Source: Escherichia phage SF
Length of the DNA stretch: 64,000 bases
Direction: 5' to 3' (one strand)
Sequence record: MH359124
Program-made: the position numbers and the translations under genes
Shown here: in pieces, positions 1 to 64,000 of the stretch
How the letters are laid out: each line of letters begins with the position of its first letter
Numbering within the stretch: the first letter of the stretch is position 1
Notes under the pieces: generated by a model
The model's input: only the letters and a program-made list of their open reading frames with translations
Database searches by the model: none
What the model was told of the DNA's origin: nothing

Positions 1-312
1 GCCGAGTTCACCTCTAGCAACAGTAACAATAACACCACCGGTAGAAGCATCTATGTCATGTCTACTTCCTACTGGAACAGGGGTGAAATAATCAGTAGGG
101 CCTCCTTTTTGGTAGTATCCAGTGGCATGGATTATTTGTCCATTTGGTCCTGTCCCATTAGCAGTTGCCATTTTTCGTTGGTCACCAAACGCATTGTAAA
201 TAGCATTTATATCATTGTTTATTTTAACACCGCCGTCAAAAAGGATATCGCCTGTAGAAGCGTTACCAATTTCGCCAACGTCAATCAATTGTTTTGGAGT
301 TTGAATATACAT
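1..312 (-). CDS. 9: baseplate wedge protein gp9, N-terminal part (gene runs off the window start)
   Basis: Complement ATG at 310-312 after AAGGA; reverse translation MYIQTPKQLIDVGEIGNASTGDILFDGGVKINNDINAIYNAFGDQRKMA resembles T4 gp9 N-terminus; downstream of gene 8 as in T4; not in ORF track because no stop in window. Confidence 0.8.
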   Translation of the reverse strand, partial: MYIQTPKQLIDVGEIGNASTGDILFDGGVKINNDINAIYNAFGDQRKMATANGTGPNGQIIHATGYYQKGGPTDYFTPVPVGSRHDIDASTGGVIVTVARGELG

Positions 313-337
313 GTGGCTAATCCTTAATAGTTTATAC

Positions 338-345
338 TATTTATA
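338..345 (-). promoter_or_regulatory. T4-type late promoter TATAAATA upstream of gene 9
   Basis: Complement of tatttata reads TATAAATA about 25 nt upstream of gp9 ATG. Confidence 0.45.
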
Positions 346-352
346 CACGAAA

Positions 353-370
353 GGGAGACCGAAGTCTCCC
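353..370 (-). terminator. stem-loop GGGAGAC-CGAA-GTCTCCC between genes 8 and 9
   Basis: Perfect 7 bp inverted repeat with 4 nt loop just after gp8 stop, followed by U-rich stretch on minus strand. Confidence 0.4.
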
Positions 371-374
371 TAAA

Positions 375-1379
375 TTAGAACATAAACAAAATATTGATCT
401 CTTCGGTTTGGTCCATTGCCATAATAATAGGTGGACGGTTTTCCATATAAATCATTTCACCAGAATGACGCTGTAAATCTCTGGGGTCATAATAATCCTT
501 TTCAGCCTTTATATTAGGGTCATTAGGACGGAGTTTAGCTTCCAAGGGGTTTGTGATAATAGAAATTTGTCTAAATCCTTTATTACCAGGCAGTGCTGCA
601 TTAGGGAAATAAACTGAGTCTAAATAGGCTTTAAAACGAATTATGTTTGCTTTAACTCTATACACAAGGCCAAAATCATCTTGTTGCCAGGTTAGATTGT
701 TTTCATATCCCCAACGAGCAGGGTCTTCTTTAACTTCTTCCGGCCATGGAACGACTATATATTCATTAGTACATCGGTTTATAGACACATCAGGTGGAAT
801 CTCATAAAGATACTCCCATATATATCCGTCACCAACTTCGATAATCCCTTCAGCATCTCCACGGCCTTCAGGAGGGGTTAAAGACCTAACAGACGGAGTC
901 CATTTACCACCTAATTTAAGACATTCTTCTTTGTTGTCGAGAGACTCAATAGAACACATCCCAACATCAGGAACATCTACGCAACGGTATACTAACCATC
1001 CGGCCCCGACTTCAGTGGCATTATATGGGGCTGTATTACATACGACTATATCATTTATTTTGAATGTATAAGGGTCTGGATAACGAATATCTCCCCAGTC
1101 ACGTCTAGGAATAACCGAGTCTAACATAGATGGGATAACTTTAACTAAACCCATCATGTTAGTCCACATATCTGTTACACCTAAAACCGAGTCTGTTGGA
1201 TACGGTGGGGCGAAGCCCACCTCATTTTCATTAGCAGCCCATGGTTCAGACCGACCAAACGTTATAAAGATGGTGTTTTTATTATCACCATCACCTATTG
1301 AATTGTAGAAATTCAACATTTTTTCAGTTCTAAATTTTGAAGTAACTATCGCACGATAGACAACACTTGAATCATTCAT
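375..1379 (-). CDS. 8: baseplate wedge protein gp8
   Basis: 334 aa, same length as T4 gp8, position between gp7 and gp9. Confidence 0.85.
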   Translation of the reverse strand: MNDSSVVYRAIVTSKFRTEKMLNFYNSIGDGDNKNTIFITFGRSEPWAANENEVGFAPPYPTDSVLGVTDMWTNMMGLVKVIPSMLDSVIPRRDWGDIRYPDPYTFKINDIVVCNTAPYNATEVGAGWLVYRCVDVPDVGMCSIESLDNKEECLKLGGKWTPSVRSLTPPEGRGDAEGIIEVGDGYIWEYLYEIPPDVSINRCTNEYIVVPWPEEVKEDPARWGYENNLTWQQDDFGLVYRVKANIIRFKAYLDSVYFPNAALPGNKGFRQISIITNPLEAKLRPNDPNIKAEKDYYDPRDLQRHSGEMIYMENRPPIIMAMDQTEEINILFMF

Positions 1380-4300
1380 CTAATTTAACCTGTGGTGGAT
1401 TAATCGGGTCTCTAGGATTTCCCACGTTATCTAACAATCTTTCATTAACAAGCTCTCTAAATCTAGAGAACGTTGTACCTGATGCATCAAATAATGGGCT
1501 CATTGGCTTGCGTCGTTCGGACGGTAATTGTCCTTGGAAAATAGAATTATCATTTTCTTCGTCATAATTTGCAGGTAAAGGGTATTCGATACCGGCATAA
1601 GGACCGGCATCATAAATTACTTCACCTGTAACAGGATTGAATTCTACATTACCTTGAGGGTCTAAACGAGCGACGCGGTCTGCATATTCCGTAGGCAGTC
1701 CGGAATCCCACTTATAATTTTTATATTTATTAATAATAGTTTCAACATGTTTAAGCGTTAATCCTGTGTTAATAAACATTGTTAATAAGGTTATTGCAAT
1801 AAATCCAAATCCTACCGGATGTACAAAACGTAGTACGTCAGATTTCCAACGAGAGGATGGAAGATTTGACTTTATTTTCATGACGTAATAAGCTCTACCA
1901 CGATTAAAATAATCAATAGTGTTTTGGGCAAGTTCTTTACCTTTAATACCGCGAACTATTTCACCTTCAAAATCTGCTAGTCTTTCGGCTTTTACTTCTT
2001 GACCGACTAAAAGCCTACCTAAAAGGTTATGAATAGTCACAGTCCATTGTAATTTACCTTTAGAATAGCTTCTTTCTAAATATGTAACATTACATCTACC
2101 TGTAGCGGTGTATATAGTTTGTCCAACCAAATCTTCACTTATAGAATCAGATTGAATTATGATATCGTACTCTGTTCCAGCAGATGACTCAATTTCCACT
2201 TCAACGTCTTCGTTATAAAGAACTTTAAACAAAAACTTATACGACGCTTCAGTTCCTTTAGTAGAATAAAAATCGTAACTTCTGGACTCAAAGAACCTAG
2301 AAACTAGATCACGTTTCTCAGCATTCAAATAAATGTTCCGTTTATAAATTTCAGACCAAAGATATTCCCATGCGTGTTCTTCTCGTGGGTATTTATTTTT
2401 AATCAAATTCAATAAGTTATTATAATGAGTCCCGTATCCATCAGAAAGATATTGAATATACGCTTCACAAAATGCTTCAAAGTTTGTATTATCCAACAGA
2501 TAAGACTCTGGCATCATTGTAGTGAGTAATGGGCGTAAATCCGGGTCAGCTAGACCTGTTTCTTCAACAGGAACCCAAGAAGTTTCTTTTTCTTGGTTTT
2601 GTAATGAGGAGGTCAAAAATACGTTAGTGGGCTTCCAAATTATAGAAACATTATCTCTAACACGATAACTAAAATCGTAATATGAAATTATTTCACCTGA
2701 TGATTTATAAAACAACATACCAGATGCGTATTTTTTAAATCCAGTGAATTCTATATTCGGCATAACAATCTTACAATCACCATCATTCCAGTATTCATGA
2801 ACTTTACGATCAGGTGAAGTGCTAGGGTGGCTTTCCACTACCTTTGTGTAAAGCAAATCAGAATAAATCACTACCGCTCTATCAGAGTTATTAATCCAAG
2901 AACGTGTGCCTGATTTTCTAGAATAACTAAAGAAAGGTTCTGCATAATACTGCATAGGAGTTGGTGAAAAAGTTTCCCAATTACTTTCTTCGTTTGATGC
3001 GAAAATCATCATATGGTAATGTTTATCTGCGAGCCATTCTCTAGGATATTCATACTTAACTGCTTCTAAAAGTCCATACTTAGATTGCGTTTCTGGGTCG
3101 TCAACAATATCAGATTCTAAAAATTTAAAATTACTAGAGGAGATATAAAGCTCAACACCATCAGTAGACATATTGGTGAAAGCCGGTTCTATACGACGGC
3201 GTTCTTCTTCGGTATTACCAAATATCCTTTTAAATGTTCCAGCGTCATGGTCTAAAACGTATACACCTTTATCAACGGAATCCAAAATAGGCTTTGTTCT
3301 TGGGTCGTCATTAACGTTTTCGACTTCACCAATAATAAGAGCGAATATTCTTCCACCAACAGAATCCATTTTATAACAAACTGCTTTAGGGTTGCCTGTT
3401 ATTGTAAACGTCTCGGGTTCAAACAACCGTTCGGAATAGGTCGGAGATAATGGATCTGAATCAATAGGAGCGTTACTGGTTTTAACGAAGCGAACTTTAT
3501 CTCTGGCCGCAATATAAACATAGTCATCATTACAAGTAATAGCTTCTGCAATACGTGATACGTTTCCTGGTAATGACGCGTATGTACCGAAAATCTCTAC
3601 ATCAAAACCTAAATTTAATCGGTCCCCGATTTTAGCAAACGTTACATCTTGTGAACTGAAACGAACATCATTAGCAGACCAACGAATATCGGATGATTTA
3701 CGCCCGTAAAAAATCTTATCATAGCCGAGCAAATACGTCGTATATTCTGATTGGTAATATACGGTTCGTGAAAGTGGATATCCTACACGGTCATTAAGCA
3801 ATTTAACCGCTTTCCATGTTTGGCCTTTATCATTAGACACTTTTACAATAGGTTGGAATCTTTCAAAAAGGTAAAGAATTCCTTCAGATTCCATTAGATA
3901 TACTCGATTTATATCTTTACATACGTCCTGGATATGCCCCTGGATTTCATGATACTGATTTTCGCCAATTATAAAATTTCTAATCGATGACACATCGGTG
4001 TATGCAGGACTAAATTGGAACGACTCGCTCATCAGCGCTGCCATGATCGTGTCATTATTAAAATCAACGTAGTTGGTATTATTTTTTGTAAATTTTTCAG
4101 AAATAAACTCATTAGCTAATTGCATTTCAATCATATGTTGGAATGTATAAGCGTTTATTTCAAATGTTTCAAACTCTTCGGTGTATCTCCAATCAGACTG
4201 CTCAAATCCCTCCGCTGCTGTAGCCACACGCATCATATATGTTGTTAATGAATTTAAACCAGACTCAAAGAAATTGTTATCAGCGGTATATCCTAAATTA

Positions 4301-4470
4301 GTCCATCTATAGCTATTACGGGGAATTGCTTCCCCATTAGCTGTTTTGGTCTCAGCTATTTCCACAAAATAGTAGAAATTAGCGCCAACCTCATCCCAGC
4401 GAATTTGAACTTGGTTTGCGGACAATTTAGATAATCTGAGACTCGTGACTGCTGGCGCTTTTACTGTCAT
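1372..4470 (-). CDS. 7: baseplate wedge initiator gp7
   Basis: 1032 aa, same length as T4 gp7; synteny 6-7-8; stop overlaps gp8 start. Confidence 0.85.
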   Translation of the reverse strand: MTVKAPAVTSLRLSKLSANQVQIRWDEVGANFYYFVEIAETKTANGEAIPRNSYRWTNLGYTADNNFFESGLNSLTTYMMRVATAAEGFEQSDWRYTEEFETFEINAYTFQHMIEMQLANEFISEKFTKNNTNYVDFNNDTIMAALMSESFQFSPAYTDVSSIRNFIIGENQYHEIQGHIQDVCKDINRVYLMESEGILYLFERFQPIVKVSNDKGQTWKAVKLLNDRVGYPLSRTVYYQSEYTTYLLGYDKIFYGRKSSDIRWSANDVRFSSQDVTFAKIGDRLNLGFDVEIFGTYASLPGNVSRIAEAITCNDDYVYIAARDKVRFVKTSNAPIDSDPLSPTYSERLFEPETFTITGNPKAVCYKMDSVGGRIFALIIGEVENVNDDPRTKPILDSVDKGVYVLDHDAGTFKRIFGNTEEERRRIEPAFTNMSTDGVELYISSSNFKFLESDIVDDPETQSKYGLLEAVKYEYPREWLADKHYHMMIFASNEESNWETFSPTPMQYYAEPFFSYSRKSGTRSWINNSDRAVVIYSDLLYTKVVESHPSTSPDRKVHEYWNDGDCKIVMPNIEFTGFKKYASGMLFYKSSGEIISYYDFSYRVRDNVSIIWKPTNVFLTSSLQNQEKETSWVPVEETGLADPDLRPLLTTMMPESYLLDNTNFEAFCEAYIQYLSDGYGTHYNNLLNLIKNKYPREEHAWEYLWSEIYKRNIYLNAEKRDLVSRFFESRSYDFYSTKGTEASYKFLFKVLYNEDVEVEIESSAGTEYDIIIQSDSISEDLVGQTIYTATGRCNVTYLERSYSKGKLQWTVTIHNLLGRLLVGQEVKAERLADFEGEIVRGIKGKELAQNTIDYFNRGRAYYVMKIKSNLPSSRWKSDVLRFVHPVGFGFIAITLLTMFINTGLTLKHVETIINKYKNYKWDSGLPTEYADRVARLDPQGNVEFNPVTGEVIYDAGPYAGIEYPLPANYDEENDNSIFQGQLPSERRKPMSPLFDASGTTFSRFRELVNERLLDNVGNPRDPINPPQVKLDE

Positions 4471-6437
4471 TGTGAAATAGGCTCCAAATCTATGGTTAAA
4501 TATTGCGGACGTAAGTCATTTTCAAATACAATTAACGACCCGTCTTTAGTAAAGATAACATCATCAGCTGGGTCTGAATAGAGTTCAATAGTTTGAACTT
4601 CAAACCTATCAGAAGTTAAATCAATTTTAGCTATATTCCAATAAATTGAATCAGCCGGATAATTTACTTCACCTATAGAGTAATATTTGTTTCTTCCGTC
4701 CTTAACATTAAGTTTATTAAAATCGTCACCAGTATATGGTTGAATATAAGCGTTTTCTATAACGTCGCCATCTGCAAACGGGCCAATAATAACTTGTCCA
4801 ATGCCGCGGTCATTTCTATCTGAACCTACAATGCGAACGTCGTATTTAATAGTAACTTCCGTTTCAGGGTCAACGCGTAAACTATCAAATGAAAACACGT
4901 TAGATTCTAATGTTCTATCTTTAATCTGGTTATTGTATTTAATACCTGTTTCAGGTGTTTTGTAGAAGTTCTGTACCTCGCGAACCATTTGAATAGTCGC
5001 AGACGAACCAATGATAGAAATATCTGCGTCATCGACATACGTTAGCATTTTAGATTTTGCGAATGACGAGTTAAAAATTTCCACGTCTTCAATATAATAA
5101 CGGTCGATTTTATTAATAATTTGGCCTTCTAACCATTGTTCAGATTCCTGTAATTTGTTCAATGCATACGTAACGCGAATATTCATTTTAATAAACAAAT
5201 AATCAGGAGAAATAACAACAGGAGTTATCGTCCCTAAGTTATACTCATTAAGATAATTTTTAATATCGTCTCGTTGGACGGAAGTCAAATATAACCCAGA
5301 CTTAGGTTTAGCAGCAATAAATGCGTACCCAGGCTTAGATGAATCCGTAAATGTCTGAACCGCTTGAATAATAGAACCAAATCGCTCAGAGACGAATGTG
5401 TCGTAATCAGTCGCGGTCACACATCGTTGTTGAGTTTCGCGTTTAATTGTACCTAATTCACGGATACGTTCAATATCTTCAGGGTCGCCGCCGCCATCCG
5501 CGCCAACGAAGTCAGGGTTATTACTTGGGTTTTCATTAATTCCAATAACCGTGATATTAGCTAATGTATCAGCATAAGAAAATCCTACTGCACCATTTGC
5601 TTCAGCACCATTAGTAGAAATATATTCAATTACGATTTTAGAACCCTGAACAGGTTTAAGGCCACCAATATAGTTAGATGTTAACGCACCTTCTGATGTG
5701 TTAATAGAGATTTCGCCTTCACCAAAATAAAATTCAGTGTTCCCATCAACTGTTTCACGCATATAATAGATTGTTGACGTAGAACCAGCGTGAACCATCG
5801 ACTTACGAGTCCAGTTAATCCATTCTGCTCCGTCAACATACAACTTAACCAAATTACGGTCAATATTCTTATCACGAATAATGATAGGTTTTAATCTATC
5901 AAATGTTAATTCAGTGCGAACAATACGTCCTTGAGCTAATCGAAGACGTGGAAAATATTGGTTATTTTTGTCTTTAACTACAATGACATCTTCAGTAGAA
6001 ACAAAGTTATACGGGTTAACAGAAGTATCTTTAGCGTATGCTAAGAAACGAGTGCCACGTGGAATGGTGATATAGTTTCTATTTAATGCATCCGTACATG
6101 TGAGCATAATTTCTGTTTGTGCTGCTGATTTAGATGAAGGCAGATATCCGTTATCTTGAGCCGCTTGTACAACAGAACTACGCAAGTTTGCAGTACGCAT
6201 AAAACTTTCATACACTGCACTATTACTGAACTGTTGGATGTAAAGAGTGTTATATGCTAAAAGGTCACACAATACGTTTAAACGTGAACCTTCAAAATCA
6301 TAATCAAGAAATTCATTCTGTCCGTTGAGCCATTCGATAATGTTCTGTTTGATTTCGGCAAATGTGCCCCCGATAAAAATCTCGGGAATAGCATTCGCTG
6401 TTCGGGTTAATTGATAATTTACAGGAGTGTTTGCCAT
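4467..6437 (-). CDS. 6: baseplate wedge protein gp6
   Basis: Start moved to internal Met (MANTPVNYQLTRTANAIPEIF, matches T4 gp6 N-terminus); 656 aa. Confidence 0.85.
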   Translation of the reverse strand: MANTPVNYQLTRTANAIPEIFIGGTFAEIKQNIIEWLNGQNEFLDYDFEGSRLNVLCDLLAYNTLYIQQFSNSAVYESFMRTANLRSSVVQAAQDNGYLPSSKSAAQTEIMLTCTDALNRNYITIPRGTRFLAYAKDTSVNPYNFVSTEDVIVVKDKNNQYFPRLRLAQGRIVRTELTFDRLKPIIIRDKNIDRNLVKLYVDGAEWINWTRKSMVHAGSTSTIYYMRETVDGNTEFYFGEGEISINTSEGALTSNYIGGLKPVQGSKIVIEYISTNGAEANGAVGFSYADTLANITVIGINENPSNNPDFVGADGGGDPEDIERIRELGTIKRETQQRCVTATDYDTFVSERFGSIIQAVQTFTDSSKPGYAFIAAKPKSGLYLTSVQRDDIKNYLNEYNLGTITPVVISPDYLFIKMNIRVTYALNKLQESEQWLEGQIINKIDRYYIEDVEIFNSSFAKSKMLTYVDDADISIIGSSATIQMVREVQNFYKTPETGIKYNNQIKDRTLESNVFSFDSLRVDPETEVTIKYDVRIVGSDRNDRGIGQVIIGPFADGDVIENAYIQPYTGDDFNKLNVKDGRNKYYSIGEVNYPADSIYWNIAKIDLTSDRFEVQTIELYSDPADDVIFTKDGSLIVFENDLRPQYLTIDLEPISQ

Positions 6438-6445
6438 TTTAATTC

Positions 6446-6739
6446 CTATTTTATAAAGACTTTTGACGAGGCCTGAGAAACAGTATCCCCGCATGAAATT
6501 GGGTCGGCCATTTGAACGGCCTTTTTACCGGTGACGTATACTTTAGATGTACGAGGTTCAGTAACACCTCCATGAGTCTCGTATGGTTTTTTAATTTCTG
6601 TATGAGGTGTTATTTGGTCTCCTGCCACAAGAACAGGAATACCGCCGGTGAACACTTTAGATTGGGAAGCATTTATTACAGTAGGAGGCCATGCTTCATG
6701 ACCTGATGTAACGCACTTGTCGTAACTTAAGCCAGACAT
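6446..6739 (-). CDS. 5.4: PAAR-repeat spike tip protein gp5.4
   Basis: Internal Met start [21 protein letters not shown]; 97 aa; matches T4 gp5.4. Confidence 0.8.
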
Positions 6740-6741
6740 TT

Positions 6742-7257
6742 TCACGGCCTCACATAAACATAGTTTCGTAATTGTTGAGCCCATTTGCTCCAATTTCCTA
6801 CTATAGTTTTTGTATAAACCTTAGTAAGAGTTTTTTGTACTGGAGCCGGTGGAGGTTCCGTACCAGAGTCACTTCTAGAACCGCCTGATGAACTTTCTTC
6901 TTGGTAATTATAAATCATTTCAACCGTATAACTAAACACTTTACGAAGATTCTGAGGAGCTCTCCACAAATATAACTGTGTGGATTCATCTTTTGGTAAA
7001 TCGTCCCATGAAGATGCGGTTTTAAAATCGTCATTTAATCGGTATTTCAATGCATCCGAAGAAAAGCTAAACACACTTTCATATGTTCCATATAAACGAT
7101 TACCATCTACCGTAATGCCTTGTGTCGGTTCATAATCTGTTATATTTATTGACACTAAAGTTTCGGTTGTTTCTAACTGTGGAGTAAAAAGGACGTCAAT
7201 AGACGCCCCTTCCATGTCTTCTCCTAAGTCGGTATTTAAAGGAAGTATTTGTGCCAT
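6742..7257 (-). CDS. 5.1: gp5.1-like baseplate-associated protein
   Basis: 171 aa ORF between gp5 and gp5.4 as in T4; name by position. Confidence 0.55.
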
Positions 7258-7260
7258 ATA

Positions 7261-8994
7261 TTACCCAATATCAATACGAGATCCGTCAACAGTGTATTGT
7301 CCTGAAGCTATTGAGCTCATTGTAGACATTGTCTCTGACCAATCCCCGGCAACAGTCATATCAACATTACCATTAACAGTCCATTTAACGTTTCCGTTGA
7401 CGGTGTAATCATGATTCCCTTCGACCTGAGTTTTAGCATCGCCTTTAACAAGAATATCTGCGTTTCCATCAACAACTATTTTGATATTGCCCTTAACGTA
7501 AAGAGTTCCATCGCCTTCAACAGTTTTAGATTGGTTACCACGAATAAAGATTGTGTCATTGCCGTCTATTTGATGGAGGCGGTCTGCCATGTTATAATAT
7601 ATTTCGTTAGCACCAACGTTAACAAGTTTATCACCGGAAATCAAGAAGTTCCCATCACCATTAGTGATGTCAAAAAGGTCTTCTACAGTTTTACGAGTGC
7701 GACGACCGGACGGAGAAACTTCCTCATATGACCCTGTTGGATGAACTAAGCGATAACGTTCGTTACCTGGAGTGTCGTCAAACTCTTGGATATGACCGCT
7801 TTCTGTTTCCATAGCGTGAACATACGGGTATTCACCACGATAACTTGATTCCGGTTCTTTAAAAAGGATACGCGAATCTAACGGAACAGGAGGACCGGCT
7901 GGGTCTTCTGGATCTGTATTTCTAGTAACTAAATCGGCACCAACTCCCGGTGAAGGCGGTGTTTTAACAGGAACACCATATGATTCCATGTTACCAGTTA
8001 AAATAATTGTTGTTACACGTGAAGCACGCCCTTTAGTCTGTTGGAACCATAACGAATCGCGTCCAGATTTGTATGCGGTTTTCCAATCACCTGCGGCCAT
8101 TGCTTTAAGCATAGTATTGAATTTTGCTACACCACCAACGCCCATCTGGAAGCACATGTTTTCTAATGCCATTTGGCGAGATCTGTTCATTTTAGCATAA
8201 ACAGGACCTACTTTAGAATTAGAACGAATGTCTTTCTGCATCTTAGCAAGGTCCTTCTCAAATAACGCTGTTGCTTCTTCTAACGTAATAGTTCCCGGAT
8301 TTCCTGTTACTTCACGCCCTACTTGATCAGATAACAATTTATTAATCCGAGACATATCTCGGGTTTTTTCCATTACGATAAGGTGTCCAATACCTACTGT
8401 AGGATATCCGAGATGGTCCCAATACACTTTATCACGAAGACCTTCGTCACGACGTAACATTTCTGTTATTGTAAAATTAGGGTCATCATCTTCTGGAATA
8501 TTTGCTAAATCTGTATCATCTGGGTTTATACCATAATCTAAGTTGTTATCTTGAATTACGTTAGAGTTCGAATAATAACCAGCTTCACCACCTTGGTTTA
8601 GTACGTTCGTATCATTACCTAAACGTCGCGGATACTGACCTGTCGGGTCTGAAAAACCTTCAAGTCTATTAGGCTTTTCACGTACTATTCCGCCGTATGT
8701 ACCAAGTACAATCCCGTTTGTTTTCCATTTGTCTAAGAAATGACCATATACTCGAGTTCCTTCAACAGGACCTGTAACAGAACCACCAATACCAGACATT
8801 GATGCAGACGTAATAGGTTGAATAACAGTCATCCATGGAAGTTTTTCTGTAGGAATACCTTGTACGTCACCTTGTGCTCTCTGTGCTGGATGAAGACCAA
8901 CGACTCGAACTCGAACTCGCCCTTGTTTTAATGGGTCCATTCTGTCCTCGACAACGCCCACGAACCAATTAAGGCTACTGCTAATCATTTCCAT
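7261..8994 (-). CDS. 5: baseplate hub subunit and tail lysozyme gp5
   Basis: 577 aa; N-terminus MEMISSSLNWFVGVVEDRMDP and central T4-lysozyme-like domain (LRDKVYWDHLGYPTVGIGH); C-terminal beta-helix VxGxxxx repeats. Confidence 0.95.
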   Translation of the reverse strand: MEMISSSLNWFVGVVEDRMDPLKQGRVRVRVVGLHPAQRAQGDVQGIPTEKLPWMTVIQPITSASMSGIGGSVTGPVEGTRVYGHFLDKWKTNGIVLGTYGGIVREKPNRLEGFSDPTGQYPRRLGNDTNVLNQGGEAGYYSNSNVIQDNNLDYGINPDDTDLANIPEDDDPNFTITEMLRRDEGLRDKVYWDHLGYPTVGIGHLIVMEKTRDMSRINKLLSDQVGREVTGNPGTITLEEATALFEKDLAKMQKDIRSNSKVGPVYAKMNRSRQMALENMCFQMGVGGVAKFNTMLKAMAAGDWKTAYKSGRDSLWFQQTKGRASRVTTIILTGNMESYGVPVKTPPSPGVGADLVTRNTDPEDPAGPPVPLDSRILFKEPESSYRGEYPYVHAMETESGHIQEFDDTPGNERYRLVHPTGSYEEVSPSGRRTRKTVEDLFDITNGDGNFLISGDKLVNVGANEIYYNMADRLHQIDGNDTIFIRGNQSKTVEGDGTLYVKGNIKIVVDGNADILVKGDAKTQVEGNHDYTVNGNVKWTVNGNVDMTVAGDWSETMSTMSSIASGQYTVDGSRIDIG

Positions 8995-9569
8995 TATGCA
9001 ATCTCCATCTCACGAATCAAATCTGTTATAAACGAGTTTATATCTTCTTTTGCAACGATTTTTATTTTACGAAGTTTTTCATTATCTAATACTGCCGCTT
9101 CATAAGTATCTACTGCAGCTAAAGGTCCTTTATATTGTGGATACTTACGAGCTTTATCGCCTTTATCATACCATACTAATGGCTCATCTGGATATGAAAC
9201 TAAGTTATAAAATTTCTCGCGTTTTTCGTTAATATGATAAAGAACTTGGTCTCCGCCAGCATTTGCATATTTCTGAATAGAAGCTTGATACGCTGCTTCC
9301 TGAGATGTAATCCAACCATAATACGGATCATAGTTATCATTACACATCAAAAGGACCCAGTATAATTGAGGGTTGCCATAAATTATGTTTGCTAGTTCTT
9401 CAGGACGCGGAGAGCCTTTAATGTAATAAGAACGTAATCTATAATTGGCAGCAACACGCTTAAAGTACTCTTTATAGTTACGAAATATGTCTGTCATAGG
9501 AATAGTAGGTGCGTTCTTATTAACTGTTTTAGCACTATATCCTATTGGGTCGAAGAATGTAAATAACAA
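8994..9569 (-). CDS. 53: baseplate wedge protein gp53
   Basis: 191 aa, MLFTFFDPIGYSAKTVNKNAPTIPMTDIFRNY; apparent TTG start 6 nt after AAGGAG; stop overlaps gp5 start. Confidence 0.75.
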   Translation of the reverse strand: MLFTFFDPIGYSAKTVNKNAPTIPMTDIFRNYKEYFKRVAANYRLRSYYIKGSPRPEELANIIYGNPQLYWVLLMCNDNYDPYYGWITSQEAAYQASIQKYANAGGDQVLYHINEKREKFYNLVSYPDEPLVWYDKGDKARKYPQYKGPLAAVDTYEAAVLDNEKLRKIKIVAKEDINSFITDLIREMEIA

Positions 9570-9596
9570 GATAGTCTCCTTCCAATATGAAATTGG

Positions 9597-9604
9597 TATA
9601 AATA
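9597..9604 (+). promoter_or_regulatory. late promoter TATAAATA for genes 4-2-3
   Basis: Exact TATAAATA about 27 nt upstream of gp4 ATG, followed by GGAGGA RBS. Confidence 0.55.
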
Positions 9605-9611
9605 ATAATAC

Positions 9612-9619
9612 TATTTATA
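9612..9619 (-). promoter_or_regulatory. late promoter TATAAATA (minus strand) for gene 53 block
   Basis: Complement of tatttata; divergent from the plus-strand late promoter. Confidence 0.45.
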
Positions 9620-9630
9620 AGGAGGACAAC

Positions 9631-10080
9631 ATGGCCTACTCTGGTAAATGGGTCCCAAAAAATTTAAAAAAATACCGTGGAGACCATACCAAAATAACGT
9701 ATCGTTCAAACTGGGAAAAATTCTTTTTCGAATGGTTGGATAAAAATCCAGAAATTATTGCATGGGGTAGTGAAACAGCAGTAATTCCATATTTTTGTAA
9801 TGCTGAAGGTAAGAAACGTCGATACTATATGGACATATGGATGAAAGATGCATCAGGTCAAGAGTTCTTTGTAGAAATAAAACCAAAGAAAGAAACTCAG
9901 CCGCCTATTAAGCCTGTAAATCTTACGACCGCAGCAAAGAAACGTTATATGAACGAGATCTACGTGTGGTCTGTGAACTGTGATAAATGGAAAGCTGCTT
10001 CTGCTGTCGCAGAAAAGAGAAATATAAAATTTCGAGTTCTAACCGAAGATGGACTTAGGAAACTCGGATACAAGGGGTAA
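9631..10080 (+). CDS. 4: head completion protein gp4
   Basis: Start at internal ATG after GGAGGA ([18 protein letters not shown]); 149 aa vs T4 gp4 150 aa; position before gene 2. Confidence 0.8.
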
Positions 10081-10082
10081 TT

Positions 10083-10904
10083 ATGAGCATATTCCAAATT
10101 ATATCTGAAGGCGTACAAGCCCCTAAGATTGCTCAGTCTATGAATGAAAGAAAATGGATTGAGATAGGATTAGAATACAAGAAAGCTAAAGAGAAAGGAA
10201 TCACTGCAAAAGCATTTGCAGAATCAAAAGGAATAAAATACTCGTCGTTTACATCTGCAATGTCTAGATATGCATCATCTATTAAGACTGCACAGAAAAT
10301 TGAAACGCTTGAATCTAAACCTAAAAATAAACTCAATAAGCAAGAACGTCAACTTCTGATGATAAACTCGTTTCGCAGTTCAATACGAGAAAAGATTAGA
10401 AATGAAGGCGCAGCAGTAAACAACAAATCATCTAAGTGGTTTGTTGAAACAATTAAGAAAAGTGTAAAAGGTCATAAAGTAGTCAAGCCTACGCCAGGCA
10501 AAATTTATACTTACGTGTATGATGCTAAACATAAAGATACTCTGCCATATTGGGACCGATATCCTTTGATTATTTATTTAGGATTAGGTAAACATAATTT
10601 GATGTATGGGCTAAACTTGCACTATATCCCACCTAAAGCACGTCAACAGTTTCTTGAAGAATTGCTGAAGCAATATGCTAGCACAACTACTATTACTAAT
10701 AACACAAAGTTGAAGATAGACTGGAGCAAGGTGAAAGGATTTCAAGGTGCTGACAAAATGATTAAAGCATACCTGCCAGGCCACATTAGAGGAACAATAA
10801 CAGAAATAGCTCCTAAAGACTGGGCTAACATAATCATGTTACCTACTCAGCAGTTTATGTCAAAAGGAAAACGTTTCTCTGCGAATACTGTTTGGAAATC
10901 TTAA
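10083..10904 (+). CDS. 2: DNA end protector protein gp2
   Basis: 273 aa vs T4 gp2 274 aa; synteny 4-2-3. Confidence 0.8.
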
Positions 10905-11006
10905 TTCTATTCTCTTCCGTTCTTCTGATATTCTGTTGAACCAGATTAATGGAAGAGACCTAAAACCATTATACTGCATTTTTATTAAAGCGTTTTTGAG
11001 GTGCTT

Positions 11007-11591
11007 ATGACTCGTCCAGCGAGACAGATTTTTAACCAAACAAATATAACAAACTTTGTTGTGGATATCCCGGATAGTACACGAACTTCAGGTTTTGTGC
11101 TCAATGCCCAAACGGCTCCACTACCAGGTGTGAGAATTCCTGTTGTTGAAACTGTGACTGGCACAATGGGGTTAGGACGTGCAATGCGTGCAGGCACCAC
11201 ATTTGAATATGACCCTTTTGTTGTACGATTTATAGTTGATGAAGACATGACGTCCTGGATGAACATGTATAAATGGATGCTCAGCACTAATAACTATATA
11301 ACCGGGCATAATACTGCACACTCCGATGGTCCTGAGTTTGTTACTTTGCACATTTTAAACAACAATAAGACAGAAGTAGTTTTGACGGCAAATTTCTATA
11401 AACCATGGATTTCCGATTTGAGTGAAATTGAATTTAGTTACACTGAAGACTCTGACCCTGCCGTTACGTGCGTAGCAACTATTCACTACGCGTATATGAC
11501 GATAGAAAAGGATGGCGAAGTCATTGTATCTCAACAACCACGTCAAGCTGCCGAATCTAAATCCATTTCTAGACACCCTTCCTTGCGCTAA
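11007..11591 (+). CDS. 3: tail completion / sheath stabilizer gp3
   Basis: MTRPARQIFNQTNITNF; synteny between gene 2 and gene 1. Confidence 0.7.
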   Translation: MTRPARQIFNQTNITNFVVDIPDSTRTSGFVLNAQTAPLPGVRIPVVETVTGTMGLGRAMRAGTTFEYDPFVVRFIVDEDMTSWMNMYKWMLSTNNYITGHNTAHSDGPEFVTLHILNNNKTEVVLTANFYKPWISDLSEIEFSYTEDSDPAVTCVATIHYAYMTIEKDGEVIVSQQPRQAAESKSISRHPSLR

Positions 11592-11645
11592 TCGCTTCTA
11601 GCTCCATATGTTATAATCGTTCATAAATTATATGAGGAAAATCCT

Positions 11646-12380
11646 ATGGAGCTAATCTTTTTAAGCGGCATCAAACGTAGTGGTAAAGACACTACTGCTG
11701 ATTACATCAATTCAAACTTTAAATCCATAAAATATCAATTAGCATATCCAATTAAAGACGCTCTAGCAATAGCTTGGGAACGTAAACACGCCGAAAACCC
11801 AGATGTATTCACTGAGTTGAAATATGAATACTTTGAAGGCATTGGATACGACCGTGAAACGCCATTAAATCTCAATAAATTGGATGTTATTGAATTATTG
11901 GAAGAAACGCTAATTTATTTACAACGACAATACCTGCCAATTAATGGTGTTAACGTATTATCATCACTAGAAGGTGGATACTCATATCTAGATATTAAAC
12001 CGTACGAAGCCCTGCGTGAAGCTATAAATAATATCAACGACACGTGGTCGATCCGCCGTCTTATGCAAGCCCTCGGTACGGATGTTGTCGTTAATTTATT
12101 TGACCGTATGTATTGGGTTAAGCTTTTTGCATTAAACTATATGGATTATATTGGAAGTGATTTCGATTACTACGTTGTGACCGATACACGCCAAGTCCAT
12201 GAAATGGAAACCGCTAGAGCGATGGGTGCTACAGTTATTCATGTGGTTCGCTCTGGTACGGAATCCACTGATAAACATATTACAGAAGCTGGGTTGCCTA
12301 TTGAAGAAGGCGACTTAGTTATTACAAACGACGGCTCTTTAGAAGAGCTTTATTCTAAAATTGAAAAAATCTTAAGGTAA
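11646..12380 (+). CDS. 1: deoxynucleoside monophosphate kinase gp1
   Basis: 244 aa, MELIFLSGIKRSGKDTTADYI P-loop; matches T4 gene 1 product. Confidence 0.9.
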   Translation: MELIFLSGIKRSGKDTTADYINSNFKSIKYQLAYPIKDALAIAWERKHAENPDVFTELKYEYFEGIGYDRETPLNLNKLDVIELLEETLIYLQRQYLPINGVNVLSSLEGGYSYLDIKPYEALREAINNINDTWSIRRLMQALGTDVVVNLFDRMYWVKLFALNYMDYIGSDFDYYVVTDTRQVHEMETARAMGATVIHVVRSGTESTDKHITEAGLPIEEGDLVITNDGSLEELYSKIEKILR

Positions 12381-12384
12381 TAAA

Positions 12385-13070
<686 letters not shown>

Positions 13071-13083
13071 TTTTCAAAAACAG

Positions 13084-13125
13084 TTTACATAAGGATGATG
13101 GCGTGTTACTATCATCCTATCAAAT
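13084..13125 (+). promoter_or_regulatory. early promoter with stem-loop (PeSL-like): GTTTAC -35, TACTAT -10 inside inverted repeat GGATGAT/ATCATCC
   Basis: Sequence cagTTTACataaGGATGATggcgtgtTACTATCATCCtatcaaa upstream of ATG 13147. Confidence 0.6.
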
Positions 13126-13146
13126 AAACAACCTCAAGGAAATAAA

Positions 13147-13458
13147 ATGAAAACCTATCAAGAGTTTATCGCTGAAGCTACTAAAGCCGATAAAAATTTT
13201 ATTATTAACACCACCGGTCCGTTAGATGATGAATACGCTAATGCTATTATTAAGTCAATTTCTAATCAAGGCGTTGAAGTAACAAATTTCGAATATAAGA
13301 AAAATGATACTTATATGATAATTAGTATCAAAAAAGGTTCAAAAGCCAAAATTAAATCCGCATTTGGTGTTATGCGAGTTGACCAAATCGATAACCACGA
13401 TTTTTCACAAACAGGGGCCAAACGCCAAAATACCATTTCTTCTAAAGGCATAAAATAA
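13147..13458 (+). CDS. internal-protein-like injected protein with capsid targeting sequence
   Basis: N-terminus MKTYQEFIAEA equals T4 IP capsid-targeting sequence; 103 aa. Confidence 0.7.
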   Translation: MKTYQEFIAEATKADKNFIINTTGPLDDEYANAIIKSISNQGVEVTNFEYKKNDTYMIISIKKGSKAKIKSAFGVMRVDQIDNHDFSQTGAKRQNTISSKGIK

Positions 13459-13500
13459 TTTACAACACGATAGGACTATGTTATAATAGTCCTATCAAAA
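13458..13500 (+). promoter_or_regulatory. PeSL-like early promoter: TATAAT flanked by GATAGGACTA / TAGTCCTATC
   Basis: aatttacaacacGATAGGACTAtgtTATAATAGTCCTATCaaaac. Confidence 0.6.
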
Positions 13501-13519
13501 CAACCAAATGGAACCTAAA

Positions 13520-13783
13520 ATGAAAACTTTCAACGAATTCATCTCAGAATCGTCTGGTGTGAAAATTAACAAAGCGGTCAATCAGGTTATTGCTGATATT
13601 CTTAATTTGTATAACATTGACTTAACTCCGCATATCACGCTTGGTAACAAACGAAACTTTTTCATATTTGACACATCCGAACTTGATGAAAATCAGTTCA
13701 ATAACATTCAACGTTTTGCGAATGATAAAGGTCTTCGACACGAGCCTGGCGGCTATAAAAAATACGCAATATATTTGAAATAA
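13520..13783 (+). CDS. internal-protein-like protein (CTS variant MKTFNEFISE)
   Basis: Start at internal ATG; CTS-like N-terminus; 87 aa. Confidence 0.6.
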   Translation: MKTFNEFISESSGVKINKAVNQVIADILNLYNIDLTPHITLGNKRNFFIFDTSELDENQFNNIQRFANDKGLRHEPGGYKKYAIYLK

Positions 13784-13785
13784 AG

Positions 13786-13828
13786 GTATACAAGCCTATA
13801 GGGATATGTTATAGTAGTCCTATCAAAA
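13786..13828 (+). promoter_or_regulatory. PeSL-like early promoter (GTATAC -35, TATAGT -10 in imperfect inverted repeat)
   Basis: gtatacaagcctatagggatatgtTATAGTAGTCCTATCaaaacaa. Confidence 0.5.
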
Positions 13829-13852
13829 CAAATGAGTAAATGGAGAAATAAA

Positions 13853-14038
13853 ATGAAACGCGCTGAACTGATTCGTAATGTTGCTATAGTAATTGCTTCA
13901 ATGGCTTTTAGTTTTTCGATGTTTGTAGGATTCATTTGTGGACTACTGACAACAACTGAAAACTCTATCTCATTGGTAGTAGCATTTCTAATCGGCTTAA
14001 TCGCTATCGTTATGGATAAAATTGCAAAAGGTGAGTAA
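13853..14038 (+). CDS. small membrane protein (2 predicted TM helices)
   Basis: MKRAELIRNVAIVIASMAFSFSMFVGFICGLL; ATG after GGAG. Confidence 0.55.
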   Translation: MKRAELIRNVAIVIASMAFSFSMFVGFICGLLTTTENSISLVVAFLIGLIAIVMDKIAKGE

Positions 14039-14039
14039 A

Positions 14040-14402
14040 ATGAAATATCATGTATATGCGGATTTTGAAGCAAATCCTTCTAAAGACCATGATTGTCGTT
14101 TGATACGCAGACCATTTGATTCAGCAGCTCAAGCATGGGCTTGGATTAAAACTTGTACTCCTTCTTACACTTTCTTTGAAGTGGTAGATGATAACGGTGT
14201 TCTACATCCAGAACCTACAGAAACTATTAATTTCCTTCTGTTTGCTGGTTACGACTGTTATCCTCTTGGCGGTATTGACGATCTTGTTGCTACAGGAAAA
14301 ACTGTTGAAGCTCTTCGTGAAATCTATAAAAATGCTGAAGAAAATTTTGACTGGTACCAGATTGTCAGTGCACATACTTTTGAAGTGGTGGAACACTCAT
14401 GA
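14040..14402 (+). CDS. hypothetical protein
   Basis: ORF with internal ATG start MKYHVYADFE, phage-typical codon usage. Confidence 0.55.
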   Translation: MKYHVYADFEANPSKDHDCRLIRRPFDSAAQAWAWIKTCTPSYTFFEVVDDNGVLHPEPTETINFLLFAGYDCYPLGGIDDLVATGKTVEALREIYKNAEENFDWYQIVSAHTFEVVEHS

Positions 14403-14689
14403 TTCTTTATGCTAAAGTAAAATCTGTCGAGAATGGATATGAAAGCGATCAACGTGCAGCTAAAGCACTAGTCGATGACTATGGTATTTTGACTAATTTT
14501 GAAGTTGAAAAGGTTTACATCGACCGTTCGTCTTCACAGGTTAAATTGCTCTGTGAAGATGATAAATTTAACACAGTTAACTTTGATTTCTTTATTGAAA
14601 CAGAAAAAGGCCCTCTTGAATATGATATTTTCAAGAATCCTTTGAAATTACGTTGCATTGAATATAATTACATTAATATGGTACGGTGA
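14399..14689 (+). CDS. hypothetical protein
   Basis: 96 aa ORF, ATGA start/stop overlap with upstream gene. Confidence 0.55.
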   Translation: MILYAKVKSVENGYESDQRAAKALVDDYGILTNFEVEKVYIDRSSSQVKLLCEDDKFNTVNFDFFIETEKGPLEYDIFKNPLKLRCIEYNYINMVR

Positions 14690-14693
14690 TTAA

Positions 14694-15209
14694 ATGAATA
14701 TTTGTTTAGGCAGTACAATTCCTAAAGGTTACGTAATTGATGTCACTACCTATGAAAGTGATGGCGACAATTATAAAACCAAAACATTGTTTGAAGTGGA
14801 AGAGCATGAGCTCCAACAGTTTAAATATCTCTTGAAGAAATTTAAGAGCCGTCATTCTAGCACCAAAGCCGAACGTTATTGCGGTAATACACCATTCGGT
14901 CGTTGTTCGCTTATTATCTACGAATATCTGGTTGAAGGACTGTTCTCAGACCAACTCCAACCGGAATTTATTAAAAAGGTCTTTGGCATCGAAGTAGACC
15001 TTGGTGATAAATCTGAAGAAGACGAAGCCCGCGTATTCGACCTGTTCTTTGTGAAAGGCGGTGAGATATCTCAAGGACTTATTTATATTCTTGGCTATGC
15101 TTCTGAATACTATGATTACGATTTCTTGCGTGTAGTTGAACGTGTCGAATTTGCTTATATTGAAGAAGAAATCGTTTTGCCAACCGTTAAAATGATTGAT
15201 TTGCTTTAA
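14694..15209 (+). CDS. hypothetical protein
   Basis: 171 aa ORF. Confidence 0.55.
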   Translation: MNICLGSTIPKGYVIDVTTYESDGDNYKTKTLFEVEEHELQQFKYLLKKFKSRHSSTKAERYCGNTPFGRCSLIIYEYLVEGLFSDQLQPEFIKKVFGIEVDLGDKSEEDEARVFDLFFVKGGEISQGLIYILGYASEYYDYDFLRVVERVEFAYIEEEIVLPTVKMIDLL

Positions 15210-15288
15210 GAATTATGTGTTATTATTAATTCATACCATCTATTACCAAAGGTGCTCTAAAGTGCCTTTCATAATAGAAAGTTATTTA

Positions 15289-15362
15289 GGCCCTGTAGCT
15301 CAACGGTTAGCAGCAGTCCCCTCATAAGGGAAAGGTTACCAGTTCGAATCTGGTCTGGGTCA
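15289..15362 (+). tRNA. tRNA with anticodon CAT (Met or lysidine-modified Ile)
   Basis: Hand fold: acceptor GGCCCTG/CTGGGTC (one mismatch, one GU), D-loop with GG, anticodon loop CTCATAA, T-arm ACCAG-TTCGAAT-CTGGT. Confidence 0.7.
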
Positions 15363-15368
15363 TATATT

Positions 15369-15445
<77 letters not shown>

Positions 15446-15463
15446 ACTTTAAGTGAGGAAAAT

Positions 15464-15808
15464 ATGAAAGGCAACATTTATCTGGTAGTTCATGATTTAA
15501 CGTTTTATTTTAACGAATATGATACAGTTATTTCTCATCGATTGATTAATTCGCTGTATCAGCATGCCGATTACATCTATGTTCAAAATGAATTTGGTCA
15601 TTGGAAGTTCATTAAAAATCGTTCTGGGTTAACTAGTTTTGAATACTTTGACCGTAAAGACCTTTTAAACGAAATCCCATTGCAACATCGGTTCCAGAAA
15701 CGTGAATCATTATATTATTGCCGCCATATACCAAACGCCGAATGTGTTAATGAAGCGATTAATCTATGGCGTCGGCGTCGAGAGCAAATTGATGATATGC
15801 CAAAATAA
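15464..15808 (+). CDS. hypothetical protein
   Basis: Start moved to ATG after GAGGAAAA (MKGNIYLVVHD); track ORF N-terminal extension overlaps tRNA-Arg. Confidence 0.55.
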   Translation: MKGNIYLVVHDLTFYFNEYDTVISHRLINSLYQHADYIYVQNEFGHWKFIKNRSGLTSFEYFDRKDLLNEIPLQHRFQKRESLYYCRHIPNAECVNEAINLWRRRREQIDDMPK

Positions 15809-15809
15809 G

Positions 15810-16120
15810 AAGCCGGGTCGCTACCGGTAAGTCGTCGGACTGATGTTCCCTGCGTAAGGACTGGTCTTAAATAAATCTTTATGATTTGTTAATATCCCCT
15901 TACATCACAGCAGAAACGGCGCACAGAATTATCGATTCGAGGAAATATCTTTGCCGTAAGCCGAGTAGCGTTTTTGACGGAACGTTCGGATATGGTCGAG
16001 ATATGGCCTTTTAAAAATATTGAGTAGCGTCAACTGCTTAATAACCGGGTTCGAATCCCGGCGTTTCGTACAAACACTTGCCTTAGCAGGTGGAACCCCG
16101 ACAAGGTTGCCGCAAGGCAT
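15810..16120 (+). ncRNA. tRNA-like structured small RNA region (possible rnaC/rnaD-type stable RNAs)
   Basis: No convincing protein ORF; canonical T-arm CCGGG-TTCGAAT-CCCGG at 16045-16061 with possible acceptor pairing CGGAACG/CGTTTCG; multiple hairpins; ends at strong terminator. Confidence 0.35.
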
Positions 16121-16149
16121 AGCCCCTTCCGAAAGGTTGGGGCTTTTTG
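16121..16149 (+). terminator. rho-independent terminator AGCCCC-TTCCGAAAGGTT-GGGGCT-TTTTT (repeat copy 1)
   Basis: GC stem plus T-run. Confidence 0.7.
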
Positions 16150-16193
16150 GCATAATAATAAATAGATAAGTTAATTAACTTAGGAAAAGCAAA

Positions 16194-16658
16194 ATGAAAT
16201 CATACGCCGAATTTTTGACTGAACAATCTAGTTCAGATGTAAAAGCCGCTGCGATTGCAGCAATTCAAGCAGGTAAATATTCTTACAAAGACGCCTCTGA
16301 TGAAGAACGTTTCCGTTTTATTAGAGATTTTAAAGCCGAAGGTTTTACTAATGCTAATACTGTTAGCCGAGTTTTTAAAAGCCTAGCTGCATCAGGTGAA
16401 TTGTTCCAGAAAGCTACAGGTAAAGCACCTGCGCCAAAAGCGGACCCTAAAGCCGCTCAAGAAAAAAATATCGCCAAAGGAATTATTTCTAAGTATGAAG
16501 CAATTCTTAAAGAGCTTTTAGTAATCAAAACAGAAGGCCAGAAACTGGCACGAGCACATAGCTTCAAAGATAATCCTCACGCTCATAGCCTTGAGTATGT
16601 TGAAGATATCCAAAAACTTATTAAAGACCGTATCTGGTCTGCTAAACAAATTAAATAA
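16194..16658 (+). CDS. internal-protein-like protein (CTS variant MKSYAEFLTE)
   Basis: 154 aa, N-terminal CTS-like motif, Ala/Lys-rich. Confidence 0.6.
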   Translation: MKSYAEFLTEQSSSDVKAAAIAAIQAGKYSYKDASDEERFRFIRDFKAEGFTNANTVSRVFKSLAASGELFQKATGKAPAPKADPKAAQEKNIAKGIISKYEAILKELLVIKTEGQKLARAHSFKDNPHAHSLEYVEDIQKLIKDRIWSAKQIK

Positions 16659-16664
16659 TAGAAT

Positions 16665-16691
16665 GCCCCTTCCTTACGGTTGGGGCTTTTT
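16665..16691 (+). terminator. rho-independent terminator GCCCC-TTCCTTACGGTT-GGGGC-TTTTT (repeat copy 2)
   Basis: Near-identical to hairpin at 16121 and 32092. Confidence 0.7.
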
Positions 16692-16804
16692 GGTATCTAG
16701 GCCTTTCCGGGAATCTCTAGGCATCATTTAGTTTATACCCTTTATAATAATATATTATCCTACCTTTTAATTGCCTCTCTCTGCCCTAGAATTCCCCGGA
16801 ACTT

Positions 16805-16862
16805 TTTAAAAATTTTTTTTCACAAAACTGTTTACATCCCTGTTCTTCCGTGGTACTATACA
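16805..16862 (+). promoter_or_regulatory. early promoter with upstream A/T tract (GTTTAC -35, TACTAT -10)
   Basis: aaaaatttttttt...ctGTTTACatccctgttcttccgtggTACTATac. Confidence 0.5.
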
Positions 16863-16901
16863 ACTATCAACTACCGATACAGAAAAAACTTGGAGAATGA
16901 A

Positions 16902-17165
16902 ATGGATAATTACGGCGAACTGTTCAACTTCTTTATGAAATGTGTTCCAGAAGATTTCGGACGTACGGTGAATGATATTAAAGTTATCGGTCCTGAACAC
17001 CCTGTGTATGAAACCTATGCAGTAATGGGTAATGAAGACGGACAGTGGTATACAATTAAAGTTGTGATTAATATGTTCTCGGCCGAAGGCTACGCCAAAT
17101 CGTCTACCAAAGTTTACCATGATAACGATTTTGATGCGGAAGATTATTTCAATAATATGAAATAA
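16902..17165 (+). CDS. hypothetical protein
   Basis: ATG after GGAG; MDNYGELFNFFMKC. Confidence 0.5.
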   Translation: MDNYGELFNFFMKCVPEDFGRTVNDIKVIGPEHPVYETYAVMGNEDGQWYTIKVVINMFSAEGYAKSSTKVYHDNDFDAEDYFNNMK

Positions 17166-17167
17166 AT

Positions 17168-17205
17168 GTGTACATGGGCTCATGATTAAGATATTATGAG
17201 CCCTA
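17168..17205 (+). promoter_or_regulatory. PeSL-like promoter (TGTACA -35; TATTAT -10 inside GGGCTCAT / ATGAGCCC)
   Basis: gTGTACAtGGGCTCATgattaagaTATTATGAGCCCtatt. Confidence 0.55.
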
Positions 17206-17223
17206 TTAATGAGAAAGAATGTT

Positions 17224-17529
17224 ATGAGTCTTTATACTGAACTGAATAAAAAATCTGAAGAATCTGCTGAAACTATTTTTAAAAACGTGCAAAAGCGTAT
17301 TTTAGAAAAGATGTATAACACTGCAGCTAAAGGTGAAAAATCTTGCCGGTTTCCGATGAGGTGTTCTTCTGATTTATGCGCAAATACTATTGAATGGCTG
17401 GAAAGTGAAGGTCTTACGGTAGAGAAAAACCCGGCGACTTCTATTGACAGTGAATCATATATTAGTATTTCTTGGGATAAACCACGTATTAATGAAGGAC
17501 ACTACAAGTTGTTGAGTTGGAAAAATTAA
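17224..17529 (+). CDS. hypothetical protein
   Basis: MSLYTELNKKSEESAETIF; ATG after GAGAAAG. Confidence 0.5.
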   Translation: MSLYTELNKKSEESAETIFKNVQKRILEKMYNTAAKGEKSCRFPMRCSSDLCANTIEWLESEGLTVEKNPATSIDSESYISISWDKPRINEGHYKLLSWKN

Positions 17530-17595
17530 AATAATGATGTACAAGCACCAAAGATGGTGATACTATAGACTTATCAACTACAGAGGAGAAACAAA

Positions 17596-17823
17596 ATGGC
17601 TACAGTTAGTATTGATGTCGTTGATTATGAATACACTGAAGAAGTTATTCGCAACCGTCACCCTGAAGTTCGTATCGATTCAGTCCAAGATTCCAAGTTC
17701 TGGACAACTGAGCTTAATCTGAGTGGTCCTTATGAAGCTGTTAAGAAGTTCATGGTTGAAGAATACTGTGAAGGCATGCACCCGGAAGACGCCGAGTTTT
17801 ATGTCAATTTGATTAAAAAATAA
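17596..17823 (+). CDS. hypothetical protein
   Basis: 75 aa ORF with GGAG RBS. Confidence 0.55.
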   Translation: MATVSIDVVDYEYTEEVIRNRHPEVRIDSVQDSKFWTTELNLSGPYEAVKKFMVEEYCEGMHPEDAEFYVNLIKK

Positions 17824-17868
17824 TTTACAAACTCTTGAGAGCAGAGTATAATGCTCTCATTGGATAAT
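17823..17868 (+). promoter_or_regulatory. PeSL-like promoter (TTTACA -35; TATAAT -10 inside GAGAGCA / TGCTCTC)
   Basis: aatTTACAaactcttGAGAGCAgagTATAATGCTCTCattggataataaa; paralogous to element at 47951. Confidence 0.6.
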
Positions 17869-17893
17869 AAACCACCAATTGAAAGGTAATAAT

Positions 17894-18487
17894 ATGAACA
17901 CACTGAAGAAACTTGTTGAATTCATCCGCACTAAACTGGGTACTGCTATGGCTAAAAATCTAACTGTCGAAGAACAGTATAACGCAGCTGCAGATAAGTT
18001 GATTACCCAAATCAAAGAACTAAAAACGGCTTCTGTTAAATCTATTAATGAAGAAAAACGTATTCGCGAACTTGTTATTGAAAAGAATAAGCAAGCCGCT
18101 TCTAAGGAACGTGAAATTCGTAAGCTCCTGGCTGAAGGACAAGATGTTACCATGCATGCTAAGCTTGGTCTTCTGTATCGTCGAACTGCCGAACAACTTA
18201 ATACAAAAGCTGATGGGTATGCCGCTATGCGAATTGAAATTGCTCGTAAGGTGGTTGAACTTGACGACGCTCGTCAGAATCTGGCAATCAAACTCGAATA
18301 CATTCGTGAAACTCGAGCAGCTAATGCCCTTGGTATCTCTACGGCCGATGATGTAATTGAAATCGCTGCACTGACTAAGGTTGATATCGAAGACACTCTG
18401 ACTCGTGTTGAAACGTTCAATGGCACTCCAACCGGTGTCGAAACCACTTCTGCTGATGTACAAGAATATATTAACTCTTTGAAATAA
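17894..18487 (+). CDS. coiled-coil protein, possibly PspA/IM30-like
   Basis: 198 aa, heptad-rich, Lys/Glu-rich helices; family assignment tentative. Confidence 0.5.
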
Positions 18488-18495
18488 AATAATAC

Positions 18496-18517
18496 GGAGG
18501 ACTCCGGTCCTCCTTTT
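18496..18517 (+). terminator. rho-independent terminator GGAGGAC-TCCG-GTCCTCC-TTTT
   Basis: Perfect 7 bp GC stem, tetraloop, T-run. Confidence 0.7.
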
Positions 18518-18536
18518 GGATAATAAAGGAGTTAAC

Positions 18537-19133
18537 ATGCGAAACCAAAATAATGATATTGACTCGATGTTCGAAGAGTTCCGAAATAAGGTAAATCCAC
18601 CTACGTCTTTAGTTGATTCATTACGATATGTTGCAACTGGACGTAAATGGTACTGGTCGTCTTCTTATGAGACAACTGAATATGCAAATAACCGAAAATC
18701 TTTATTAGCCCCAGGTATTATGATTCATGATATCGGAGCTATTGCTAAACTAGTTGCAGACCATGATATTAGATTCACCGATTTCGTTGCTCCTACGTGG
18801 TCTGTTTGTTGTTTAAACACTGAATGGGAATATATCAGCGAACGCTCTGAAGATTATTATGGTTTTAGAGACAAGCTTTTAAGGTCTAACATGTTTTATA
18901 TTGATACAGAAGTTCTGGTCAATAATAAAAAATACTATTTCACTTTAATAGTCGATTCTGAAACTATGTATGAAGGCAAGCCTTTGCTTAAAAGAGTTGA
19001 TGCTTTAAGTGCTATTGATGCGCTTTATGAAACCATGGTTGTTAGTCCTAATTTCACTAACAATTTAATCCTTGAGCAATTTATTATGGAATGTAGAGAA
19101 TATGTCAAAGCCAACCCTATACATGCCAAGTAA
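18537..19133 (+). CDS. hypothetical protein with C-terminal FIMECR motif
   Basis: ATG after AAGGAG; MRNQNNDIDSMFEEF. Confidence 0.55.
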   Translation: MRNQNNDIDSMFEEFRNKVNPPTSLVDSLRYVATGRKWYWSSSYETTEYANNRKSLLAPGIMIHDIGAIAKLVADHDIRFTDFVAPTWSVCCLNTEWEYISERSEDYYGFRDKLLRSNMFYIDTEVLVNNKKYYFTLIVDSETMYEGKPLLKRVDALSAIDALYETMVVSPNFTNNLILEQFIMECREYVKANPIHAK

Positions 19134-19497
19134 GCCCTGGGCGTATGAATACAAGCGTAAATTAATCCCAAATGAAGTACTATTTGGCCCTATTTTAGCT
19201 TTAGCATTTTTAATCTTTATGATTATAGGAGCTGTTTTAGATTCTAGTGAAGTTATATCGTCTGATGCAGTGTTTTTACTTATTATAGTCGGGTCGTTTA
19301 TTGTACCATTTTTATTAATGCCTATTAACTGGGTAGGATATTGGCACCAAGGCCGTCATCACAGAGCCCGATTAAGAGAATGGAAAGTTCAGTGCGCAAA
19401 AGCCCAAGCTCAGTATGATGAAGCTGTTAAAAAGTACGAATATGAAGAAGCTATGGAATTCGTTAAGGAAATAAGATGCAAAAGCCTCAACTCTTAA
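19102..19497 (+). CDS. small membrane protein (2 TM helices)
   Basis: Start uncertain (ATG 19102 or 19123); LFGPILALAFLIFMIIGAVL and FLLIIVGSFIVPFLL. Confidence 0.5.
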   Translation: MSKPTLYMPSKPWAYEYKRKLIPNEVLFGPILALAFLIFMIIGAVLDSSEVISSDAVFLLIIVGSFIVPFLLMPINWVGYWHQGRHHRARLREWKVQCAKAQAQYDEAVKKYEYEEAMEFVKEIRCKSLNS

Positions 19498-19835
19498 CCG
19501 TATGGCCTTCTCTTGGTGAGAACATTCTAATTTTTATTATGAGTATTGGCGTGGGATTTGCCTTTGGATTAGTTGGATTTCTTATTGACGGCGTTGTGTT
19601 AGGATTTATAGGGAACACTGGTGGATTCACAGACCAATGGCAGGACTTACGGTATACCCAAGCCTTTGCATCCATCGCATCATTTTGTACTGTAGTCTAT
19701 TTTTACTATGATTTTATAAACCATAACAAGAAAAATAAAAAGGTTTACGCTTCTCAAATGATTAGTTATAATGAACTCCTAGCTAGACGTGAAAATGAAA
19801 CAATAGAAAACTTTATTAAGGAATGTAGAAAATGA
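19476..19835 (+). CDS. membrane protein with C-terminal ENFIKECRK tail
   Basis: 119 aa; hydrophobic segments; conserved C-terminal motif shared with 21982 and 22975 genes. Confidence 0.55.
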   Translation: MQKPQLLTVWPSLGENILIFIMSIGVGFAFGLVGFLIDGVVLGFIGNTGGFTDQWQDLRYTQAFASIASFCTVVYFYYDFINHNKKNKKVYASQMISYNELLARRENETIENFIKECRK

Positions 19836-20137
19836 GTAAGATTATTGAAATTAAAGTACCAGAGTTTAATGATGCCAAATCCGCTTCAGATGCAATTTAT
19901 AAACTTCTGAATCAAGCTGAACGTATCGAAGAAGAAGCAACAAAGATCGCAGACCAATATGCCGTATCATTTTCTGTAGGTGATTATGGTAGCGGTCGTA
20001 CTTATTATCCTAAGGGTGAAATCGTATCCCAGTGGATGAAAAATGAAATTGAAAATAATGGTGGCGATGTTAAGCGTGAAGGTAATGGTTACGTTATTAC
20101 TGAAGGTGCTTGGGTTTCGTCTTCTGCGTTGTGCTAA
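19832..20137 (+). CDS. small protein, tandem paralog A (C-terminus GAWVSSSALC)
   Basis: 101 aa; ATGA overlap with upstream stop. Confidence 0.55.
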   Translation: MSKIIEIKVPEFNDAKSASDAIYKLLNQAERIEEEATKIADQYAVSFSVGDYGSGRTYYPKGEIVSQWMKNEIENNGGDVKREGNGYVITEGAWVSSSALC

Positions 20138-20146
20138 GGAACCACT

Positions 20147-20419
20147 ATGTCTAAAGAACAAACCGAACTGGCTGAAGCCGTAGCAAAAATCTATGCAGCT
20201 ATTGAGGCTGCCAAAGAAATTGCTGATAAACAAAACACAACATTCGACTTGTATCCAGCTTATGGTATGGGTGGAACATATCATTCACCCGGACAGCTTA
20301 AAGCCGATCTTGAACGTTGTACAAAAAACGGCTATGCTGAATGGGCTGACGTTTACCAATACGACTACAACCTGAGCCTCGAAACTGGTGGTTGGATCGC
20401 ATCTTCTCACACTTGCTAA
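20147..20419 (+). CDS. small protein, tandem paralog B (C-terminus GGWIASSHTC)
   Basis: 90 aa; junction TGCTAAGGAACCACTATGTCT conserved with next paralog. Confidence 0.55.
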   Translation: MSKEQTELAEAVAKIYAAIEAAKEIADKQNTTFDLYPAYGMGGTYHSPGQLKADLERCTKNGYAEWADVYQYDYNLSLETGGWIASSHTC

Positions 20420-20428
20420 GGAAACCAT

Positions 20429-20626
20429 ATGTCTCGTGAATTAGATTGTGCTGTACGTACTGCAGTAGCTGCCCTGGAAAACCTGTTCCAAATTGCAACA
20501 GAAGAACGCGAAGAAGTTACATTATGGATTGAAGATAACGCAGGTCTGAATCTCCAGGACGCGATCTCATTATCCCACAATAGTATCACTGTTCAAGGCT
20601 GGGTATCGTCTAGTTATTCTTGCTAA
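20429..20626 (+). CDS. small protein, tandem paralog C (C-terminus QGWVSSSYSC)
   Basis: 65 aa. Confidence 0.55.
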   Translation: MSRELDCAVRTAVAALENLFQIATEEREEVTLWIEDNAGLNLQDAISLSHNSITVQGWVSSSYSC

Positions 20627-20628
20627 AA

Positions 20629-20672
20629 CAGTTTACAACAAGATAGGGCTATGTTATAGTAGTCCTATCAAA
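20629..20672 (+). promoter_or_regulatory. PeSL-like promoter (GTTTAC; TATAGT inside GATAGGGCTA / TAGTCCTATC)
   Basis: caGTTTACaacaaGATAGGGCTAtgtTATAGTAGTCCTATCaaa. Confidence 0.6.
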
Positions 20673-20688
20673 TTAAATGGAGTCCACA

Positions 20689-20928
20689 ATGATTTATTAC
20701 GAAAGTATTGGAACCGAAGTGGTTGCTAAAACCATTACTCGTGAAAAGTTTGCAAAGATATTCGATATGCGTTATAAAAAATCTGAACACAAAGGCATTC
20801 GATTCGAAGATGCGCACTGTACAATTTGCCCTTATAATGAAGACATAAATGGTACAATCGTTCCATTGGTAGAGGCTTCACATGATGACCTCTGGGATGA
20901 ATATAATATCGCATGTCGCGAAATTTAA
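20689..20928 (+). CDS. hypothetical protein
   Basis: ATG after GGAG; MIYYESIGTEVVAK. Confidence 0.5.
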   Translation: MIYYESIGTEVVAKTITREKFAKIFDMRYKKSEHKGIRFEDAHCTICPYNEDINGTIVPLVEASHDDLWDEYNIACREI

Positions 20929-20953
20929 GTAATCTAAATTCGAGGAAATTATT

Positions 20954-21910
20954 ATGATGTTAGTTATTGGTTCTCGTGCACTTCACTATCATGGACTTAT
21001 TGATTCTAATGCTATCAAAAATAGTGACTGGGACTTTATTGCAGACCAAGGTTCTTGGAATGCATTCAAAAATCAAATGATGGGTGTATATGTTCATCAA
21101 GATAACCCTGATGTCCAAGTTTTCAAATGCTTCCATAATGGACGCGAAACTCATTTTGAAGCATATATTGTTCCGGCAATCACTAATGTCCGTGAATTAG
21201 TCGGTGAACTCACTCCTGAAGATTTCACATCTTCTTACGACCTTTTAAAATACGCCAAGAAAAATTTGACCAAAGACCGTTTGAACGGGTTTTACTGGGC
21301 AACTCCTGAGATATGTCTTGCAATTAAGATGTCTCATCGTTTCAAGAAAAATAATCCATTCTTTTTAAAGACTATGAACCATATTCAGTATCTTCGTGGT
21401 AAAGGTGTTACACTGAACGACGAACTTACTGAAATTATGCTGAAACGCCAGAAAGAAACCTTGAACTATGCTCACCCAGTTCTTGACACTTCTAAAAGTG
21501 CGTTCTTTAAAGATGACATCTATACATATGACCATGATACTATTCATGAAGCCATTGCACTAACAGACCGCCCGGCTTATACATTTTACATGAAAGATGG
21601 TTCTGAAGTCATGACCTCACGCGAGAAGTTTGAATCATTACCAGAAATGGTAAAATTGGCTGGTGTATACGAAGAATCATGTGTACTAGCATTAGAACGT
21701 TCTCAGATTCCTAACGACTTTAAAATTAACCCTGAAGCCAGTTTTATGATGGCATTGGAAAAAGTCTGTACAAGCATCACCTCTGGTTGGTTCCGTGAGT
21801 ATGCCTGGGAAAACTATAGCAAAGTAGTAAGTATGTACCAAAGCTTAGGACATGATGATTACGTCAAACGTTTCAAACAAAATTTCCATATGGTAAAACC
21901 TTTCAAATAA
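20954..21910 (+). CDS. hypothetical protein, possible nucleotidyltransferase-fold N-terminus
   Basis: 318 aa; N-terminal LVIGSRALHYHG...SDWDF loosely resembles GS...DxD NTase motif. Confidence 0.55.
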   Translation: MMLVIGSRALHYHGLIDSNAIKNSDWDFIADQGSWNAFKNQMMGVYVHQDNPDVQVFKCFHNGRETHFEAYIVPAITNVRELVGELTPEDFTSSYDLLKYAKKNLTKDRLNGFYWATPEICLAIKMSHRFKKNNPFFLKTMNHIQYLRGKGVTLNDELTEIMLKRQKETLNYAHPVLDTSKSAFFKDDIYTYDHDTIHEAIALTDRPAYTFYMKDGSEVMTSREKFESLPEMVKLAGVYEESCVLALERSQIPNDFKINPEASFMMALEKVCTSITSGWFREYAWENYSKVVSMYQSLGHDDYVKRFKQNFHMVKPFK

Positions 21911-21920
21911 CTTCACAAAA

Positions 21921-21966
21921 CTGTTTACATAATTATAGGGACTATGTTATAGTAGTCCTATTAAAA
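21921..21966 (+). promoter_or_regulatory. PeSL-like promoter (GTTTAC; TATAGT inside ATAGGGACTA / TAGTCCTAT)
   Basis: ctGTTTACataattATAGGGACTAtgtTATAGTAGTCCTATtaaaac. Confidence 0.6.
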
Positions 21967-21981
21967 CATGAGGAGAATATT

Positions 21982-22287
21982 ATGAAATTAACAGAAACCA
22001 ATCGAATCGGTCTTTTAACAATATTTGCATCACCTTTTTACGCAGCTCTTTCTGTTGCAGTATTACAAAAGGCCTACGATATGGATGGAGTTACTGGTTT
22101 TGTATTCTTATCGCCGTTTTTGCTATTCGTTGGAGCATTGTTATTATACGCCACGACTAGTTTCGACCATAATGTCTGGGTCAATTATAAATGTAAATTG
22201 TCTGAAGAAGAACACGCAGAAGCTCGTAAAAAAGCTATTGAATCTACCAATCTAGAAAATTTCATTAAAGAATGTCGAGGAAAATAA
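21982..22287 (+). CDS. membrane protein with C-terminal ENFIKECRGK tail
   Basis: 101 aa; 2 hydrophobic helices. Confidence 0.55.
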   Translation: MKLTETNRIGLLTIFASPFYAALSVAVLQKAYDMDGVTGFVFLSPFLLFVGALLLYATTSFDHNVWVNYKCKLSEEEHAEARKKAIESTNLENFIKECRGK

Positions 22288-22288
22288 T

Positions 22289-22975
22289 ATGAATAGTTCT
22301 AAAGTGTTTAATAGTCAAGCTCGTGCAGTAGGTGGTTTTGCTCATGCGATTAAAAACGAGCAGATTAAAAACGAGCCTATGTTCTTTAACTGCGATTTGA
22401 ATTTTGCTTTTGATAATGGCGGTCCAATTACTCGTAGCTTTATCCAAAATCTTCCTGACGATTGGAAAGACTCGGATGTAGTATTTGATTCACGAGTCCA
22501 CATGCTGATGCCTGGTTGGTATCCTGCTATTCCTGGATATCACCATGATGATGTTCCTCGCCCTGATATTCCAGTTGGTCAACACTTTATTACTGCAGGA
22601 CAACCTGATTATGACAATCCTCGCTATTTGTCTGAACATATTCTTGGTCTTGTTAACGCTGATGTGTGTCCTACTCATTTTGCAACAGGAGCTGCAGAGT
22701 TCAGTCAGATTCCTGATGGCGAACTTATCTATCGCCAGTGGCACAAAGAAGTCCTCGAAAAAATTGAAAAAGGCGAACTAGAGAAATGGGAAGCTCCAGA
22801 TCGTACTCTTCTTCAGTTTGATTGGCAAACATGGCACACTGGTTCTCGTGCAATTAGTAATGGATGGCGTTGGTTCGGACGTGTATCTCGTAATACAGGC
22901 CGAGTTAAAAAGATTACCAATGAAATTCGTGTCAATGCTCAAGTTTATCTGGAATTCCCTATGGAAGGCTGGTAA
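22289..22975 (+). CDS. hypothetical protein, possible metal-dependent oxygenase-like (HHDD ... H ... R)
   Basis: 228 aa; YHHDD then CPTHF about 57 aa later then Arg; assignment speculative. Confidence 0.5.
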   Translation: MNSSKVFNSQARAVGGFAHAIKNEQIKNEPMFFNCDLNFAFDNGGPITRSFIQNLPDDWKDSDVVFDSRVHMLMPGWYPAIPGYHHDDVPRPDIPVGQHFITAGQPDYDNPRYLSEHILGLVNADVCPTHFATGAAEFSQIPDGELIYRQWHKEVLEKIEKGELEKWEAPDRTLLQFDWQTWHTGSRAISNGWRWFGRVSRNTGRVKKITNEIRVNAQVYLEFPMEGW

Positions 22976-23466
22976 TGATACATAAAATTCACTGGACAAA
23001 CATGGACGATGGCGACGAAGGTATTTCATATTATTCTATAGATTGGACAGGATGTCCATCCTACTTAGTGAAACATATTTGCCAAGAATTTAAAATCGAC
23101 CAGCCAGCAGGTATTATCGTGAACAGATACATTAATGGATATCAACCTATCGATGAAGTAATACGAACAACTCAAGCTGAGCTTGAAAGGTTTTTCAATA
23201 AGTGTCAATGGATAACAGGATGGATTATATTTGTACCGTCTATATGGTTTTTCAGTACTAAGGTGAGTTCTTTCGGTTTTGTTGATATTATTGCTATCTT
23301 ATTAGCATCTAGTATCATAAGTGTTGTTGGTGGCATCATTGGCGGCGGTACCGCCGCCATCATTATTAATCTTATTAAAAGTAGTTTACAAGAACATAAA
23401 GACAAGATAAAGGCCAAGAATAATGAAGTTGAACGTTTTATTACCGAATGCAGGAATTTGAGATGA
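22975..23466 (+). CDS. membrane protein with C-terminal ERFITECRNLR tail
   Basis: 163 aa; C-terminal hydrophobic and Gly-rich segment. Confidence 0.55.
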   Translation: MIHKIHWTNMDDGDEGISYYSIDWTGCPSYLVKHICQEFKIDQPAGIIVNRYINGYQPIDEVIRTTQAELERFFNKCQWITGWIIFVPSIWFFSTKVSSFGFVDIIAILLASSIISVVGGIIGGGTAAIIINLIKSSLQEHKDKIKAKNNEVERFITECRNLR

Positions 23467-23699
23467 GTATAGCAATTTACATTAAATCAGAATCATGTGA
23501 TTCTTATCTGTACACATACGATAAAGATGTGTCAGAAGAAAAAATCAAAGACGACCTTAATATGGACCTTGATTTGTTCCGTCCTATTTCAGATTACAAA
23601 CTAGCATTCTCCGATAGCGAGCGTCCTGATAAAGAAACTCGCATTGAAGAATTTATGTCCGAATTAATGGCCAAATCATGGGACCGAGATGATGAGTAA
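23463..23699 (+). CDS. hypothetical protein
   Basis: ATGA overlap start MSIAIYIKSES; start could also be 23448. Confidence 0.5.
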   Translation: MSIAIYIKSESCDSYLYTYDKDVSEEKIKDDLNMDLDLFRPISDYKLAFSDSERPDKETRIEEFMSELMAKSWDRDDE

Positions 23700-24147
23700 G
23701 AAAAATAAAGTGAAAGAACTATCAGCCGGTATTATTTTCATGACAAAAGATAAAGAGTTATTCATGGGCCGTGTGACTGGTTCTCGTCCTAAAGGTTCTT
23801 TAACTCATCGGTGGGATATTCCTAAAGGCCGTGTCGAACCTGGCGAATCTCCTATTGAAGCCGCTATTCGTGAATGCGAAGAAGAAACTGGGTTTACACA
23901 ATATGACCCTGCCTTCCTGAAAGACCTAGGTGAACATCATTACTCAGACAATAAGAATATTCATCTGTTCCTATATACCATCCCTGTAGAGCACGAGCAA
24001 TTCAGAAACAGTGTTTGTAATTCCTATCATACATTCCCAGACGGACGACAGATTCCTGAATTTGATGCATTCGCTTTAATTAAACCTTCTCAATGGGAAT
24101 ATGTAATGGGCAAATCATTATATAAGGTGCTCACTACCCTCCTATAA
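23689..24147 (+). CDS. nudE: Nudix hydrolase (NudE-like)
   Basis: Nudix box GRVEPGESPIEAAIRECEEETGF; immediately upstream of lysozyme gene as T4 nudE (e.1). Confidence 0.85.
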   Translation: MMSKKNKVKELSAGIIFMTKDKELFMGRVTGSRPKGSLTHRWDIPKGRVEPGESPIEAAIRECEEETGFTQYDPAFLKDLGEHHYSDNKNIHLFLYTIPVEHEQFRNSVCNSYHTFPDGRQIPEFDAFALIKPSQWEYVMGKSLYKVLTTLL

Positions 24148-24155
24148 GTAATAAA

Positions 24156-24179
24156 TACCTCCTATAAACGTGGGAGGTA
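24156..24179 (+). promoter_or_regulatory. RBS-sequestering hairpin with late-promoter-like TATAAACG in loop, upstream of gene e
   Basis: TACCTCC-tataaacgtg-GGAGGTA; right arm is the lysozyme Shine-Dalgarno; mirrors T4 gene e early/late translational control. Confidence 0.5.
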
Positions 24180-24181
24180 TT

Positions 24182-24670
24182 ATGAATATATTTGAAATGC
24201 TTCGTAATGACGAAGGTCTTAGACTGACTTTATACAAAGACACTGAAGGCTTTTGGACGATTGGCATAGGCCATTTAGTAGCAAAGAACCCATCTTTAGC
24301 CGTAGCTAAAGCTGAACTTGACAGAATGATCGGACGTAAATGCGACGGTACAATTACCCTTGATGAGGCTGAAAAGCTATTTAATGAAGACGTTGATAAA
24401 GCTGTTCGCGGAATCTTGGGTAATGCTAAACTTAAACCGGTATATGATTCTTTAGATGCAGTTCGTCGATGTGCGTTGGTCAATATGGTCTTCCAAATGG
24501 GTGTAGCAGGCGTCGCTGGTTTTACTAATTCTCTTCGTATGCTTCAACAGAAACGTTGGGACGAAGCGGCAGTAAATCTAGCCCAATCTAAATGGTATCG
24601 TCAGACACCTAATCGCGCGAAACGCGTAATCTCAACATTTAAAACAGGAACTTGGAAAGCGTATATATGA
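24182..24670 (+). CDS. e: endolysin (T4 lysozyme, gene e)
   Basis: [32 protein letters not shown]...; near-identical to T4 lysozyme over full length (162 aa). Confidence 0.97.
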
Positions 24671-24948
24671 AAACATATAGTGAATTTTTATCAGAATCTA
24701 TTCTTAACGAAGCTACTGACACCTTTGCAACTAAGCTAGGTGCAGCTTTGGTTGAAGCCGAAAGTCTATTAGCACGTATTTCTGAACTTGCTAGTAAGAT
24801 AGATACTCGCAAATTTGAACGTACAAGCGATATCGTTAAGCTTGAAGCCTTGTTGCGTATGTGCGATAAACCGGAAGAAATCGCCAAGAACGGTTCGCTG
24901 ATGAAACAACGTCTTGAAAAATATATTTCAGGCGCTTCAGAAAAATAG
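24667..24948 (+). CDS. internal-protein-like protein ([13 protein letters not shown])
   Basis: ATG overlaps lysozyme stop (ATATGA); adjacent to e like T4 ipIII/ipII. Confidence 0.6.
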
Positions 24949-25004
24949 TGTTTACTTCCTCCAAGGGTTTTGATACTATACATTCATCAACTACTTGGAG
25001 GAAA
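24947..25004 (+). promoter_or_regulatory. early promoter (GTTTAC, TACTAT) with arms TTCCTCCAAG / CTTGGAGGAA pairing upstream region to the denV RBS
   Basis: gtGTTTACTTCCTCCAAGggttttgaTACTATacattcatcaactaCTTGGAGGAAattATG. Confidence 0.5.
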
Positions 25005-25006
25005 TT

Positions 25007-25420
25007 ATGACTCGTATCAATTTAACACTTGTTTCTGAACTGACCGACCAACATCTTATGGCTGAGTATCGTGAATTACCACGCGTATTTGGTGCAGTCC
25101 GTAAACATGTTCAAAACGGTAAACGTGTAAAGGATTTTAAAATCTCTCCAACATTTATCTTAGGCACAGGTCACGTAACATTCTTTTACGACAAACTCGA
25201 ATTTTTACGTTTACGTCAAATCGAGCTAATCGCTGAATGCTTGAAACGTGGTTTCAAAATCAAGGACACAACTGTCCAGGATATTTCCGACATCCCTGCC
25301 GAATTTCGTAATAATTATATCCCGACTGAAGCGTCCATTGCGATAAGTCAAGCACGCTTAGACGAAAAAATTGCCCAACGTCCTACTTGGTACAAATACT
25401 ATGGTAAATCAATTTACTAA
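25007..25420 (+). CDS. denV: endonuclease V, pyrimidine dimer DNA glycosylase (DenV)
   Basis: [35 protein letters not shown]...; matches T4 DenV (137 aa). Confidence 0.95.
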
Positions 25421-25449
25421 GGAAAAAGGTGGCGATGGTAAAGCTTAAA

Positions 25450-25500
25450 CAGTTTACGCTTAAGTATTAATATGGTATAATTACTCTATCAAAACAAACA
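25450..25500 (+). promoter_or_regulatory. early promoter (GTTTAC -35, TATAAT -10)
   Basis: caGTTTACgcttaagtattaatatggTATAATtactctatcaaaacaa. Confidence 0.55.
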
Positions 25501-25511
25501 AGGAAACAAAA

Positions 25512-25814
25512 ATGAAAACATATCAAGAATTTATTACCGAAGCGCGAGTGAGTGCAGGTAAATTAGAAGCCGCTATAAATAAAAAGGCCCATTCATTTCA
25601 CGATTTGTCCGATAAAGACCGTAAGAAACTTGTAAGCCTTTATATTGACAAAGAGCGTATTCTCGCTCTTCCTGGCGCTAATGAAGGTAAACAGGCCAAG
25701 CCTTTGAATGCTGTCGAAAAGAAAATTGATAACTTTGCTTCTAAATTCGGTATGTCTATGGATGACCTTCAGCAAGCGGCTATCGAAGCAGCTAAAGTAA
25801 TTAAAGGTAAATAA
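25512..25814 (+). CDS. ipII: internal protein II-like (CTS MKTYQEFITEA)
   Basis: 100 aa; N-terminal CTS; resembles recalled T4 IPII; next to denV as in T4. Confidence 0.65.
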   Translation: MKTYQEFITEARVSAGKLEAAINKKAHSFHDLSDKDRKKLVSLYIDKERILALPGANEGKQAKPLNAVEKKIDNFASKFGMSMDDLQQAAIEAAKVIKGK

Positions 25815-25868
25815 CAGTTTACTTTCTCCTAGAATTGTGATAGTATATTCATAATTACTTGGAGAGGT
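25814..25868 (+). promoter_or_regulatory. PeSL-like early promoter (GTTTAC; TAGTAT) with CTCC/GGAG arms
   Basis: caGTTTACtttctcctagaattgtgaTAGTATattcataattacttGGAGAGG. Confidence 0.45.
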
Positions 25869-25986
25869 AAAATGACTCAATGAAAAAATTTTAATGAAGC
25901 CACACTGGTATAAGTATTAAGGCAAAAATATTTACATTCAAATAACATGGGAACAAGCTGGACCTCATGATTCTATGAGGGATTCC

Positions 25987-26085
25987 CGCCAACCTGTAAT
26001 AAGGTCGAGCCCAAGTGCGGTAATGGGTAATACAGAAATGGACAATTCGCGTGCCATGGAATGGCACAAACCTAGAGAGAACAAA
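25987..26085 (+). repeat. about 100 nt repeated leader element, copy A (upstream of CTS gene 26086)
   Basis: CCAACCTGTAATAAGGTCGAGCCCAAGTGCGGTAATGGGT...CGTGCCATGGAATGGCAC...AGAGAACAAAATG; second copy at 26485. Confidence 0.6.
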
Positions 26086-26415
26086 ATGAAAACATATCAA
26101 GAGTTTATCACTGAAGTTACATTATCTGCGGAACAGAAAGCTGCTATCGAAGAAGGTAAAAATCCCAAAGTAACATATAAAGTAAATAGTAAAGGCGTTT
26201 TTGATGGCTTGGTTCAAGACCCTGAATTGAAAAAAGCTCTTTCTAAAACTAATGCGTACTTTGCTCCTAAATTTAACACAGCCGGTGTACTTATTGGATT
26301 GGATGTATTCAACTCTAAAGGTGTTCTATCTAATGCCTTTGGTTATGCCGCTAACAAAATTACTAAAGCCGCATGGGAATCCAATACCAAACAAGCTCAA
26401 AAGCCTAGAGTATAA
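26086..26415 (+). CDS. internal-protein-like protein (CTS MKTYQEFITEV)
   Basis: Start at internal ATG; track N-terminal extension covers the repeated leader; 109 aa. Confidence 0.65.
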   Translation: MKTYQEFITEVTLSAEQKAAIEEGKNPKVTYKVNSKGVFDGLVQDPELKKALSKTNAYFAPKFNTAGVLIGLDVFNSKGVLSNAFGYAANKITKAAWESNTKQAQKPRV

Positions 26416-26484
26416 TTCTTGCCTAATAAAGGGAAACGCAACCTCTCCTTATGAACGTCGAGTCCTCTGAGTGATGTACCTTTT

Positions 26485-26587
26485 CCAACCTGTAATAAGG
26501 TCGAGCGCAATGCGGTAATGGGTTTACATAGCGAGTCGAAGGACATAACACGTGCCACGGAATGGCCCAACCTAAAAGAGAAACTAA
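26485..26587 (+). repeat. repeated leader element, copy B (upstream of gene 26588)
   Basis: CCAACCTGTAATAAGGTCGAGCGCAATGCGGTAATGGGT...CGTGCCACGGAATGGCCC...AAGAGAAACTAAATG. Confidence 0.6.
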
Positions 26588-27127
26588 ATGAGAACATTTT
26601 TAACTGGACCTTATCTATCCCTGATGAATGCTTTTACACACCATTCTGATGCTAGAGTAGAAGAAATTTGTAAGAATGGTTATATCCCGCCATTTGAAGA
26701 CGTACTCAAGCAGTACTGTACACTTCGTTTAGACGGCGGCAGACAATCAGGTAAATCAACTGCAGTAACTAATTTTGCGGCTAATTGGCTGCACGACGGT
26801 GGAACAGTTATTGTTCTTTCTAATACTTCAGCTTATGCTAAAATTTCTGCTGGCAACATTAAAAAAGAATTTTCTCGTTATTCTAGCGATGATATTCGAT
26901 TCCGTTTATTTACTGATTCTGTCCGTAGTTTTATTGGCAATGAAGGTTCTAAATTCCGTGGATTAACGCTTTCTCGTATTCTGTATATAATTGACGAGCC
27001 TATTAAAGCTCCTGATATGGATAAGATTTACAATGTCCATATTAAATCAGTACAGCACTGCTGCAAAAGCAAATATTGCATCAGCGGTACTGCTCGTCCT
27101 CAATTTTTTGTGATTGGACTGCAATGA
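26588..27127 (+). CDS. small P-loop NTPase
   Basis: Walker A GGRQSGKST and Walker B-like LYIIDEP; 179 aa. Confidence 0.6.
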   Translation: MRTFLTGPYLSLMNAFTHHSDARVEEICKNGYIPPFEDVLKQYCTLRLDGGRQSGKSTAVTNFAANWLHDGGTVIVLSNTSAYAKISAGNIKKEFSRYSSDDIRFRLFTDSVRSFIGNEGSKFRGLTLSRILYIIDEPIKAPDMDKIYNVHIKSVQHCCKSKYCISGTARPQFFVIGLQ

Positions 27128-27432
27128 TGACCACTATTGAAGTTTTTGAGTATTGTTATAACAGCCCAGTATGCAATAAAAGGGCTCTTGTAGAAAATTA
27201 CGAGATTTACCATTTTAAACCTAAACGATACCGTTTGACTAAAGGTCCGTTCGCAGGGCAGCAGGTTCTTTGTACTGCTCCTAATGCACGGTTGATGACT
27301 AGTATTCCGCATTTCAAAATGGAATTTATTGATGGGCCATTTAAGGGATTAATCACTCAAAGTTTAATGGCGTTTAATTCCGACCCATTTTTGATTAAAG
27401 AAAAATCTTGGATAAATTTATTTTCTAATTGA
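27124..27432 (+). CDS. hypothetical protein
   Basis: ATG overlapping upstream stop; MMTTIEVFEYCYNSPVCNKR. Confidence 0.5.
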   Translation: MMTTIEVFEYCYNSPVCNKRALVENYEIYHFKPKRYRLTKGPFAGQQVLCTAPNARLMTSIPHFKMEFIDGPFKGLITQSLMAFNSDPFLIKEKSWINLFSN

Positions 27433-27438
27433 GGTTAT

Positions 27439-27801
27439 ATGAAAGCATATCAAATTCTTGAAGGTGCACATAAAGGCACTATTTATTTTGAAGACGGTAC
27501 TCAAGCCCGGATTATCGTCTCTAAGACTTTTAAAGAAGACGCTATTGTAGACCCGGAAATTTTCTACGGTTTGAATGCCCGTGAAATTGAAATTGAACAT
27601 CAACCTAAAGTTAAAATTGAAGGTGGTCAACACCTGAACGTTAACGTTCTGCGTCGTGAAACTTTGGAAGATGCAGTTAAGCATCCAGAAAAATATCCGC
27701 AGCTGACCATCCGTGTATCCGGTTATGCAGTTCGCTTTAACTCTCTGACTCCGGAACAGCAGCGCGACGTTATCGCTCGTACCTTTACTGAGAGTCTATA
27801 A
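27439..27801 (+). CDS. grcA: autonomous glycyl radical cofactor (GrcA/YfiD-like; T4 Y06I-type)
   Basis: C-terminal RVSGYAVRF glycyl radical motif; C-terminal 60 aa appear identical to E. coli GrcA as recalled; E. coli-like codons in 3' half. Confidence 0.85.
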
Positions 27802-28025
27802 TGGCTAAATTGATTATAGAAGGGTCTGAAGATGTTTTAAAATGTTTTGCCGCCTGGTTTAGTTGCTCAGGCGAGCAATCATTCATTGAAGCATTTAGAA
27901 CGTGTGATATTACTGGAAAATATCCGTCAACCGATATCACCGTACGCGGATATGGTATTAATGAGCCTATCCAATTGGTCGAATATGACCTTGCCACAGA
28001 TGAGGAAATTCCTTATGTCGATTGA
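27801..28025 (+). CDS. hypothetical protein
   Basis: 74 aa ORF starting at grcA stop. Confidence 0.5.
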   Translation: MAKLIIEGSEDVLKCFAAWFSCSGEQSFIEAFRTCDITGKYPSTDITVRGYGINEPIQLVEYDLATDEEIPYVD

Positions 28026-28281
28026 AGACATCAAAGGCTACAAGCCGCATACCGATGATAAAATCAGTAAAGTGAACGCTATTAAAGATGCAGAAGTCCG
28101 TCTTGGATTGTTGTTTGATGCTCTGATTGAAGAAGCATATATCTTGAAAGAAAATGAAACAGAGCAACAAACCAAAGAAGATATGGATGCAGTGCAGGCT
28201 CTTAAGTATGCTAAGCAACATCTAAAAGAGGCCAGCATGTGGGCATGTCGTGCAGTATTTCGACCTGAGGAAAAATACTAA
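28015..28281 (+). CDS. hypothetical protein
   Basis: Internal ATG start MSIEDIKGYKPHTDDK. Confidence 0.5.
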   Translation: MSIEDIKGYKPHTDDKISKVNAIKDAEVRLGLLFDALIEEAYILKENETEQQTKEDMDAVQALKYAKQHLKEASMWACRAVFRPEEKY

Positions 28282-28496
28282 TGGCTTCTACTATTACCGG
28301 GTTATTAGACTTTCAAGAAAAGGTCAACAAAATTTGTAGTGAATACTTAAAGTATCTTGAAGAAGACCTTGAAGATTGTAAGGAAGAAGGCGAAGAAGAC
28401 TATGCTGACCAGCGTAGTCGCCAAATCGAAGAGATGAGGCATTTCGCCGATATGGTATCTAAAGAATCTTGGGCTTTAACTCCATTTTATCAATAA
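28281..28496 (+). CDS. hypothetical acidic protein
   Basis: 71 aa. Confidence 0.5.
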   Translation: MASTITGLLDFQEKVNKICSEYLKYLEEDLEDCKEEGEEDYADQRSRQIEEMRHFADMVSKESWALTPFYQ

Positions 28497-28498
28497 AG

Positions 28499-28552
28499 TT
28501 GTTTACTTCTCCTCTAGATGTGTTACTATAGACCTGTCAACTAGAGGAGAAA
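28499..28552 (+). promoter_or_regulatory. PeSL-like early promoter with SD-containing stem (TCTCCTCTAG / CTAGAGGAGA, TACTAT -10 in loop)
   Basis: GTTTACTTCTCCTCTAGatgtgtTACTATagacctgtcaaCTAGAGGAGAaatcaaaATG. Confidence 0.6.
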
Positions 28553-28557
28553 TCAAA

Positions 28558-29016
28558 ATGACTATCAATTCAGACGTTTTTATCCGCCGTAATAAACTCC
28601 GTCGAATCTTTGAAACGGAGTTCCGCAAAATAAATGCTGGTATAAAAGATGCTGCAAAGTCTCTTGGACTACCAGGCTTTCATATCAAGTATTCTCAACA
28701 TCTCTTAGATCGTGCTATCCAGAGAGAAATAGATGAGAATTACGTTTTTGAATTATTTCGTAAAGTAAAAAATCATGTTAAAGAAGTTGCAGAATTTTTA
28801 TCAATGCCTGCACGTCCAGATGTTGATGAAGATTTTGTCGAAGGTGTCGAATATCGCCCAGGCCGTTTAGAAATAACTGACGGAAATCTTTGGTTAGGAC
28901 TTACAGTTTGTCGCGAAAATCCGGCATTCAAAATGAAGACTCTCCAATGCAGAATGGCTATTATTAACAGTAAACGACTACCAGGAAAAGCTTCTAAAGC
29001 AGTGATTAAAATCTAG
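28558..29016 (+). CDS. regB: RegB site-specific endoribonuclease
   Basis: MTINSDVFIRRNKLRR...YSQHLLDRAIQREIDE...; matches T4 RegB (152 aa). Confidence 0.9.
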   Translation: MTINSDVFIRRNKLRRIFETEFRKINAGIKDAAKSLGLPGFHIKYSQHLLDRAIQREIDENYVFELFRKVKNHVKEVAEFLSMPARPDVDEDFVEGVEYRPGRLEITDGNLWLGLTVCRENPAFKMKTLQCRMAIINSKRLPGKASKAVIKI

Positions 29017-29024
29017 AGGTAAAC

Positions 29025-29567
29025 ATGAGAAAAGCACTACTCGCTGGTCTATTTGCTCTTTCATTATCAGCACATAGCTCCGAGCATACTTTTAGTAATG
29101 TCCAACTCGATAACTTGAATTATGCTTATCAGTTTGGGGAACAGTTTTCTAAGGACGGAAAATTTAAAACGCATGAAAATATGCATAAGAAAGGACTTGG
29201 ATACATAATGGCCGCAATACTATGGCAGGAATCATCTGCCGGTATTAATCTTAAAGATAAGAAAGGTCACCATGCGTATGGAATGTTCCAAAATTATCTA
29301 CCAACAATGAAGGCAAGAATTAACCAGCTTGGTTATAATATGTCTGATGCCCAAATTAAGAAAATGCTATCTAAGCGGTCTAATTCAGCCAGATGGGCTT
29401 ATATCGAATTTTCTTATTGGTTAAATATACATAACGGGGATATAAGAAAAGCTATATCCTCATATAATGCGGGATGGAAGACAAGTGCTGGAAGTAAATA
29501 TGCTTCTGAAGTCCTAGAAAAGGCTAATTACCTTAAATCAAATAAACTACTGGAAATAAAAGAATGA
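29025..29567 (+). CDS. secreted SLT-domain lytic transglycosylase-like protein
   Basis: N-terminal signal peptide MRKALLAGLFALSLSAHS; ES...GMFQ and SYNAGW motifs. Confidence 0.6.
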   Translation: MRKALLAGLFALSLSAHSSEHTFSNVQLDNLNYAYQFGEQFSKDGKFKTHENMHKKGLGYIMAAILWQESSAGINLKDKKGHHAYGMFQNYLPTMKARINQLGYNMSDAQIKKMLSKRSNSARWAYIEFSYWLNIHNGDIRKAISSYNAGWKTSAGSKYASEVLEKANYLKSNKLLEIKE

Positions 29568-29911
29568 CCAAAATGTTGGCTTTAATAGTTGGCTTGGTTT
29601 CATTTAACACTCTTGCTAATACTACATATACTGATGTAACGGAGTATACAAACAGAACGGCGTCTGATTATTGTGGTAAAAGTCAAGAGTGTAAAGTAGA
29701 TTTTTCACAAAAATTGTTATATGCATATAAAGACGGAGAAAAAGATGGGGCGTCTAGTAGGTTCAAGGCGTCTACCTTAATTAAAAGATACTATAAAAAA
29801 TGGCAAATATTAGAATGCTCGGTGGCGGAACCTAAAGATAAGGCAGCATGCAATTCTATGGTGGACCGTCTAGTTGACTCTTATACTAGAGGACTTGCAG
29901 CAAGTGATTAA
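29564..29911 (+). CDS. small secreted/periplasmic protein
   Basis: Signal peptide MTKMLALIVGLVSFNTLA; 115 aa. Confidence 0.55.
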   Translation: MTKMLALIVGLVSFNTLANTTYTDVTEYTNRTASDYCGKSQECKVDFSQKLLYAYKDGEKDGASSRFKASTLIKRYYKKWQILECSVAEPKDKAACNSMVDRLVDSYTRGLAASD

Positions 29912-30371
29912 AAACTATATCAAGGGCGATATTGTCGCCCTGTTTTCTAAAGGTAATAATATCGCTCACGGGTGTAATTGTTTTCATACAATGGGCGCTG
30001 GTGTGGCAGGACAATTAGCAAAGGCTTATCCAAAAATTCTGGAAGCCGATAAACTTCAAACCGAATTCGGAGACGAGTCTAAACTCGGGACTTATTCGGT
30101 TTATGAAAAATATTTTAAGACACATAAAGCTTATTGCTTTAATCTTTATACACAGTTTGAGCCTGGACCTAATTTTGAGTACTCTGCTTTAATGAATTGT
30201 ATAATAGAATTAAATGAATTCGGAAAGAATAAGATAACAAAACCTGTAATTTATATGCCAAGAATTGGTGCAGGTATCGGTGGTGGAAACTGGGATGTCA
30301 TCGAAGAGATTTTAGATACGTATTCCACTAAACTAGAAATTGTGATTGTTGATTGGGAACCATTATTATGA
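29874..30371 (+). CDS. macrodomain protein, TARG1/DarG-like putative ADP-ribosyl hydrolase
   Basis: IAHGCNCFHTMGAGVAGQ and PRIGAGIGGGNW resemble TARG1 motifs (AHCISEDCRMGAGIA, PRIGCGLDRL); start uncertain (TTG 29874 or GTG 29904). Confidence 0.6.
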   Translation: MTLILEDLQQVIKNYIKGDIVALFSKGNNIAHGCNCFHTMGAGVAGQLAKAYPKILEADKLQTEFGDESKLGTYSVYEKYFKTHKAYCFNLYTQFEPGPNFEYSALMNCIIELNEFGKNKITKPVIYMPRIGAGIGGGNWDVIEEILDTYSTKLEIVIVDWEPLL

Positions 30372-30580
30372 ATATACATTATCCACATCCATATGACCCA
30401 AAGAATAAGGCAGTAATTATTCGTCAATGGGAACGCATTTGTCGTACTAAATGTCCAATTAATAGTCCGCATGATGTAGATAAAGACTACATTGGAACAT
30501 TCGTTGAATATACCTTTATTGATAAGAAAGGTCGTAAACAACACGTAGAAGAATATTGCTTAAAGGTGACATGGTTATGA
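30368..30580 (+). CDS. hypothetical protein
   Basis: ATGA overlap start MNIHYPHPYD. Confidence 0.5.
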   Translation: MNIHYPHPYDPKNKAVIIRQWERICRTKCPINSPHDVDKDYIGTFVEYTFIDKKGRKQHVEEYCLKVTWL

Positions 30581-30762
30581 GTTTAAGTAAAGAACAAAAA
30601 GACCGACTGTTTTCTCTTATTCATGAAGTTATGGATAAAAACAATGAATTGGAAAAAGTTTGTGATGAATGCGGTCCTTTTAATACCGATGAATATGAAG
30701 AACTGTGTAAAGATTTCGACGATAAAGAACAAGAACTTATTGATTATATAAATTCCTTATGA
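30577..30762 (+). CDS. hypothetical acidic protein
   Basis: MSLSKEQKDRLFSLIHEV; paralog-like to next ORF. Confidence 0.5.
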   Translation: MSLSKEQKDRLFSLIHEVMDKNNELEKVCDECGPFNTDEYEELCKDFDDKEQELIDYINSL

Positions 30763-30947
30763 TTACTCGCGAACAAAAGAATGAAATACGATTTTTAATC
30801 AGCGAAATTATTAGTTTAGAACGAGATTTATCTTTTGAATTGGCTTCGGATTATGGAGATGCTGAAACATACTACGAATTAGTAAAATCTATCGATAAAG
30901 CTGAAAATGATTTAGAAACATATTTAGAAAATTTAACTAAGGACTAA
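30759..30947 (+). CDS. hypothetical acidic protein
   Basis: MITREQKNEIRFLISEII; similar pattern to previous ORF. Confidence 0.5.
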   Translation: MITREQKNEIRFLISEIISLERDLSFELASDYGDAETYYELVKSIDKAENDLETYLENLTKD

Positions 30948-30948
30948 G

Positions 30949-31530
30949 ATGGCGAGTTTAATTTTTACTTATGCAGCAATGAATGCTGGAAAATCTGCTT
31001 CTCTTTTGACTGCTGCACATAATTATAAAGAACGTGGCATGGGTGTATTAGTTCTTAAACCGGCTATTGATACTCGCGATTCAAAAGGTGAAATAGTCTC
31101 TCGTATTGGTATTCGTCAAGACGCCAATATAATTACAAAAGACATGGATATCTTTGAATTCTATAAATGGGCTGCAGCACAAAAGGATATTCATTGTGTA
31201 TTTGTTGACGAAGCTCAGTTCTTAACCACTGAAAAGGTGTATCAACTTAGTCGTATTGTTGACGTATACAATGTGCCGGTAATGGCATATGGACTACGAA
31301 CAGATTTTAAAGGTAATCTATTTGAAGGTTCTCAAGCATTAATGGCTATTGCCGATAAGCTTGTTGAACTTAAAGGTGTCTGTCATTGTGGTAAAAAGGC
31401 CACAATGGTAGCTAGAGTCACGGAAGACGGACTTCCAATTACAGATGGCAGTCAAATTGAAATTGGTGATACCGATAGATATGTGTCATTATGCCGGAAG
31501 CATTGGAATGATTTGACAGGGTTGTTATAA
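30949..31530 (+). CDS. tk: thymidine kinase
   Basis: 193 aa; P-loop AAMNAGKSA; C-terminal CHCGKKA zinc motif; matches T4 Tk. Confidence 0.92.
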   Translation: MASLIFTYAAMNAGKSASLLTAAHNYKERGMGVLVLKPAIDTRDSKGEIVSRIGIRQDANIITKDMDIFEFYKWAAAQKDIHCVFVDEAQFLTTEKVYQLSRIVDVYNVPVMAYGLRTDFKGNLFEGSQALMAIADKLVELKGVCHCGKKATMVARVTEDGLPITDGSQIEIGDTDRYVSLCRKHWNDLTGLL

Positions 31531-31557
31531 ATACTAATATCTAACCAAGAGGTATAT

Positions 31558-31770
31558 ATGCAGCAATTAAACGAAAGACAACTTCGTAATCTTACTGTAA
31601 CCCAATTGGATGAAATCCGAAGAGAATTAGGACATTCTATTTCTCATTTAAACGAGGATATCCGTCAAACTGGTTCTAAAGCTGATTATACACGCAAGCG
31701 CAAGCTGGAAAAATACCTCACAGATGTTAAGGCCGTCCAAAGGCGAAAAATAAATACTGGCCAAAATTAA
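31558..31770 (+). CDS. hypothetical protein
   Basis: 70 aa basic ORF. Confidence 0.5.
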
Positions 31771-31782
31771 CAGGAGGCCTAT

Positions 31783-32085
31783 ATGGCCTTAAGAGCGATA
31801 GCCATTGCGGCGATGCTGGGGTTTTTTGCAGCAACAACTCCTATCGTTGGCACTGCATATGTCGACCCATACTTTGACAACTTTATGGAATCAGGGATTA
31901 AAAACGTATATACTTTGTTCGAAATTCAAAATGTTGAGAATTCCGAAAAATTTTATAAGTATATGGCAAAGCATTACAAAAATAGCCCCTGTGATGATGC
32001 ATTTGAATGTCATGAACAAGGCATAAAAACTGCCAGACAATTTGCCGAGTTCATGAAAATAAAATTAGAGCCTACATCTATCTAA
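31783..32085 (+). CDS. small secreted protein
   Basis: Signal peptide MALRAIAIAAMLGFFAATTPIVGTA. Confidence 0.55.
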   Translation: MALRAIAIAAMLGFFAATTPIVGTAYVDPYFDNFMESGIKNVYTLFEIQNVENSEKFYKYMAKHYKNSPCDDAFECHEQGIKTARQFAEFMKIKLEPTSI

Positions 32086-32091
32086 TTTACT

Positions 32092-32121
32092 AGCCCCTTC
32101 CGAAAGGTTGGGGCTTTTTTG
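32092..32121 (+). terminator. rho-independent terminator AGCCCC-TTCCGAAAGGTT-GGGGCT-TTTTTT (repeat copy 3)
   Basis: Identical stem-loop to 16121 copy. Confidence 0.7.
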
Positions 32122-32128
32122 CATTTAG

Positions 32129-32184
32129 CAGTTTACTTCTCCTCAGGTTGTGTTATAGTAGACCTTACTTACTAGAGGAGAACG
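32129..32184 (+). promoter_or_regulatory. PeSL-like early promoter with SD-containing stem (TTCTCCTC / GAGGAGAA; TATAGT in loop)
   Basis: caGTTTACTTCTCCTCaggttgtgtTATAGTagaccttacttactaGAGGAGAAcgttATG. Confidence 0.6.
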
Positions 32185-32186
32185 TT

Positions 32187-32366
32187 ATGTCACGTAAAGA
32201 AAAAATTTCTAAGTTAATGTTTTTAATTGAAGAGTACGCTAACGCTGTATCCGATTGGGAAAATGCCCACGGGTGTGAAGACGGTGATATCGATATCAAT
32301 AAGGCAATGAAAAAGATGGCTGAAGCCCACACCGAATTGCAAATGTATGTTAACGAGATTATGTGA
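32187..32366 (+). CDS. hypothetical protein
   Basis: MSRKEKISKLMFLIEEYANAV. Confidence 0.5.
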   Translation: MSRKEKISKLMFLIEEYANAVSDWENAHGCEDGDIDINKAMKKMAEAHTELQMYVNEIM

Positions 32367-32373
32367 GGACATT

Positions 32374-32580
32374 ATGCTTTACGATTATACCGGAAAATCT
32401 GAAGACGGTGTACTTGAACTTTTACCTGAAAGCGCTGAAGATGATGATATGGTGGTGATGTTTTGTAAAAATGGTCCTGGGGATAAGGGATGGATTTATC
32501 TTCGCCAAGAAAATGACTTAATTGTTTTGGACCCTAAACAAGTTGAAGAACTTTATCAACATTTAAAACACAATCGGTAG
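32374..32580 (+). CDS. hypothetical protein
   Basis: ATG after GAGG; MLYDYTGKSEDG. Confidence 0.5.
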   Translation: MLYDYTGKSEDGVLELLPESAEDDDMVVMFCKNGPGDKGWIYLRQENDLIVLDPKQVEELYQHLKHNR

Positions 32581-32626
32581 TTTACGACTTGGTAGGACTA
32601 TGATATAGTAATCCTACCAAAACAAA
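32578..32626 (+). promoter_or_regulatory. PeSL-like promoter (GTTTAC; TATAGT inside GGTAGGACTA / TAATCCTACC)
   Basis: aGTTTACgacttGGTAGGActatgaTATAGTaaTCCTACCaaaacaa. Confidence 0.6.
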
Positions 32627-32637
32627 TGGAGAACAAA

Positions 32638-32748
32638 ATGAAACTTTTGCTTATCGCTTATGTTGTAGTACAATACAATTATCCGATGTTTACTTATAAC
32701 ATGGTAAACAGCATAGTGAATCTTATTGAAACGAGTATGGTAAAATGA
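32638..32748 (+). CDS. small hydrophobic peptide (36 aa)
   Basis: ATG after GGAG; MKLLLIAYVVVQYNYPMF; below track length cutoff. Confidence 0.3.
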   Translation: MKLLLIAYVVVQYNYPMFTYNMVNSIVNLIETSMVK

Positions 32749-32924
32749 CACGTGAACAAGCTAATAAATTGATGGACCTTATCCGTGACTTACGTGAAGC
32801 TGATTCAGATTTGAATGATGTAGCTTATCATGCGGTAAATGATAGCGGAGACTTTTACGAAAATCAGGTTGATGCTTGCCAGAATGCTTTGGTGAATTTT
32901 GTTGAAACTTTAATTGGTGAATAA
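32745..32924 (+). CDS. small hypothetical protein (59 aa)
   Basis: ATGA-coupled start MTREQANKLMDLIRDLREAD; below track length cutoff. Confidence 0.4.
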   Translation: MTREQANKLMDLIRDLREADSDLNDVAYHAVNDSGDFYENQVDACQNALVNFVETLIGE

Positions 32925-32925
32925 T

Positions 32926-33456
32926 ATGAAAACTGTAATTGAAACAACCGAGTTGTTTGGTGATTTATGTATTGAAAAACGTGGTTATGCTTACGTTCTG
33001 ACACAAGAAGACGATGCGGTTACTATTCTTCCTATGGAACTCGACAAGATTTTGAAACTCAATCCACCCGGCCATGCATCTGTAATTAACATTAACGAAG
33101 ACCTTCAAGTTCGTTTTTATCATGGACTTTATAGTGGGGTTAATATCGAAACTGAAGACGAATGTTTTTCTATTAATAATTGGAAAACATTCGTCACTAA
33201 GGTGAAAGAATTAATGGAATCTGAAACAGCCAAAAAGGCCAAACTTCAATGGGCTAAATGCCGTAATGCTTTTATTACAAATCAGGACCGCCCTGACTAT
33301 ACAACAGTCCTAGGCGTTAATCCTTCTTATGAAGATGGTGATGTCGTAGTTATTCGTCAAATTGATGACCTTCGTCAACATATCATTACATTAGACAAAG
33401 ATGAAGCAGTTGCTCTTAAAGCTTATCTTGATTCTATTATCCCGACTTTGAAATAA
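32926..33456 (+). CDS. hypothetical protein
   Basis: MKTVIETTELFGDL; 176 aa. Confidence 0.55.
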   Translation: MKTVIETTELFGDLCIEKRGYAYVLTQEDDAVTILPMELDKILKLNPPGHASVININEDLQVRFYHGLYSGVNIETEDECFSINNWKTFVTKVKELMESETAKKAKLQWAKCRNAFITNQDRPDYTTVLGVNPSYEDGDVVVIRQIDDLRQHIITLDKDEAVALKAYLDSIIPTLK

Positions 33457-33465
33457 GGAATTATT

Positions 33466-33939
33466 ATGATTATCAATGAAAACTCTTGGCACTTTAAAAT
33501 TTATGCCGCGTTCAATAGTACATGGAATCGCCCGAAAACGTTGTGTGCTTATTTTTGGAAAACGTTAATCCCGGTATTGTCTGTTTCAATTATCGGATTT
33601 GCGATTTTAGCAGCAGTCGTAATCATTGGCCAGGAAATTTTAACTAAATTCTTTGTTTTTAGCAGTTTATGGACATTAGTTCCAGCCTCAATTGGCGTAG
33701 GCGTTTTAATGGTAGCAGTCATGGCTTTTATTGCTACCGGGTTGGTAATTGGTCCGTCTTGGTTGTTAGACAAATATAACGACAGAAAATATTATAAAGA
33801 AATTGAGTTCATTGCGCAAAACCAAGAACGAATTAAAAATGGACTTGAGCCTATTGAACGTAAGAAATCATTAATAGGCGAATACCTTAAAGCTCGTAAA
33901 GAAAAAGTCTGTCCTACTCTTGAATATAAGGCTAAATGA
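33466..33939 (+). CDS. membrane protein (about 3 TM helices)
   Basis: LIPVLSVSIIGFAILAAVVIIG and LWTLVPASIGVGVLMVAVMAFIATGLVIG. Confidence 0.55.
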   Translation: MIINENSWHFKIYAAFNSTWNRPKTLCAYFWKTLIPVLSVSIIGFAILAAVVIIGQEILTKFFVFSSLWTLVPASIGVGVLMVAVMAFIATGLVIGPSWLLDKYNDRKYYKEIEFIAQNQERIKNGLEPIERKKSLIGEYLKARKEKVCPTLEYKAK

Positions 33940-34925
33940 TGAAAACAATTATGAAAGGCTACTTTGGTAGCCACCTTTATGGAACGTCTACTCCTGAATC
34001 TGACGTCGATTTTAAAGAAATTTATGTCCCTCATGCTCGTGATATCTTGACCGGTAACGTTAAAGAACACATGAGCAAGAACACGAATAACACATCTTCT
34101 AAGAACACAAAAGACGACGTGGACCACGAGTTGTATAGTCTCAAATATTTCTTTAAACTAGCTATGGATGGTGAAACTGTCGCATTAGATATGCTTCACA
34201 CTCCGCAAAGTCTAGTAGTTAAATCTGATTTGCCTGACATGTGGAAGTATATTCAAGACAACAGGTCTCGTTTCTATACCACTAACATGAAATCTTATTT
34301 AGGGTATGTCCGTAAGCAAGCTTCTAAATACGGTGTCAAGGGTTCTCGACTGGCTATTCTTCGTCAAGCCCTTAAACGTTCTAATGAATGGGGTCAATAC
34401 TTTGATAATGGTGCAGTAATTCGTTTATCACATATGAAGAATGTTCTGCCCGTAGGTGAATTTGCTTCGTGGGTTGAAACCGAAAACGAGAAAACAGGTA
34501 AGCAAACGTTCTATAATCTGTTAGACCGTAAATTCCAAGACACATTAACCAATAAAGAGTTCAATGCCATCCTGGTTAAACTGGAAGAGAACTATGGCGA
34601 ACGTGCTCGTAAGGCAGAAGCTAACGAAGGTATTGACTGGAAAGCATTGAGTCATGCATGTCGTGGTGGACTTCAACTATTAGAAATTTATAAAACCGGC
34701 GACCTGGTTTACCCACTTCGGGATGCTCCATTTATTCTAGATGTTAAGCTTGGTAAACATACGTTTAAAACTGTACAAGAATTCCTAGAAGATATCGTTG
34801 ACCAAGTTGAACAAGCATCAGAACAAGCTGCCAAGAACGGTATGCAACAAAAAGTAGATATGAGTTTCTGGGATGATTTCCTTGAGCAAGTCTACTTAGA
34901 AAACCACAATTCGTACTATAAATGA
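33936..34925 (+). CDS. nucleotidyltransferase-fold protein (pol-beta superfamily GS...DxD motif)
   Basis: N-terminus YFGSHLYGTSTPESDVDF; 329 aa. Confidence 0.6.
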   Translation: MMKTIMKGYFGSHLYGTSTPESDVDFKEIYVPHARDILTGNVKEHMSKNTNNTSSKNTKDDVDHELYSLKYFFKLAMDGETVALDMLHTPQSLVVKSDLPDMWKYIQDNRSRFYTTNMKSYLGYVRKQASKYGVKGSRLAILRQALKRSNEWGQYFDNGAVIRLSHMKNVLPVGEFASWVETENEKTGKQTFYNLLDRKFQDTLTNKEFNAILVKLEENYGERARKAEANEGIDWKALSHACRGGLQLLEIYKTGDLVYPLRDAPFILDVKLGKHTFKTVQEFLEDIVDQVEQASEQAAKNGMQQKVDMSFWDDFLEQVYLENHNSYYK

Positions 34926-34926
34926 T

Positions 34927-34944
34927 AAGGGCCTTCGGGCCCTT
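34927..34944 (+). terminator. stem-loop AAGGGCC-TTCG-GGCCCTT
   Basis: Perfect GC-rich hairpin right after stop; weak T tract. Confidence 0.45.
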
Positions 34945-34971
34945 TAGGGGGTCAAAATATTTTTAAAAAGT

Positions 34972-35016
34972 AGTGTACATGCTTTTAGGATATGTTATTA
35001 TAGACATATCAAAACA
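34972..35016 (+). promoter_or_regulatory. PeSL-like promoter (GTGTAC; TATTAT inside GGATATG / CATATC)
   Basis: taGTGTACatgcttttaGGATATGttatTATAGACATATCaaaacaa. Confidence 0.5.
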
Positions 35017-35031
35017 AGAGGAGAAAACAAA

Positions 35032-35250
35032 ATGAAAACCAAAATGTTAGAAATGATTCGTGAAGCTGGTGATAAAGGTCTTATGGTTAACACTCGTGAT
35101 GCAGACCAACGTCAAGCATTCGGTGAACTGAAATCCAAAGGTCTGGTTAAAGCATCCTTGGGAATCGGTAATGCATTACGAGTCACTTTGACTCCTGCTG
35201 GTAAAGCAGTGTTCTTTCAACCTCTTACCAAAAAATCTCGTCGCAAATAA
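35032..35250 (+). CDS. small basic protein, possible DNA-binding
   Basis: 72 aa, Lys/Arg-rich C-terminus. Confidence 0.5.
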   Translation: MKTKMLEMIREAGDKGLMVNTRDADQRQAFGELKSKGLVKASLGIGNALRVTLTPAGKAVFFQPLTKKSRRK

Positions 35251-35251
35251 T

Positions 35252-35296
35252 TGTTTACTTTTGCTTTAAACGTGTTATTATAGACCTATCGAAACG
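35252..35296 (+). promoter_or_regulatory. PeSL-like promoter (GTTTAC; TATTATAGACCTATC)
   Basis: ttGTTTACttttgctttaaacgtgtTATTATAGACCTATCgaaac. Confidence 0.5.
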
Positions 35297-35320
35297 AAAT
35301 GAGTAAATTTGGAGAATAAA

Positions 35321-36301
35321 ATGTTCAACGTTCAAATCAAAAAAGGTATCTATCGTAATAACGAAATCTCTGGTTCTTATGTTGCCACAAAGACCTGGTT
35401 CCCGGCAAAGCTTAATCCTGAATGTTCCCACTTAGGTGATGGTAAAATTTTCGTTATGATTGATGGTTCTGAACGTGGAGTATGGGTCTTCAAATCAGAC
35501 ATCGTAATGGAAGGAGCTGAGACATCACCAGTTGCAGTTGTTGAAAGCACTGAAGATATGAAAACTCGTATCAACAAACGCTTTAAAGTAATGAGCATGA
35601 TGACGAATGGCATTATCGATGGCAAAATTCGTTCACTCATTATTTCAGGTGCAGCTGGTATTGGTAAGACGTATTCTCTGGATAAAGCACTTAATAATGC
35701 TAATGATAACGGTTTCATCAAATACAAAAGCATTAATGGTAAAATCTCTGGTATTGGCCTTTACGAACAACTTTGGCTCAACCGTGATGCAGACAGCGTT
35801 CTCTTAATCGACGACGTTGATGTATTCTCGGATATGGACATCTTGAACCTTCTTAAAGCAGCATTAGATACCGGTGATAAACGCAAAGTTTGTTGGAGCA
35901 CTGCGTCATCTTATCTCGATGATAAGGGTATTGATAAAGAATTTGAGTTTGAAGGTACTATCGTTTTCATTACAAACGTTGATATCGATAAAGAGTTAGA
36001 ACGCGGTTCGAAACTTGCTCCGCACCTTCAAGCTTTAGTATCTCGTTCAGTGTATCTCGACCTTGGAGTACACTCTAATGAAGAGATTATGGTTCGAGTT
36101 GAAGATGTAATATTATCTACTGACATGATGCAGAAACGTGGTCTGACGGATGCAGAAACGTATAAAGCATTGTCCTGGATGAAGGCTAACGTATCTCGTC
36201 TTCGCAATGTATCATTACGTACGGCTCTTTATGTAGCAGATTTTATTTCAACTGATAAAGACGGTTGGGAGGAAATCTCTGAAGTTACACTTCTGAAATA
36301 A
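35321..36301 (+). CDS. AAA-type ATPase
   Basis: Walker A GAAGIGKTYS, Walker B VLLIDDVD; 326 aa. Confidence 0.65.
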   Translation: MFNVQIKKGIYRNNEISGSYVATKTWFPAKLNPECSHLGDGKIFVMIDGSERGVWVFKSDIVMEGAETSPVAVVESTEDMKTRINKRFKVMSMMTNGIIDGKIRSLIISGAAGIGKTYSLDKALNNANDNGFIKYKSINGKISGIGLYEQLWLNRDADSVLLIDDVDVFSDMDILNLLKAALDTGDKRKVCWSTASSYLDDKGIDKEFEFEGTIVFITNVDIDKELERGSKLAPHLQALVSRSVYLDLGVHSNEEIMVRVEDVILSTDMMQKRGLTDAETYKALSWMKANVSRLRNVSLRTALYVADFISTDKDGWEEISEVTLLK

Positions 36302-36311
36302 AGGTGAAATT

Positions 36312-36653
36312 ATGTTTGAACAATTTATTTACAATCTTTATAACGCAGGTCAGACTTTTTCCAAAGCTATGAAACAATCCGTCGAGGACTATGATAAAGA
36401 AGTTATCAACGGATATACCAATAGAGTTTATAAAACCGATTGTGAAGAAGGAGACTACAAGAGACTGCTCTTGGCCGCGAAGACTCAGGCCTTAATAAAT
36501 CTAGACCGAAAGCAGGTAAAGTTGGCAGGCGACTTCCGAGGTGAACTCTGCGCCATCAGGAATGAATATCGCATTCGTATCGAACACCAACGGAAAAATA
36601 CTACCCAATCCGCTTGGTTCAGTGGAAAAAATACCGAAAAAAGTTTCTTTTAG
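36312..36653 (+). CDS. hypothetical protein
   Basis: 113 aa. Confidence 0.5.
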   Translation: MFEQFIYNLYNAGQTFSKAMKQSVEDYDKEVINGYTNRVYKTDCEEGDYKRLLLAAKTQALINLDRKQVKLAGDFRGELCAIRNEYRIRIEHQRKNTTQSAWFSGKNTEKSFF

Positions 36654-36696
36654 TTGTTTACAAGGTCTATGGTTATGTTATTATAGACCTATCAAC
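36654..36696 (+). promoter_or_regulatory. PeSL-like promoter (GTTTAC; TATTAT inside AGGTCTAT / ATAGACCT)
   Basis: ttGTTTACaAGGTCTATggttatgtTATTATAGACCTatcaac. Confidence 0.6.
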
Positions 36697-36711
36697 TACT
36701 GGAGGTAAAAC

Positions 36712-37239
36712 ATGAACGCTAAAGATATTTTCAACCTGGTAAATTATAACGACGGTAAATTTAAATCTGAAGCACAAAGCAAGTTCTTTAATGACGTTGC
36801 TTATGGTAACGAGATTACCGTGGACGGAGGTCAGATTTTCAAATCTCGTTGGAATTGGATTGCTATCATCGATTCAGTTGGAATTGTGGAAGTCTACAAA
36901 AACACTAACAAAAAACGTACATTATTCTGGTCTCGTGAAACTAACGAGCAGTACAAAAAGGATAAAGCATCTCGTTTATCCAAAGTAACCCAGGAAGATA
37001 TCGAGTTTATCAAGAAAGATATCGAGATGTACGAAAATTTAATCGCTGAAGACCAGGCAGTACTCGATAAGTTTGATGAAATTAAAGCTTCTCGTGAAAT
37101 CCCTGACTTCATGAAAGAAACAGTAAACGAACGATACGCTCTCACTTCAGAACGTATTGCAAACTATACAAAACAGAAAGCAGAACGTATTAGTACTCTT
37201 CGGAAATTTGAAGAACGTTTAAAGACGGTTCACGCATAA
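36712..37239 (+). CDS. hypothetical protein
   Basis: 175 aa. Confidence 0.55.
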   Translation: MNAKDIFNLVNYNDGKFKSEAQSKFFNDVAYGNEITVDGGQIFKSRWNWIAIIDSVGIVEVYKNTNKKRTLFWSRETNEQYKKDKASRLSKVTQEDIEFIKKDIEMYENLIAEDQAVLDKFDEIKASREIPDFMKETVNERYALTSERIANYTKQKAERISTLRKFEERLKTVHA

Positions 37240-37240
37240 A

Positions 37241-37268
37241 CGCTTTACCCAAGGACGGGTTATAATGG
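37241..37268 (+). promoter_or_regulatory. promoter family member (CCAAGGACGGGT-TATAAT)
   Basis: ctttacCCAAGGACGGGTTATAATgg; paralogous to 38297 and 39315. Confidence 0.5.
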
Positions 37269-37301
37269 TTTTGAGTTCTAATTCAATCTGAGGAAATAGT
37301 T

Positions 37302-38297
37302 ATGAGCATTACATCTGATGCGGTAAAACATGAAATTAACGGTTTATGTGCTTCACAGATTAAAGTGTGGTTTAAAGACCATAATGATCGCAGAGCACTT
37401 AATTATGAGCAAATTGCTATCCAAGTTCATCAATTACTGACTAGTAAATTTGATTTTCATATGCCGTCTGAAATCTATACTAATCTGCCGCGAGCACTTA
37501 TTAAAGCGTGTAAAGGTTACGGAAAATCAATGGCCGATGGAATCTTCAGCGCGCTGAATAAACTTAACGTTCTGTCGATGATTAACTCTAACAACATTCT
37601 GCGTAATCTAGGACGTACCGATTTGTTCGGTCGTGAACAGTGTAAAATGCCTTTGAAATGGATTGTTGCTCATCTTAACGAGAACCAAACACGTTTTATG
37701 GCCGTATCAGCACGCTTACAAATGGGCCTAGATCGTCAGATGAACTTTAAAACTCATCCACGTTATTCAGGTTCAACAGACTTTTATAAATGTGAGCTTC
37801 AAAAGGTTGGTGGCAAAACTGTCTTAGTAGTTCGTGTAACGTTTGAAGGACGACGTCAAGGATATTTTGACATAATCGGCTCTGGACTTAAACATTGTGG
37901 ATTTATCGACGAAGTTGATATCAAGCGAGACGGCATTGGATACCGTATTGGATATGTTTGTACTCTTAAAGAAGAGATTTCAGGGCCAGCACCAGGACTA
38001 AAAGACGTTAGATATAAAGACGAGCTCGTTGAAGAAATAAAAGAAGTTGAATATGATATCAACCAAGAAGATGCTCTTAAAGACCTTATTGATGAACTGA
38101 ACCAAGACGTTATTCCTGTTCAGAAATTTGAATCAAAACATGCTGAGCAAATCAAATATTTTGAAGCTTTGATTAACGAACTTAATGTAACTATTCAACA
38201 GACTGACGATGAAATCTCACGATTAGCAGGCTTAAACGGTAAAAATAAAACAGAACGAGCTAATCTTATTCAAGTAGTAAAACTTCTTAAGGAATGA
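37302..38297 (+). CDS. hypothetical protein with C-terminal coiled coil (tandem gene 1 of 3)
   Basis: 331 aa. Confidence 0.55.
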   Translation: MSITSDAVKHEINGLCASQIKVWFKDHNDRRALNYEQIAIQVHQLLTSKFDFHMPSEIYTNLPRALIKACKGYGKSMADGIFSALNKLNVLSMINSNNILRNLGRTDLFGREQCKMPLKWIVAHLNENQTRFMAVSARLQMGLDRQMNFKTHPRYSGSTDFYKCELQKVGGKTVLVVRVTFEGRRQGYFDIIGSGLKHCGFIDEVDIKRDGIGYRIGYVCTLKEEISGPAPGLKDVRYKDELVEEIKEVEYDINQEDALKDLIDELNQDVIPVQKFESKHAEQIKYFEALINELNVTIQQTDDEISRLAGLNGKNKTERANLIQVVKLLKE

Positions 38298-38328
38298 TGT
38301 ACAACCAAGGATGGTTAGAGTATAATAA
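38297..38328 (+). promoter_or_regulatory. promoter family member (TGTACAACCAAGGATGGTTAGAGTATAAT)
   Basis: Near-identical to 39315 element. Confidence 0.55.
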
Positions 38329-38352
38329 ATTTTTCAACATGAGGAATATAAA

Positions 38353-39312
38353 ATGGCTTCTATTACACGTAGAGAACTTATCAAAGAATTTACCTCGAAC
38401 GCATATACCCCAGGTCCTAATCCTATCCGTATGCCTGTAAAGACTCCTGAAGAGATTGAGGAAGTCTGTTCATATTATGGGATTACTTCTCGTAAGTTTA
38501 CTCAATTTGAATGCGTTACTAACACACCCGTTAAAGAGTTCATTAAAAATGGTGAGTTCAGCCGTTTATTAGCCAAACAGAAACTTCGTAATTTTTGTAT
38601 CGGCGGCTACGGACAATATTTTGCTAAACAGTTCAGAAATAACCTTAACAATCTGATGGCCATTGCTTCTCGTATTCGTCCTCAAGCAATTAACATGAAA
38701 CGTTTGAAATATACTTACGATAAGTTAGAAATCATGGTTATCAGCGAGAACGAGTTCACTCTTACGTATAAACCTAAGAATGATAACGTTGCTCGTGTAT
38801 TCCACCAAGCGTTGGAAGTGTTAGGTGATAATATCCACCAGATTAAAGCAATTTATTCTCGTGAGCTTAATATTATCGACCCTATCAAGAATAAGGGCCA
38901 TATCGCTATCCAGGCTCGTGTATCTATTGGTAAAAAGGTTCCTGCGCCATGGTGGCACAAAGACTCTGAATACTATCAAAATCTTAAAAAGGAAAATGCA
39001 TTGTTTGAAGCATCGCTTACTGGGACCCCAATTGAACAGGCCGAAGTCCTAAGTGCTTATTCTACTTCGGGTAAATCAATGTTTAAAGGTTTGCCAAATG
39101 TGTGCAAACTGTCTGCAGTAAAACTAAATGTTTCTAATGACCTTCTTCCGGCCGAAGATTACCATTACAATCAAATCAAGGCCACTGTGGGCCAACTGTC
39201 TGTTGAACTTGACAAAGCACAAGCTAAGCTTCGTGATGCTCAACAAGTAGTTACCAAGCTCCAGTTGCAGTACTCTAAACTTTTTAACGCAATGAATGCA
39301 TTAAAATCATAA
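38353..39312 (+). CDS. hypothetical protein with C-terminal coiled coil (tandem gene 2 of 3)
   Basis: 319 aa. Confidence 0.55.
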   Translation: MASITRRELIKEFTSNAYTPGPNPIRMPVKTPEEIEEVCSYYGITSRKFTQFECVTNTPVKEFIKNGEFSRLLAKQKLRNFCIGGYGQYFAKQFRNNLNNLMAIASRIRPQAINMKRLKYTYDKLEIMVISENEFTLTYKPKNDNVARVFHQALEVLGDNIHQIKAIYSRELNIIDPIKNKGHIAIQARVSIGKKVPAPWWHKDSEYYQNLKKENALFEASLTGTPIEQAEVLSAYSTSGKSMFKGLPNVCKLSAVKLNVSNDLLPAEDYHYNQIKATVGQLSVELDKAQAKLRDAQQVVTKLQLQYSKLFNAMNALKS

Positions 39313-39314
39313 AT

Positions 39315-39348
39315 CAGTTTACAACCAAGGACGGTTGGAGTATAATCT
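39315..39348 (+). promoter_or_regulatory. promoter family member (GTTTACAACCAAGGACGGTTGGAGTATAAT)
   Basis: GTTTAC -35 and TATAAT -10 with 18 nt spacer. Confidence 0.55.
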
Positions 39349-39374
39349 TTCTATCTTAACGAGAGGAAAATATT

Positions 39375-40319
39375 ATGACACGTTCACATTACATTGATTA
39401 TTTTGCAGGTCTTATCGCTAACGTTCATGCCCAACGTGCTTCTGGTTCATTAGGATTTGATGTTCCACACAGAGTTGTAGTAAGTGACATTCTTCGCGAT
39501 TTTGGTACATACACAGGCCAAGAAAATCATATCTGTAAAGATACTCAGAATGCATATTCTCATTCATTAGGGACACTGCTTCAATGGTTTAAACGTTCTC
39601 GTTTATTATCTTCTACTGTAGCTCGTGATAACATTAAAAACTTTATGAAGCCGAGCTTTATTAAATCTGTGACATCTAAAATTGATTTAGTTGAATTTAC
39701 TATTATTAACGATGTTAAAAAGACTCATTTGGCTGATTGGTTATCTACCATTCCTGAAACTAAATTTGCTGATAAATTTGCTTGTGAATTCAATAACCAA
39801 GTGAATATGCTTTTTAAACATTCACGTAAATTATTCACAGGCGGTGATGGACGCACAAATAAAGTTCATGTTAAAGATTGGGTTACTGCAGTATTCAAAC
39901 CAACTGGTAATGGTAACGCATCATTGTCAATTGATATCCAGGTTCCTTATTACTACTCACGTAATCTCGGTACCATGAAAGCCGAAGAAATTAATAAGCA
40001 CAACAAAACTATTCGTTCGTTGTCTTATAAACTTCGTATGATGTTACAGACTATGGATGTTGTTGAAATGTTCAGCGAAACCGAAGATAACGGTTCAATG
40101 TTATTCAGTTCTCGTATTCAAATTAAGCTGAAGAACCCTAATGTGTTTAAGCCTATTAAAGAACCTAAAGCAGAAAAGGTTGATATCATGGCTGAAGAAC
40201 GTGAGTACCTCAAATCTCGTCTGAAAGAAGTCGAAGCCCAGATTGCAGAACAAACTAAATCGTTAAAAGCTCTGAATGCGAAAGCGGACGGTTTACGAAA
40301 TGCCATTGAGGTTTTATAA
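39375..40319 (+). CDS. hypothetical protein with C-terminal coiled coil (tandem gene 3 of 3)
   Basis: 314 aa. Confidence 0.55.
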   Translation: MTRSHYIDYFAGLIANVHAQRASGSLGFDVPHRVVVSDILRDFGTYTGQENHICKDTQNAYSHSLGTLLQWFKRSRLLSSTVARDNIKNFMKPSFIKSVTSKIDLVEFTIINDVKKTHLADWLSTIPETKFADKFACEFNNQVNMLFKHSRKLFTGGDGRTNKVHVKDWVTAVFKPTGNGNASLSIDIQVPYYYSRNLGTMKAEEINKHNKTIRSLSYKLRMMLQTMDVVEMFSETEDNGSMLFSSRIQIKLKNPNVFKPIKEPKAEKVDIMAEEREYLKSRLKEVEAQIAEQTKSLKALNAKADGLRNAIEVL

Positions 40320-40624
40320 TGAAACTACGTCTTTTAGAGGATATTGACATGAGCACTAATCATGGCTTGGTTAAGTTTATTGACGATAGTTCAAAGATTG
40401 AATTTGTTCAGCGAGATAAAATCCACGGTGAAGAAGAGTTCGTTCCTCCGGCATGGAACGAAATAATGAAAATGGTTGAACGACGTGAAAATGCTGCCAA
40501 ATCGGCAGCAAAACATCCATGCCCGGAATGTGGAACTATCCAAGTCCAACTGGTTAACTGGACCACTGATAACTTGAAATTGAAATGCCGTAAATGCTTC
40601 CACAAATTTGAGAGAACATTATAA
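40319..40624 (+). CDS. zinc-ribbon protein
   Basis: CPECG ... CRKC four-cysteine motif at C-terminus. Confidence 0.55.
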   Translation: MKLRLLEDIDMSTNHGLVKFIDDSSKIEFVQRDKIHGEEEFVPPAWNEIMKMVERRENAAKSAAKHPCPECGTIQVQLVNWTTDNLKLKCRKCFHKFERTL

Positions 40625-41037
40625 TGAGATATAGCCTTCGTTGTTTTATTATAGCTTTAGTTTTTGCCATCATTCCATTCATTTGGAACAGCCAGAATAC
40701 TTACATGGAAACTAAAGTAATTCCTGTGGAGGTAGTGGAATTAATTTCAGGACAATCTACAGGAAAATATTCTAAATTAGAATTTATTGCCGTCTATAAA
40801 GATGAGCAAGGACGAGTTTTTGACAGGCATGTATCACCGTCGTTTTATACGCTTCTGAATAAAGGTGATACGATAGCTATAGAAATTCGTGAGATGGATA
40901 TCAAACAAACTACTAAAAATAACTTAATTTGGTTCTTTGGTACAGTGTTGTTGGTTTCTATCTGTATCACAGGTTTTATTACATGTATTGTATTTGGCGT
41001 TGCATATTTAATCGATGAAAGGAAAAATAATGTTTAA
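40624..41037 (+). CDS. membrane protein
   Basis: N- and C-terminal hydrophobic helices. Confidence 0.55.
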   Translation: MRYSLRCFIIALVFAIIPFIWNSQNTYMETKVIPVEVVELISGQSTGKYSKLEFIAVYKDEQGRVFDRHVSPSFYTLLNKGDTIAIEIREMDIKQTTKNNLIWFFGTVLLVSICITGFITCIVFGVAYLIDERKNNV

Positions 41038-41293
41038 AGTGTACGGGTATGACTCTACTATTCATAAATGCATTTATTGTGATAATGCGAAACGATTGCT
41101 GACTGTTAAGAAACAACCATTCGAATTCATTAATGTTATGCCGGAAAAAGGTGTGTTCGATGATGAGAAAATTGCTGAGCTTCTGGTTAAGCTTGGACGT
41201 GAATCACAAGTCGGATTGACTATGCCTCAAGTGTTTGCTCCTGATGGAAGTCACATTGGTGGATTTGACCAACTACGAGAATATTTTAAATGA
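41030..41293 (+). CDS. nrdC: thioredoxin/glutaredoxin NrdC
   Basis: MFKVYGYDSTIHKCIYCDNAKRLL; 87 aa; matches T4 NrdC. Confidence 0.9.
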   Translation: MFKVYGYDSTIHKCIYCDNAKRLLTVKKQPFEFINVMPEKGVFDDEKIAELLVKLGRESQVGLTMPQVFAPDGSHIGGFDQLREYFK

Positions 41294-41586
41294 ATATCGA
41301 TTTAACTTTCCCAGGCCCTTATGACCGGAACGAATTAGAAACTTTGTTATATCAAGAAATGTGCTCTCGTGCTAAGAACGATATTCAGTATGCTATTGAT
41401 AATCCATGGGGCGAATTTCGGGTAATGATGGGTAATAGAATCATCGGTGTCCAATGGCGATTCGTTGGCCTTGAGCCTGAGGACTATGAAGAAAACGAGC
41501 ATGGTGACTGGATTCCTGTTGGTGAATACCACTGGGAATACGGTGGTCCTGACTTCGAAGTTTCCTGTGCATGGGTAGAACAATAA
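41290..41586 (+). CDS. hypothetical protein
   Basis: 98 aa, ATGA coupling. Confidence 0.5.
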   Translation: MNIDLTFPGPYDRNELETLLYQEMCSRAKNDIQYAIDNPWGEFRVMMGNRIIGVQWRFVGLEPEDYEENEHGDWIPVGEYHWEYGGPDFEVSCAWVEQ

Positions 41587-41604
41587 CCTGCGAGAATATT
41601 TTAA

Positions 41605-41961
41605 ATGACATATTCATTAAATCTTAAAGATTTCCAAGATGTATACGAAGTTTGTGCCAATGAACTTGGTCCTGATGCTCCAACTATTATTGAAGTTTTA
41701 AATGTGCTCCCTTCATCATTAGCTTACGAAGCCAAATCATGGGGTTGGAACGACACTGTCGTTCGTGATGACCTTTACGTCCTGATGAACGATATGATGG
41801 TTAAAAAGGCAGAACCGGTTGCACCAATGGTTACCATTACCGTTGAAGAATATAATCGCCTGCAAGCCATTGAAGAGCTTCTGTGGAACATTGAATGTGA
41901 CCTGCCGTCAGGGCTAGAATCCTGGATTGATTATGAAGAGCTCAATAAACTCCGGGGTTAA
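41605..41961 (+). CDS. hypothetical protein
   Basis: 118 aa. Confidence 0.5.
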   Translation: MTYSLNLKDFQDVYEVCANELGPDAPTIIEVLNVLPSSLAYEAKSWGWNDTVVRDDLYVLMNDMMVKKAEPVAPMVTITVEEYNRLQAIEELLWNIECDLPSGLESWIDYEELNKLRG

Positions 41962-42008
41962 ACCGTGGTATTCGGCTCGATGGGAGACAGTCGAGCCAGA
42001 CGTCGAAA

Positions 42009-42042
42009 CAGTTTACAATGACGAAGAAACGTGTTATGATGA
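42009..42042 (+). promoter_or_regulatory. early promoter (GTTTAC -35, TATGAT -10) preceded by hairpin GGCTCGA/TCGAGCC
   Basis: caGTTTACaatgacgaagaaacgtgtTATGATg. Confidence 0.4.
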
Positions 42043-42080
42043 ACCTTCAATAAATGAATTAATTGATATGGAGTATGGTT

Positions 42081-42491
42081 ATGAATATTTCTGAAACTCG
42101 CGGTAAATGGTTCAAGATCGTTAAAGAAGATGAAGAACTACAAGTCAAGTTTCCTGAATTAAAGAAAGGAACAATCATCAAGGTAATTGGTATTTCAACA
42201 ACGGCTGACCTGGCGAGCGGCATCGTTGAAGTGATGCTGTCTACCGGCGAGAAACTTTGCATCCACGACCGTGATATTGGTTTTTGGTGTTTCTGGGAAT
42301 CCAATTCAATAGATGAACTCGAAGAAATTGACCAAGTAGTTTGTGGCAGTGAACTTGGTGAATTCGAAGGGGAACGTATTTCTTATGCTTTAGCTAAATT
42401 AGCCGCACAAGAAAATAATGACGGCTATGAAGGTAATCTGATGCAAGCCGCAGCTGAATACATTGAATATTTAGAAAGACGTTTAAGTTAA
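42081..42491 (+). CDS. hypothetical acidic protein (position of T4 pin)
   Basis: ORF between nrdC and 49; start uncertain (42063-42081). Confidence 0.5.
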   Translation: MNISETRGKWFKIVKEDEELQVKFPELKKGTIIKVIGISTTADLASGIVEVMLSTGEKLCIHDRDIGFWCFWESNSIDELEEIDQVVCGSELGEFEGERISYALAKLAAQENNDGYEGNLMQAAAEYIEYLERRLS

Positions 42492-42500
42492 AGGTTTATT

Positions 42501-42680
42501 ATGAAAACTGAATTATTTTATGGCGAAAGAACAAACGGCCAAAAATCTTGGAAATTTGTTATAATTGGCGCTCCAAACAATCCGAACATGAGGACTTCAA
42601 TCATTTCGGTAACACGTCCTACTAAAAGAATGATTCGCCAATACAAACGTTTCCATCGTGACTTTTATAACGTTTACTAA
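42501..42680 (+). CDS. small basic protein (59 aa)
   Basis: MKTELFYGERTNGQKSWKFVIIG; below track cutoff. Confidence 0.4.
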   Translation: MKTELFYGERTNGQKSWKFVIIGAPNNPNMRTSIISVTRPTKRMIRQYKRFHRDFYNVY

Positions 42681-42682
42681 AT

Positions 42683-42713
42683 TATAAATACCCTTATCTA
42701 TTTAAGGTAAGGG
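42683..42713 (+). promoter_or_regulatory. late promoter TATAAATA plus hairpin CCCTTA/TAAGGG upstream of gene 49
   Basis: atTATAAATACCCTTAtctatttaaggTAAGGGtttatcATG. Confidence 0.5.
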
Positions 42714-42719
42714 TTTATC

Positions 42720-43193
42720 ATGTTATTATCAGGCGCAAAATACAAAGAAGAAAAACAAAAATTTTATGATGCACAGAATGGTAAGTGTCCTATTTGCCAC
42801 CGTGAATTAGACCCTGATGTTCAAGGTAACCATCTTGACCACGACCACGAATTAAACGGGCCAAAAGCAGGTAGAGTTCGTGGGTTACTCTGTAATCTGT
42901 GCAACGCAGCAGAAGGCCAAATGAAGCATAAGTTCAACCGTTCCGGTCTTAAAGGACGTGATGTCGACTACCTCGAATGGCTTGAAGCTCTTCTTGCTTA
43001 TTTGAAACAAGATTATTCTGATAATAATATCCATCCTAATTTTGTTCCAGACAAAACTAAAGAGTTCTCAAGACTAGGTAAAGAGGAAATGATGGCTGAG
43101 ATGCTTCAAAGAGGATTTGAATATAATGAATCTGATACCAAAACACAATTAATAGCTTCATTCAAAAAGCAGCTTAGAAAGAGTTTAAAATGA
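42720..43193 (+). CDS. 49: endonuclease VII (Holliday junction resolvase gp49)
   Basis: MLLSGAKYKEEKQKFYDAQNGKCPICHREL...; 157 aa; matches T4 gp49. Confidence 0.95.
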   Translation: MLLSGAKYKEEKQKFYDAQNGKCPICHRELDPDVQGNHLDHDHELNGPKAGRVRGLLCNLCNAAEGQMKHKFNRSGLKGRDVDYLEWLEALLAYLKQDYSDNNIHPNFVPDKTKEFSRLGKEEMMAEMLQRGFEYNESDTKTQLIASFKKQLRKSLK

Positions 43194-45007
43194 AAATTGA
43201 AAAAGAAATTGAAGGATTAATTCATAAAACTAATAAAGATCTTTTGAACGAGAATGCTAATAAAGATTCTCGTGTTTTTCCAACTCAACGGGACCTTATG
43301 GCTGGTATTGTGTCTAAGCACATTGCCAAAAATATGGTCCCGTCTTTTATTATGAAAGCACATGAAAGCGGAATTATCCATTTCCATGATATTGATTATT
43401 CCCCTGCACTTCCATTTACTAATTGCTGTTTAGTAGATTTAAAAGGAATGCTTGAAAACGGATTTAAGCTAGGTAACGCTCAAATTGAAACGCCTAAATC
43501 GATCGGTGTTGCTACTGCAATTATGGCACAAATTACTGCACAGGTTGCTTCTCATCAATATGGCGGAACGACTTTTGCGAATGTAGATAAAGTACTTTCT
43601 CCTTATGTTAAACGCACCTATGCAAAACATATTGAGGATGCAGAAAAATGGCAAATCGCTGATGCGTTGAATTATGCTCAATCCAAAACAGAAAAAGATG
43701 TCTATGACGCGTTCCAAGCTTATGAATATGAAGTAAATACTCTCTTTAGTTCAAACGGACAAACGCCTTTTGTAACAATTACATTTGGTACTGGAACTGA
43801 CTGGACTGAACGAATTATTCAGAAGGCAATTCTTAAAAACCGCATTAAAGGCCTTGGTCGTGATGGAATAACTCCTATTTTCCCTAAGCTTGTTATGTTC
43901 GTTGAAGAAGGCGTTAATCTTTATAAAGATGATCCAAACTATGATATTAAACAACTTGCGTTAGAATGTGCAAGCAAAAGAATGTATCCTGACATTATTT
44001 CGGTTAAGAATAATAAAGCTATTACCGGTTCTTCAGTTCCTGTTTCTCCAATGGGTTGCCGTAGTTTCTTGAGCGTATGGAAAGATTCGACTGGTAATGA
44101 AATTCTTGATGGACGTAATAATCTCGGTGTTGTAACACTGAATCTTCCTCGTATCGCATTAGATTCTTATATTGGAACACAGTTCAATGAACAGAAATTT
44201 ATTGAATTGTTCAATGAACGAATGGATTTGTGTTTTGAAGCATTGATGTGTAGAATTAGTTCTTTAAAGGGTGTTAAAGCGACTGTTGCTCCTATTCTTT
44301 ACCAAGAAGGTGCATTTGGGGTTCGTCTTAAACCTGACGATGATATAATTGAGTTATTTAAAAACGGTAGAAGTTCAGTGTCTTTAGGATACATTGGTAT
44401 TCACGAATTGAATATTCTTGTCGGTCGTGATATTGGACAAGAAATTTTGACTAAAATGAATGCTCGTCTTAAGCAGTGGACTGAAAGAACTGGATTTGCT
44501 TTTAGTTTATACTCTACTCCTGCTGAAAACCTTTGTTATCGCTTCTGTAAACTTGATACTGAAAAATATGGAAGTGTAAAGGATGTTACTGATAAAGGCT
44601 GGTACACTAATAGTTTCCATGTTTCAGTAGAAGAAAATATCACTCCGTTTGAAAAGATTTCTCGCGAAGCCCCATATCATTTCATTGCGACAGGCGGTCA
44701 CATTTCTTATGTTGAACTTCCTGATATGAAAAATAACTTAAAAGGTCTTGAGGCTGTCTGGGATTACGCTGCACAACATTTAGATTATTTTGGTGTTAAT
44801 ATGCCAGTAGATAAATGTTTTACATGTGGAAGTACACATGAAATGACTCCTACTGAAAACGGATTTGTTTGTTCTATTTGTGGAGAAACTGATCCTAAAA
44901 AGATGAACACCATAAGAAGAACATGCGGTTATCTTGGAAATCCGAACGAACGTGGATTTAATCTCGGCAAAAATAAAGAAATCATGCATAGGGTTAAACA
45001 CCAATGA
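43190..45007 (+). CDS. nrdD: anaerobic ribonucleoside-triphosphate reductase NrdD
   Basis: 605 aa as T4 NrdD; C-terminal CxxC...CxxC and glycyl radical motif RRTCGYLG; uninterrupted (no intron). Confidence 0.95.
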   Translation: MKIEKEIEGLIHKTNKDLLNENANKDSRVFPTQRDLMAGIVSKHIAKNMVPSFIMKAHESGIIHFHDIDYSPALPFTNCCLVDLKGMLENGFKLGNAQIETPKSIGVATAIMAQITAQVASHQYGGTTFANVDKVLSPYVKRTYAKHIEDAEKWQIADALNYAQSKTEKDVYDAFQAYEYEVNTLFSSNGQTPFVTITFGTGTDWTERIIQKAILKNRIKGLGRDGITPIFPKLVMFVEEGVNLYKDDPNYDIKQLALECASKRMYPDIISVKNNKAITGSSVPVSPMGCRSFLSVWKDSTGNEILDGRNNLGVVTLNLPRIALDSYIGTQFNEQKFIELFNERMDLCFEALMCRISSLKGVKATVAPILYQEGAFGVRLKPDDDIIELFKNGRSSVSLGYIGIHELNILVGRDIGQEILTKMNARLKQWTERTGFAFSLYSTPAENLCYRFCKLDTEKYGSVKDVTDKGWYTNSFHVSVEENITPFEKISREAPYHFIATGGHISYVELPDMKNNLKGLEAVWDYAAQHLDYFGVNMPVDKCFTCGSTHEMTPTENGFVCSICGETDPKKMNTIRRTCGYLGNPNERGFNLGKNKEIMHRVKHQ

Positions 45008-45474
45008 ATTATGATAGATTTTATCCTTGCGATTTTGTGAATGGCCCTGGATGCAGGGTCGTTCTTTTCGTTACAGGTTGTTTGCATAAATGCGAGGGGT
45101 GTTATAATAAATCAACATGGAATGCTAGAAACGGTATTCCATTCACTGGTGAAACACTAGAACAATTAATTGAATGTTTGAATAATGATTATATAGAAGG
45201 ATTAACTATAACTGGAGGAGACCCTCTCTATCCTGATAACCGAGATGTTATTCACTCTGTAGTTCAAACAGTAAAAAATCTTTATCCCAATAAAAGCATT
45301 TGGTTGTGGACAGGATATAAGTTTGAAGATATTAAACAACTAGAAATGCTTAAATATGTTGATGTTATTATTGATGGGAAGTATGAGAAAAATCTTCCGA
45401 CTAAAAAACTGTGGCGAGGATCAGATAATCAGCGACTTTGGTCAAATACCGATGGGGTGTGGAAACATGATTAA
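45004..45474 (+). CDS. nrdG: anaerobic RNR activating protein NrdG (radical SAM)
   Basis: CDFVNGPGCRVVLFVTGCLHKCEGC; 156 aa. Confidence 0.9.
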   Translation: MNYDRFYPCDFVNGPGCRVVLFVTGCLHKCEGCYNKSTWNARNGIPFTGETLEQLIECLNNDYIEGLTITGGDPLYPDNRDVIHSVVQTVKNLYPNKSIWLWTGYKFEDIKQLEMLKYVDVIIDGKYEKNLPTKKLWRGSDNQRLWSNTDGVWKHD

Positions 45475-45588
45475 ATTGAATTATATTATGGATACTATAA
45501 ATGATATGATTTTTCATTTTGGTCCAGAATTTTATTCCCAATATAGCTTAGTGTTTATCAATGTTTGGTTAATTAATTAAGGGTAAAT

Positions 45589-45804
45589 ATGTATAAATTT
45601 CGTAAAGGTTTAGCTGATTTTCTTACAACTGTAACGTTCTTTTTGTTTATGGCAGTTGGAGCTATTTTTCTTATTCCTTTTACTGTTGTATTTTTCGTGA
45701 TTAGTTTAATTTCTCCTGAAAAGGGTTTATCCTCCAGCGAATTCAACGAACGTTTGGACAAAATTACTAATAAACTGAATTCTGTTCTTGATAAAAAGGC
45801 TTAA
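45589..45804 (+). CDS. small membrane protein
   Basis: FLTTVTFFLFMAVGAIFLIPFTVVFFVISLI. Confidence 0.5.
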   Translation: MYKFRKGLADFLTTVTFFLFMAVGAIFLIPFTVVFFVISLISPEKGLSSSEFNERLDKITNKLNSVLDKKA

Positions 45805-45806
45805 TT

Positions 45807-46124
45807 ATGATTAGTTTTGAGCAGTATGTGGTAGAGAGTTGGAAGGGGTTTGATATGTTCGGTAATGACTATTATTTTTACGAATGTGATCTAAATCCTA
45901 GTTTTTGGGCTGGACGTGAACGAGATCTCGAAGAAATTAATGCTCGTGCCGAATTGTTAGGTGAATTACCTACGGTTTATTTTACCTTTGATGCATCCGG
46001 ATTTGTTATCCAGGTTTATTTTCCTGAAGAAAATTCTGGTGATGATTCTGTTAACCCGCCATATTGGGCTTACCAAGGAATTATTTCTCGTGGAACAAAA
46101 CTCGAACTTAAAGAACAAGATTGA
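45807..46124 (+). CDS. hypothetical protein
   Basis: 105 aa. Confidence 0.5.
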   Translation: MISFEQYVVESWKGFDMFGNDYYFYECDLNPSFWAGRERDLEEINARAELLGELPTVYFTFDASGFVIQVYFPEENSGDDSVNPPYWAYQGIISRGTKLELKEQD

Positions 46125-46413
46125 AATTTATGGCATCCCTGAAGAAGTAGGACGTTGTCCAGGATGTTATACTGTTACAAAACTTTTAAAGGAGCTCAAT
46201 GCTCCTTATACATTTTATAAAGTCCTCACTAATAATGGTAAGATTGAATATGACCGTCCTTTAATCGTATCTCTTGCTAAACGTGCAGGATTCACTTCAC
46301 TTAATATTCGTTATCCTGTCATATTTTTAAATGGTAAGAAACAAAAGAATATTGCAGAGTTTAAAAAGTCCTTGATTTCATTAGGATACGACTCTGATAT
46401 CATAGAAGATTGA
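46090..46413 (+). CDS. glutaredoxin-like protein (NrdH-like), start codon unclear
   Basis: KIEIYGIPEEVGRCPGCY thioredoxin-fold start with CPGC; no in-frame ATG near the fold start (candidates GTG 46090, ATT 46120). Confidence 0.5.
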   Translation: MEQNSNLKNKIEIYGIPEEVGRCPGCYTVTKLLKELNAPYTFYKVLTNNGKIEYDRPLIVSLAKRAGFTSLNIRYPVIFLNGKKQKNIAEFKKSLISLGYDSDIIED

Positions 46414-46436
46414 CCAGGTGCCGCCTGGTCTTCTTT
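46412..46436 (+). terminator. rho-independent terminator GACCAGG-TGCCG-CCTGGTC-TTCTTT
   Basis: 7 bp stem plus T-rich tail directly after stop. Confidence 0.6.
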
Positions 46437-46519
46437 ATCCCATTTCTAATATAATCTATTGGAATCTTTACTTCACCATCTCCTTGTGCCCCTCTCAAAT
46501 CAAAAATATTTTCATAAAA

Positions 46520-46572
46520 CAGTTTACATCCTCAATAGATGTGTTAAGATTAAACCATCTTCTACTATAGAG
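46520..46572 (+). promoter_or_regulatory. early promoter (GTTTAC) with imperfect CCTCAATAG / CTATAGAGG arms
   Basis: caGTTTACatCCTCAATAGatgtgttaagattaaaccatcttctaCTATAGAGGaaaataaaATG. Confidence 0.45.
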
Positions 46573-46581
46573 GAAAATAAA

Positions 46582-46764
46582 ATGACAATTGAAGATAAAG
46601 AAATTAAGGTCGACCAGTACTATTCTGTCAACGGTAATGCCGTACAGATAACCAGAGTTTCAAGCCTGGATGTTTGGTACCGTTCAATCAAATATCCAGA
46701 AATTGGTGAAATGCTTTGTGACCGTGGTATCTTCTGTTCAATTGCGAAGGAAATTAAGCCATGA
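46582..46764 (+). CDS. hypothetical protein
   Basis: MTIEDKEIKVDQYYSVNGN. Confidence 0.5.
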   Translation: MTIEDKEIKVDQYYSVNGNAVQITRVSSLDVWYRSIKYPEIGEMLCDRGIFCSIAKEIKP

Positions 46765-47009
46765 TTAGTTTAGATTCAAAGAAAGTTGTTCTAACCCTTA
46801 AAGTTAATGACGAGCGACTGGTATTCATTACCATTTCCGATTTGCATGTTGAAATTGCTAATGGCGTTCGTACTTATCAAGCAAATAAAACTCAATGGGA
46901 TTATATCCCGATGTTGACGCTTACTCAGCGTTTAGAATCAATCGGTCTTAAAGACCTTTCAGTAAGTGAAGTGAATTTTATCAAACGCATTGTATCAATC
47001 AATCTCTGA
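46761..47009 (+). CDS. hypothetical protein
   Basis: 82 aa. Confidence 0.5.
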   Translation: MISLDSKKVVLTLKVNDERLVFITISDLHVEIANGVRTYQANKTQWDYIPMLTLTQRLESIGLKDLSVSEVNFIKRIVSINL

Positions 47010-47016
47010 GGTACTT

Positions 47017-47310
47017 ATGGGTAAAACATATCGTCGTAAAGATTTGAAAGTTCGTGATTACGACTATTTTGGTAAACGTAAAGCTCCTGACGGTGTTAGC
47101 CACAAAGACATGGTTGAAAATATTTTCCGCTCAGATAAATGGAAACGTATGAAAGGCGTTGATTCTGAAGTCAAGAATGAAATGAATCGACAACTCCGCA
47201 AAGAAGTTCGTAAGTTGAAAAAAGATGTTTACAGTAAAGAAGATTATGATTATAATACTTCTCATACTGAAGCCAAACGTAAAGCTAACGAATGTTATCG
47301 TTACAGTTGA
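47017..47310 (+). CDS. hypothetical basic protein
   Basis: MGKTYRRKDLKVRDYDYFGKRK. Confidence 0.5.
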   Translation: MGKTYRRKDLKVRDYDYFGKRKAPDGVSHKDMVENIFRSDKWKRMKGVDSEVKNEMNRQLRKEVRKLKKDVYSKEDYDYNTSHTEAKRKANECYRYS

Positions 47311-47317
47311 GGAAATT

Positions 47318-47452
47318 ATGAATATCAAACGAATGCTTTTTAAGCAGGGATTATATACTTTAAATGTTAATCCAAAGGGTGATACAACTAAATGGTCTGT
47401 AAATGACTGGATTAAGTTCATCGATGAAAATGGGGCGTGGAACACAAAATGA
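47318..47452 (+). CDS. small hypothetical protein (44 aa)
   Basis: ATG after GAGGAAAT; MNIKRMLFKQGLYTLN. Confidence 0.4.
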   Translation: MNIKRMLFKQGLYTLNVNPKGDTTKWSVNDWIKFIDENGAWNTK

Positions 47453-47649
47453 ATCCTGAAAATATTGTGTCATGGCAACTTCGTGAAGAACGTGCCGAAT
47501 TCTTTGCCAATATGAAACTCAACGGTATTGAGGACGAAGACTTTTTACGTTGGTTCTGGATTTACAAATACAAAGAATGCCAACATGCTGTGCTATTGAC
47601 TTGCGCAGTTATGTACGAAGGCTGGAAAGGTGCCAAAAAGTTCGGTTAA
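47449..47649 (+). CDS. hypothetical protein
   Basis: MNPENIVSWQLREERAEFF. Confidence 0.45.
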   Translation: MNPENIVSWQLREERAEFFANMKLNGIEDEDFLRWFWIYKYKECQHAVLLTCAVMYEGWKGAKKFG

Positions 47650-47692
47650 TAGTTTACGATGGTAGGAAGATAATAACAGGTCTTCCTATCGT
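47650..47692 (+). promoter_or_regulatory. PeSL-like promoter (GTTTAC; TAGGAAGA / TCTTCCTA arms)
   Basis: taGTTTACgatggTAGGAAGAtaataacaggTCTTCCTAtcg. Confidence 0.55.
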
Positions 47693-47712
47693 CTTAAAAT
47701 GAGGAAAATATC

Positions 47713-47952
47713 ATGGCCCAAGAATTAGATTTTATCAAATTCAAAAAACACCTCGACGTTAAAATTGGTGATTCAATTGTTAGGATTGAGTATGACATTT
47801 TAACAGATGCTATTACTGTTAGATGTGATGGAAATAGTTTCAGCTTCGATACAACCGAAAACAAATACCCGATCTATAAAGGCATTTTTGATATGGGTGT
47901 TGATATTACTCCACGTGATACAAATTACTTACTTTTCATGCTTAAAAAATAG
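47713..47952 (+). CDS. hypothetical protein
   Basis: 79 aa. Confidence 0.5.
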   Translation: MAQELDFIKFKKHLDVKIGDSIVRIEYDILTDAITVRCDGNSFSFDTTENKYPIYKGIFDMGVDITPRDTNYLLFMLKK

Positions 47953-47995
47953 TATACAAACTCTTGAGAGTATAATTCTCTCATTGGATAATAAA
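47951..47995 (+). promoter_or_regulatory. PeSL-like promoter (GTATAC; TATAAT between GAGAG / CTCTC)
   Basis: aGTATACaaactcttGAGAGTATAATTCTCTCattggataataaa; paralog of 17823 element. Confidence 0.6.
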
Positions 47996-48013
47996 ATAAC
48001 CGAGGAAAATAAT

Positions 48014-48346
48014 ATGTCTACTAAAATCAAAAACGTAGTTAATTCTTTCGCTTTCGATAAAGTTGTTGCTCTTCTGGAATCTGGCAATATTGTTACTCCT
48101 CAAGTTCTTGACGCGTGGGAATTCCGTCTTTATGAAATCATGCAAAAACACGACCAGAAAATTGGACGTAATTCTATTCGTGAAATTCTAGTACAATATA
48201 TTCTTTCTGAATTTGACGTTGCCGCATTTGGTGTTGAATCTAAAGCTTATCAGAAACATGAAATCTCTGAAAAGACTATCCGTCGTATGAAAAAACAACG
48301 TAAGAAAAAATTTGTTGACCTGAAAATTGTTAAGGCGGTAAAATGA
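48014..48346 (+). CDS. hypothetical protein
   Basis: MSTKIKNVVNSFAFDK; ATG after GAGG. Confidence 0.55.
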   Translation: MSTKIKNVVNSFAFDKVVALLESGNIVTPQVLDAWEFRLYEIMQKHDQKIGRNSIREILVQYILSEFDVAAFGVESKAYQKHEISEKTIRRMKKQRKKKFVDLKIVKAVK

Positions 48347-48570
48347 GCGTATTAACAGAAACTTTGATTAATGACCTGCGTCTAGCTGGTTACGAAGTTG
48401 GTACAAATAGTCTAGGTCTTCCTCAGATTGAAGGGCCTGGATTTATTTTGGAATACGAATTCAAACAATGGTGGTTATATGCTACGGTTGACGATGCGTT
48501 GAATATTGATTTCGTTGACCAATTTGATTCGCTGGATGCTGCTCTTGAAGCAGCAAAGGAACTAGAATGA
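48343..48570 (+). CDS. hypothetical protein
   Basis: 75 aa. Confidence 0.5.
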   Translation: MSVLTETLINDLRLAGYEVGTNSLGLPQIEGPGFILEYEFKQWWLYATVDDALNIDFVDQFDSLDAALEAAKELE

Positions 48571-48836
48571 AATTAACTCGAATCAGTATAACTGAAGAAA
48601 AGCTGGGCGAATTTTATGTTGACGAATACATGAAAGTCACGTATTTTCCATTCGTTAAAGGTGTTGGTTTTTGGGAAACTCATGTATCTCAATTAAACGA
48701 AGGCGACTATAACGAAACACATGAGAACTTTTTAGATTTTCTTTATAATGCCGGTCTTACTGAGCTTTATATCGATATCCATGAGTTCAAACGTTTAATG
48801 GAAAAAGTGTTTCAGGCTTATTGTTTGCTCCGATAG
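48567..48836 (+). CDS. hypothetical protein
   Basis: 89 aa. Confidence 0.5.
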   Translation: MKLTRISITEEKLGEFYVDEYMKVTYFPFVKGVGFWETHVSQLNEGDYNETHENFLDFLYNAGLTELYIDIHEFKRLMEKVFQAYCLLR

Positions 48837-48839
48837 TAT

Positions 48840-48890
48840 CTCGTGCTTTAAGATAGGTCTCTAAATATTATGATATAATAGACCTATGAA
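48840..48890 (+). promoter_or_regulatory. promoter with stem-loop upstream of gene 55 (TATAAT between ATAGGTCT / AGACCTAT)
   Basis: gtgctttaagATAGGTCTctaaatattatgaTATAATAGACCTATgaa. Confidence 0.5.
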
Positions 48891-48908
48891 TTGAGCTAAG
48901 AGGTACTT

Positions 48909-49466
48909 ATGACTGAACAAAAACCTAAAAATAACTATGTGAATAATAAAGAGCTTCTCGCCGCTATAATCGAGTGGAAAAAGGAGCTCTTAAATAATAA
49001 AGACCCAAACAAAATTATTCGTCAGAATGATACCATCGGTTTAGCAATTATGCTTATCGCCGAAGGCCTATCCAAACGTTTCAACTTTTCAGGATATACC
49101 CAATCTTGGAAGCAGGAGATGATTGCAGATGGGATTGAAGCCTCTATTAAGGGACTTCATAATTTCGACGAAACCAAGTACAATAACCCACATGCATACA
49201 TAACTCGAGCTTGTTTTAATGCTTTTGTCCAACGTATCAAAAAAGAACGTAAGGAAGTTGCAAAGAAATATAGTTACTTCGTTCATAACGTCTACGACAG
49301 TCATGACGATGATATGGTAGCGTTGGTAGATGAAACGTTTATTCAAGACATCTACGATAAAATGACGCATTATGAAGAATCCGCTTATAAAGCTCCTGGG
49401 GCTGAAAAGAAGGAAGTTGTTAGCGATTCGCCTAGTTTGGATTTTTTATATGAGGATGACAATTGA
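48909..49466 (+). CDS. 55: late-transcription sigma factor gp55
   Basis: 185 aa; [49 protein letters not shown]; matches T4 gp55. Confidence 0.95.
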
Positions 49467-49665
49467 CATCTCTAACTACTTAGAAGAACCTTTTGACGAA
49501 GCAATCCCTTATTTGGTAAAACTGTTGGGTCGTGAATTTAAAATTAATTTTGACATCGACCCTTTGAACCCACATGACGTGTCATTTTCGATAAATGGGA
49601 CTCCGGTTGAGTATGAGTTCTGTATTGAAGAGGATGGACGTTTTTATTTTAATTTAATGAGATAA
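49456..49665 (+). CDS. hypothetical protein
   Basis: Internal ATG start [13 protein letters not shown]. Confidence 0.5.
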
Positions 49666-49666
49666 T

Positions 49667-49990
49667 ATGACTACCGAGATTATTGAAAATAAAGAAGCGG
49701 AAGATGCAGTAGCTAAAATGCTACAAGAAATCCAAAAGAAAAATGAAGCTGAAGCACGTAAAAAATCCGAAAAGATTCTTAAAAAGAATCGTTTTGAACT
49801 AAACCGTCTTTATGCTCATGCTCAAGAAGCAGCAATTCAAAACAACTTCGAAGCTTATGAATATGCTATTAAGAAATCTCGGGATATTCTACGACAACCA
49901 TATAATGACAAGTTAATTAAAATCCAGTGGGTTACTACTCGTCAGGCTATTGAGGACATCATTAATGGCGCTAGTTCAAACAAAGTTTAA
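49667..49990 (+). CDS. hypothetical protein
   Basis: 107 aa. Confidence 0.5.
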   Translation: MTTEIIENKEAEDAVAKMLQEIQKKNEAEARKKSEKILKKNRFELNRLYAHAQEAAIQNNFEAYEYAIKKSRDILRQPYNDKLIKIQWVTTRQAIEDIINGASSNKV

Positions 49991-50171
49991 ACGTCTTAAT
50001 CTGAACGCAGGATTCACCCTTAAATTGGGAGGTCCTCTTTGTGTTAAAATTTCCGAAAAGGAATATCACGACGGTTCTATTACAGAAATTTGTCCGCCTA
50101 TTGTAAAGGCAGACCCAAAACAACTCGTGTGGGTTGATTCATTTCAAGTTAAGAAATGGTGGAAACGATGA
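49965..50171 (+). CDS. hypothetical protein
   Basis: MALVQTKFKRLNL. Confidence 0.4.
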   Translation: MALVQTKFKRLNLNAGFTLKLGGPLCVKISEKEYHDGSITEICPPIVKADPKQLVWVDSFQVKKWWKR

Positions 50172-50210
50172 GAGAAATCGATTTAGGTATTTTCTGAGAG
50201 GTGATTATGC

Positions 50211-50384
50211 ATGACGAACGACCCGACCTCTGAAAATTTCGATAAAATCCGTAAAGGCAAAGCAGAAAGAATGAGACGTTTTAAAGAGTCTTATGATAAA
50301 GCTAAAGCCGAAGGAACTATTACATACAAGCCCATTCGATTTAAAAGTTCAAATGAGCCTCTGTACGGTGTACTATGTGGATAG
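50211..50384 (+). CDS. small basic protein (57 aa)
   Basis: ATG after GAGGTGATT; MTNDPTSENFDKIRKGKAERMRRFK; followed by terminator. Confidence 0.45.
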   Translation: MTNDPTSENFDKIRKGKAERMRRFKESYDKAKAEGTITYKPIRFKSSNEPLYGVLCG

Positions 50385-50410
50385 GAACTCTTCGGAGTTC
50401 CTTTTTTTTT
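50383..50410 (+). terminator. rho-independent terminator AGGAACTC-TTCG-GAGTTCCT-T9
   Basis: 8 bp stem, tetraloop, nine Ts. Confidence 0.8.
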
Positions 50411-50456
50411 GCTTTATAAACGGATGATAGAATGAATTAACTAATGAGGAAATAAT

Positions 50457-51476
50457 ATGAAAATTTTGCACTTAGGCGACTTCCATATCGGAGTCAAACA
50501 AGACGACCCATGGGTTCAAGATATTCAACGTGATGGTATTCGTCAAGCAATTGAATACTCTAAGAAACACGGGATTAAAACTTGGATTCAATACGGTGAC
50601 TGGTTTGACGTCCGTAAAGCAATAACACATCGTACAATGGAATTCAATCGTGAAATCGTTGATATGATTTCTAAAGCAGGCATTCACGTTCATGTCACGA
50701 TAGGAAACCATGACATGGCGTTTAAGAATACAATAACACCTAACACTGTTTCCGAATTGTTAACTCAATTTGAAAACTTTACTATTTACGAGCATCCAAC
50801 TACTGTAGATTTTGACGGATGTCTGATTGATATCGTTCCATGGATGTGTGAAGAAAATACAGGTGAAATCTTAGAGCACATCAAGACTTCTTCCGCAGCG
50901 TATTGTGTTGGGCACTGGGAACTGAATGGCTTTTATTTCTATAAAGGAATGAAGTCTCATGGGCTTGAACCTGATTTCTTAAAGACTTATAAACAAGTCT
51001 GGTCCGGCCACTTCCACACAATCTCTGAAGCTGCTAACGTCAAATATATTGGGACACCATGGACCCTTACTGCAGGTGATGAGAACGACCCGCGCGGATT
51101 CTGGGTATTTGACACTGATGTTGAACGTATGGAATTTATTCCTAATGAAACAACATGGCATCGACGAATCACTTATCCGTTTAAAGGCAAAATCAATTAT
51201 TCTGATTATACTAATATAGCCTTACGTGTTATAGTATCAGAAATTGATTCAGAGTTGACTAAGTTTGAATCTGAACTTGAAAAAGTAGTTCACTCTCTTC
51301 GTATGGTTTCTAAAGTTGATAACAGTGTTGAATCTGATGACGACCAGGAAATCGAGATTAAATCACTTCAAGATATCATTAAAGAATATATTGACGCGAT
51401 TCCAGATATCTCAGACGAAGACAGAGAAGTGCTGGTCAAATATTCCAACGAACTTTATATTGAGGCAACACAATGA
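50457..51476 (+). CDS. 47: recombination endonuclease subunit gp47 (Mre11-like)
   Basis: 339 aa; MKILHLGDFHIG and GNHD phosphoesterase motifs; matches T4 gp47. Confidence 0.95.
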   Translation: MKILHLGDFHIGVKQDDPWVQDIQRDGIRQAIEYSKKHGIKTWIQYGDWFDVRKAITHRTMEFNREIVDMISKAGIHVHVTIGNHDMAFKNTITPNTVSELLTQFENFTIYEHPTTVDFDGCLIDIVPWMCEENTGEILEHIKTSSAAYCVGHWELNGFYFYKGMKSHGLEPDFLKTYKQVWSGHFHTISEAANVKYIGTPWTLTAGDENDPRGFWVFDTDVERMEFIPNETTWHRRITYPFKGKINYSDYTNIALRVIVSEIDSELTKFESELEKVVHSLRMVSKVDNSVESDDDQEIEIKSLQDIIKEYIDAIPDISDEDREVLVKYSNELYIEATQ

Positions 51477-51730
51477 CTTTAGATGAATTTAACAATGCTG
51501 GGCTTGGGCTTGAAGTTGAAATGGACGTTAAAGATGATGATGGATTCGAGAACACTATCAAGTATTGGATTGAGCCATTACGCGTTGAAGGCAATGAAGT
51601 TAAAGCAGTTCATGTCTGCACCGACTGGGCTATTGAATTTAGCTTTAATATAATGGACAACGATACTCCTGGCTCTATTCTTAAAATGGCTGAAGCGTGT
51701 ATTGAGGATGCGTATAATGACGAAGACTGA
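51473..51730 (+). CDS. hypothetical protein
   Basis: 85 aa acidic. Confidence 0.5.
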   Translation: MTLDEFNNAGLGLEVEMDVKDDDGFENTIKYWIEPLRVEGNEVKAVHVCTDWAIEFSFNIMDNDTPGSILKMAEACIEDAYNDED

Positions 51731-51956
51731 TTATGAAATCCATCGTCATGAATTTAGTATTGGTGACGGTTATATTGGTATTGTTGAATGGACTGAGAAT
51801 TACGAGGAATCAACTCCTCGTTTCTTTGGAACAATGTATGTTACCTGTGAGTACGCGCCGGGTGTTGTTATGTATGCAGAACTAGATGAATATTTTGCTG
51901 ATAGAGATGACATGTTAAAATATGTAGAGGACTTCATTCGAAGAGAATACATATGA
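51717..51956 (+). CDS. hypothetical protein
   Basis: MTKTDYEIHRHEF. Confidence 0.5.
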   Translation: MTKTDYEIHRHEFSIGDGYIGIVEWTENYEESTPRFFGTMYVTCEYAPGVVMYAELDEYFADRDDMLKYVEDFIRREYI

Positions 51957-53641
51957 AATCATTTAAATTAAATCGTGTTCGTTATCAAAACATCATGTCG
52001 GTAGGTGGGAATCCTATTGACATCCAATTAGATAAAGTCCAAAAGACATTAATCACTGGTAAAAATGGTGGTGGTAAATCTACGATGTTAGAAGCCATTA
52101 CTTTCGGACTTTTCGGTAAACCATTTCGTGATGTTAAGAAAGGACAAATCATTAATAGCACGAACAAGAAAGAGCTCTTAGTTGAGCTTTGGATGGAATT
52201 CGATGGTAAAAAATACTTCATTAAACGCGGCCAAAAGCCCAATATTTTCGAAATCTCCGTTGACGGTGTTCGTCTTGATGAATCTGCCAGCAGTCGTGAC
52301 TTCCAAGAAGAATTTGAACGTAGCATCGGAATGTCATACGCGTCTTTTAAACAAATCGTTGTGCTTGGGACGGCAGGGTATACCCCTTTCATGGCTCTTA
52401 GCACCCCTGCTCGTAGAAAACTTGTCGAAGACCTTTTAGAAGTCGGCACACTCGCTGAAATGGATAAAATCAATAAGTCTCTAGTTCGAGAACTTAATTC
52501 CCAGGGGCAAGTTCTCGATGCCAAGAAAGATGGTGTTATCCAACAAATTAAGATTTATAACGAGAATATCGAACGTCAAAAGAAATTATCTGGCGATAAT
52601 GTAGCGCGTCTACAGAATATGTATGACGACCTAGCCAAAGAAGCTCGTTCATTAAAAGCAGAAATTGAAGAAGCTAACGAGCGTCTACTTAATATCGTTC
52701 TTGATGAAGACCCTACTGAGGCATTCAACAAGATCGGACAAGAAGCATTCTTGATTAAATCTAAAATCGACTCATATAACAAAGTTATTAAGATGTATCA
52801 TGACGGTGGTACATGTCCTACTTGTGCATCACAGTTGCACCAGGGTGATCCTATTGTCTCTAAGATTACCAATAAGCTTCAAGAATGTAATCACTCATTC
52901 GAGCAACTTACATGTCACAGAGATAATCTGAGTGTCCTAGTGGACGAATATAGAGCTAATGTTAAGACTAAACAGGACCTTGCATCTGATATTCGTACCA
53001 AGAAACAAGCAATGATTGCCACTATTGATAAAGCTAAGAAAGTTAAAGCTGCAATAGAACAAGCCTCAGCTGAATTTATCGACCATGCTGATGAGATAGC
53101 TTTGCTTCAAAAAGAACTTGATAAAATCATTAAAACAAAATCGGATATCGTTCTTGAAAAATACCATCGTGGTATTATCACAGATATGTTAAAAGATTCT
53201 GGTATTAAAGGTGCTATCATTAAAAAATATGTGCCTCTGTTCAACAAGCAGATTAACCATTATCTTAAAATCATGGAAGCTGATTATGTGTTTTCTATTG
53301 ACGAAGAATTCAATGAATCTATAAAATCACGTGGTCGTGAAGATTTTAGTTATGCTTCATTTAGTCAAGGTGAAAAGGCCCGTATCGATATCGCGTTGTT
53401 GTTTACATGGCGAGATATTGCTGAAAAGGTCTCTGGTGTTAAAATCAACACTCTGATTCTTGATGAGGTTTTTGATGGTGCTGTCGATTCTGAGGCTGTT
53501 AAGGCTATAGATACCATTCTTGGAAGTTTACAAAATACTAATGTGTTCATTATCTCTCATCGAGACCATGACCCTCAACGTTATGGACAACATCTTCAGA
53601 TGAGCAAAGTTGGACGATTTACTGTAATGACCGTTTCATAA
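51953..53641 (+). CDS. 46: recombination endonuclease subunit gp46 (Rad50-like ATPase)
   Basis: 562 aa; Walker A GKNGGGKST, coiled coil, CPTC zinc hook, D-loop LILDEVFDG. Confidence 0.95.
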   Translation: MKSFKLNRVRYQNIMSVGGNPIDIQLDKVQKTLITGKNGGGKSTMLEAITFGLFGKPFRDVKKGQIINSTNKKELLVELWMEFDGKKYFIKRGQKPNIFEISVDGVRLDESASSRDFQEEFERSIGMSYASFKQIVVLGTAGYTPFMALSTPARRKLVEDLLEVGTLAEMDKINKSLVRELNSQGQVLDAKKDGVIQQIKIYNENIERQKKLSGDNVARLQNMYDDLAKEARSLKAEIEEANERLLNIVLDEDPTEAFNKIGQEAFLIKSKIDSYNKVIKMYHDGGTCPTCASQLHQGDPIVSKITNKLQECNHSFEQLTCHRDNLSVLVDEYRANVKTKQDLASDIRTKKQAMIATIDKAKKVKAAIEQASAEFIDHADEIALLQKELDKIIKTKSDIVLEKYHRGIITDMLKDSGIKGAIIKKYVPLFNKQINHYLKIMEADYVFSIDEEFNESIKSRGREDFSYASFSQGEKARIDIALLFTWRDIAEKVSGVKINTLILDEVFDGAVDSEAVKAIDTILGSLQNTNVFIISHRDHDPQRYGQHLQMSKVGRFTVMTVS

Positions 53642-53642
53642 A

Positions 53643-53680
53643 CGCTTTAACACGATGTGGTTATAATGACCACATCAAAT
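53643..53680 (+). promoter_or_regulatory. PeSL-like promoter (TATAAT between GATGTGGT / ACCACATC)
   Basis: gctttaacacGATGTGGTTATAATgACCACATCaaa. Confidence 0.55.
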
Positions 53681-53695
53681 TAAATGGAGAACAAC

Positions 53696-53884
53696 ATGGA
53701 GTATTCAACCGGTCAACATCTTCTCGTTGTCCCTGAAATTAAAAAATATGTTTTGACCAATACGTTTTCAGGTGAAGAACATATTGTTACTGAACAAATG
53801 CTCAAATCTGCTTTTAAAGATGAGTATAATAAAATAATGTCTAATCGCAATTCCGCATGGACAGTTACCGACTTCTACGAATAA
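53696..53884 (+). CDS. hypothetical protein
   Basis: ATG after GGAG; MEYSTGQHLLVVPEIKK. Confidence 0.5.
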   Translation: MEYSTGQHLLVVPEIKKYVLTNTFSGEEHIVTEQMLKSAFKDEYNKIMSNRNSAWTVTDFYE

Positions 53885-53896
53885 GAGAGAAATAAT

Positions 53897-54313
53897 ATGT
53901 TTACTACTGCTAAAGGTTTCACTGCTGCTGATCTGAAAGTTACTTCTATCCGTACTGACGCTAACCCACATAACCATAATCGTGTTCGTAAAGCATGGGT
54001 CCTGCATTGTGATGACGCAAGTGCTAAAAAACTCCAATCTTTGCCGCAAGAAACTCGTTTTATGATTTATGGTTTTATTGATAACGATGTATCTGATATG
54101 TGGATTCATCTGATGCGTAAGCACTATAAAGATTCTATTGAAGCCGGCGGAAAAATCGTTCTTGATAAAGATGGTTCTGAGCGTCTGGAAGATTTCTACT
54201 GTGTTGATGCCGACGAACAACTAATTGCAGCTGGCGAAATTGTTGCTTCTAAAATTCCAGAATATATTGAATCACTGCCTGAAGCTATTAAAAAGCAGAT
54301 GGTTTCTGCTTAA
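53897..54313 (+). CDS. hypothetical protein (position of T4 rpbA between 46 and 45)
   Basis: 138 aa; name by position only. Confidence 0.55.
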   Translation: MFTTAKGFTAADLKVTSIRTDANPHNHNRVRKAWVLHCDDASAKKLQSLPQETRFMIYGFIDNDVSDMWIHLMRKHYKDSIEAGGKIVLDKDGSERLEDFYCVDADEQLIAAGEIVASKIPEYIESLPEAIKKQMVSA

Positions 54314-54330
54314 TAAATTTGTTATAAACT
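54305..54330 (+). promoter_or_regulatory. middle-promoter-like element (MotA box TGCTTAA) upstream of gene 45
   Basis: ttcTGCTTAAtaaatttgtTATAAAct; T4 gene 45 has a middle promoter. Confidence 0.4.
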
Positions 54331-54355
54331 TTGAATTGTCTTGAAAGGAAATAAA

Positions 54356-55042
54356 ATGAAACTGTCTAAAGATACTATCGCTATTCTGAAAAACTTTGCC
54401 TCTATTAACTCCGGCATTCTGCTGAGTCAAGGTAAATTTATTATGACTCGTGCAGTTAATGGCACCACTTATGCGGAAGCAAATATCTCTGATGAAATTG
54501 ATTTTGACGTAGCACTTTACGATTTGAATAGCTTCTTAAGCATTTTGAGTCTAGTGTCTGATGATGCTGAAATTTCAATGCACACTGATGGCAATATTAA
54601 AATTGCAGACACACGTTCCACAGTTTATTGGCCTGCCGCTGACAAGAGCACCATTGTTTTTCCTAATAAGCCAATTCAATTCCCAGTGGCTTCTGTGATT
54701 ACTGAAATTAAAGCTGAAGACCTTCAACAATTGCTTCGAGTTTCACGTGGTCTTCAGATTGATACAATTGCTATTACAAATAAAGATGGTAAAATTGTTA
54801 TTAATGGCTATAATAAAGTTGAAGATTCTGGACTAACTCGTCCTAAGTATTCTTTGACTCTTACCGATTATGATGGTTCTAACAATTTTAACTTCGTAAT
54901 CAATATGGCTAATATGAAAATCCAGCCAGGTAACTATAAAGTAATGTTGTGGGGAGCTGGTGATAAAGTTGCAGCCAAGTTTGAAAGCCCTCAAGTAAGT
55001 TATGTTATTGCGATGGAAGCCGATTCTACTCACGACTTCTAA
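54356..55042 (+). CDS. 45: sliding clamp gp45
   Basis: MKLSKDTIAILKNFASINSGILL; 228 aa; matches T4 gp45. Confidence 0.95.
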   Translation: MKLSKDTIAILKNFASINSGILLSQGKFIMTRAVNGTTYAEANISDEIDFDVALYDLNSFLSILSLVSDDAEISMHTDGNIKIADTRSTVYWPAADKSTIVFPNKPIQFPVASVITEIKAEDLQQLLRVSRGLQIDTIAITNKDGKIVINGYNKVEDSGLTRPKYSLTLTDYDGSNNFNFVINMANMKIQPGNYKVMLWGAGDKVAAKFESPQVSYVIAMEADSTHDF

Positions 55043-55046
55043 GTCA

Positions 55047-55092
55047 AAGCTTTACGTTTAATGTAGTACTATTATGGAGGAGAAATCCTCCA
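55047..55092 (+). promoter_or_regulatory. promoter-like element plus hairpin GGAGGA-GAAA-TCCTCC upstream of gene 44
   Basis: gCTTTACgtttaatgtagTACTATtatGGAGGAgaaaTCCTCCag. Confidence 0.4.
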
Positions 55093-55117
55093 GTTTAATG
55101 ATAATGAGGAAAATTAC

Positions 55118-56080
55118 ATGATTACTATCAATTCCAAAGAACACATTCTAGAACAGAAATATCGTCCTTCTTCCATTGACGAATGTATTCTGCCTGCATA
55201 TGACCATGAAACATTCAAGTCTTTAGTATCTAAAGGAAAACTTCCTCATATTATTTTACACTCTCCATCTCCTGGTACCGGTAAAACAACCGTGGCAAAA
55301 GCATTATGTAACGATATCAACGCTGAAATGATGTTCGTCAACGGTTCTGATTGTAAAATTGATTTTGTACGCGGTCCGTTAACTGCATTTGCTCGTTCAG
55401 TCTCAATGGAAGGCAAGCCGAAAGTTATTGTTATCGATGAATTTGACCGTAGTGGCCTCGCCGAATCACAACGGCACCTTCGTACATTCATGGAAGAATT
55501 CTCTAGTAACTGTTCTATTATTATTACTGCTAACAACATCGATGGAATTATTGAACCATTACGTAGTCGTTGTCGAGTTATCGAATTCGGACGTCCAACT
55601 GAAGAAGATAAAATCTCGATGATGAAGAAAATGATTCATCGTATGGTTGAAATCTGTAAGAACGAAAATATCGAAATCGCCGATATGAAAGTTGTTGCAG
55701 CTCTGGTTAAAAAGAACTTCCCGGACTTTCGTCGTACAATTGGTCAATTAGACCAGTACTCGTCTAAAGGTGTTCTTGATGCAGGTATTTTGTCTATCGT
55801 AACTAATGACCGTGGCACAGTCTCTGATGTTATTGAAGCAATGAAGAACAAAGATATCAAACAGCTTCGTGCATTAGCTCCAAAATATGCCGCAGATTAT
55901 TCATGGTTCATCGATAAATTAGTTTCAGAATGTTATGACCAAGTTACACCTGGTAAAAGTATTATTTCGCTTTATGAAATTGCAGGCGAAAACAATAAGT
56001 TTCATGGATTAGCAAGTAATATTGAATTACATGTTATGTATATGCTTCTTCAACTGACCTGCGAACTGACTTGGAAATAA
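55118..56080 (+). CDS. 44: clamp loader large subunit gp44
   Basis: 320 aa; Walker [15 protein letters not shown] box. Confidence 0.95.
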
Positions 56081-56081
56081 T

Positions 56082-56645
56082 ATGAACTTATTCGATGATG
56101 ACGTCCGGCTTAACGAGCACCAAATTGCATGGAAGTCTAATGACGCTGATGCGATTCAAAAATGTGCTGATATGTTTAAAGAAAAACCCGAGAATGAATT
56201 CTTTAAAATCATTAATGCTATTAATGAAAAGAAATCTATGTCAATTGCTCAGGTCGACTACTCAAAATTTATGGTTGAGAACTCATTATCCCAGTTCCCA
56301 GAATGTATGCCAGCTGTTTACATGATGAACTTAGTCGGTTCTGAATTAAGTGATGAAGCGCATTTCAACTATATGATGGCGGCAATTCCGCGTGGTCGTC
56401 GATTCTCTAAATGGGCTAAACTAGTCGAAGACACTTCAGAGTTACTAGTTATCAAACTGTTGATGAAACATTACACAATCAACATGAATGATGCTACTGA
56501 GTATAAGCGGCTCCTTGAAAAAAATAACAAGTTGCCAATAGTCCTTAAAGAACTGAAGGCCATGGTCACTGATGAATTTCTCAAAGAAGTTACAAAAAAT
56601 GTGAAAGAACAAAAACAATTTAAAAAATTAGCATTGGAATGGTAA
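56082..56645 (+). CDS. 62: clamp loader small subunit gp62
   Basis: 187 aa; between 44 and regA. Confidence 0.9.
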
Positions 56646-56647
56646 AA

Positions 56648-57016
56648 ATGATTGAAATTAAATTGAAGAACCCTGAAGATTTTCTGAAAGTCAAAGAGAC
56701 TCTGACCCGTATGGGCATCGCTAATAACAAGGATAAAGTCCTTTACCAATCTTGTCATATCCTCCAAAAGCAAGGTAAGTACTATATCGTCCACTTTAAA
56801 GAAATGTTGCGTATGGATGGACGTCAGGTTGATATTGACGGTGAAGATTATCAGAGACGTGATTCGATTGCTCAGTTGCTTGAGGACTGGGGATTGATTG
56901 TTATTGAAGACTCTGCTCGTGAAGATCTATTTAGCCTGACTAATAACTTCCGAGTTATCTCTTTTAAACAGAAAGATGACTGGACTTTGAAAGCAAAATA
57001 TACAATTGGTAATTAA
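56648..57016 (+). CDS. regA: translational repressor RegA
   Basis: MIEIKLKNPEDFLKVKETLTRMGIANNKDKVLYQSCHILQK; 122 aa; matches T4 RegA. Confidence 0.92.
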   Translation: MIEIKLKNPEDFLKVKETLTRMGIANNKDKVLYQSCHILQKQGKYYIVHFKEMLRMDGRQVDIDGEDYQRRDSIAQLLEDWGLIVIEDSAREDLFSLTNNFRVISFKQKDDWTLKAKYTIGN

Positions 57017-57020
57017 AGCA

Positions 57021-57040
57021 ATGGGACTTCGGTCCCATTT
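57021..57040 (+). terminator. stem-loop ATGGGAC-TTCG-GTCCCAT
   Basis: Perfect hairpin after regA stop; short T tract; TATAAT follows at 57045. Confidence 0.45.
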
Positions 57041-57097
57041 GGAGTATAATAAGTTCATCAACAAACAAAAGACAATAACTCGTCTAAAGGAAATTAA

Positions 57098-59809
57098 ATG
57101 AAAGAATTTTACTTAACGGTTGAACAGATTGGTGATTCAATTTTCGAACGTTATATCGATTCTAACGGACGTGAACGTGTTCGTGAAGTAGAGTATAAGC
57201 CCTCGTTGTTTGCACATTGTCCAGAAAGTCAGGCCACGAAATATTTTGATATCTATGGTAAACCTTGTACTCGTAAACTGTTCGCTAACATGCGTGACGC
57301 GTCTCAATGGATTAAACGCATGGAAGATATCGGACTTGAAGCACTTGGCATGGACGATTTCAAATTGGCGTATTTGTCTGACACTTATAACTATGAAATC
57401 AAATATGACCATACAAAAATTCGTGTGGCTAACTTCGACATCGAAGTAACATCTCCGGACGGGTTCCCTGAGCCGTCACAAGCAAAACATCCGATTGATG
57501 CTATTACCCATTATGACTCAATTGACGACAGGTTCTACGTATTTGATCTATTGAATTCTCCATATGGTAATGTAGAAGAATGGTCTATCGAAATTGCGGC
57601 TAAGCTTCAAGAACAAGGTGGTGATGAAGTTCCGTCTGAAATTATCGATAAAATCATTTATATGCCGTTCGATAACGAAAAAGAATTGTTGATGGAATAT
57701 CTCAACTTCTGGCAACAGAAAACTCCTGTCATTTTGACTGGATGGAACGTTGAGTCATTTGATATTCCATATGTGTATAACCGAATCAAGAATATTTTTG
57801 GCGAATCTACCGCGAAACGTTTATCACCACATCGTAAAACTCGTGTTAAAGTTATCGAAAACATGTATGGTTCTCGTGAAATCATTACATTGTTCGGTAT
57901 CTCTGTTCTTGATTACATTGACCTTTACAAAAAATTCTCTTTTACCAATCAACCGTCATATTCTCTGGATTACATTTCAGAATTTGAATTGAACGTTGGT
58001 AAACTGAAATATGACGGCCCTATTTCTAAGCTTCGTGAAAGCAATCACCAACGATATATTTCTTATAACATTATCGACGTGTATCGTGTATTGCAAATTG
58101 ATGCTAAGCGTCAGTTCATCAACTTGAGTTTGGACATGGGTTATTATGCTAAGATACAGATTCAATCTGTGTTTAGTCCAATTAAAACATGGGATGCTAT
58201 TATTTTTAATAGCCTTAAAGAGCAGAACAAGGTGATTCCACAAGGTCGTTCTCACCCGGTTCAACCTTATCCTGGCGCTTTTGTTAAGGAACCTATTCCA
58301 AATCGATACAAATATGTAATGAGTTTCGACCTTACATCTCTGTATCCAAGTATTATTCGCCAAGTGAATATTAGCCCGGAAACAATAGCAGGAACGTTTA
58401 AAGTAGCTCCACTGCATGATTATATTAATGCAATCGCTGAACGTCCTTCTGATGTGTACAGTTGCTCTCCTAACGGCATGATGTATTATAAAGACCGTGA
58501 TGGTGTAGTTCCAACTGAAATCACTAAGGTCTTTAATCAACGTAAAGAACATAAAGGTTACATGCTTGCAGCTCAACGTAATGGTGAAATAATTAAAGAG
58601 GCATTGCATAATCCTAATCTTTCTGTTGACGAACCATTAGATGTTGATTATCGTTTCGACTTCAGCGATGAGATTAAAGAAAAGATTAAAAAGTTGTCTG
58701 CTAAATCTCTTAATGAAATGTTGTTTAGAGCTCAACGTACTGAAGTTGCAGGTATGACTGCACAGATTAACCGTAAATTGCTCATCAACTCGCTTTATGG
58801 TGCACTTGGAAACGTTTGGTTCCGTTATTACGATTTGCGTAATGCTACTGCAATCACAACATTTGGTCAAATGGCTTTACAGTGGATTGAACGTAAAGTT
58901 AATGAATATCTGAATGAAGTTTGTGGTACAGAAGGCGAAGCTTTCGTTCTATATGGTGATACAGACTCCATTTACGTATCTGCAGATAAAATTATTGATA
59001 AGGTTGGTGAATCTAAATTCCGTGATACCAACCATTGGGTAGACTTCTTAGATAAGTTTGCACGTGAACGTATGGAACCTGCTATTGATAGAGGTTTCCG
59101 TGAAATGTGCGAATACATGAATAATAAGCAACATTTGATGTTCATGGACCGAGAAGCTATCGCTGGGCCTCCACTCGGTTCTAAAGGTATTGGTGGATTC
59201 TGGACTGGTAAGAAACGTTATGCCTTAAACGTGTGGGATATGGAAGGTACTCGTTACGCTGAGCCTAAACTCAAAATCATGGGTCTAGAGACTCAGAAAT
59301 CTTCGACTCCTAAAGCAGTACAGAAAGCTCTTAAAGAATGTATTCGTCGTATGCTTCAAGAAGGTGAAGAATCATTACAAGAATATTTTAAAGAGTTTGA
59401 AAAAGAATTCCGTCGATTGAATTATATTAGCATCGCGTCGGTATCTTCTGCGAATAACATTGCTAAATATGATGTAGGTGGATTCCCTGGTCCCAAATGC
59501 CCGTTCCATATTCGTGGAATTCTGACGTATAACCGGGCTATCAAAGGTAATATCGATGCACCGCAAGTTGTAGAAGGTGAAAAAGTATATGTTCTGCCTT
59601 TACGTGAAGGAAACCCATTCGGTGATAAATGTATCGCATGGCCTTCTGGTACTGAAATCACAGATTTAATTAAAGACGACGTACTTCATTGGATGGACTA
59701 CACTGTTCTCCTTGAGAAGACATTTATTAAACCACTTGAAGGATTCACATCAGCAGCGAAACTCGATTATGAGAAGAAAGCATCTCTGTTCGATATGTTC
59801 GATTTTTGA
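57098..59809 (+). CDS. 43: DNA polymerase gp43 (family B)
   Basis: 903 aa; exonuclease FDIE, polymerase motifs SLYPS and YGDTDS; N-terminus MKEFYLTVEQIGDSIFERYID like T4 gp43. Confidence 0.97.
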   Translation: MKEFYLTVEQIGDSIFERYIDSNGRERVREVEYKPSLFAHCPESQATKYFDIYGKPCTRKLFANMRDASQWIKRMEDIGLEALGMDDFKLAYLSDTYNYEIKYDHTKIRVANFDIEVTSPDGFPEPSQAKHPIDAITHYDSIDDRFYVFDLLNSPYGNVEEWSIEIAAKLQEQGGDEVPSEIIDKIIYMPFDNEKELLMEYLNFWQQKTPVILTGWNVESFDIPYVYNRIKNIFGESTAKRLSPHRKTRVKVIENMYGSREIITLFGISVLDYIDLYKKFSFTNQPSYSLDYISEFELNVGKLKYDGPISKLRESNHQRYISYNIIDVYRVLQIDAKRQFINLSLDMGYYAKIQIQSVFSPIKTWDAIIFNSLKEQNKVIPQGRSHPVQPYPGAFVKEPIPNRYKYVMSFDLTSLYPSIIRQVNISPETIAGTFKVAPLHDYINAIAERPSDVYSCSPNGMMYYKDRDGVVPTEITKVFNQRKEHKGYMLAAQRNGEIIKEALHNPNLSVDEPLDVDYRFDFSDEIKEKIKKLSAKSLNEMLFRAQRTEVAGMTAQINRKLLINSLYGALGNVWFRYYDLRNATAITTFGQMALQWIERKVNEYLNEVCGTEGEAFVLYGDTDSIYVSADKIIDKVGESKFRDTNHWVDFLDKFARERMEPAIDRGFREMCEYMNNKQHLMFMDREAIAGPPLGSKGIGGFWTGKKRYALNVWDMEGTRYAEPKLKIMGLETQKSSTPKAVQKALKECIRRMLQEGEESLQEYFKEFEKEFRRLNYISIASVSSANNIAKYDVGGFPGPKCPFHIRGILTYNRAIKGNIDAPQVVEGEKVYVLPLREGNPFGDKCIAWPSGTEITDLIKDDVLHWMDYTVLLEKTFIKPLEGFTSAAKLDYEKKASLFDMFDF

Positions 59810-59849
59810 TATAATGACATGGACGGTAAACTAATTAAATGAGAGAAAT

Positions 59850-60485
59850 ATGAAAACTACTCCTATTACTATCGCTATTGACGCAATCATAAAACAAGCT
59901 TCTTCTTTGGCCGCTATGGCCAAAGTAATTAGTCAAAACCCTGCTCGTTATAATGCTATTTTAGAAACTCTTCGACGCCCGGGACTTAGTAATTATGAAA
60001 GCCGAGTAATTATTACAGGTGTTGGTAAGAACGCTAATATCGCAACTAAAGCTTCTGAGACTTTTGCTTCACTCGGTATACCGAGTATGTACTTGAACAC
60101 TGGGCATTATTCTCACGGTGATGCAGGATTCATTGCGCCTAATGATGTGTTGATTCATATTAGTCGTTCTGGTAAAACTGAAGAAATGATAGGTGTGGCT
60201 AAGCATCTTAAAATGATTCGTCCGAACGTCAAACAGATTCTGTTGCATTGTAACCCAGACATTCCGCAAGAAAATGAAGCCCTTTTTGATTACTCTTTCT
60301 GTACAGGCATCGCTGTAGAAGTTGACGAGAACTCTTTAGCTCCGACTATGTCCACTACATTGTTGTTAGCGCTTATCGATACGTTTGCTATCAACCTTTC
60401 GTCTGAACGTGGATTTACCTCTAATGACTTCCTTAAGTTCCACCCTGGTGGTGCACTAGGTGCCATGTTACGAGGCGAACAATGA
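59850..60485 (+). CDS. SIS-domain sugar-phosphate isomerase (GmhA/KdsD-like)
   Basis: ITGVGKNANIATKASETFASLGIPSMYLNTGHYSHGD matches SIS phosphosugar-binding fold; 211 aa, no CBS domains. Confidence 0.7.
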   Translation: MKTTPITIAIDAIIKQASSLAAMAKVISQNPARYNAILETLRRPGLSNYESRVIITGVGKNANIATKASETFASLGIPSMYLNTGHYSHGDAGFIAPNDVLIHISRSGKTEEMIGVAKHLKMIRPNVKQILLHCNPDIPQENEALFDYSFCTGIAVEVDENSLAPTMSTTLLLALIDTFAINLSSERGFTSNDFLKFHPGGALGAMLRGEQ

Positions 60486-60625
60486 AAGCAATAACAATAG
60501 GACTTTTACTATTGATGCTTGTCATGACTATCTACTGGAGCTTAACGGCTCCAGTAATGGTCCCGACTCTTATAATCGGATGGATTATGATTGGACTACA
60601 AGCAAAGTATGAATGCTTTAACTAG
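60482..60625 (+). CDS. small hydrophobic membrane peptide (47 aa)
   Basis: ATGA-coupled; MKAITIGLLLLMLVMTIYWSLTAPVMVPTLIIGWIMIGL; below track cutoff. Confidence 0.4.
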   Translation: MKAITIGLLLLMLVMTIYWSLTAPVMVPTLIIGWIMIGLQAKYECFN

Positions 60626-60666
60626 AATAGTGTACAATACTCCTACTTACCAATGAGGACCACAAC

Positions 60667-62352
60667 ATGAAAAAAGCTGTTATTCTTGGTGCTGGACTGG
60701 CAACTCGTTTGTATCCAATAACGCATCATATTCCTAAGGTGCTTGTTAACTATAAACAAGACACTATTCTGAGCAATTTGTATACAATCTATTCTGACCT
60801 TGGCGCAGATGAAATTATTGTAGTAGTTCATTCAAAATTTGCTGAAACCGTTCGAGCTTATTGTGAGCAAGAAGGGTTCAATGTGACTATTCGTACAGTT
60901 GATGAAGCGTATGGTTCTGCTTATGCTCTTGCTAAATTACACAAAGATTTAGACGGCCATAATGTAATTGTTAACTGGTGTGATATTATTCCCGATTTTG
61001 GTTCATGGTCTTGGAATGTTAACGCAATCTATGTTAAGGGTGACGAATGTCGATATAATTTCGACGGTGAAAATATCACTAACGTAGGTTCAACAGGTGG
61101 TAATGTTGTAGGAATTTATCAGTTCAAAGACTGGGAATTCTATATGGGTTCTACTGATGAGGAAATTCATGAATACTGCAAAGGACGCGATTTCGTAGAA
61201 TTCCTTTACGGCAGTGCATTCAATAAATCAGAGCTTATGAATCTAATTGATTTAGGTGATATGCCTAAACTTGAAAAAGCTCATGAAGTTCGTGAACTTA
61301 ATCGTAGTTTTAATGCAGTTGAAATTGGTGAAGAAACTGTAACTAAATTCGCATTAACCGAACAGGGTCGAGCTCTTCAGAAAGATGAGATTTCGTGGTA
61401 TCTTAAAGTGAAATCAGATTCAGTTCCTCAGTTAGTTTCTGTTAATGAAAATAACTTTGAAATGGAACGCATTAAAGGTAAGCCGGCATTTGAATATATT
61501 AAATCCAAATCAAGTCTTGCTCGACCACAAATTGTTGATGCAATCTTAGATGCACTGAAATTCAGCACAGACACTTATTTTGTAAGTCCTGAAACTGTTC
61601 GTCGTGATTTCACTAAAGAATTCTATACTAAAGTTATTGATCGTTGCGAAAGTATTCAACCATTGATTGATTCATTTGGTAAAATCACACATGTGAACTA
61701 CACTAAGATCGGACGTCTGAAGCCAATGTTGAAACAAGCTTTAGAACACCTTATTCGTTATCATAACCGTTCTCAGGGACAGTACTCTGTTATTCATGGC
61801 GACCCGAACTTCAGTAATACTATGATTACTGATAATGGTGAAGTCAAGTTTATCGACCCTCGTGGATATTTTGGCGAAACCAAGATTTACGGACCAAAAT
61901 TGTATGATGAAGCTAAAGTGCTTTACGCCGTTTCAGGTTATGATGAATTCAACGCTAATCCGACCTGGGGGCAGTTTACTATTGATGAAACAACTTGTAA
62001 TGTGACTATTAACATCAATCCATTAGTTTACAAATATGGAAAGATGAGTTCGTTTAACGAGTATCATCATTTGGCAGTGGCAATTATCTGGATTGCATTA
62101 GGTGGTTATTTCAAGAATAATCCACTTAAAGCGGTAGCCGCATATTATAAAGGTATGGAACTTCTGACTAAGCAATTACGTAACATGGGCCGTGTACTTC
62201 AGGACGGCTCTATTAGTTACGACGTAGCAGAACCTGTAACGGCTACTCTGATTACAAAAAATCCTGGTAAATGGGTACTAACTGATAAAGAAACTGGTGT
62301 TTCTTATCGTCCAATCGGTGGCGATATCACTCATCAATGGGAACGAATCTAA
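60667..62352 (+). CDS. bifunctional sugar-1-phosphate nucleotidyltransferase / APH-type sugar kinase
   Basis: N-terminal AVILGAGLATRLYPIT...PKVLV (RmlA/GlmU-type NTase signature); C-terminal VIHGDPNFSNTMIT and IDPRGYFG (aminoglycoside/choline/anomeric kinase motifs); 561 aa. Confidence 0.7.
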   Translation: MKKAVILGAGLATRLYPITHHIPKVLVNYKQDTILSNLYTIYSDLGADEIIVVVHSKFAETVRAYCEQEGFNVTIRTVDEAYGSAYALAKLHKDLDGHNVIVNWCDIIPDFGSWSWNVNAIYVKGDECRYNFDGENITNVGSTGGNVVGIYQFKDWEFYMGSTDEEIHEYCKGRDFVEFLYGSAFNKSELMNLIDLGDMPKLEKAHEVRELNRSFNAVEIGEETVTKFALTEQGRALQKDEISWYLKVKSDSVPQLVSVNENNFEMERIKGKPAFEYIKSKSSLARPQIVDAILDALKFSTDTYFVSPETVRRDFTKEFYTKVIDRCESIQPLIDSFGKITHVNYTKIGRLKPMLKQALEHLIRYHNRSQGQYSVIHGDPNFSNTMITDNGEVKFIDPRGYFGETKIYGPKLYDEAKVLYAVSGYDEFNANPTWGQFTIDETTCNVTININPLVYKYGKMSSFNEYHHLAVAIIWIALGGYFKNNPLKAVAAYYKGMELLTKQLRNMGRVLQDGSISYDVAEPVTATLITKNPGKWVLTDKETGVSYRPIGGDITHQWERI

Positions 62353-62738
62353 TGCACCGTGTAGAAAACATGCTTAATCTTTGTTTTGATGTCGATGATT
62401 GTATAACAGAGTGGAATAACAATCGTGATTACGTGAACTTCAAACCAGACGTCGAAATGGTGTCTGCCATTAATGCCCTGTATGATGCAGGGCATACCAT
62501 AACGCTTTACACTGCTCGCGGTATGAAGTCAGTCGGTCCTGGTCGTATAGCAATTGACATTCTCCCAAGTCTGATTCAGAACTTGTCAAACATTGGATTG
62601 AAGTACCATAATTTGCTAACACATAAACCAGTATATGATTGGATTATCGACGACAAAGCTATGCGTCCTGACGAATTCAAAGCTCTTATGAATAAAGGCG
62701 AATTCGAAACATTTAAATCATATAAACCGAATCTATAA
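62352..62738 (+). CDS. HAD-superfamily phosphatase-like protein
   Basis: Motif I LCFDVDDCIT (atypical), motif IV DWIIDDK; start may be 62337. Confidence 0.55.
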   Translation: MHRVENMLNLCFDVDDCITEWNNNRDYVNFKPDVEMVSAINALYDAGHTITLYTARGMKSVGPGRIAIDILPSLIQNLSNIGLKYHNLLTHKPVYDWIIDDKAMRPDEFKALMNKGEFETFKSYKPNL

Positions 62739-62798
62739 TAATTTAAGTAAGACCTGCAAAAACCATCGCGTCAATTAACGTGAGATGCAAAAAAAAAA

Positions 62799-63959
62799 AT
62801 GAATACTTTTAAAATCGGAACGAATTTTGATTTAGCTCTTCTTGATAAAATCGTAGAGCTCAATAAAACTTATCCTAATAGCTTGATAAACGAAGTATAC
62901 GGCTCTACAAGAGAAATGGCTTTTGTAGCAGCCAGACCTGATTTTAGGCTTCCTGACGTTGACAAAAAGATGTTAGAAGATTACGTTAAACGTTGTAACG
63001 AATTGGGTATTTGCTTTAACTATACACTCAACACGATAAATCCTGGTTCAAAAAGAGAACTAGTTGAGTGGAAGAAGAAAGCTATTCAGGATTATGTTCA
63101 GTATCTTTGGTCAATAGGTGTATGGCGTATTACTATCGCTAACCCTGTTGTTATGGAAATTGTTCGTGAAGTCAATAAAGACATTGAGATTGAAGTTTCA
63201 ACAATTCTACATGTCGATGCTGTAACTCAAATCAAATACTTGCATGACCAATATAATATCAAAAAGGTCTGCTGTGGAATTCATAAGAACCGTTCAGTTT
63301 CTTTCCTGAAGCGTGCAGCAGAGTTTTGTAATAAGAACAATATAATATTTGAAGTTCTCGTAAATGAATTCTGCTCTAATGCTGGTAAAGGGTATACAAC
63401 ACATTGTAGCTATCGTGACTCTTGCTATATTTTCCATAGCACCGATGTTACAGTAGATGATGCCAAATCCTTAAATGGATATCCAATGCAACACTGTATT
63501 AAAGCTCGTGATACAGATCCATTTAACTGGTTGAGAACTCGTTTTGTTCGTCCTCAAGATTTGAAACTTTATAATGATATTGGTATCACTCAATTTAAAG
63601 TTTCGGGACGTACAGGTAGCACAGACTACATTTTGAAAGTTCTTGAAGCTTATGCTTCTGAAAAGTTTGAAGGTAATTTGTTAGAACTGTGGAAGCCTTT
63701 AGAGACCATTTTCACTCTTGAAAATGAGACCGAGTTTTCACATACGGTAAATATTGAAACCTCTTTGTTAGATGGCTTTTTAGAAAAAAGGTGGTTCAAA
63801 CATCCGGATTTCGATTGTGCTAATGAAATCTGCGGGACGACGTGTACATATTGTGAAAGATATTATAAACGTCAGTTATCTAAAAATGGGTTATCAGAAA
63901 ACTCTATATCTATTATTGATATAACTAACTCTGATGACGCTTTGAGGTACCCAGAATGA
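62799..63959 (+). CDS. U32-family (peptidase U32 / RlhA-TrhP-UbiU-like) protein with CxxxCxxC cluster
   Basis: EVLVNEFCSNAGKGYTTHCSYRDSC resembles U32 signature EVFAFGSLC..GRCYLS; FKVSGRTGS resembles U32 KIEGR; C-terminal CANEICGTTCTYC. Confidence 0.55.
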   Translation: MNTFKIGTNFDLALLDKIVELNKTYPNSLINEVYGSTREMAFVAARPDFRLPDVDKKMLEDYVKRCNELGICFNYTLNTINPGSKRELVEWKKKAIQDYVQYLWSIGVWRITIANPVVMEIVREVNKDIEIEVSTILHVDAVTQIKYLHDQYNIKKVCCGIHKNRSVSFLKRAAEFCNKNNIIFEVLVNEFCSNAGKGYTTHCSYRDSCYIFHSTDVTVDDAKSLNGYPMQHCIKARDTDPFNWLRTRFVRPQDLKLYNDIGITQFKVSGRTGSTDYILKVLEAYASEKFEGNLLELWKPLETIFTLENETEFSHTVNIETSLLDGFLEKRWFKHPDFDCANEICGTTCTYCERYYKRQLSKNGLSENSISIIDITNSDDALRYPE

Positions 63960-64000
63960 TTTCTAGAAAAAACTTTTAACCACCAACTTAACGAAGAGAT

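Follow-up and report, generated by a model that had tools for sequence, protein, structure and literature searches.

An alpha-gt-less interval between genes 55 and 47, and arabinose-pathway genes after gene 43, in an RB69-like T-even phage

The RB69-like phages of the genus Mosigvirus are known to lack both alpha-gt and beta-gt (here a-gt and b-gt; PMC6024577, PMC13326640, PMC13390438), and published LC-MS and NMR analyses of their DNA have found arabinose, not glucose (PMC13326640, PMC13390438). The modification of RB69 was first reported in 2018 as arabinosyl-hydroxymethylcytosine (ara-hmC; PMC6024577), an assignment which two later papers call wrong, NMR, mass spectrometry and 18O2 labelling having led them to an ether link to 5-hydroxycytosine (PMC13326640, PMC13390438). 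Mono- and di-arabinosylated 5-hydroxycytosine have been described in the DNA of RB69, HY126 and Mosigvirus NP (PMC13326640, PMC13390438), and an m/z 376 nucleoside species described for it (PMC13326640) corresponds to 5-hydroxy-dC plus one pentose, 14 Da lighter than hydroxymethyl-dC with one pentose would be. In T4 the a-gt gene lies in the interval between genes 55 and 47, and here we explore how this interval, and the cytosine chemistry to which its content is linked, compares in a stretch of 64,000 nucleotides, which we call the window.

The source of the window is a Mosigvirus, that is, an RB69-like T-even phage. Compared with Escherichia phage HY126 it shows 99.0% identity at the locus and 95-97% when all of the window is aligned, the encoded proteins being 97-100% identical to their HY126 counterparts and the order of genes after gene 43 being the same. 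From the described Mosigvirus system (RB69, HY126, NP) the window does not differ detectably, both being without a-gt and b-gt. The missing alpha-gt is thus a correct but ordinary observation, explained by membership of the RB69 group, for which both the absence of the two genes and an arabinose-based cytosine modification have already been published, and of which the window represents one more member.

Genes 55 and 47 are separated by 990 bp in the window and by 3152 bp in T4 (NC_000866 36448-39599), and when both strands are scanned the largest ORF in the interval measures 107 aa. This bears out the sequence-only reading of the locus, which had claimed only four small ORFs and a strong terminator, with nothing of glycosyltransferase size. 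Since an interval of about 1 kb would in any case be too small for a gene of 350-400 aa, the meaningful observation is the shortness of the interval itself. The four small ORFs are real genes, matching their T4 counterparts with E values from 1e-14 to 2e-32 and belonging to four PHROG families (Table 1). The a-gt.5 homologue starts within the last codons of gene 55 (the sequence-only reading took the second ATG, at 49456), the a-gt.3 and a-gt.4 homologues overlap by 26 nt, and of the four genes a-gt.4 is conserved most widely, occurring even in the most distant loci (L030-L032). The a-gt.x names are purely positional and uninformative on glucosylation, the four genes being retained under any modification chemistry. 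Searches for repeats, Rfam families and tRNAs in and near the interval returned nothing relevant.

Table 1. Features of the 55-47 interval and of the region after gene 43 (window coordinates)
Feature	Coordinates	Strand	Evidence and remarks
gene 55, late sigma factor	48909..49466	+	91% identity to T4 gp55, 100% to HY126
a-gt.5 homologue, 71 aa	49450..49665	+	47% identity to T4 a-gt.5, E 1e-14; Pfam DUF5491 E 6e-13; phrog_1169
a-gt.4 homologue, 107 aa	49667..49990	+	58% identity to T4 a-gt.4; Pfam DUF2654 E 1e-27
a-gt.3 homologue, 68 aa	49965..50171	+	69% identity to T4 a-gt.3, E 8e-29; phrog_1648 E 1e-33
a-gt.2 homologue, 57 aa	50211..50384	+	76% identity to T4 a-gt.2; Pfam DUF5486 E 5e-28
intrinsic-terminator-like hairpin, 8-bp stem, UUCG loop, then T9	50383..50411	+	hairpin itself 50383-50402
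MotA-box-like TTTTGCTTTA, 11 nt, then TAGAAT	50407..50433	+	possible middle promoter of genes 47 and 46
gene 47, SbcD-like nuclease subunit	50457..51476	+	75% identity to T4 gp47; Pfam Metallophos
arabinose-5-phosphate isomerase (SIS domain)	59850..60485	+	Pfam SIS; NCBIfam KpsF/KdsD E 2e-32, 7e-31; 99% identity to HY126
bifunctional sugar kinase / sugar-1-phosphate nucleotidyltransferase	60667..62352	+	Pfam NTP_transferase and kinase-like matches; NCBIfam; PDB 1JYK; 97% identity to HY126
HAD-type phosphatase	62352..62738	+	NCBIfam TIGR01689 E 3e-13; phrog_1238; 99% identity to HY126
peptidase-U32-family protein, 386 aa	62799..63959	+	Pfam Peptidase_U32 E 6e-11; alignments to RlhA, TrhP, UbiU; RB69 gp50 counterpart

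The interval shares with that of T4 its flanking genes, the four small genes, which keep both their order and their overlaps, and, 3' of a-gt.2, the UUCG hairpin and the GCTTTATA motif. Collinearity of the window with T4 runs to position 50420, hairpin and TTGCTTTATAAA included, and picks up again at the ATG of gene 47. What T4 alone has is an additional 2.2 kb, lying between a-gt.2 and gene 47 and comprising the homing endonuclease gene mobB, a-gt, whose product is a GT-B protein of 400 aa, and 47.1; this segment is absent from the window without remnant. In tblastn searches of the window with T4 a-gt, b-gt, mobB and 47.1 there was no significant match (best E 0.3-0.55), the best value for a-gt being 0.55, while b-gt gave no match at all at E<=10. 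T4 also has a second copy of the hairpin and promoter unit, whereas the window has one, and the window's terminator carries a long U run which the T4 copy after a-gt.2 does not.

The hairpin has a predicted energy of -12 kcal/mol (z = -2.3 against shuffled sequences), and its G+C-rich stem with the adjoining U9 run is what defines an intrinsic, or rho-independent, terminator by sequence; the terminator is therefore real as a sequence feature, and termination at it is putative. Most related phages have an equivalent UUCG hairpin 3' of a-gt.2. The strict MotA-box-like pattern occurs on the + strand just twice in the 64-kb window, and the site after a-gt.2 is kept in related genera upstream of whichever gene comes next, be it a-gt, 47.1 or 47; its function as a promoter is putative. 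In this lineage, then, the 55-47 interval holds only the conserved end of the transcription unit of gene 55, with a-gt.5, a-gt.4, a-gt.3 and a-gt.2 packed tightly or overlapping; the UUCG hairpin and U9 run would close this unit, and from the middle-promoter-like site transcription would start anew towards genes 47 and 46.

The junction between a-gt.2 and gene 47 is a slot whose content varies by lineage: it may hold a-gt, a homing endonuclease, 47.1 or another small gene, or be empty. In Tequatrovirus, the Mineola-like Klebsiella phages and Erwinia phage Cronus, a-gt sits in this same slot, and in T4 and the Mineola-like phages the stem-loop and promoter unit is duplicated on each side of the a-gt cassette. 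A stem-loop and promoter unit bounding an indel in a plastic region is reminiscent of the PeSL cassettes (PMC2839356, PMC4122927), although these were defined with early promoters, whereas the promoter-like part in the window is a MotA-box middle-promoter motif. By this likeness the hairpin and promoter unit could have a role in recombination.

The content of the slot is linked to the genes for cytosine modification. We compared 26 related IMG/VR loci, a phylogenetically non-independent sample in which 8 have a-gt and 18 do not. A gene-42-like gene accompanies a-gt in all 8 loci that have it and is found in none of the 18 others, while the isomerase or AfhE is present in 12 of these 18 and in none of the 8; the corresponding Fisher p values, 6e-7 for a-gt against gene 42 and 0.002 for a-gt against isomerase/AfhE, treat as independent loci that are related by descent. 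Across the 26 loci, a-gt occupies the slot only where the lineage has a gene-42-type hydroxymethylase, and never together with arabinose genes.

The window falls on the arabinose side of this division. After gene 43, where T4 has imm.1, imm, 42 and b-gt, it has instead the isomerase, the nucleotidyltransferase/kinase, the phosphatase and the U32 protein of Table 1, all four 97-99.5% identical to those of HY126. These arabinose-pathway genes are without counterpart in T4. The isomerase occupies the position of T4 imm.1, imm and 42; the kinase/nucleotidyltransferase is the counterpart of HY126 AfhE and RB69 gp52:53, and the phosphatase that of HY126 AfhF and RB69 gp51. The AfhE-type function is given as that of an arabinose-phosphate kinase and UDP-arabinose pyrophosphorylase, and an activity has been reported for the HY126 phosphatase as well (PMC13326640). 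No match to a gene-42-type dCMP hydroxymethylase was found in the window, its position being filled by the isomerase and AfhE-like genes. The window ends about 40 nt past the U32 gene, so that the hydroxylase, kinase and transferase genes of the system fall outside it. Directly after the U32 gene HY126, mar009P5 and 17 of 17 related loci have a ThyA-like gene, whose product has been reported to be a 5-hydroxy-dCMP synthase (PMC13326640, PMC13390438) and, with 25% identity, is a distant homologue of T4 gp42. By analogy the phage would make 5-hydroxy-dCMP and build it into DNA, where the 5-hydroxycytosine would then be arabinosylated from UDP-arabinofuranose. Its four initial genes are those right after gene 43; as placed from relatives, the ThyA-like hydroxylase would follow just past the window end, and the two arabinosyltransferases would lie there and in the stretch from rIIA to gene 39.

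The sequence-only reading had proposed a whole-genome search for GT-B fold glycosyltransferases. Such a search would be positive, judging from close relatives: a 366-aa GT4-like GT-B protein, the protein of PDB 9IQZ/9IR0, is encoded in phages such as HY126 between rIIA and gene 39, outside the window, and a second putative transferase of 299 aa, likewise outside the window, adjoins the ThyA-like gene. The assignment of the latter as a transferase comes from published structure models (PMC13326640, PMC13390438), and Pfam, NCBIfam and PHROG place it in no family at sequence level. These proteins are assigned to arabinosyl transfer and are not alpha-gt orthologues (BLASTP finds no pairwise similarity to T4 a-gt, E 4.8); for both reasons their presence does not refute the interpretation.

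Pfam and NCBIfam, blind to both the 366-aa protein of solved structure and the 299-aa putative transferase, are poor detectors of glycosyltransferases, and Pfam-negative ORFs of the window could therefore formally be divergent glycosyltransferases. At a length of at least 250 aa the only such ORFs are the T4-conserved NrdC.3 and NrdC.6 homologues. A 318-aa ORF without T4 counterpart (20954-21910) was set aside, as it belongs to Pfam DUF7275/DUF7277, a family spread across unrelated phages; a single-sequence AlphaFold2 model of it (mean pLDDT 36) was unusable for fold assignment. The U32 protein, the sole ORF of glycosyltransferase size in the modification cluster of the window, belongs to the U32 family and is not a glycosyltransferase. 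Nothing useful was matched in PDB sequence searches, for which the queries were the 299-aa protein, the U32 protein and two further ORFs. As for annotation, a keyword reading of the HY126 record finds no product named glycosyltransferase, NrdC.x proteins are mislabelled there as thioredoxin and a 59-aa ORF as glycogen branching enzyme; the lesson is that keyword and Pfam searches overlook the real glycosyltransferases of these phages.

Taking together the a-gt-less interval, its conserved tail and the genes after gene 43, we consider it very probable that the window comes from a Mosigvirus with arabinosyl-5-hydroxycytosine in place of glucosyl-hydroxymethylcytosine. That T4-type glucosylation has been retained with alpha-gt relocated elsewhere is extremely unlikely. 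Of the genome of about 168 kb the window does cover no more than 64 kb, and close relatives do have GT-B enzymes elsewhere, but in the complete genome of HY126, 95-99% identical, T4 a-gt and b-gt reach best tblastn E values of just 0.076 and 4.9, respectively, so that, in agreement with the sequence-only reading, no alpha-gt homologue was found either there or in the window; the dissimilarity of the HY126 GT-B protein to a-gt, the arabinose-pathway genes in the gene-42 position and the arabinose, not glucose, of Mosigvirus DNA all argue in the same direction. The idea that this sequence alone has recently lost the gene, or was misassembled, has next to nothing in its favour beyond the location of the junction at a repeated hairpin and promoter unit, where a deletion could occur; given that the identical 990-bp arrangement is present in about 145 independently sequenced phages (95-99% identity) and in two IMG/VR contigs, and that the slot is empty or otherwise filled in other genera too, we regard it as vanishingly improbable.

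The arabinosyl-5-hydroxycytosine reading also has to be weighed against other states of the cytosine. Some pseudo-T-even phages have unmodified cytosine DNA, for which no sugar transferase would be needed, and the a-gt-less loci L030-L032 and the VR7-like L017-L020 have neither gene 42 nor arabinose genes in the sequence examined. For the present phage such a state is highly unlikely, considering the four intact and highly conserved arabinose-pathway genes in the window, the dCTPase, ThyA-like hydroxylase and transferases encoded by its relatives, and the published chemistry of the genus (PMC13326640, PMC13390438). Sequence by itself does not separate arabinosyl-5-hydroxycytosine from arabinosyl-hydroxymethylcytosine, the base of the 2018 report (PMC6024577), which the distant relationship of the ThyA-like gene to gp42 could be taken to favour; it is the later NMR, mass spectrometry and 18O2 labelling that favour the 5-hydroxycytosine ether (PMC13326640, PMC13390438) and leave the hydroxymethyl form very unlikely. 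From the gene content of the window and the published chemistry of its relatives we infer that the phage contains no glucosyl-hydroxymethylcytosine, and the earlier claim that its DNA modification is not T4-type glucosylation is supported by both.

One member of the cluster raises a further question. The U32 protein is its most conserved member (82-99% identity across genera), its gene always adjoins the ThyA-like gene in related loci, and it resembles RlhA and TrhP, the prephenate-dependent pyrimidine C5-hydroxylases of E. coli, in its U32 domain, an FK(I/V)xGR..Y motif and counterparts of a Glu/Cys/Cys triad. This triad is essential in U32 proteins of the RlhA/TrhP type (PMC6599085). In the phage protein it corresponds to E185, C192 and C209, which are invariant across 18 phage homologues and pair with E161/C169/C176 of RlhA in an hhalign comparison of shallow profiles (E 0.0011, probability 20%). 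The phage protein differs from RlhA and TrhP in being just 17-22% identical to them, in a 10-residue insertion within the motif and in an extra C-terminal CX4CX3CX2C cluster, and it would act on a deoxycytidine nucleotide or on DNA, where they act on rRNA or tRNA. In several genera a chorismate mutase gene, translationally coupled, lies 3' of the U32 gene, and a phage DAHP synthase shows the same distribution over phage groups and host genera as the U32 gene. A 79-aa ORF after the U32 gene in Mosigvirus was considered as a diverged chorismate mutase and rejected (no Pfam match; hhalign probability 0.3%). All phages with the U32 protein infect facultative anaerobes, and the arabinosylating phages of Acinetobacter, a strict aerobe, do not have its gene.

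From these likenesses we tentatively suggest, as a possibility that we hold to be somewhat doubtful, that the U32 protein (RB69 gp50) might hydroxylate position 5 of cytosine, in a deoxycytidine nucleotide or in DNA, by a reaction that depends on prephenate and needs no O2. It would act in parallel to the ThyA-like 5-hydroxy-dCMP synthase, which depends on O2 and flavin, much as TrhP and TrhO provide dual routes to 5-hydroxyuridine in tRNA, and with it gut phages would be able to form 5-hydroxycytosine under anaerobic conditions. We found no discussion of such a role in the literature searched, and it may have been published earlier.

If true, this role would explain how a base modification requiring O2 is possible when the host is anaerobic, and would give the U32 hydroxylase family a function directed at DNA. 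The loss of alpha-gt may then be just the outward sign of a cytosine chemistry that has been exchanged completely, and a part of the replacement pathway may be undescribed. The content of the slot between a-gt.2 and gene 47 provides a quick genomic marker of the type of cytosine modification, which in turn predicts the sensitivity of these phages to restriction, CRISPR and type IV systems.

The sequence-only reading had placed just four small ORFs and a strong terminator, and no ORF of glycosyltransferase size, between gene 55 (late sigma factor) and gene 47 (SbcD-like nuclease subunit), and this observation is right in all its details. On the plus strand of this segment of a T4-like phage genome, nrdD and nrdG come first, then the 55.x genes and gene 55, then the four small genes, and after them 47, 46, 45, 44, 62, regA and 43. 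The small genes match T4 a-gt.5, a-gt.4, a-gt.3 and a-gt.2 (E 1e-14 to 2e-32), named after the alpha-glucosyltransferase gene a-gt. All four were assigned to PHROG families without known function, and three are covered by the Pfam families DUF5491, DUF2654 and DUF5486. The largest ORF in the interval on either strand has 107 aa, and the predicted terminator is a hairpin directly 3' of a-gt.2 (8-bp stem, UUCG loop; -12 kcal/mol) with a run of nine T behind it. Because the interval spans only 1 kb, the lack of a glycosyltransferase-sized ORF is nearly forced, and the informative observation is rather the short distance between genes 55 and 47, 990 bp as against 3152 bp in T4.

Coordinates of the features discussed, in the window unless a locus is named
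Feature	Position	Strand	Remark
gene 55	48909-49466	+	91% identity to T4 gp55
a-gt.5 homolog	49450-49665	+	47% identity to T4
a-gt.4 homolog	49667-49990	+	58% identity to T4
a-gt.3 homolog	49965-50171	+	69% identity to T4
a-gt.2 homolog	50211-50384	+	76% identity to T4
gene 47	50457-51476	+	75% identity to T4 gene 47 product
hairpin/promoter unit	50383-50433
hairpin/promoter units, T4 (L003)	16678-16735, 14583-14630
hairpin/promoter units, locus L019	8662-8737, 9929-10003
arabinose-5-phosphate isomerase	59850-60485		directly after gene 43
47-aa ORF	60482-60625		between isomerase and nucleotidyltransferase/kinase genes
sugar-1-phosphate nucleotidyltransferase + kinase-like fusion	60667-62352		561 aa
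HAD phosphatase	62352-62738
peptidase-U32-family protein	62799-63959		RB69 gp50
U32 association, locus L058	6992-8502
U32 association, locus L059	6983-8394
U32 association, HY126 (L004)	48681-49673

In T4 the interval contains a-gt.5, a-gt.4, a-gt.3, a-gt.2, mobB, a-gt and 47.1. Collinearity of the window with T4 extends from gene 55 through a-gt.2, the hairpin and the motif TTGCTTTATAAA to window position 50420 and is regained at the gene 47 ATG, while no remnant of mobB, a-gt or 47.1 was detected in the window (tblastn best E 0.35, 0.55 and 0.31, respectively). TTTTGCTTTA overlaps the T run and is followed after 11 nt by TAGAAT; this strict MotA-box plus -10 pattern occurs just twice on the plus strand of the 64-kb window. 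A unit of this type, comprising a UUCG hairpin, a T run, GCTTTATA, about 12 nt and TAnAAT, stands on either side of the T4 a-gt cassette, and a similar unit is found at both ends of the cassette in Mineola-like Klebsiella phages, whereas the window has a single copy, the 3' half of which resembles the T4 copy located after a-gt. The unit is reminiscent of the PeSLs, composite terminator/promoter elements for which a role in mediating indels has been proposed in T4-type phages (PMC2839356, PMC4122927), except that its promoter motif is of the middle rather than the early type. The hairpin/promoter units may have served as cassette boundaries in the gain or loss of a-gt. The T run itself, lying between the hairpin and the MotA-like box (50403-50411), has nine T in the window and six in two otherwise near-identical IMG/VR contigs (L008 and L037, ~9951-9956), a homopolymer length polymorphism at the terminator/promoter junction.

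Other features of the T4 genome also differ. The window nrdD (43190-45007) is a single uninterrupted ORF of 605 aa with neither the group I intron nor the I-TevII of T4 nrdD; mobB, which occupies the 55-47 slot in T4, gave no tblastn match in the window, and in the comparison, which took in the 55-47, nrdG-nrdD, tRNA and gene 5 regions, window ORFs of at least 140 aa have no matches in the parts of T4 that hold mobC, mobD, segB and segC. Two tRNA genes, Met-CAT and Arg-TCT, are present (15289-15445), compared with eight tRNAs and two small stable RNAs in T4 and with a third tRNA (Asn) in this region of HY126.

Escherichia phage HY126 (PP658200.1) is the best match over the locus (99.0%), its counterparts of the locus proteins being 98-100% identical, and the arrangement is common to about 145 records at 95-99% identity, all RB69-like and of the genus Mosigvirus. 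Across the whole window identity to HY126 varies by segment from 80 to 99% (mostly 95-97%), and over the final 22 kb the top records reach 97.2%. The contents of 31 IMG/VR loci around gp47 homologs were tabulated. Eight have a-gt between a-gt.2 or a-gt.3 and gene 47, a set that includes Tequatrovirus, Mineola-like Klebsiella phages and Erwinia phage Cronus; all eight carry a gene-42-like (dCMP hydroxymethylase) gene after gene 43, and none carries an isomerase gene or an AfhE-like gene, AfhE being the bifunctional sugar kinase/sugar-1-phosphate nucleotidyltransferase of HY126. Conversely, gene 42 is found in 0 of 18 a-gt-negative loci, 12 of which have the isomerase and/or AfhE-like gene (Fisher p 6e-7 and 0.002, respectively, although the loci are related and hence do not represent independent events). 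Some T4-like lineages (L017, L018 and L020, VR25-, VR7- and VR26-like, and L030-L032) lack a-gt at the slot and have no gene-42-like or arabinose genes within 10 kb after gene 47. In a-gt-negative lineages the slot either is empty or contains 47.1 alone, a 110-aa ORF or an HNH homing endonuclease. Loci with and without a-gt alike retain the four small a-gt.x genes, and even the most distant ones still have a-gt.4. These genes are named for their position only, and what they do does not depend on glucosylation.

Neither T4 a-gt nor the beta-glucosyltransferase gene b-gt found a match in the window, and the same search of the complete HY126 genome recovered neither b-gt (best E 4.9) nor the a-gt homolog elsewhere that would contradict the sequence-only reading (best E 0.076). 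Window ORFs of at least 140 aa on the coding strands were compared with the syntenic part of T4, and those without a T4 counterpart or known function were scanned against Pfam, NCBIfam and PHROGs; no recognisable glycosyltransferase emerged, a weak negative because the same libraries yield no family match for a GT4-like 366-aa protein encoded by HY126 between rIIA and gene 39. The latter is identical to PDB 9IQZ/9IR0, entitled 'Glycosyltransferase subfamily 4-like N-terminal domain-containing protein', and its homolog, RB69 ORF003c, was proposed as the arabinosyltransferase in 2018 (PMC6024577) and is currently assigned as the second arabinosyltransferase (PMC13326640, PMC13390438). Given its location and its lack of pairwise similarity to T4 a-gt (BLASTP E 4.8), the GT-B enzymes of these phages lie outside the window and are not a-gt orthologs, so that a genome-wide search would recover the GT-B fold in a close relative, but not an alpha-glucosyltransferase. 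The Pfam-negative window ORFs of at least 250 aa are homologs of NrdC.3 and NrdC.6, both present in T4, and the sole non-T4 ORF of this size (20954-21910, 318 aa) carries DUF7275 and DUF7277, belongs to a family represented in 732 phage records from unrelated groups (including Aeromonas, Pseudomonas, Gordonia, Streptomyces and jumbo phages) and gave an unusable single-sequence structure model (pLDDT 36).

The HY126 record names no product glycosyltransferase despite this solved structure, and evidently mislabels NrdC.x proteins as thioredoxin, a 54-aa ORF as molybdenum ABC transporter and a 59-aa ORF as glycogen branching enzyme, so that searching such records by keyword is misleading. A 216-aa 'hypothetical protein' beyond the window (L006:28-678, HY126) gives a full-length Pfam match to AdfA (anti-DarT factor A; E 4e-121).

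In the place of T4 imm.1, imm, 42 and b-gt, directly following gene 43, the window carries arabinose-pathway genes that have no T4 homologs. The rest of the cluster, seen in HY126, mar009P5 and 17 related loci, consists of a small ORF, the ThyA-like gene, genes for a putative transferase of 299 aa and for a kinase, and then uvsX. The 47-aa ORF of the cluster keeps its position in HY126, Serratia phage LC53 and Klebsiella phage KLB31, where the annotation labels it a transmembrane peptide. The DNA of RB69 and Mosigvirus NP contains mono- and di-arabinosylated 5-hydroxycytosine (PMC13326640, PMC13390438); the ThyA-like enzyme forms 5-hydroxy-dCMP with O2, and the HY126 counterparts of the fusion protein and phosphatase produce UDP-arabinose (PMC13326640). 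Together with the published absence of alpha-gt and beta-gt from RB69-like phages (PMC6024577, PMC13326640, PMC13390438), the cluster supports the interpretation that the modification is not T4-type glucosylation; both this and the absence of alpha-gt are already known for Mosigvirus.

One further member of the cluster, the U32-family protein, is listed only as a 'sugar or heterocycle reductase' without discussion (PMC13326640). The E. coli U32 proteins RlhA and TrhP are needed to hydroxylate rRNA cytidine and tRNA uridine, respectively, at C5 in a reaction that depends on prephenate but not on O2, and their essential residues comprise one Glu and two Cys (PMC6599085). Aligned with RlhA, TrhP, UbiU and UbiV, the phage protein keeps the Glu (E185), the first Cys (C192) and the FK(I/V)xGR..Y motif. 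A profile-profile alignment (E 0.0011), of just 20% probability because the profiles are shallow, also matches C209 (DSCYIFHS) to the second Cys (GQCYISHA), beyond an insertion of 10 residues. E185 and all 13 Cys are invariant among 18 phage homologs. Within the cluster this protein shows the highest conservation (82-99%), and its gene always lies between the phosphatase and ThyA-like genes. A gene for a type II chorismate mutase, an enzyme that makes prephenate, overlaps the stop codon of the U32 gene in Serratia phage LC53, Klebsiella phage KLB31 and seven IMG/VR loci (Pfam CM_2 E 2e-11 in LC53, 1e-9 in KLB31). The corresponding place in Mosigviruses is taken by an unrelated 79-aa ORF. Mosigviruses and the same other genera also encode a genuine DAHP synthase (Pfam E 5e-74), with which the pathway leading to prephenate begins; the 211 phage records that contain it have nearly the same host-genus profile as the 220 with the U32 gene. 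The U32 gene is missing from all 57 Acinetobacter phage records that carry an AfhE-like gene, Acinetobacter being a strict aerobe. 5-Hydroxy-dCMP is made by a known route that requires O2, so a second, anaerobic route would be coherent as a hypothesis, and sequence and gene context suggest that the U32 protein may provide such a prephenate-dependent route to 5-hydroxycytosine. The idea may have been treated in the literature before; the association of the U32, chorismate mutase and DAHP synthase genes is a lead deserving separate study.

Follow-up and report, generated by a model that had tools for sequence, protein, structure and literature searches.

Directly downstream of its DNA polymerase gene, Escherichia phage SF (sequence record MH359124; "the window" denotes the whole stretch of 64,000 nt analysed here) very probably carries two distinct units, i.e. 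a three-gene UDP-D-arabinofuranose pathway and a separate U32 module. By orthology to characterised proteins, the three genes are firmly assigned as the phage pathway for UDP-D-arabinofuranose. The sugar-nucleotide reading given in an earlier note on this DNA is correct, yet it had been published before (2018; 2025–2026). In contrast to this known sugar route, what is new is the function proposed for the U32 protein. It may well be a prephenate-dependent Fe-S hydroxylase that does not need O2 and, under anaerobic conditions, produces 5-hydroxy-dCMP or a closely related derivative.

Five ORFs on the plus strand follow directly after the gene for the RB69-type DNA polymerase gp43 (57098–59809), in the order SIS isomerase, 47-aa ORF, NTase-kinase fusion, HAD phosphatase, and U32 protein; neighbouring genes lie close together or overlap. 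The four proteins named in the earlier note were all found where it had placed them, on the plus strand directly behind gp43. Mosigvirus phages, RB69 and HY126 among them, have counterparts of the five products at 99–100% identity. With megablast, 80% or more of the region is covered by 151 phage records; identities of 95–99% are seen in 149 records, and the close matches are Mosigvirus. The concern that the motifs could be chance matches is answered by the profile E-values and the orthology, which place the locus far beyond chance.

The first ORF (59850–60485, plus strand, 211 aa) encodes the ortholog of RB69 gp55, a SIS-only D-arabinose-5-phosphate isomerase, as indicated by profiles, PDB matches, and the published role. 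The protein matches Pfam SIS (1e-10), the NCBIfam models KpsF/GutQ (2e-32) and KdsD (7e-31), phrog_5670 (4e-116), and the PDB entries 3ETN (2.6e-25), 2XHZ (3.5e-19), and 5UQI; unlike KdsD, it has no CBS domains. The second, a 47-aa hydrophobic ORF in the frame of RB69 ORF054c (60482–60625, plus strand), was missing from the list of the earlier note. It is annotated in relatives and matches phrog_3610 over its full length (1e-26), whereas the overlapping 50-aa frame (60460–60612) gave no phrog match; it probably encodes a real small membrane protein.

The third ORF (60667–62352, plus strand, 561 aa) encodes the bifunctional NTase-kinase, i.e. RB69 gp52:53 or HY126 AfhE, identified by its NTP_transferase domain, kinase motifs, and the published role. 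It is 99.6% identical to the RB69 protein and 100% identical to that of JS09. The N-terminus matches NTP_transferase in Pfam (8.5e-10), and the fusion matches PDB 1JYK (2e-5). For the kinase half, Pfam matches are all below threshold (Fructosamin_kin 0.0034, APH 0.034), and the catalytic-loop motifs HGDPNFSN and FIDPRG are present. The HAD-type phosphatase, i.e. RB69 gp51 or HY126 AfhF (62337–62738, plus strand, 133 aa), gave no match in the Pfam search, but is identified by TIGR01689, a capsule-biosynthesis phosphatase model (3.5e-13), by the DVDD motif I, and by the PDB entries 9IQW (2.1e-87) and 1XPJ (2.8e-10). In relatives, its start is annotated at 62352. Near-identical structures have been deposited for the phosphatase (9IQW) and for the ThyA-like protein (9IQC/9IR2/9IQU).

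Lee et al. (NAR 2026; PMC13326640) assign RB69 gp55, gp52:53, and gp51 to sugar-nucleotide steps and also give a summary of the biochemistry of HY126 AfhE and AfhF (He et al. 2026). The published route runs from Ru5P via Ara5P, Ara-1,5-P2, and Ara-1-P to UDP-arabinofuranose, the donor for phage cytosine glycosylation (PMC13326640). In phage SF, the SIS isomerase would divert ribulose-5-P to arabinose-5-P, the C-terminal APH-like kinase half would phosphorylate C1 to yield arabinose-1,5-bisphosphate, the HAD phosphatase would remove the 5-phosphate, and the N-terminal NTase half would convert Ara-1-P and UTP to UDP-Araf. The glycosyltransferases gp46:47 (beyond the window) and gp3 (elsewhere in the genome) would then transfer arabinose onto 5-hydroxycytosine in DNA, giving mono- and di-arabinosyl-5hoC and blocking restriction. 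The published roles, which were assigned later than the first report of arabinosylation in RB69, match the proposal of the earlier note that isomerase, kinase, phosphatase, and NTase together turn a ketose phosphate into an NDP-sugar for a non-glucose DNA hypermodification. Arabinosyl-hmC had been suggested as one possible product; the arabinose was right and hmC was not, because the base is 5-hydroxycytosine bearing an ether-linked arabinofuranose. RB69 virion DNA carries arabinosyl-5hoC (chemistry in PMC13326640), and DNA arabinosyltransferases use UDP-Araf in vitro.

The genes for the hydroxylase, the glycosyltransferase, and the kinase fall outside the window, downstream of its end, and are known from relatives. 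In relatives with 98% identity, the order is U32, gp49, ThyA-like protein, glycosyltransferase, and kinase, and in them a glycosyltransferase does lie where the earlier note had predicted one. The expected homolog of gene 42 turned out to be a flavin/O2-dependent dCMP 5-hydroxylase and not a hydroxymethylase; the oxygen introduced by this ThyA-like enzyme comes from O2, as found by 18O2 labelling. As stated earlier, the alpha-gt slot between gene 55 (48909–49466) and gene 47 (50457–51476) contains no glycosyltransferase, only small DUF5491, DUF2654, and DUF5486 ORFs.

The last complete ORF of the window (62799–63959, plus strand, 386 aa) encodes the U32-family Fe-S protein, RB69 gp50, identified by the Peptidase_U32 profile (6.3e-11, 42.4 bits versus a cut-off of 22.4), the predicted fold, and invariant cysteines. 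The AF2 model has a pLDDT of 92.5, and 5D88 is the top PDB fold. When the family profile was aligned with the four E. coli U32 paralogs using hhalign, RlhA, which makes 5-hydroxycytidine in 23S rRNA, scored best (E 8.8e-6, 205 columns), and the signature Cys pair aligned with C203/C209 of RlhA. Nine cysteines are invariant across 56 homologs with identities down to 47%; the alignment recovers only two of the four canonical Cys positions of the cluster, and the rest would have to be supplied by other invariant cysteines. No NCBIfam equivalog covers the phage U32 protein, the sole match being UbiU (4.8e-4). Within the cluster, no protein is more conserved than U32 (80–87% identity, compared with 64–79% for DNA polymerase). 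The 220 phage records that contain it are all at least 80% identical, and the named hosts are Enterobacterales or Shewanella. The NTase-kinase occurs in 57 Acinetobacter phage records, none of which is among these 220. Acinetobacter is a strict aerobe. However, Dhakavirus phages of E. coli have the pathway and lack U32, and therefore host physiology is no clean predictor of its presence.

The gene next to U32 links it to prephenate synthesis in relatives. T4-like relatives have a gene for chorismate mutase, the enzyme that produces prephenate, between U32 and the O2/flavin-dependent dCMP 5-hydroxylase. The pairing was found in 56 phage records, with zero, one, or two small ORFs in the gap, and the neighbour is a clear chorismate mutase (Pfam CM_2, 40.9 bits versus a GA of 27; PDB 1YBZ, 2.5e-16). 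It occupies the gp49 slot in non-Mosigvirus relatives (CM_2 2.4e-10 for the slot protein Entb_45). RB69 gp49 has no similarity to chorismate mutase, and the slot holds none in RB69 or in the window. The ORF in this slot of the window (63956–64000, plus strand) starts at an ATGA overlap with the U32 stop, as seen in the sequence and the alignment, and is cut short to MISRKNF* by one additional A within a run of A. In Shewanella phage Thanatos, U32 and chorismate mutase have remained neighbours at a changed position relative to the ThyA-like gene. Among 31 divergent viral loci with U32 (44–58% identical), a gp46:47-like glycosyltransferase is present in 22, the NTase-kinase in 15, SIS and a gp45-like kinase in nine each, and a DAHP synthase-chorismate mutase fusion in four; individual loci also contain a KdsC-like HAD protein, dCMP deaminase, or dUTPase. 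A ThyA-like protein is encoded within 10 kb in none of the 31, in contrast to 15 of 15 T4-like loci, although genes more than 10 kb away are possible.

The U32 family is tied to prephenate-dependent anaerobic hydroxylation, and its characterised members are Fe-S proteins required for hydroxylations, although direct hydroxylase activity in vitro has been demonstrated for no U32 protein (PMC10990095). This family chemistry, the paralogy to RlhA, the linkage to chorismate mutase, the divergent loci without ThyA, and the absence from Acinetobacter phages together argue for a probable anaerobic route to 5-hydroxy-dC. U32 would do under anaerobic conditions what the flavin/O2-dependent ThyA-like 5hodCMP synthase, encoded two genes downstream, does with O2. 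This Mosigvirus would draw its prephenate from host PheA/TyrA, whereas relatives carry their own chorismate mutase.

The earlier note had counted U32 as a member of the sugar module. As a reductase, epimerase, or other tailoring enzyme, it would act on arabinose or an arabinose nucleotide, which we consider unlikely. U32 follows directly on the phosphatase gene within one operon-like array, adjoins SIS, NTase-kinase, and HAD genes in many divergent loci, and is called a "sugar or heterocycle reductase" in Table 1 of PMC13326640. However, every step of the published route from Ru5P to UDP-Araf is accounted for without U32, and arabinosylating Acinetobacter and Dhakavirus phages have the sugar genes and lack U32. 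It remains 80–87% identical where the NTase-kinase has drifted to 44–54%, and clusters organised around another sugar gene, that for UDP-galactopyranose mutase, retain it as well. Nor would a sugar role account for the linkage to chorismate mutase or DAHP synthase.

Somewhat less probable still is a role in RNA hydroxylation, in which U32, with chorismate mutase, would adapt rRNA or tRNA of host or phage to the translation of phage genes and its position in the cluster would be incidental. This would fit RlhA as the closest characterised paralog, and the characterised U32 enzymes target RNA, except for UbiU/V, which act on ubiquinone (PMC10990095). Yet the gene is always found within nucleotide/DNA-modification clusters, in unrelated phage lineages, next to genes for nucleotide kinase, DNA-type glycosyltransferase, dCMP deaminase, dUTPase, NT5C, and dNK, and profile searches detected neither RNA-binding domains nor the extra C-terminal domains of RlhA/TrhP.

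A role of the complete cassette in modifying the cell envelope (capsule, LPS, or receptor) instead of DNA, which the earlier note itself had listed as a case that would refute its reading, is very improbable. It might be suggested by names given by annotation or depositors ("capsule biosynthesis protein", "GlmU", "phosphoheptose isomerase") and by the envelope-sugar functions of bacterial KpsF and KdsD. However, the arabinose is found in RB69 virion DNA and its donor serves DNA arabinosyltransferases in vitro, the cassette is flanked in every relative by DNA polymerase on one side and by the base hydroxylase, DNA glycosyltransferase, and nucleotide kinase on the other, and neither a membrane glycosyltransferase nor a flippase is present. 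A true peptidase or collagenase function of U32, as most phage records ("peptidase", "collagenase-like protease") and phrog_5757 have it, can practically be dismissed, because the family name is historical and its characterised members are the above-mentioned Fe-S proteins (PMC10990095), Cys clusters dominate the invariant residues, and the genes that accompany it encode nucleotide, sugar, and prephenate enzymes.

The preferred reading, a sugar pathway plus an anaerobic U32 hydroxylase, can be compared with several known systems. The Afh cluster of RB69/HY126 (gp55, gp52:53, gp51, gp50, gp49, gp48, gp46:47, gp45) has the same gene order and post-gp43 position, and the HY126-type structures 9IQW and 9IQC match; the differences are that the NTase-kinase is intact at 561 aa in the window and split in the RB69 reference record, and that the gp49-slot ORF is frameshifted in the window. 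The GmhA-HldE-GmhB route, the analogy drawn in the earlier note, has the same reaction logic, i.e. SIS isomerase, anomeric kinase to a bisphosphate, HAD phosphatase, and NTase, with kinase and transferase in one polypeptide as in the phage fusion. However, the phage SIS protein is of the KpsF/KdsD type, the transferase is GlmU/RmlA/MurU-like, and the kinase is APH/choline-kinase-like, whereas that of HldE is PfkB-type; the phage pathway acts on a pentose and yields UDP-Araf instead of an ADP-heptose.

The phage U32 protein shares the Pfam domain, the TIM-barrel fold, and the E-F...C-x5/6-C-Y signature with RlhA (ho5C2501 in 23S rRNA), TrhP (ho5U34 in tRNA), and UbiU/UbiV (anaerobic ubiquinone), and its genomic coupling to prephenate synthesis matches their prephenate dependence. 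RlhA is required for C5 hydroxylation of cytosine, the very chemistry needed here. In contrast to the cellular enzymes, the phage proteins form a distinct subfamily of about 360–390 aa that have a set of invariant cysteines of their own and, at the C-terminus, the motif CX4CX3CX2C. They are encoded within deoxynucleotide and glycosyltransferase clusters, and therefore their substrate is presumably a DNA precursor and not RNA or a quinone. The pairing of aerobic and anaerobic enzymes has parallels in the NrdAB-type and NrdDG reductases of the same phage (NrdD and NrdG are encoded in the window), and in UbiH/F/I with UbiU/V and TrhO with TrhP of E. coli.

Glucosylation of hmC in T4 (gp42, alpha-gt, beta-gt, host UDP-glucose) follows the same strategy in the same neighbourhood, i.e. 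cytosine is modified at the mononucleotide level and the DNA is then glycosylated; homologs of alpha-gt and beta-gt were not found in their T4 slots within the window. In contrast to T4, the hydroxyl group sits directly on C5, without CH2OH, and the arabinose donor is not a host metabolite and is therefore made by phage enzymes.

The DNA polymerase gene (57098-59809, + strand), which we take to be an RB69-type gene 43, is directly followed by five tightly spaced ORFs on the + strand, and the GC content of this array, 35-42%, is even with that of its flanks. Domain searches identified ORF1 (59850-60485, 211 aa) as an SIS isomerase gene and, together with sequence motifs, ORF3 (60667-62352, 561 aa) as an NTase-kinase gene. 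ORF4 (62337-62738, 133 aa) was recognized as a HAD phosphatase gene by an NCBIfam model and a PDB match, and ORF5 (62799-63959, 386 aa) as a U32 gene by Peptidase_U32. Between the genes for the isomerase and the NTase-kinase lies a strongly hydrophobic ORF of 47 aa (60482-60625), which is matched along its entire length by phrog_3610 (1e-26), and the overlapping 50-aa frame at 60460-60612 has no match. A scan of 59700-64000 for promoters and terminators gave 10 hits, compared with 15.6 expected from shuffles, i.e. no enrichment, and is therefore uninformative.

The 4.1-kb region matched 194 phage records by megablast, the close ones being Mosigvirus. The coverage was at least 80% in 151 of the 194 records, and the identity was 95-99% in 149. 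The U32 protein has 100% identity in HX01 and S143_2, 99.5% in HY126, and 99.2% in RB69, while the 561-aa NTase-kinase is 100% identical in JS09 and 99.6% identical to RB69 gp52:53 over the full length. This near-identity of DNA and proteins to Mosigvirus shows that the module is real and that the window derives from an RB69-like coliphage. In the RB69 reference NC_004928 (locus L003 of our collection of U32 loci), the NTase-kinase is broken into ORF053c/052c (4873-6559) and the glycosyltransferase into ORF047c/046c (9156-10056). Both are single intact genes in most relatives, and the NTase-kinase is intact in the window, in agreement with the explanation that the RB69 splits are sequencing errors (PMC13326640).

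ORF1 matches Pfam SIS (1e-10), the NCBIfam models KpsF/GutQ (2e-32) and KdsD (7e-31), phrog_5670 (4e-116), and the solved structures 3ETN (2.6e-25) and 2XHZ, and is an SIS-only arabinose-5-phosphate isomerase. The N-terminus of ORF3 matches NTP_transferase (8.5e-10), an archaeal GlmU-type model (7e-14) and PDB 1JYK (2e-5). Its C-terminal half has kinase matches below threshold only, and contains HGDPNFSN and FIDPRG, motifs of the APH/choline-kinase type (HGDxxxxN / IDxxG). ORF3 is thus an AfhE-type fusion of an N-terminal sugar-1-P nucleotidyltransferase with a C-terminal kinase. No Pfam match was found for ORF4, which matches the capsule-biosynthesis HAD phosphatase model TIGR01689 (3.5e-13) and the solved structure 9IQW (E 2.1e-87) and is an AfhF-type HAD phosphatase. 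PDB entry 9IQW is a near-identical counterpart of this enzyme, and 9IQC/9IR2/9IQU correspond in the same way to RB69 gp48.

Arabinose on RB69 DNA was reported by Thomas et al. 2018 (PMC6024577), and mono- and poly-arabinosyl 5-hydroxycytosine was described in RB69 and in Acinetobacter phage DLP3 (Lee et al., NAR 2026, PMC13326640), the RB69 virion modification being established via LC-MS and NMR. According to that study, gp48 is a flavin-containing ThyA homolog that hydroxylates at the dCMP level with O2 as the oxygen source, gp55 isomerizes Ru5P to Ara5P, the C-terminal domain of gp52:53 is an Ara5P 1-kinase, gp51 is the 5-phosphatase, and the N-terminal domain of gp52:53 is a UDP-Araf pyrophosphorylase. 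For the sugar-enzyme roles it cites the HY126 AfhE/AfhF biochemistry of He et al. 2026. The pathway lets RB69-type phages cover their cytosines with arabinose and evade restriction and some CRISPR systems. In 98%-identical relatives, gp49 comes after U32, and then the genes of the ThyA-like hydroxylase, of the first arabinosyltransferase, and of a nucleotide kinase; the window ends at 64000, before the last three of these genes.

The earlier note, which had proposed a sugar-nucleotide module after gene 43, was correct and well reasoned: all of its ORFs are present and near-identical in Mosigvirus, and the isomerase, kinase, phosphatase, and nucleotidyltransferase route to an NDP-sugar matches the RB69 assignments. 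The glycosyltransferase it expected past the window end exists, since the 98%-identical relatives carry an arabinosyltransferase there. Of the arabinosyl-hmC modification it cited for RB69, the arabinose holds, and the base is 5-hydroxycytosine (5hoC) instead of hmC (PMC13326640). The sugar module is a known system, biochemically characterized in near-identical phages, and counts only as confirmation; the added value lies in the U32 gene.

The ORF5 product passes the Pfam Peptidase_U32 cut-off of 22.4 with 42.4 bits, and its AF2 model (pLDDT 92.5, pTM 0.91) has the U32 structure 5D88 as the top solved fold match (E 2.8e-7, TM 0.69 on target). PDB sequence searches with the single protein and with a 56-sequence profile retrieved no relative, and 5D88 was reached by the fold search only. 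With hhalign, the profile aligned to E. coli RlhA over 205 columns (E 8.8e-6). The alignments to TrhP (2.6e-3) and UbiU (7e-3) were weaker, and UbiV gave none. None of the NCBIfam equivalogs for these four proteins scored above its cut-off, the best being UbiU with 19 bits against 440. Judged by these comparisons, the phage proteins form a subfamily apart from RlhA, TrhP, UbiU, and UbiV.

U32 proteins are seen as Fe-S enzymes needed for O2-independent hydroxylation with prephenate as the oxygen donor, and the characterized members are UbiU/V, RlhA, needed for 5-hydroxycytidine in 23S rRNA, and TrhP, needed for 5-hydroxyuridine in tRNA (PMC10990095). In the phage protein, C203/C209 align with the signature pair C169/C176 of RlhA, and the positions of RlhA C192/C196 are not Cys. 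As only two canonical cluster residues out of four are aligned, the protein plausibly, though not certainly, has an Fe-S site. Residues C158, C192, C203, C209, and C233 and a C-terminal C340-x4-C345-x3-C349-x2-C352 motif do not vary in homologs with as little as 47% identity, and C158, C192, and C233 might substitute for the two missing cluster residues. RB69 gp50 appears only in a table of PMC13326640, labelled "sugar or heterocycle reductase", and the text of that paper mentions neither U32 nor prephenate nor chorismate. Phage U32 is likewise undiscussed in the Thanatos and Durham Collection papers, and full-text searches gave no open paper that connects it with prephenate or hydroxylation. 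The PHROGs label of the family (phrog_5757), "peptidase", looks outdated.

By tblastn, U32 was found in 220 phage records, all with at least 80% identity and with Enterobacterales or Shewanella as the named hosts, and the NTase-kinase was found in 375, of which 57 are Acinetobacter phages. Acinetobacter phage Lazarus and the E. coli Dhakavirus QL01 have the NTase-kinase, HAD, ThyA-like, and glycosyltransferase genes and lack U32, showing that U32 is dispensable for arabinosylation as such. The four-gene module of the earlier note is therefore retained for its three sugar genes, and the fourth gene should be set apart. U32 is the most conserved cluster protein across seven genera: the identities to the window phage are 80-87% for U32, 72-83% for the ThyA-like enzyme, 64-79% for the DNA polymerase, and 44-73% for the NTase-kinase.

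In Enterobacter phage Entb_45, a chorismate mutase gene overlaps the U32 stop codon and precedes the ThyA-like gene. Its product scores 40.9 bits for Pfam CM_2 (GA 27), and the phage profile matches PDB 1YBZ with 2.5e-16. This chorismate mutase occurs in 56 records, always adjoining U32 or at most two small ORFs away, in phages of Klebsiella, Serratia, Yersinia, Enterobacter, Edwardsiella, Erwinia, Proteus, Pectobacterium, Providencia, Morganella, and Shewanella. In Thanatos, a phage of Shewanella, U32 and the chorismate mutase gene have been shifted as a unit across the ThyA-like, glycosyltransferase, and kinase genes. The family (L002 8158-8397 and homologs, phrog_10027) is of "unknown function" in PHROGs, an annotation that looks outdated, and mostly hypothetical in GenBank.

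With the phage chorismate mutase as the tblastn query, no copy was found in Mosigvirus, where the gp49 slot holds an unrelated 79-aa gene (phrog_8601). That RB69 gp49 is a diverged chorismate mutase was rejected, as it had no Pfam or NCBIfam match and an hhalign probability of 0.04%. In the window, the ORF in this slot (63956-63979) overlaps the U32 stop with ATGA, and one extra A relative to RB69, in the A-run at 63966-63971, reduces it to seven codons (MISRKNF*). In 308Ecol101PP, gp49 is frameshifted differently; a sequencing error or the decay of a dispensable gene could be the cause. In some T4-like relatives, a 212-aa ORF lies between the HAD and U32 genes (L024 9361-9999; also L028, L029, and L031). 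It was considered as a redox partner and rejected, because by eye it contains GIY-YIG/NUMOD-like repeats, and it is probably a homing endonuclease.

Metagenomic viral contigs contain many U32 homologs with 44-58% identity. We collected 31 such divergent loci, which include several near-duplicates and represent about eight architectures, and counted neighbours with HMMs made from the T4-like cluster proteins, in comparison with 15 T4-like loci. A gp46:47-like glycosyltransferase, often directly upstream of U32 with overlapping stop and start codons, is present in 22 of the 31 divergent and all 15 T4-like loci. The respective values near U32 are 15/31 and 15/15 for the NTase-kinase, 9/31 and 7/15 for SIS, and 9/31 and 15/15 for a gp45-like kinase. 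In contrast, a ThyA-like protein within the DNA covered, up to 10 kb on each side of U32, is found in none of the 31 divergent loci, compared with 15/15. A search of L041 and L052 for a TET/JBP or ThyA-type oxidase among unannotated neighbours was negative. The divergent U32 thus takes the ThyA-like slot in the kinase/glycosyltransferase/hydroxylase set, a pattern of non-orthologous displacement.

Further neighbours of divergent U32 genes are KdsC-like HAD phosphatases, NT5C, deoxynucleoside kinase, dUTPase, a TAGT-like glycosyltransferase, and UDP-galactopyranose mutase. In phages with PolIII-alpha replicases, genes for a nucleotide kinase, a gp46:47-like glycosyltransferase, and U32 form compact modules without a ThyA-like gene nearby; the order is kinase-GT-U32-PolIII alpha in L036, L040, L047, and L058, and kinase-GT-U32-TAGT-dUTPase-...-GLF in L010 and L041. 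These modules may represent new systems of DNA hypermodification, in some cases with a sugar of the galactofuranose type. A dCMP deaminase gene lies immediately upstream of some divergent U32 genes, as in L004 (7447-9086, a 466-kb contig), where the two overlap, and in L008 (5504-7083, a related 60-kb contig), which hints at uracil, not cytosine, as the substrate in these phages. In L043 (8689-9951), the gene immediately upstream of U32 is of the IS605 OrfB/TnpB type, with OrfB_IS605 and Cas12f1-like TNB domains.

DAHP synthase genes also lie near divergent U32 genes. Four encode fusions with a chorismate mutase domain of the CM_2 family (L044 8411-9433, L055 11079-12197, L045, and L046), and those of L007 and L034 are unfused, so that these uncultivated phages carry shikimate-pathway genes. 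That the DAHP_synth_1 proteins are KDO8P synthases, which would link them to Ara5P, was rejected, as they match DAHP synthase with 2.6e-70 versus 2.9e-17 for KDO8P, and some are fused to CM_2. The adjacent chorismate mutase and the DAHP synthase-chorismate mutase fusions couple the U32 subfamily to prephenate synthesis by two unrelated architectures.

An O2-independent route would be needed, because the known hydroxylase requires O2 and these phages, which prey on gut bacteria, have all of their cytosine replaced; their hosts are facultative anaerobes. The window phage is equipped for anaerobic dNTP synthesis, since it encodes NrdD (5e-273) and the activase NrdG (3e-59) at 43190-45474. On the simplest reading, to which we give an even chance, U32 supplies the 5-hydroxy-dC nucleotide without O2, fed by the host or a phage chorismate mutase. 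The broader proposal, that the RB69 gp50 family founds a phage subfamily of enzymes that hydroxylate pyrimidine DNA precursors at C5 in a prephenate-dependent, O2-independent way, is in our judgement equally balanced between true and false. In T4-like enterobacterial phages, U32 would serve as the anaerobic counterpart of the O2- and flavin-dependent ThyA-like 5hodCMP synthase, often together with a chorismate mutase of the phage itself. For many uncultivated phages it would be the sole base hydroxylase, in one set with sugar-nucleotide genes and the genes for a nucleotide kinase and a DNA glycosyltransferase, to which a fusion of DAHP synthase and chorismate mutase is sometimes added.

Of the two main alternatives, a sugar-tailoring role, compatible with the reductase label of gp50 and the position beside the sugar genes, appears unlikely, as arabinosylation clusters exist without U32. 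Hydroxylation of RNA, the activity of the best-aligned relative RlhA, is quite improbable, the gene being embedded in nucleotide or DNA-modification clusters in unrelated phage lineages. Weak points of anaerobic hydroxylation of a DNA precursor are the partly conserved Cys motif, the E. coli Dhakaviruses that lack U32, and the partial survey of the divergent contigs. If true, it would be the first case of a U32 enzyme acting on a DNA precursor and of a virus using prephenate as its oxygen donor, would explain the replication of fully 5hoC-substituted phages in the anoxic gut, and would carry the newly recognized anaerobic hydroxylation from RNA and quinones over to DNA precursors. U32 with a kinase and a glycosyltransferase, and without a ThyA-like gene, would then be a marker for hypermodified DNA in uncultivated phages.

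The locus differs from that of T4, in which alpha-gt lies between genes 55 and 47 and gene 43 is followed by beta-gt and gene 42. In the window, the arabinose genes follow gene 43 instead, and the alpha-gt slot (49466-50457) contains three small ORFs only (within 49372-50384), DUF5491, DUF2654, and DUF5486, confirming that it lacks a glycosyltransferase. The analogy with GmhA-HldE-GmhB, with the kinase acting before the phosphatase, agrees with the published reaction order of the arabinose route. However, the ADP-heptose pathway uses the GmhA isomerase, the GmhB phosphatase, and a single protein that joins a PfkB-type kinase and a cytidylyltransferase-like adenylyltransferase, whereas the window encodes an SIS isomerase of the KpsF/KdsD type, an APH-like kinase, and a GlmU/RmlA-like NTase, and no GmhA, HldE, or PfkB model is among the Pfam and NCBIfam matches of the array proteins. 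The arabinose locus thus works like the heptose route but with different enzyme families.

Follow-up and report, generated by a model that had tools for sequence, protein, structure and literature searches.

The window analysed here is a stretch of 64,000 nucleotides from Escherichia phage SF (sequence record MH359124), and the gene under study lies close to its 3' end, within a run of genes that follows the DNA polymerase gene. The genes and sequence features to which we refer are, by position in the window:

43190-45007 and 45004-45474 (together 43190-45474), plus strand: NrdD and NrdG, anaerobic ribonucleotide reductase and its activase (Pfam NRDD, E 5e-171; Fer4_12 / Radical_SAM).
57098-59809: DNA polymerase gp43, which precedes the nucleotide-sugar genes.
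59850-60485, plus strand: SIS-domain arabinose-5-phosphate (A5P) isomerase, ortholog of RB69 gp55, for the first UDP-arabinose step (Pfam SIS, E 1e-10; annotations in relatives; PMC13326640).
60667-62352, plus strand: bifunctional nucleotidyltransferase / sugar kinase, RB69 gp52:53, AfhE-like (Pfam NTP_transferase, weak kinase matches; PMC13326640).
62337-62738, plus strand: HAD-type phosphatase, RB69 gp51, AfhF-like (PMC13326640), whose start relatives annotate at the in-frame ATG at 62352.
62789-62799, plus strand: A11 homopolymer, the last A of which is the A of the U32 start codon.
62799-63959, plus strand: predicted U32-family Fe-S protein, ortholog of RB69 gp50 (RB69p050), an ATG-to-TGA ORF of 386 aa.
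63366-63437, plus strand: U32 motif region, residues 190-213 (EFCSNAGKGYTTHCSYRDSCYIFH), with E190, C192, C203, R206, C209, Y210 and H213 invariant in the alignment.
63816-63854, plus strand: C-terminal CX4CX3CX2C cluster (C340, C345, C349, C352), all four invariant; a possible second site for a metal or Fe-S cluster.
63955-64000, plus strand: start only (46 bases, to the window end) of the RB69ORF049 homolog, in ATGA overlap with the U32 stop.

The U32 reading frame is intact in all 220 of the 220 phage records that carry the gene, and its dN/dS against orthologs is 0.03-0.08; for these two reasons we regard it as a genuine gene under purifying selection and not a chance ORF. Promoter and terminator scans around it returned sites no more numerous than in shuffled sequence.

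The Pfam model PF01136 (Peptidase_U32) matches residues 94-286 of the protein with an E-value of 6.3e-11 and 42.4 bits against a cut-off of 22.4, it is also precomputed on nearly all homologs of the phage protein, and at E up to 0.1 it is the sole domain reported in the 386 residues. The protein thus belongs to the Peptidase_U32 superfamily, as the original prediction, which was made from the letters of the sequence, had proposed. That prediction also pointed to a cluster of conserved cysteines, and the alignment agrees: ten of the 13 Cys in the protein (66, 72, 158, 159, 177, 192, 203, 209, 233, 340, 345, 349, 352) are invariant in 49 homologs reaching down to 46% identity, namely 158, 177, 192, 203, 209, 233, 340, 345, 349 and 352. 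The classical U32 signature, E-x-F-...-C-x(4-6)-C, has no literal match in the phage protein; its E190, F191, C203 and C209 are invariant in the clade, and hhalign places them, across a 5-residue insertion, opposite E161, F162, C169 and C176 of RlhA, in which C169 and C176 are essential by mutation and E161A is left with trace activity (PMC5727448). We infer that the phage protein binds an Fe-S cluster. The predicted likeness to the U32 TIM barrel holds up as well, in that modelling assigns this fold to the phage protein and fold searches lead to 5D88 (MK0906), the only U32 structure they found in the PDB; searched by sequence, whether with the single protein or with a 49-sequence profile, the PDB yielded no meaningful match. 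MK0906 itself is an archaeal protein of 247 aa and no known function, with 14% identity to the phage protein and without its C-terminal Cys-rich region.

Within the superfamily, the phage protein is a member of a distinct, mostly phage-borne clade. The best-aligning of the E. coli U32 paralogs is RlhA (YdcP), with a marginal sequence similarity that covers RlhA residues 46-258 only (hhalign probability 80%, E 1.4e-5). RlhA is the 23S rRNA 5-hydroxycytidine C2501 synthase; its chemistry, C5 hydroxylation of cytosine, is the one we propose below for the phage protein, and it needs both prephenate and the biogenesis of Fe-S clusters (PMC5727448). Unlike RlhA, a protein of 653 aa that carries the essential C580 and C611 in its C-terminal region and has the pre-50S ribosome as its substrate, the phage U32 has 386 aa, a CX4CX3CX2C tail of its own, six further invariant Cys and a place in a DNA-modification cluster; neither the length of about 650 aa nor the C580/C611 region that marks the RlhA subfamily is found in it. 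The other paralogs align more poorly, with an hhalign probability of 10% over 128 columns for TrhP (YegQ, 453 aa), 5% for UbiU and 0.4% for UbiV, which places the phage protein in none of these subfamilies, and the sole NCBIfam match is a sub-threshold one to UbiU (NF047963, 19.4 bits against a cut-off of 440). Because the similarity to RlhA is weak and the only NCBIfam match is below threshold, subfamily is no guide to the substrate.

The U32 gene and the sugar genes before it belong to the syntenic arabinosyl-5-hydroxycytosine DNA modification cluster of the Straboviridae, of which the window includes the first four genes after gp43. Between gp43 and uvsX this cluster runs in the order A5P isomerase, nucleotidyltransferase/kinase, HAD phosphatase, (U32), ThyA-like gene, glycosyltransferase, kinase, and its remaining genes are seen in 98% identical relatives and in RB69 and HY126. 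The coordinates bear out the reported adjacency to sugar-activation genes, themselves situated after gp43, and the U32 gene is placed between the UDP-arabinose genes and the 5-hydroxy-dCMP (5hodCMP) synthase, the ThyA-like gene, which in relatives is a separate ORF two genes downstream of U32 and just beyond the window.

The DNA of RB69-type phages bears arabinose on 5-hydroxycytosine (5hoC), and the demonstrated hydroxylase is the ThyA homolog gp48, a flavin- and O2-dependent enzyme whose oxygen comes from O2 by 18O2 labelling (PMC13326640). Summarising He et al., the same paper assigns the path from arabinose-5-P to UDP-arabinose to kinase/pyrophosphorylase and phosphatase, and in its Table 1 it labels gp50 'sugar or heterocycle reductase'. 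No role in 5hoC synthesis is assigned to U32 in the literature examined, although the gene may be discussed in Mahler 2025 (Cell Host Microbe) or He 2026 (Nat Chem Biol), and a transposon-mutagenesis preprint on LC53 and Bas46 contains nothing on these genes. These findings split the central suggestion of the original prediction, that U32 hydroxylates a pyrimidine to create a glycosylation site: arabinosyl-5hoC in RB69-type DNA fits it and the gene linkage described below strengthens it, but the demonstrated hydroxylase is gp48, so that in RB69-type phages U32 would be at most a second, O2-independent route. The accompanying remark that such chemistry is not known for T4-type DNA modification is outdated for 5-hydroxycytosine itself, whose use as a platform for glycosylating phage DNA came to light only in 2025-2026, and still holds in the literature examined for a route through U32. 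The gp48-type synthases (RB69 gp48, DLP3 gp80 and the HY126 homolog) share the cluster with U32, two genes away, and would share its product, 5-hydroxy-dCMP; they have a thymidylate synthase fold and an experimentally demonstrated role, whereas U32, in which neither the fold nor the sequence of thymidylate synthase is found, has an unrelated fold and a predicted role.

Chorismate mutase (CM) yields prephenate, and the U32 clade is linked to CM and to DAHP synthase (DAHPS), the suppliers of that compound. In Enterobacter phage Entb_45 an AroQ chorismate mutase overlaps the U32 stop codon (CM_2, E 2.4e-10, above the cut-off), and a chorismate mutase lies directly 3' of U32 in about a dozen other T4-like genera; in most of the non-Mosigvirus T4-like genera sampled, U32 has a CM and/or DAHPS gene next to it. 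The Entb_45 enzyme has homologs in 55 genuine phage records, and in each of those listed the annotation that overlaps or flanks the match is that of the U32 'peptidase', of the ThyA-like gene or of both. A 56th match, MT836175.1, lies outside the U32-bearing T4-like phages and was set aside as a piece of bacterial DNA that carries PheA and gyrB. The linkage extends to unrelated uncultured viral contigs, in which CM and DAHPS were detected with separate domain models and six-frame searches: in 13 of the 34 loci the gene adjoining U32 encodes a DAHPS/CM fusion, or there is a lone CM gene or a CM and a DAHPS gene apart from each other (the other 21 of these non-T4-like loci have neither within 10 kb of U32), and it likewise adjoins CM/DAHPS genes in four of six MAG contigs. 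The 350-aa proteins matched by an iterative CM HMM are genuine DAHPS-CM fusions. Chorismate mutase is lacking in the Mosigviruses, the window phage among them, and its slot is filled there by the RB69ORF049 homolog, an unrelated small ORF that we considered and rejected as a diverged chorismate mutase (no Pfam match at E up to 10, hhalign probability 0.08%), and in Marfavirus there is nothing in the slot; such phages would depend on PheA/TyrA of the host. The linkage suggests that the phage U32 uses prephenate, which is genetically required by RlhA (PMC5727448) and TrhP (PMC6599085) and is the labelled O donor of UbiU/V (PMC10990095). For RlhA and TrhP direct hydroxylase activity is undemonstrated, in vitro assays being still awaited according to PMC10990095.

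The distribution of the gene separates it from the sugar part of the modification. In Acinetobacter phage AM101 and in Dhakavirus Bp7 the cluster recurs minus exactly the U32 and CM genes, the module being absent in the former case from the phage of a strict aerobe, and Acinetobacter phage DLP3, for which the cluster is given with no U32, makes tri-arabinosyl-5hoC (PMC13326640); U32 is therefore dispensable for the sugar modification. Since Dhakaviruses infect E. coli without it, U32 is not indispensable for an enteric host either. Among GTDB genomes the clade is found in only six MAGs, all from strict-anaerobe gut taxa, and the phage studied here is equipped by its NrdD and NrdG for replication without O2. 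In non-T4-like loci, the genes around U32 include counterparts of the 5hoC arabinosyltransferase, SIS isomerase, nucleotidyltransferase/kinase and thymidylate-kinase-like genes, and arabinosylation genes flank U32 in phage contigs and MAGs of strict anaerobes. Its neighbours are enriched in deoxynucleotide-metabolism genes, which include thymidylate-kinase-like genes, dCMP deaminase, dNK and NT5C, and some U32 loci have nucleotide-metabolism genes only and no sugar genes. A search within 10 kb of U32 in the non-T4-like loci found no ThyA-type hydroxylase, nor did a scan of their contigs for peptide patterns, which would overlook distant relatives. One weak ThyA match (locus L029) was not counted as a 5hodCMP synthase; by eye it resembles a canonical thymidylate synthase, with Asn at the site that we take to be the dUMP/dCMP-discriminating position. 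Judging from gene content, it is possible that U32 is the sole hydroxylase of the non-T4-like phages.

Drawing on both sequence and gene context, we think it probable that the phage U32 is an O2-independent, prephenate-dependent cytosine C5 hydroxylase. In this scheme the Fe-S enzyme would hydroxylate C5 of cytosine without O2, with the oxygen taken from prephenate as in UbiU/V. The substrate would most likely be dCMP, and less likely cytosine already in DNA, and the product would be 5-hydroxy-dCMP, which phage kinases would phosphorylate and the polymerase would then incorporate; the glycosyltransferases of the cluster would arabinosylate the resulting 5-hydroxycytosine with UDP-arabinose from the three upstream genes. 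In this Mosigvirus, U32 would work in parallel with the nearby ThyA-type 5hodCMP synthase that depends on flavin and O2, and we infer for it an anaerobic role in which hypermodification is kept going in the anoxic gut. A broader generalization, to which we give an even chance, is that U32 and its own prephenate supply (CM, sometimes fused to DAHPS) form a widespread phage module for O2-independent cytosine C5 hydroxylation in DNA hypermodification. In enteric T4-like phages this module would be the anaerobic counterpart of the flavin/O2 5hodCMP synthase, and in uncultured gut phages of strict anaerobes it would be the only hydroxylase.

Such a pairing would have the same logic as two known ones, TrhO/TrhP for ho5U in tRNA and UbiI/H/F versus UbiU/V for ubiquinone. 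TrhP and TrhO provide a prephenate-dependent U32 route and an O2 route to the same 5-hydroxypyrimidine, and both are kept in organisms of oxic/anoxic life (PMC6599085); they differ from the phage case in that the substrate is uridine in tRNA (ho5U34) and the O2-dependent enzyme, TrhO, belongs to the rhodaneses and is not, as in the phage, a flavin-binding ThyA homolog. UbiU and UbiV are small U32 proteins with 4Fe-4S clusters and a small aromatic substrate, and are the O2-independent counterpart of flavin monooxygenases; unlike the phage protein they form a heterodimer that needs the lipid carrier UbiT, and the annotations of the T4-like clusters show no UbiV, UbiT, SCP2 or second U32 gene.

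The same chemistry could also act on another substrate, with U32 hydroxylating cytosine in DNA or another polynucleotide after replication and so rescuing unmodified C. Polynucleotides are the substrates of RlhA and TrhP, RlhA is the best-aligning E. coli paralog, and according to PMC13326640 arabinosyl transfer takes place on DNA. We judge this version unlikely, because in T4-type phages dCTP is broken down (dCTPase) and the replacement of C takes place among the free nucleotides, which leaves little substrate for a DNA-level enzyme, and because the 386-aa protein has no counterpart of the RlhA C-terminal region with C580/C611, is close in size to the small-molecule enzymes UbiU and UbiV (331 and 292 aa) and has thymidylate-kinase-like, dCMP deaminase, dNK and NT5C genes as neighbours.

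It seems quite improbable to us that U32 belongs to the sugar branch or modifies some other heterocycle, for example that it acts on arabinose phosphate or a nucleotide sugar, even though it comes directly after the three sugar-activation genes, co-occurs with SIS and nucleotidyltransferase/kinase homologs in unrelated phages and is listed in PMC13326640 as a 'sugar or heterocycle reductase'. That paper assigns the conversion of arabinose-5-P into UDP-arabinose to the kinase/pyrophosphorylase and phosphatase, the Acinetobacter clusters (AM101; DLP3) have no U32, yet DLP3 makes arabinosyl-5hoC, and there are U32 loci with nucleotide-metabolism genes only. The CM/DAHPS linkage, moreover, suggests prephenate chemistry, which has been proposed for aromatic rings (PMC10990095).

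If the position in the cluster were incidental, U32 could be a phage TrhP/RlhA-type RNA hydroxylase that tunes translation through tRNA or rRNA of host or phage. RNA is every characterised nucleic-acid substrate of U32 proteins, and T4-like phages manipulate translation. Against this stand the gain and loss of U32, which track the DNA-modification cluster and not tRNA genes, its adjacency to an arabinosyltransferase homolog and nucleotide/sugar genes across phage lineages at only 34-55% identity, and the lack in the phage protein of the additional domains that RlhA and TrhP have at the C-terminus, and we consider an RNA substrate very unlikely. The protease that database names (most genome records have 'peptidase U32 / collagenase') and the Pfam family name imply is hardly credible and was rejected, because the ten invariant Cys and the linkage to prephenate enzymes have no rationale in a protease and the characterised relatives, RlhA, TrhP and UbiU/V, are tied to hydroxylation and not to proteolysis.

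Arabinosylated 5-hydroxycytosine and its ThyA-type hydroxylase were known; the link of the U32 clade to chorismate mutase and DAHPS is new. The demonstrated 5hoC enzyme needs O2, yet RB69-type phages infect gut bacteria and carry an anaerobic ribonucleotide reductase. If the proposed cytosine hydroxylase activity is real, it would be the U32 family's first DNA-directed function, on a deoxynucleotide or on DNA itself, and the first instance in which a phage raises flux through the shikimate pathway for the sake of DNA modification, and it would explain how such phages are protected from restriction and CRISPR in anoxic habitats. A dCMP-type substrate may also offer a manageable small molecule with which to set up the in vitro assay of U32 proteins that has long been sought, and the combination of U32, chorismate mutase/DAHPS and glycosyltransferase would serve as a marker for hypermodified DNA in uncultured phages of strict anaerobes. 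For phage therapy it would mean that aerobic growth in the laboratory may rely on another enzyme than growth in the gut.

Both ends of the U32 gene border on length-variable or frameshifted sequence: the A tract that runs into its start codon ranges from A4 to A12 among near-identical phages, and the overlapping RB69ORF049 homolog is frameshifted in an A6 run here and frameshifted in several isolates.

A T4-type replication region, encoded on the + strand, fills the final 10 kb of the window; in it the feature under study follows three genes that lie directly 3' of the DNA polymerase gene:

43190-45474, outside this region, nrdD (anaerobic ribonucleotide reductase) and nrdG (its activase), 17 kb upstream of U32
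upstream of gp43, + strand, sliding clamp gp45, then clamp loader gp44/gp62, then RegA
57098-59809, + strand, DNA polymerase gp43
59850-60485, + strand, SIS-domain isomerase
60667-62352, + strand, nucleotidyltransferase/kinase fusion
62337-62738, + strand, small HAD-type protein
62799-63959, + strand, U32 ORF of 386 aa, directly after the HAD-type gene

Many Mosigvirus (RB69-like) coliphages are 98% identical over the 4.2 kb 3' of gp43, and the U32 protein itself shares 99.2% identity with RB69 gp50 and 99.5% with its homolog in phage HY126. The window ends 41 bases past the U32 stop codon; in relatives the genes that come next are a small ORF (RB69ORF049), a thymidylate-synthase homolog, a glycosyltransferase, a thymidylate-kinase-like gene and uvsX.

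Several details of annotation bear on this region. An ORF of roughly 47-50 aa (RB69ORF054) lies at 60460-60612, between the isomerase and the nucleotidyltransferase/kinase; its position is kept in RB69, HY126 and 308Ecol101PP, and in relatives it is annotated either as a hypothetical protein or, strangely, as another 'phosphosugar isomerase'. The RB69 reference (NC_004928.1, our locus L006) splits the nucleotidyltransferase/kinase into p052/p053 (L006:873-2559) and the glycosyltransferase into p046/p047 (L006:5156-6056). The former is a single ORF in the window and in HY126, which agrees with the RB69 sequencing errors noted in PMC13326640. Finally, the last base of an A11 run (62789-62799), one of only two homopolymers of at least 9 in the 64-kb window, is the first base of the U32 start codon. 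This run is A12 in 308Ecol101PP, A7 in phiE142, A6 in RB69, A5 in HY126 and A4 in Marfa, all near-identical phages, and at A12 an upstream ATG comes into frame and adds MQKKK to U32. The tract might tune U32 translation or be a slippage-prone 'contingency' tract.

The original prediction had noted a U32-family protein with a cysteine cluster adjoining sugar-activation genes, and that observation is right in every particular. Pfam Peptidase_U32 matches the ORF with E 6.3e-11, exceeding the curated cut-off. Of its 13 cysteines, 10 are invariant among 49 aligned homologs (identity down to 46%): C158, C177, C192, C203, C209, C233 and a C-terminal C340-x4-C345-x3-C349-x2-C352. Sequence-only searches of the PDB gave no meaningful match. 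An AlphaFold2 model built from the 49-homolog alignment is confident (pLDDT 91.8, pTM 0.90). None of the 220 phage records with the gene has a broken copy, and dN/dS against orthologs from six other genera is 0.03-0.08. Searched against 1.84 billion representative proteins, a profile of this clade finds just 1689 (E <=1e-3), far below what we judge a superfamily-wide profile would retrieve, and we therefore read the clade as a small, well-separated branch. That the protein is a U32 Fe-S enzyme is, as predictions go, very probable.

How does it relate to the U32 enzymes that have been characterised? In profile alignments with the four E. coli paralogs (from MG1655), RlhA aligns best (probability 80%, E 1.4e-5, 203 columns), and its E161, C169 and C176 align with the invariant phage residues E190, C203 and C209. 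In RlhA, which makes 5-hydroxycytidine in 23S rRNA, C169 and C176 are essential and E161A leaves only trace activity (PMC5727448). TrhP, UbiU and UbiV align poorly. The sole NCBIfam match is UbiU, far under threshold. The phage protein lacks the RlhA C-terminal region and has a Cys4 tail of its own; judged by these sequence comparisons, we therefore place it in the superfamily but outside all characterised subfamilies. Prephenate is genetically required for RlhA-dependent ho5C (PMC5727448) and TrhP-dependent ho5U (PMC6599085), and 18O labelling identifies it as the oxygen donor of UbiU/V (PMC10990095). As of that 2024 PNAS paper, U32 proteins still awaited a direct in vitro demonstration of hydroxylase activity, a point against the hydroxylase reading proposed below.

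The DNA modification to which the cluster contributes is already published. RB69 DNA, long believed to hold arabinosyl-hydroxymethylcytosine (PMC6024577), carries arabinose ether-linked to 5-hydroxycytosine (5hoC), and its 5-hydroxy-dCMP (5hodCMP) is made by the ThyA homolog gp48, a flavin-binding enzyme whose oxygen source, by 18O2 labelling, is O2 (PMC13326640, 2026). That paper credits an equivalent conclusion for HY126 to He et al. 2026, and assigns the three genes upstream of U32 to the route from ribulose-5-P to UDP-arabinofuranose. The gene itself is catalogued: gp50 appears there in Table 1 only, undiscussed, as a "sugar or heterocycle reductase" (structural hit 5D88), and the discussion mentions pyrimidine hydroxylation in RNA modification (RlhA, tRNA ho5U) with no link to gp50. 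A study of Shewanella phage Thanatos, whose U32 is 80% identical to the window protein, explicitly offers no hypothesis for the origin of the cytosine hydroxyl group, and our full-text literature search, of incomplete coverage, returned no paper tying phage U32 or phage chorismate mutase to DNA hydroxylation. The suggestion that U32 could hydroxylate a pyrimidine for glycosylation is partly supported: it gains from the arabinosylation of 5hoC and from the genetic linkage described below, but the demonstrated hydroxylase is gp48.

The best reading overall, which on balance we prefer, is that U32 would be an Fe-S, prephenate-dependent, O2-independent hydroxylase at cytosine C5, whose product would feed the same arabinosylation pathway that gp48 feeds. 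Our analysis establishes the family, fold, residue conservation, selection, synteny, association with prephenate-making enzymes and phyletic distribution; the requirements of U32 enzymes and of gp48 are taken from the literature; the substrate and physiology of the phage protein we infer throughout. A link to prephenate is likely, and action on cytosine C5 within the DNA-modification pathway rather less so, if still probable. As substrate we favour dCMP over DNA, because T4-type phages swap cytosine at the nucleotide level, because the neighbouring genes encode nucleotide kinases, deaminases and nucleotidases, and because the protein's size matches that of UbiU/V, which act on small molecules.

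The prephenate link comes from neighbouring genes. The shikimate pathway begins with DAHP synthase (DAHPS); chorismate mutase (CM) acts later, at a branch point. In Enterobacter phage Entb_45 (Kanagawavirus), a gene for a 79-aa AroQ chorismate mutase (CM_2, E 2.4e-10, 40.9 bits against a cut-off of 27, with several NCBIfam chorismate-mutase models also matching) overlaps the U32 stop codon. Using tblastn we find homologs in 55 genuine phage records, all T4-like, with hosts in Klebsiella, Serratia, Yersinia, Enterobacter, Edwardsiella, Erwinia, Proteus, Pectobacterium, Kosakonia, Providencia, Morganella and Shewanella, plus a few infecting E. coli or Shigella; the one remaining hit, a bacterial fragment, was discarded. 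In every CM match listed, the features under or beside the match are a U32 'peptidase', a ThyA-like gene or both. A scan of viral contigs adds 34 non-T4-like loci, many on contigs of 120-290 kb, with a U32 34-55% identical to the window protein. By Pfam and six-frame HMM searches, a prephenate-route gene touches U32 in 13 of these, as a DAHPS/CM fusion, DAHPS, separate CM and DAHPS, or CM alone, and the linkage is also found in four of six loci from the genome collection. The fusion lies beside U32 on five uncultured phage contigs (L038, L039, L041, L042 and L052; e.g. L041:7302-8354) and on a Gastranaerophilaceae MAG contig (L094:6922-7956), and looks like an auxiliary metabolic gene driving host carbon to prephenate. 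Prephenate-making enzymes therefore adjoin this U32 in three different architectures, in lineages with little else in common.

Against the best reading, 21 of the 34 distant loci have no CM or DAHPS nearby. Mosigviruses, the window phage included, have no CM, so that host PheA/TyrA would have to supply prephenate; the slot is filled by an unrelated ORF, frameshifted in the window and other isolates. This ORF, RB69ORF049, has no similarity to CM even though it fills the CM slot of other genera. It is 79 aa in RB69 (L006:4158-4397). The window copy, which starts at 63955 and runs past the window end at 64000, has an extra A (A6 versus A5) that brings a stop after 7 codons, and other short-homopolymer frameshifts are present in HY126 and 308Ecol101PP. 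The gene may be decaying, or the frameshifts may be sequencing errors.

Where is U32 absent? Acinetobacter phage AM101 and Dhakavirus Bp7 keep the cluster order, but in AM101 the ThyA-like gene comes immediately after the HAD gene, and in Bp7 a kinase-like gene stands between the two, with neither U32 nor CM in either cluster. Acinetobacter phage DLP3 makes tri-arabinosyl-5hoC, and U32 is not in its listed cluster (PMC13326640). Therefore, U32 is unneeded for making or attaching arabinose. Phage records with the ThyA-like gene number 344, including 57 from Acinetobacter phages, whereas among the 220 records with U32 Acinetobacter is outside the ten commonest host names, leaving room for at most 3 such records, and the U32-bearing phages listed have hosts in Enterobacterales or Shewanella. 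These hosts are facultative anaerobes; Acinetobacter is a strict aerobe. Since the window phage encodes NrdD and NrdG, it is built to replicate without O2, where the O2-dependent gp48 cannot supply 5hodCMP. For NrdD, homologs are present in 2790 phage records, where Acinetobacter is again outside the ten commonest host names; judged from those names only, the pattern fits a lack of both anaerobic functions, NrdD and U32, in phages of aerobes. We infer that U32 and CM form an accessory module that follows anoxia and not sugar. The Dhakaviruses of E. coli manage without U32, which counts against the best reading.

In 17 of the 27 non-redundant non-T4-like loci, U32 neighbours a homolog of RB69 gp46:47, the 5hoC arabinosyltransferase (phmmer E from 1e-6 to 1e-16); this is its commonest neighbour and mostly lies immediately upstream. 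Nucleotidyltransferase/kinase fusions (10), thymidylate-kinase-like genes (8) and SIS isomerases (7) follow, together with dCMP deaminase, dUTPase, dNK and NT5C. Within 10 kb of U32 these loci hold no RB69-type ThyA hydroxylase (the single ThyA hit looks canonical), and none of the U32 contigs matched a pattern scan of the viral collection for RB69-type ThyA, a scan blind to distant relatives. Among 185,579 species-representative genomes the clade occurs on six MAG contigs only, of 26-35% G+C, assigned to Erysipelotrichales, Bacillota, Gastranaerophilaceae, Romboutsia (two) and Lachnospiraceae, and none has a ThyA-like gene. These are anaerobic gut taxa, although the MAG bin of a phage contig is a mere hint at its host. 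In phages of strict anaerobes, U32 is possibly the sole hydroxylase.

The novelty appears to lie in the proposed function of U32 and the comparative evidence for it: the linkage to CM and DAHPS, the absence of the module from the examined Acinetobacter phage cluster, and its occurrence, with no ThyA-type hydroxylase found nearby, in phages of strict anaerobes. If the proposal is right, the range of U32 hydroxylases would widen from RNA and quinones to DNA precursors, and it would be explained how 5hoC-based hypermodification works in anoxic habitats.

Within about 3 kb of U32, the 27 non-redundant loci also hold six RimK/glutathione-synthetase-type ATP-grasp ligases and three uracil-DNA-glycosylase-family proteins. 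Neither is accounted for by a scheme of hydroxylation and arabinosylation, and they could point to the modified base being elaborated further or repaired. On a Bacillota-type contig (L003:12160-14360, L093:13224-14357), 4 kb downstream of the main U32, a radical SAM/SPASM gene precedes another U32-like ORF, a very distant one, which sits among genes for a deoxynucleoside kinase, an NT5C nucleotidase and a nucleoside deoxyribosyltransferase; this locus may carry out a different nucleotide modification.
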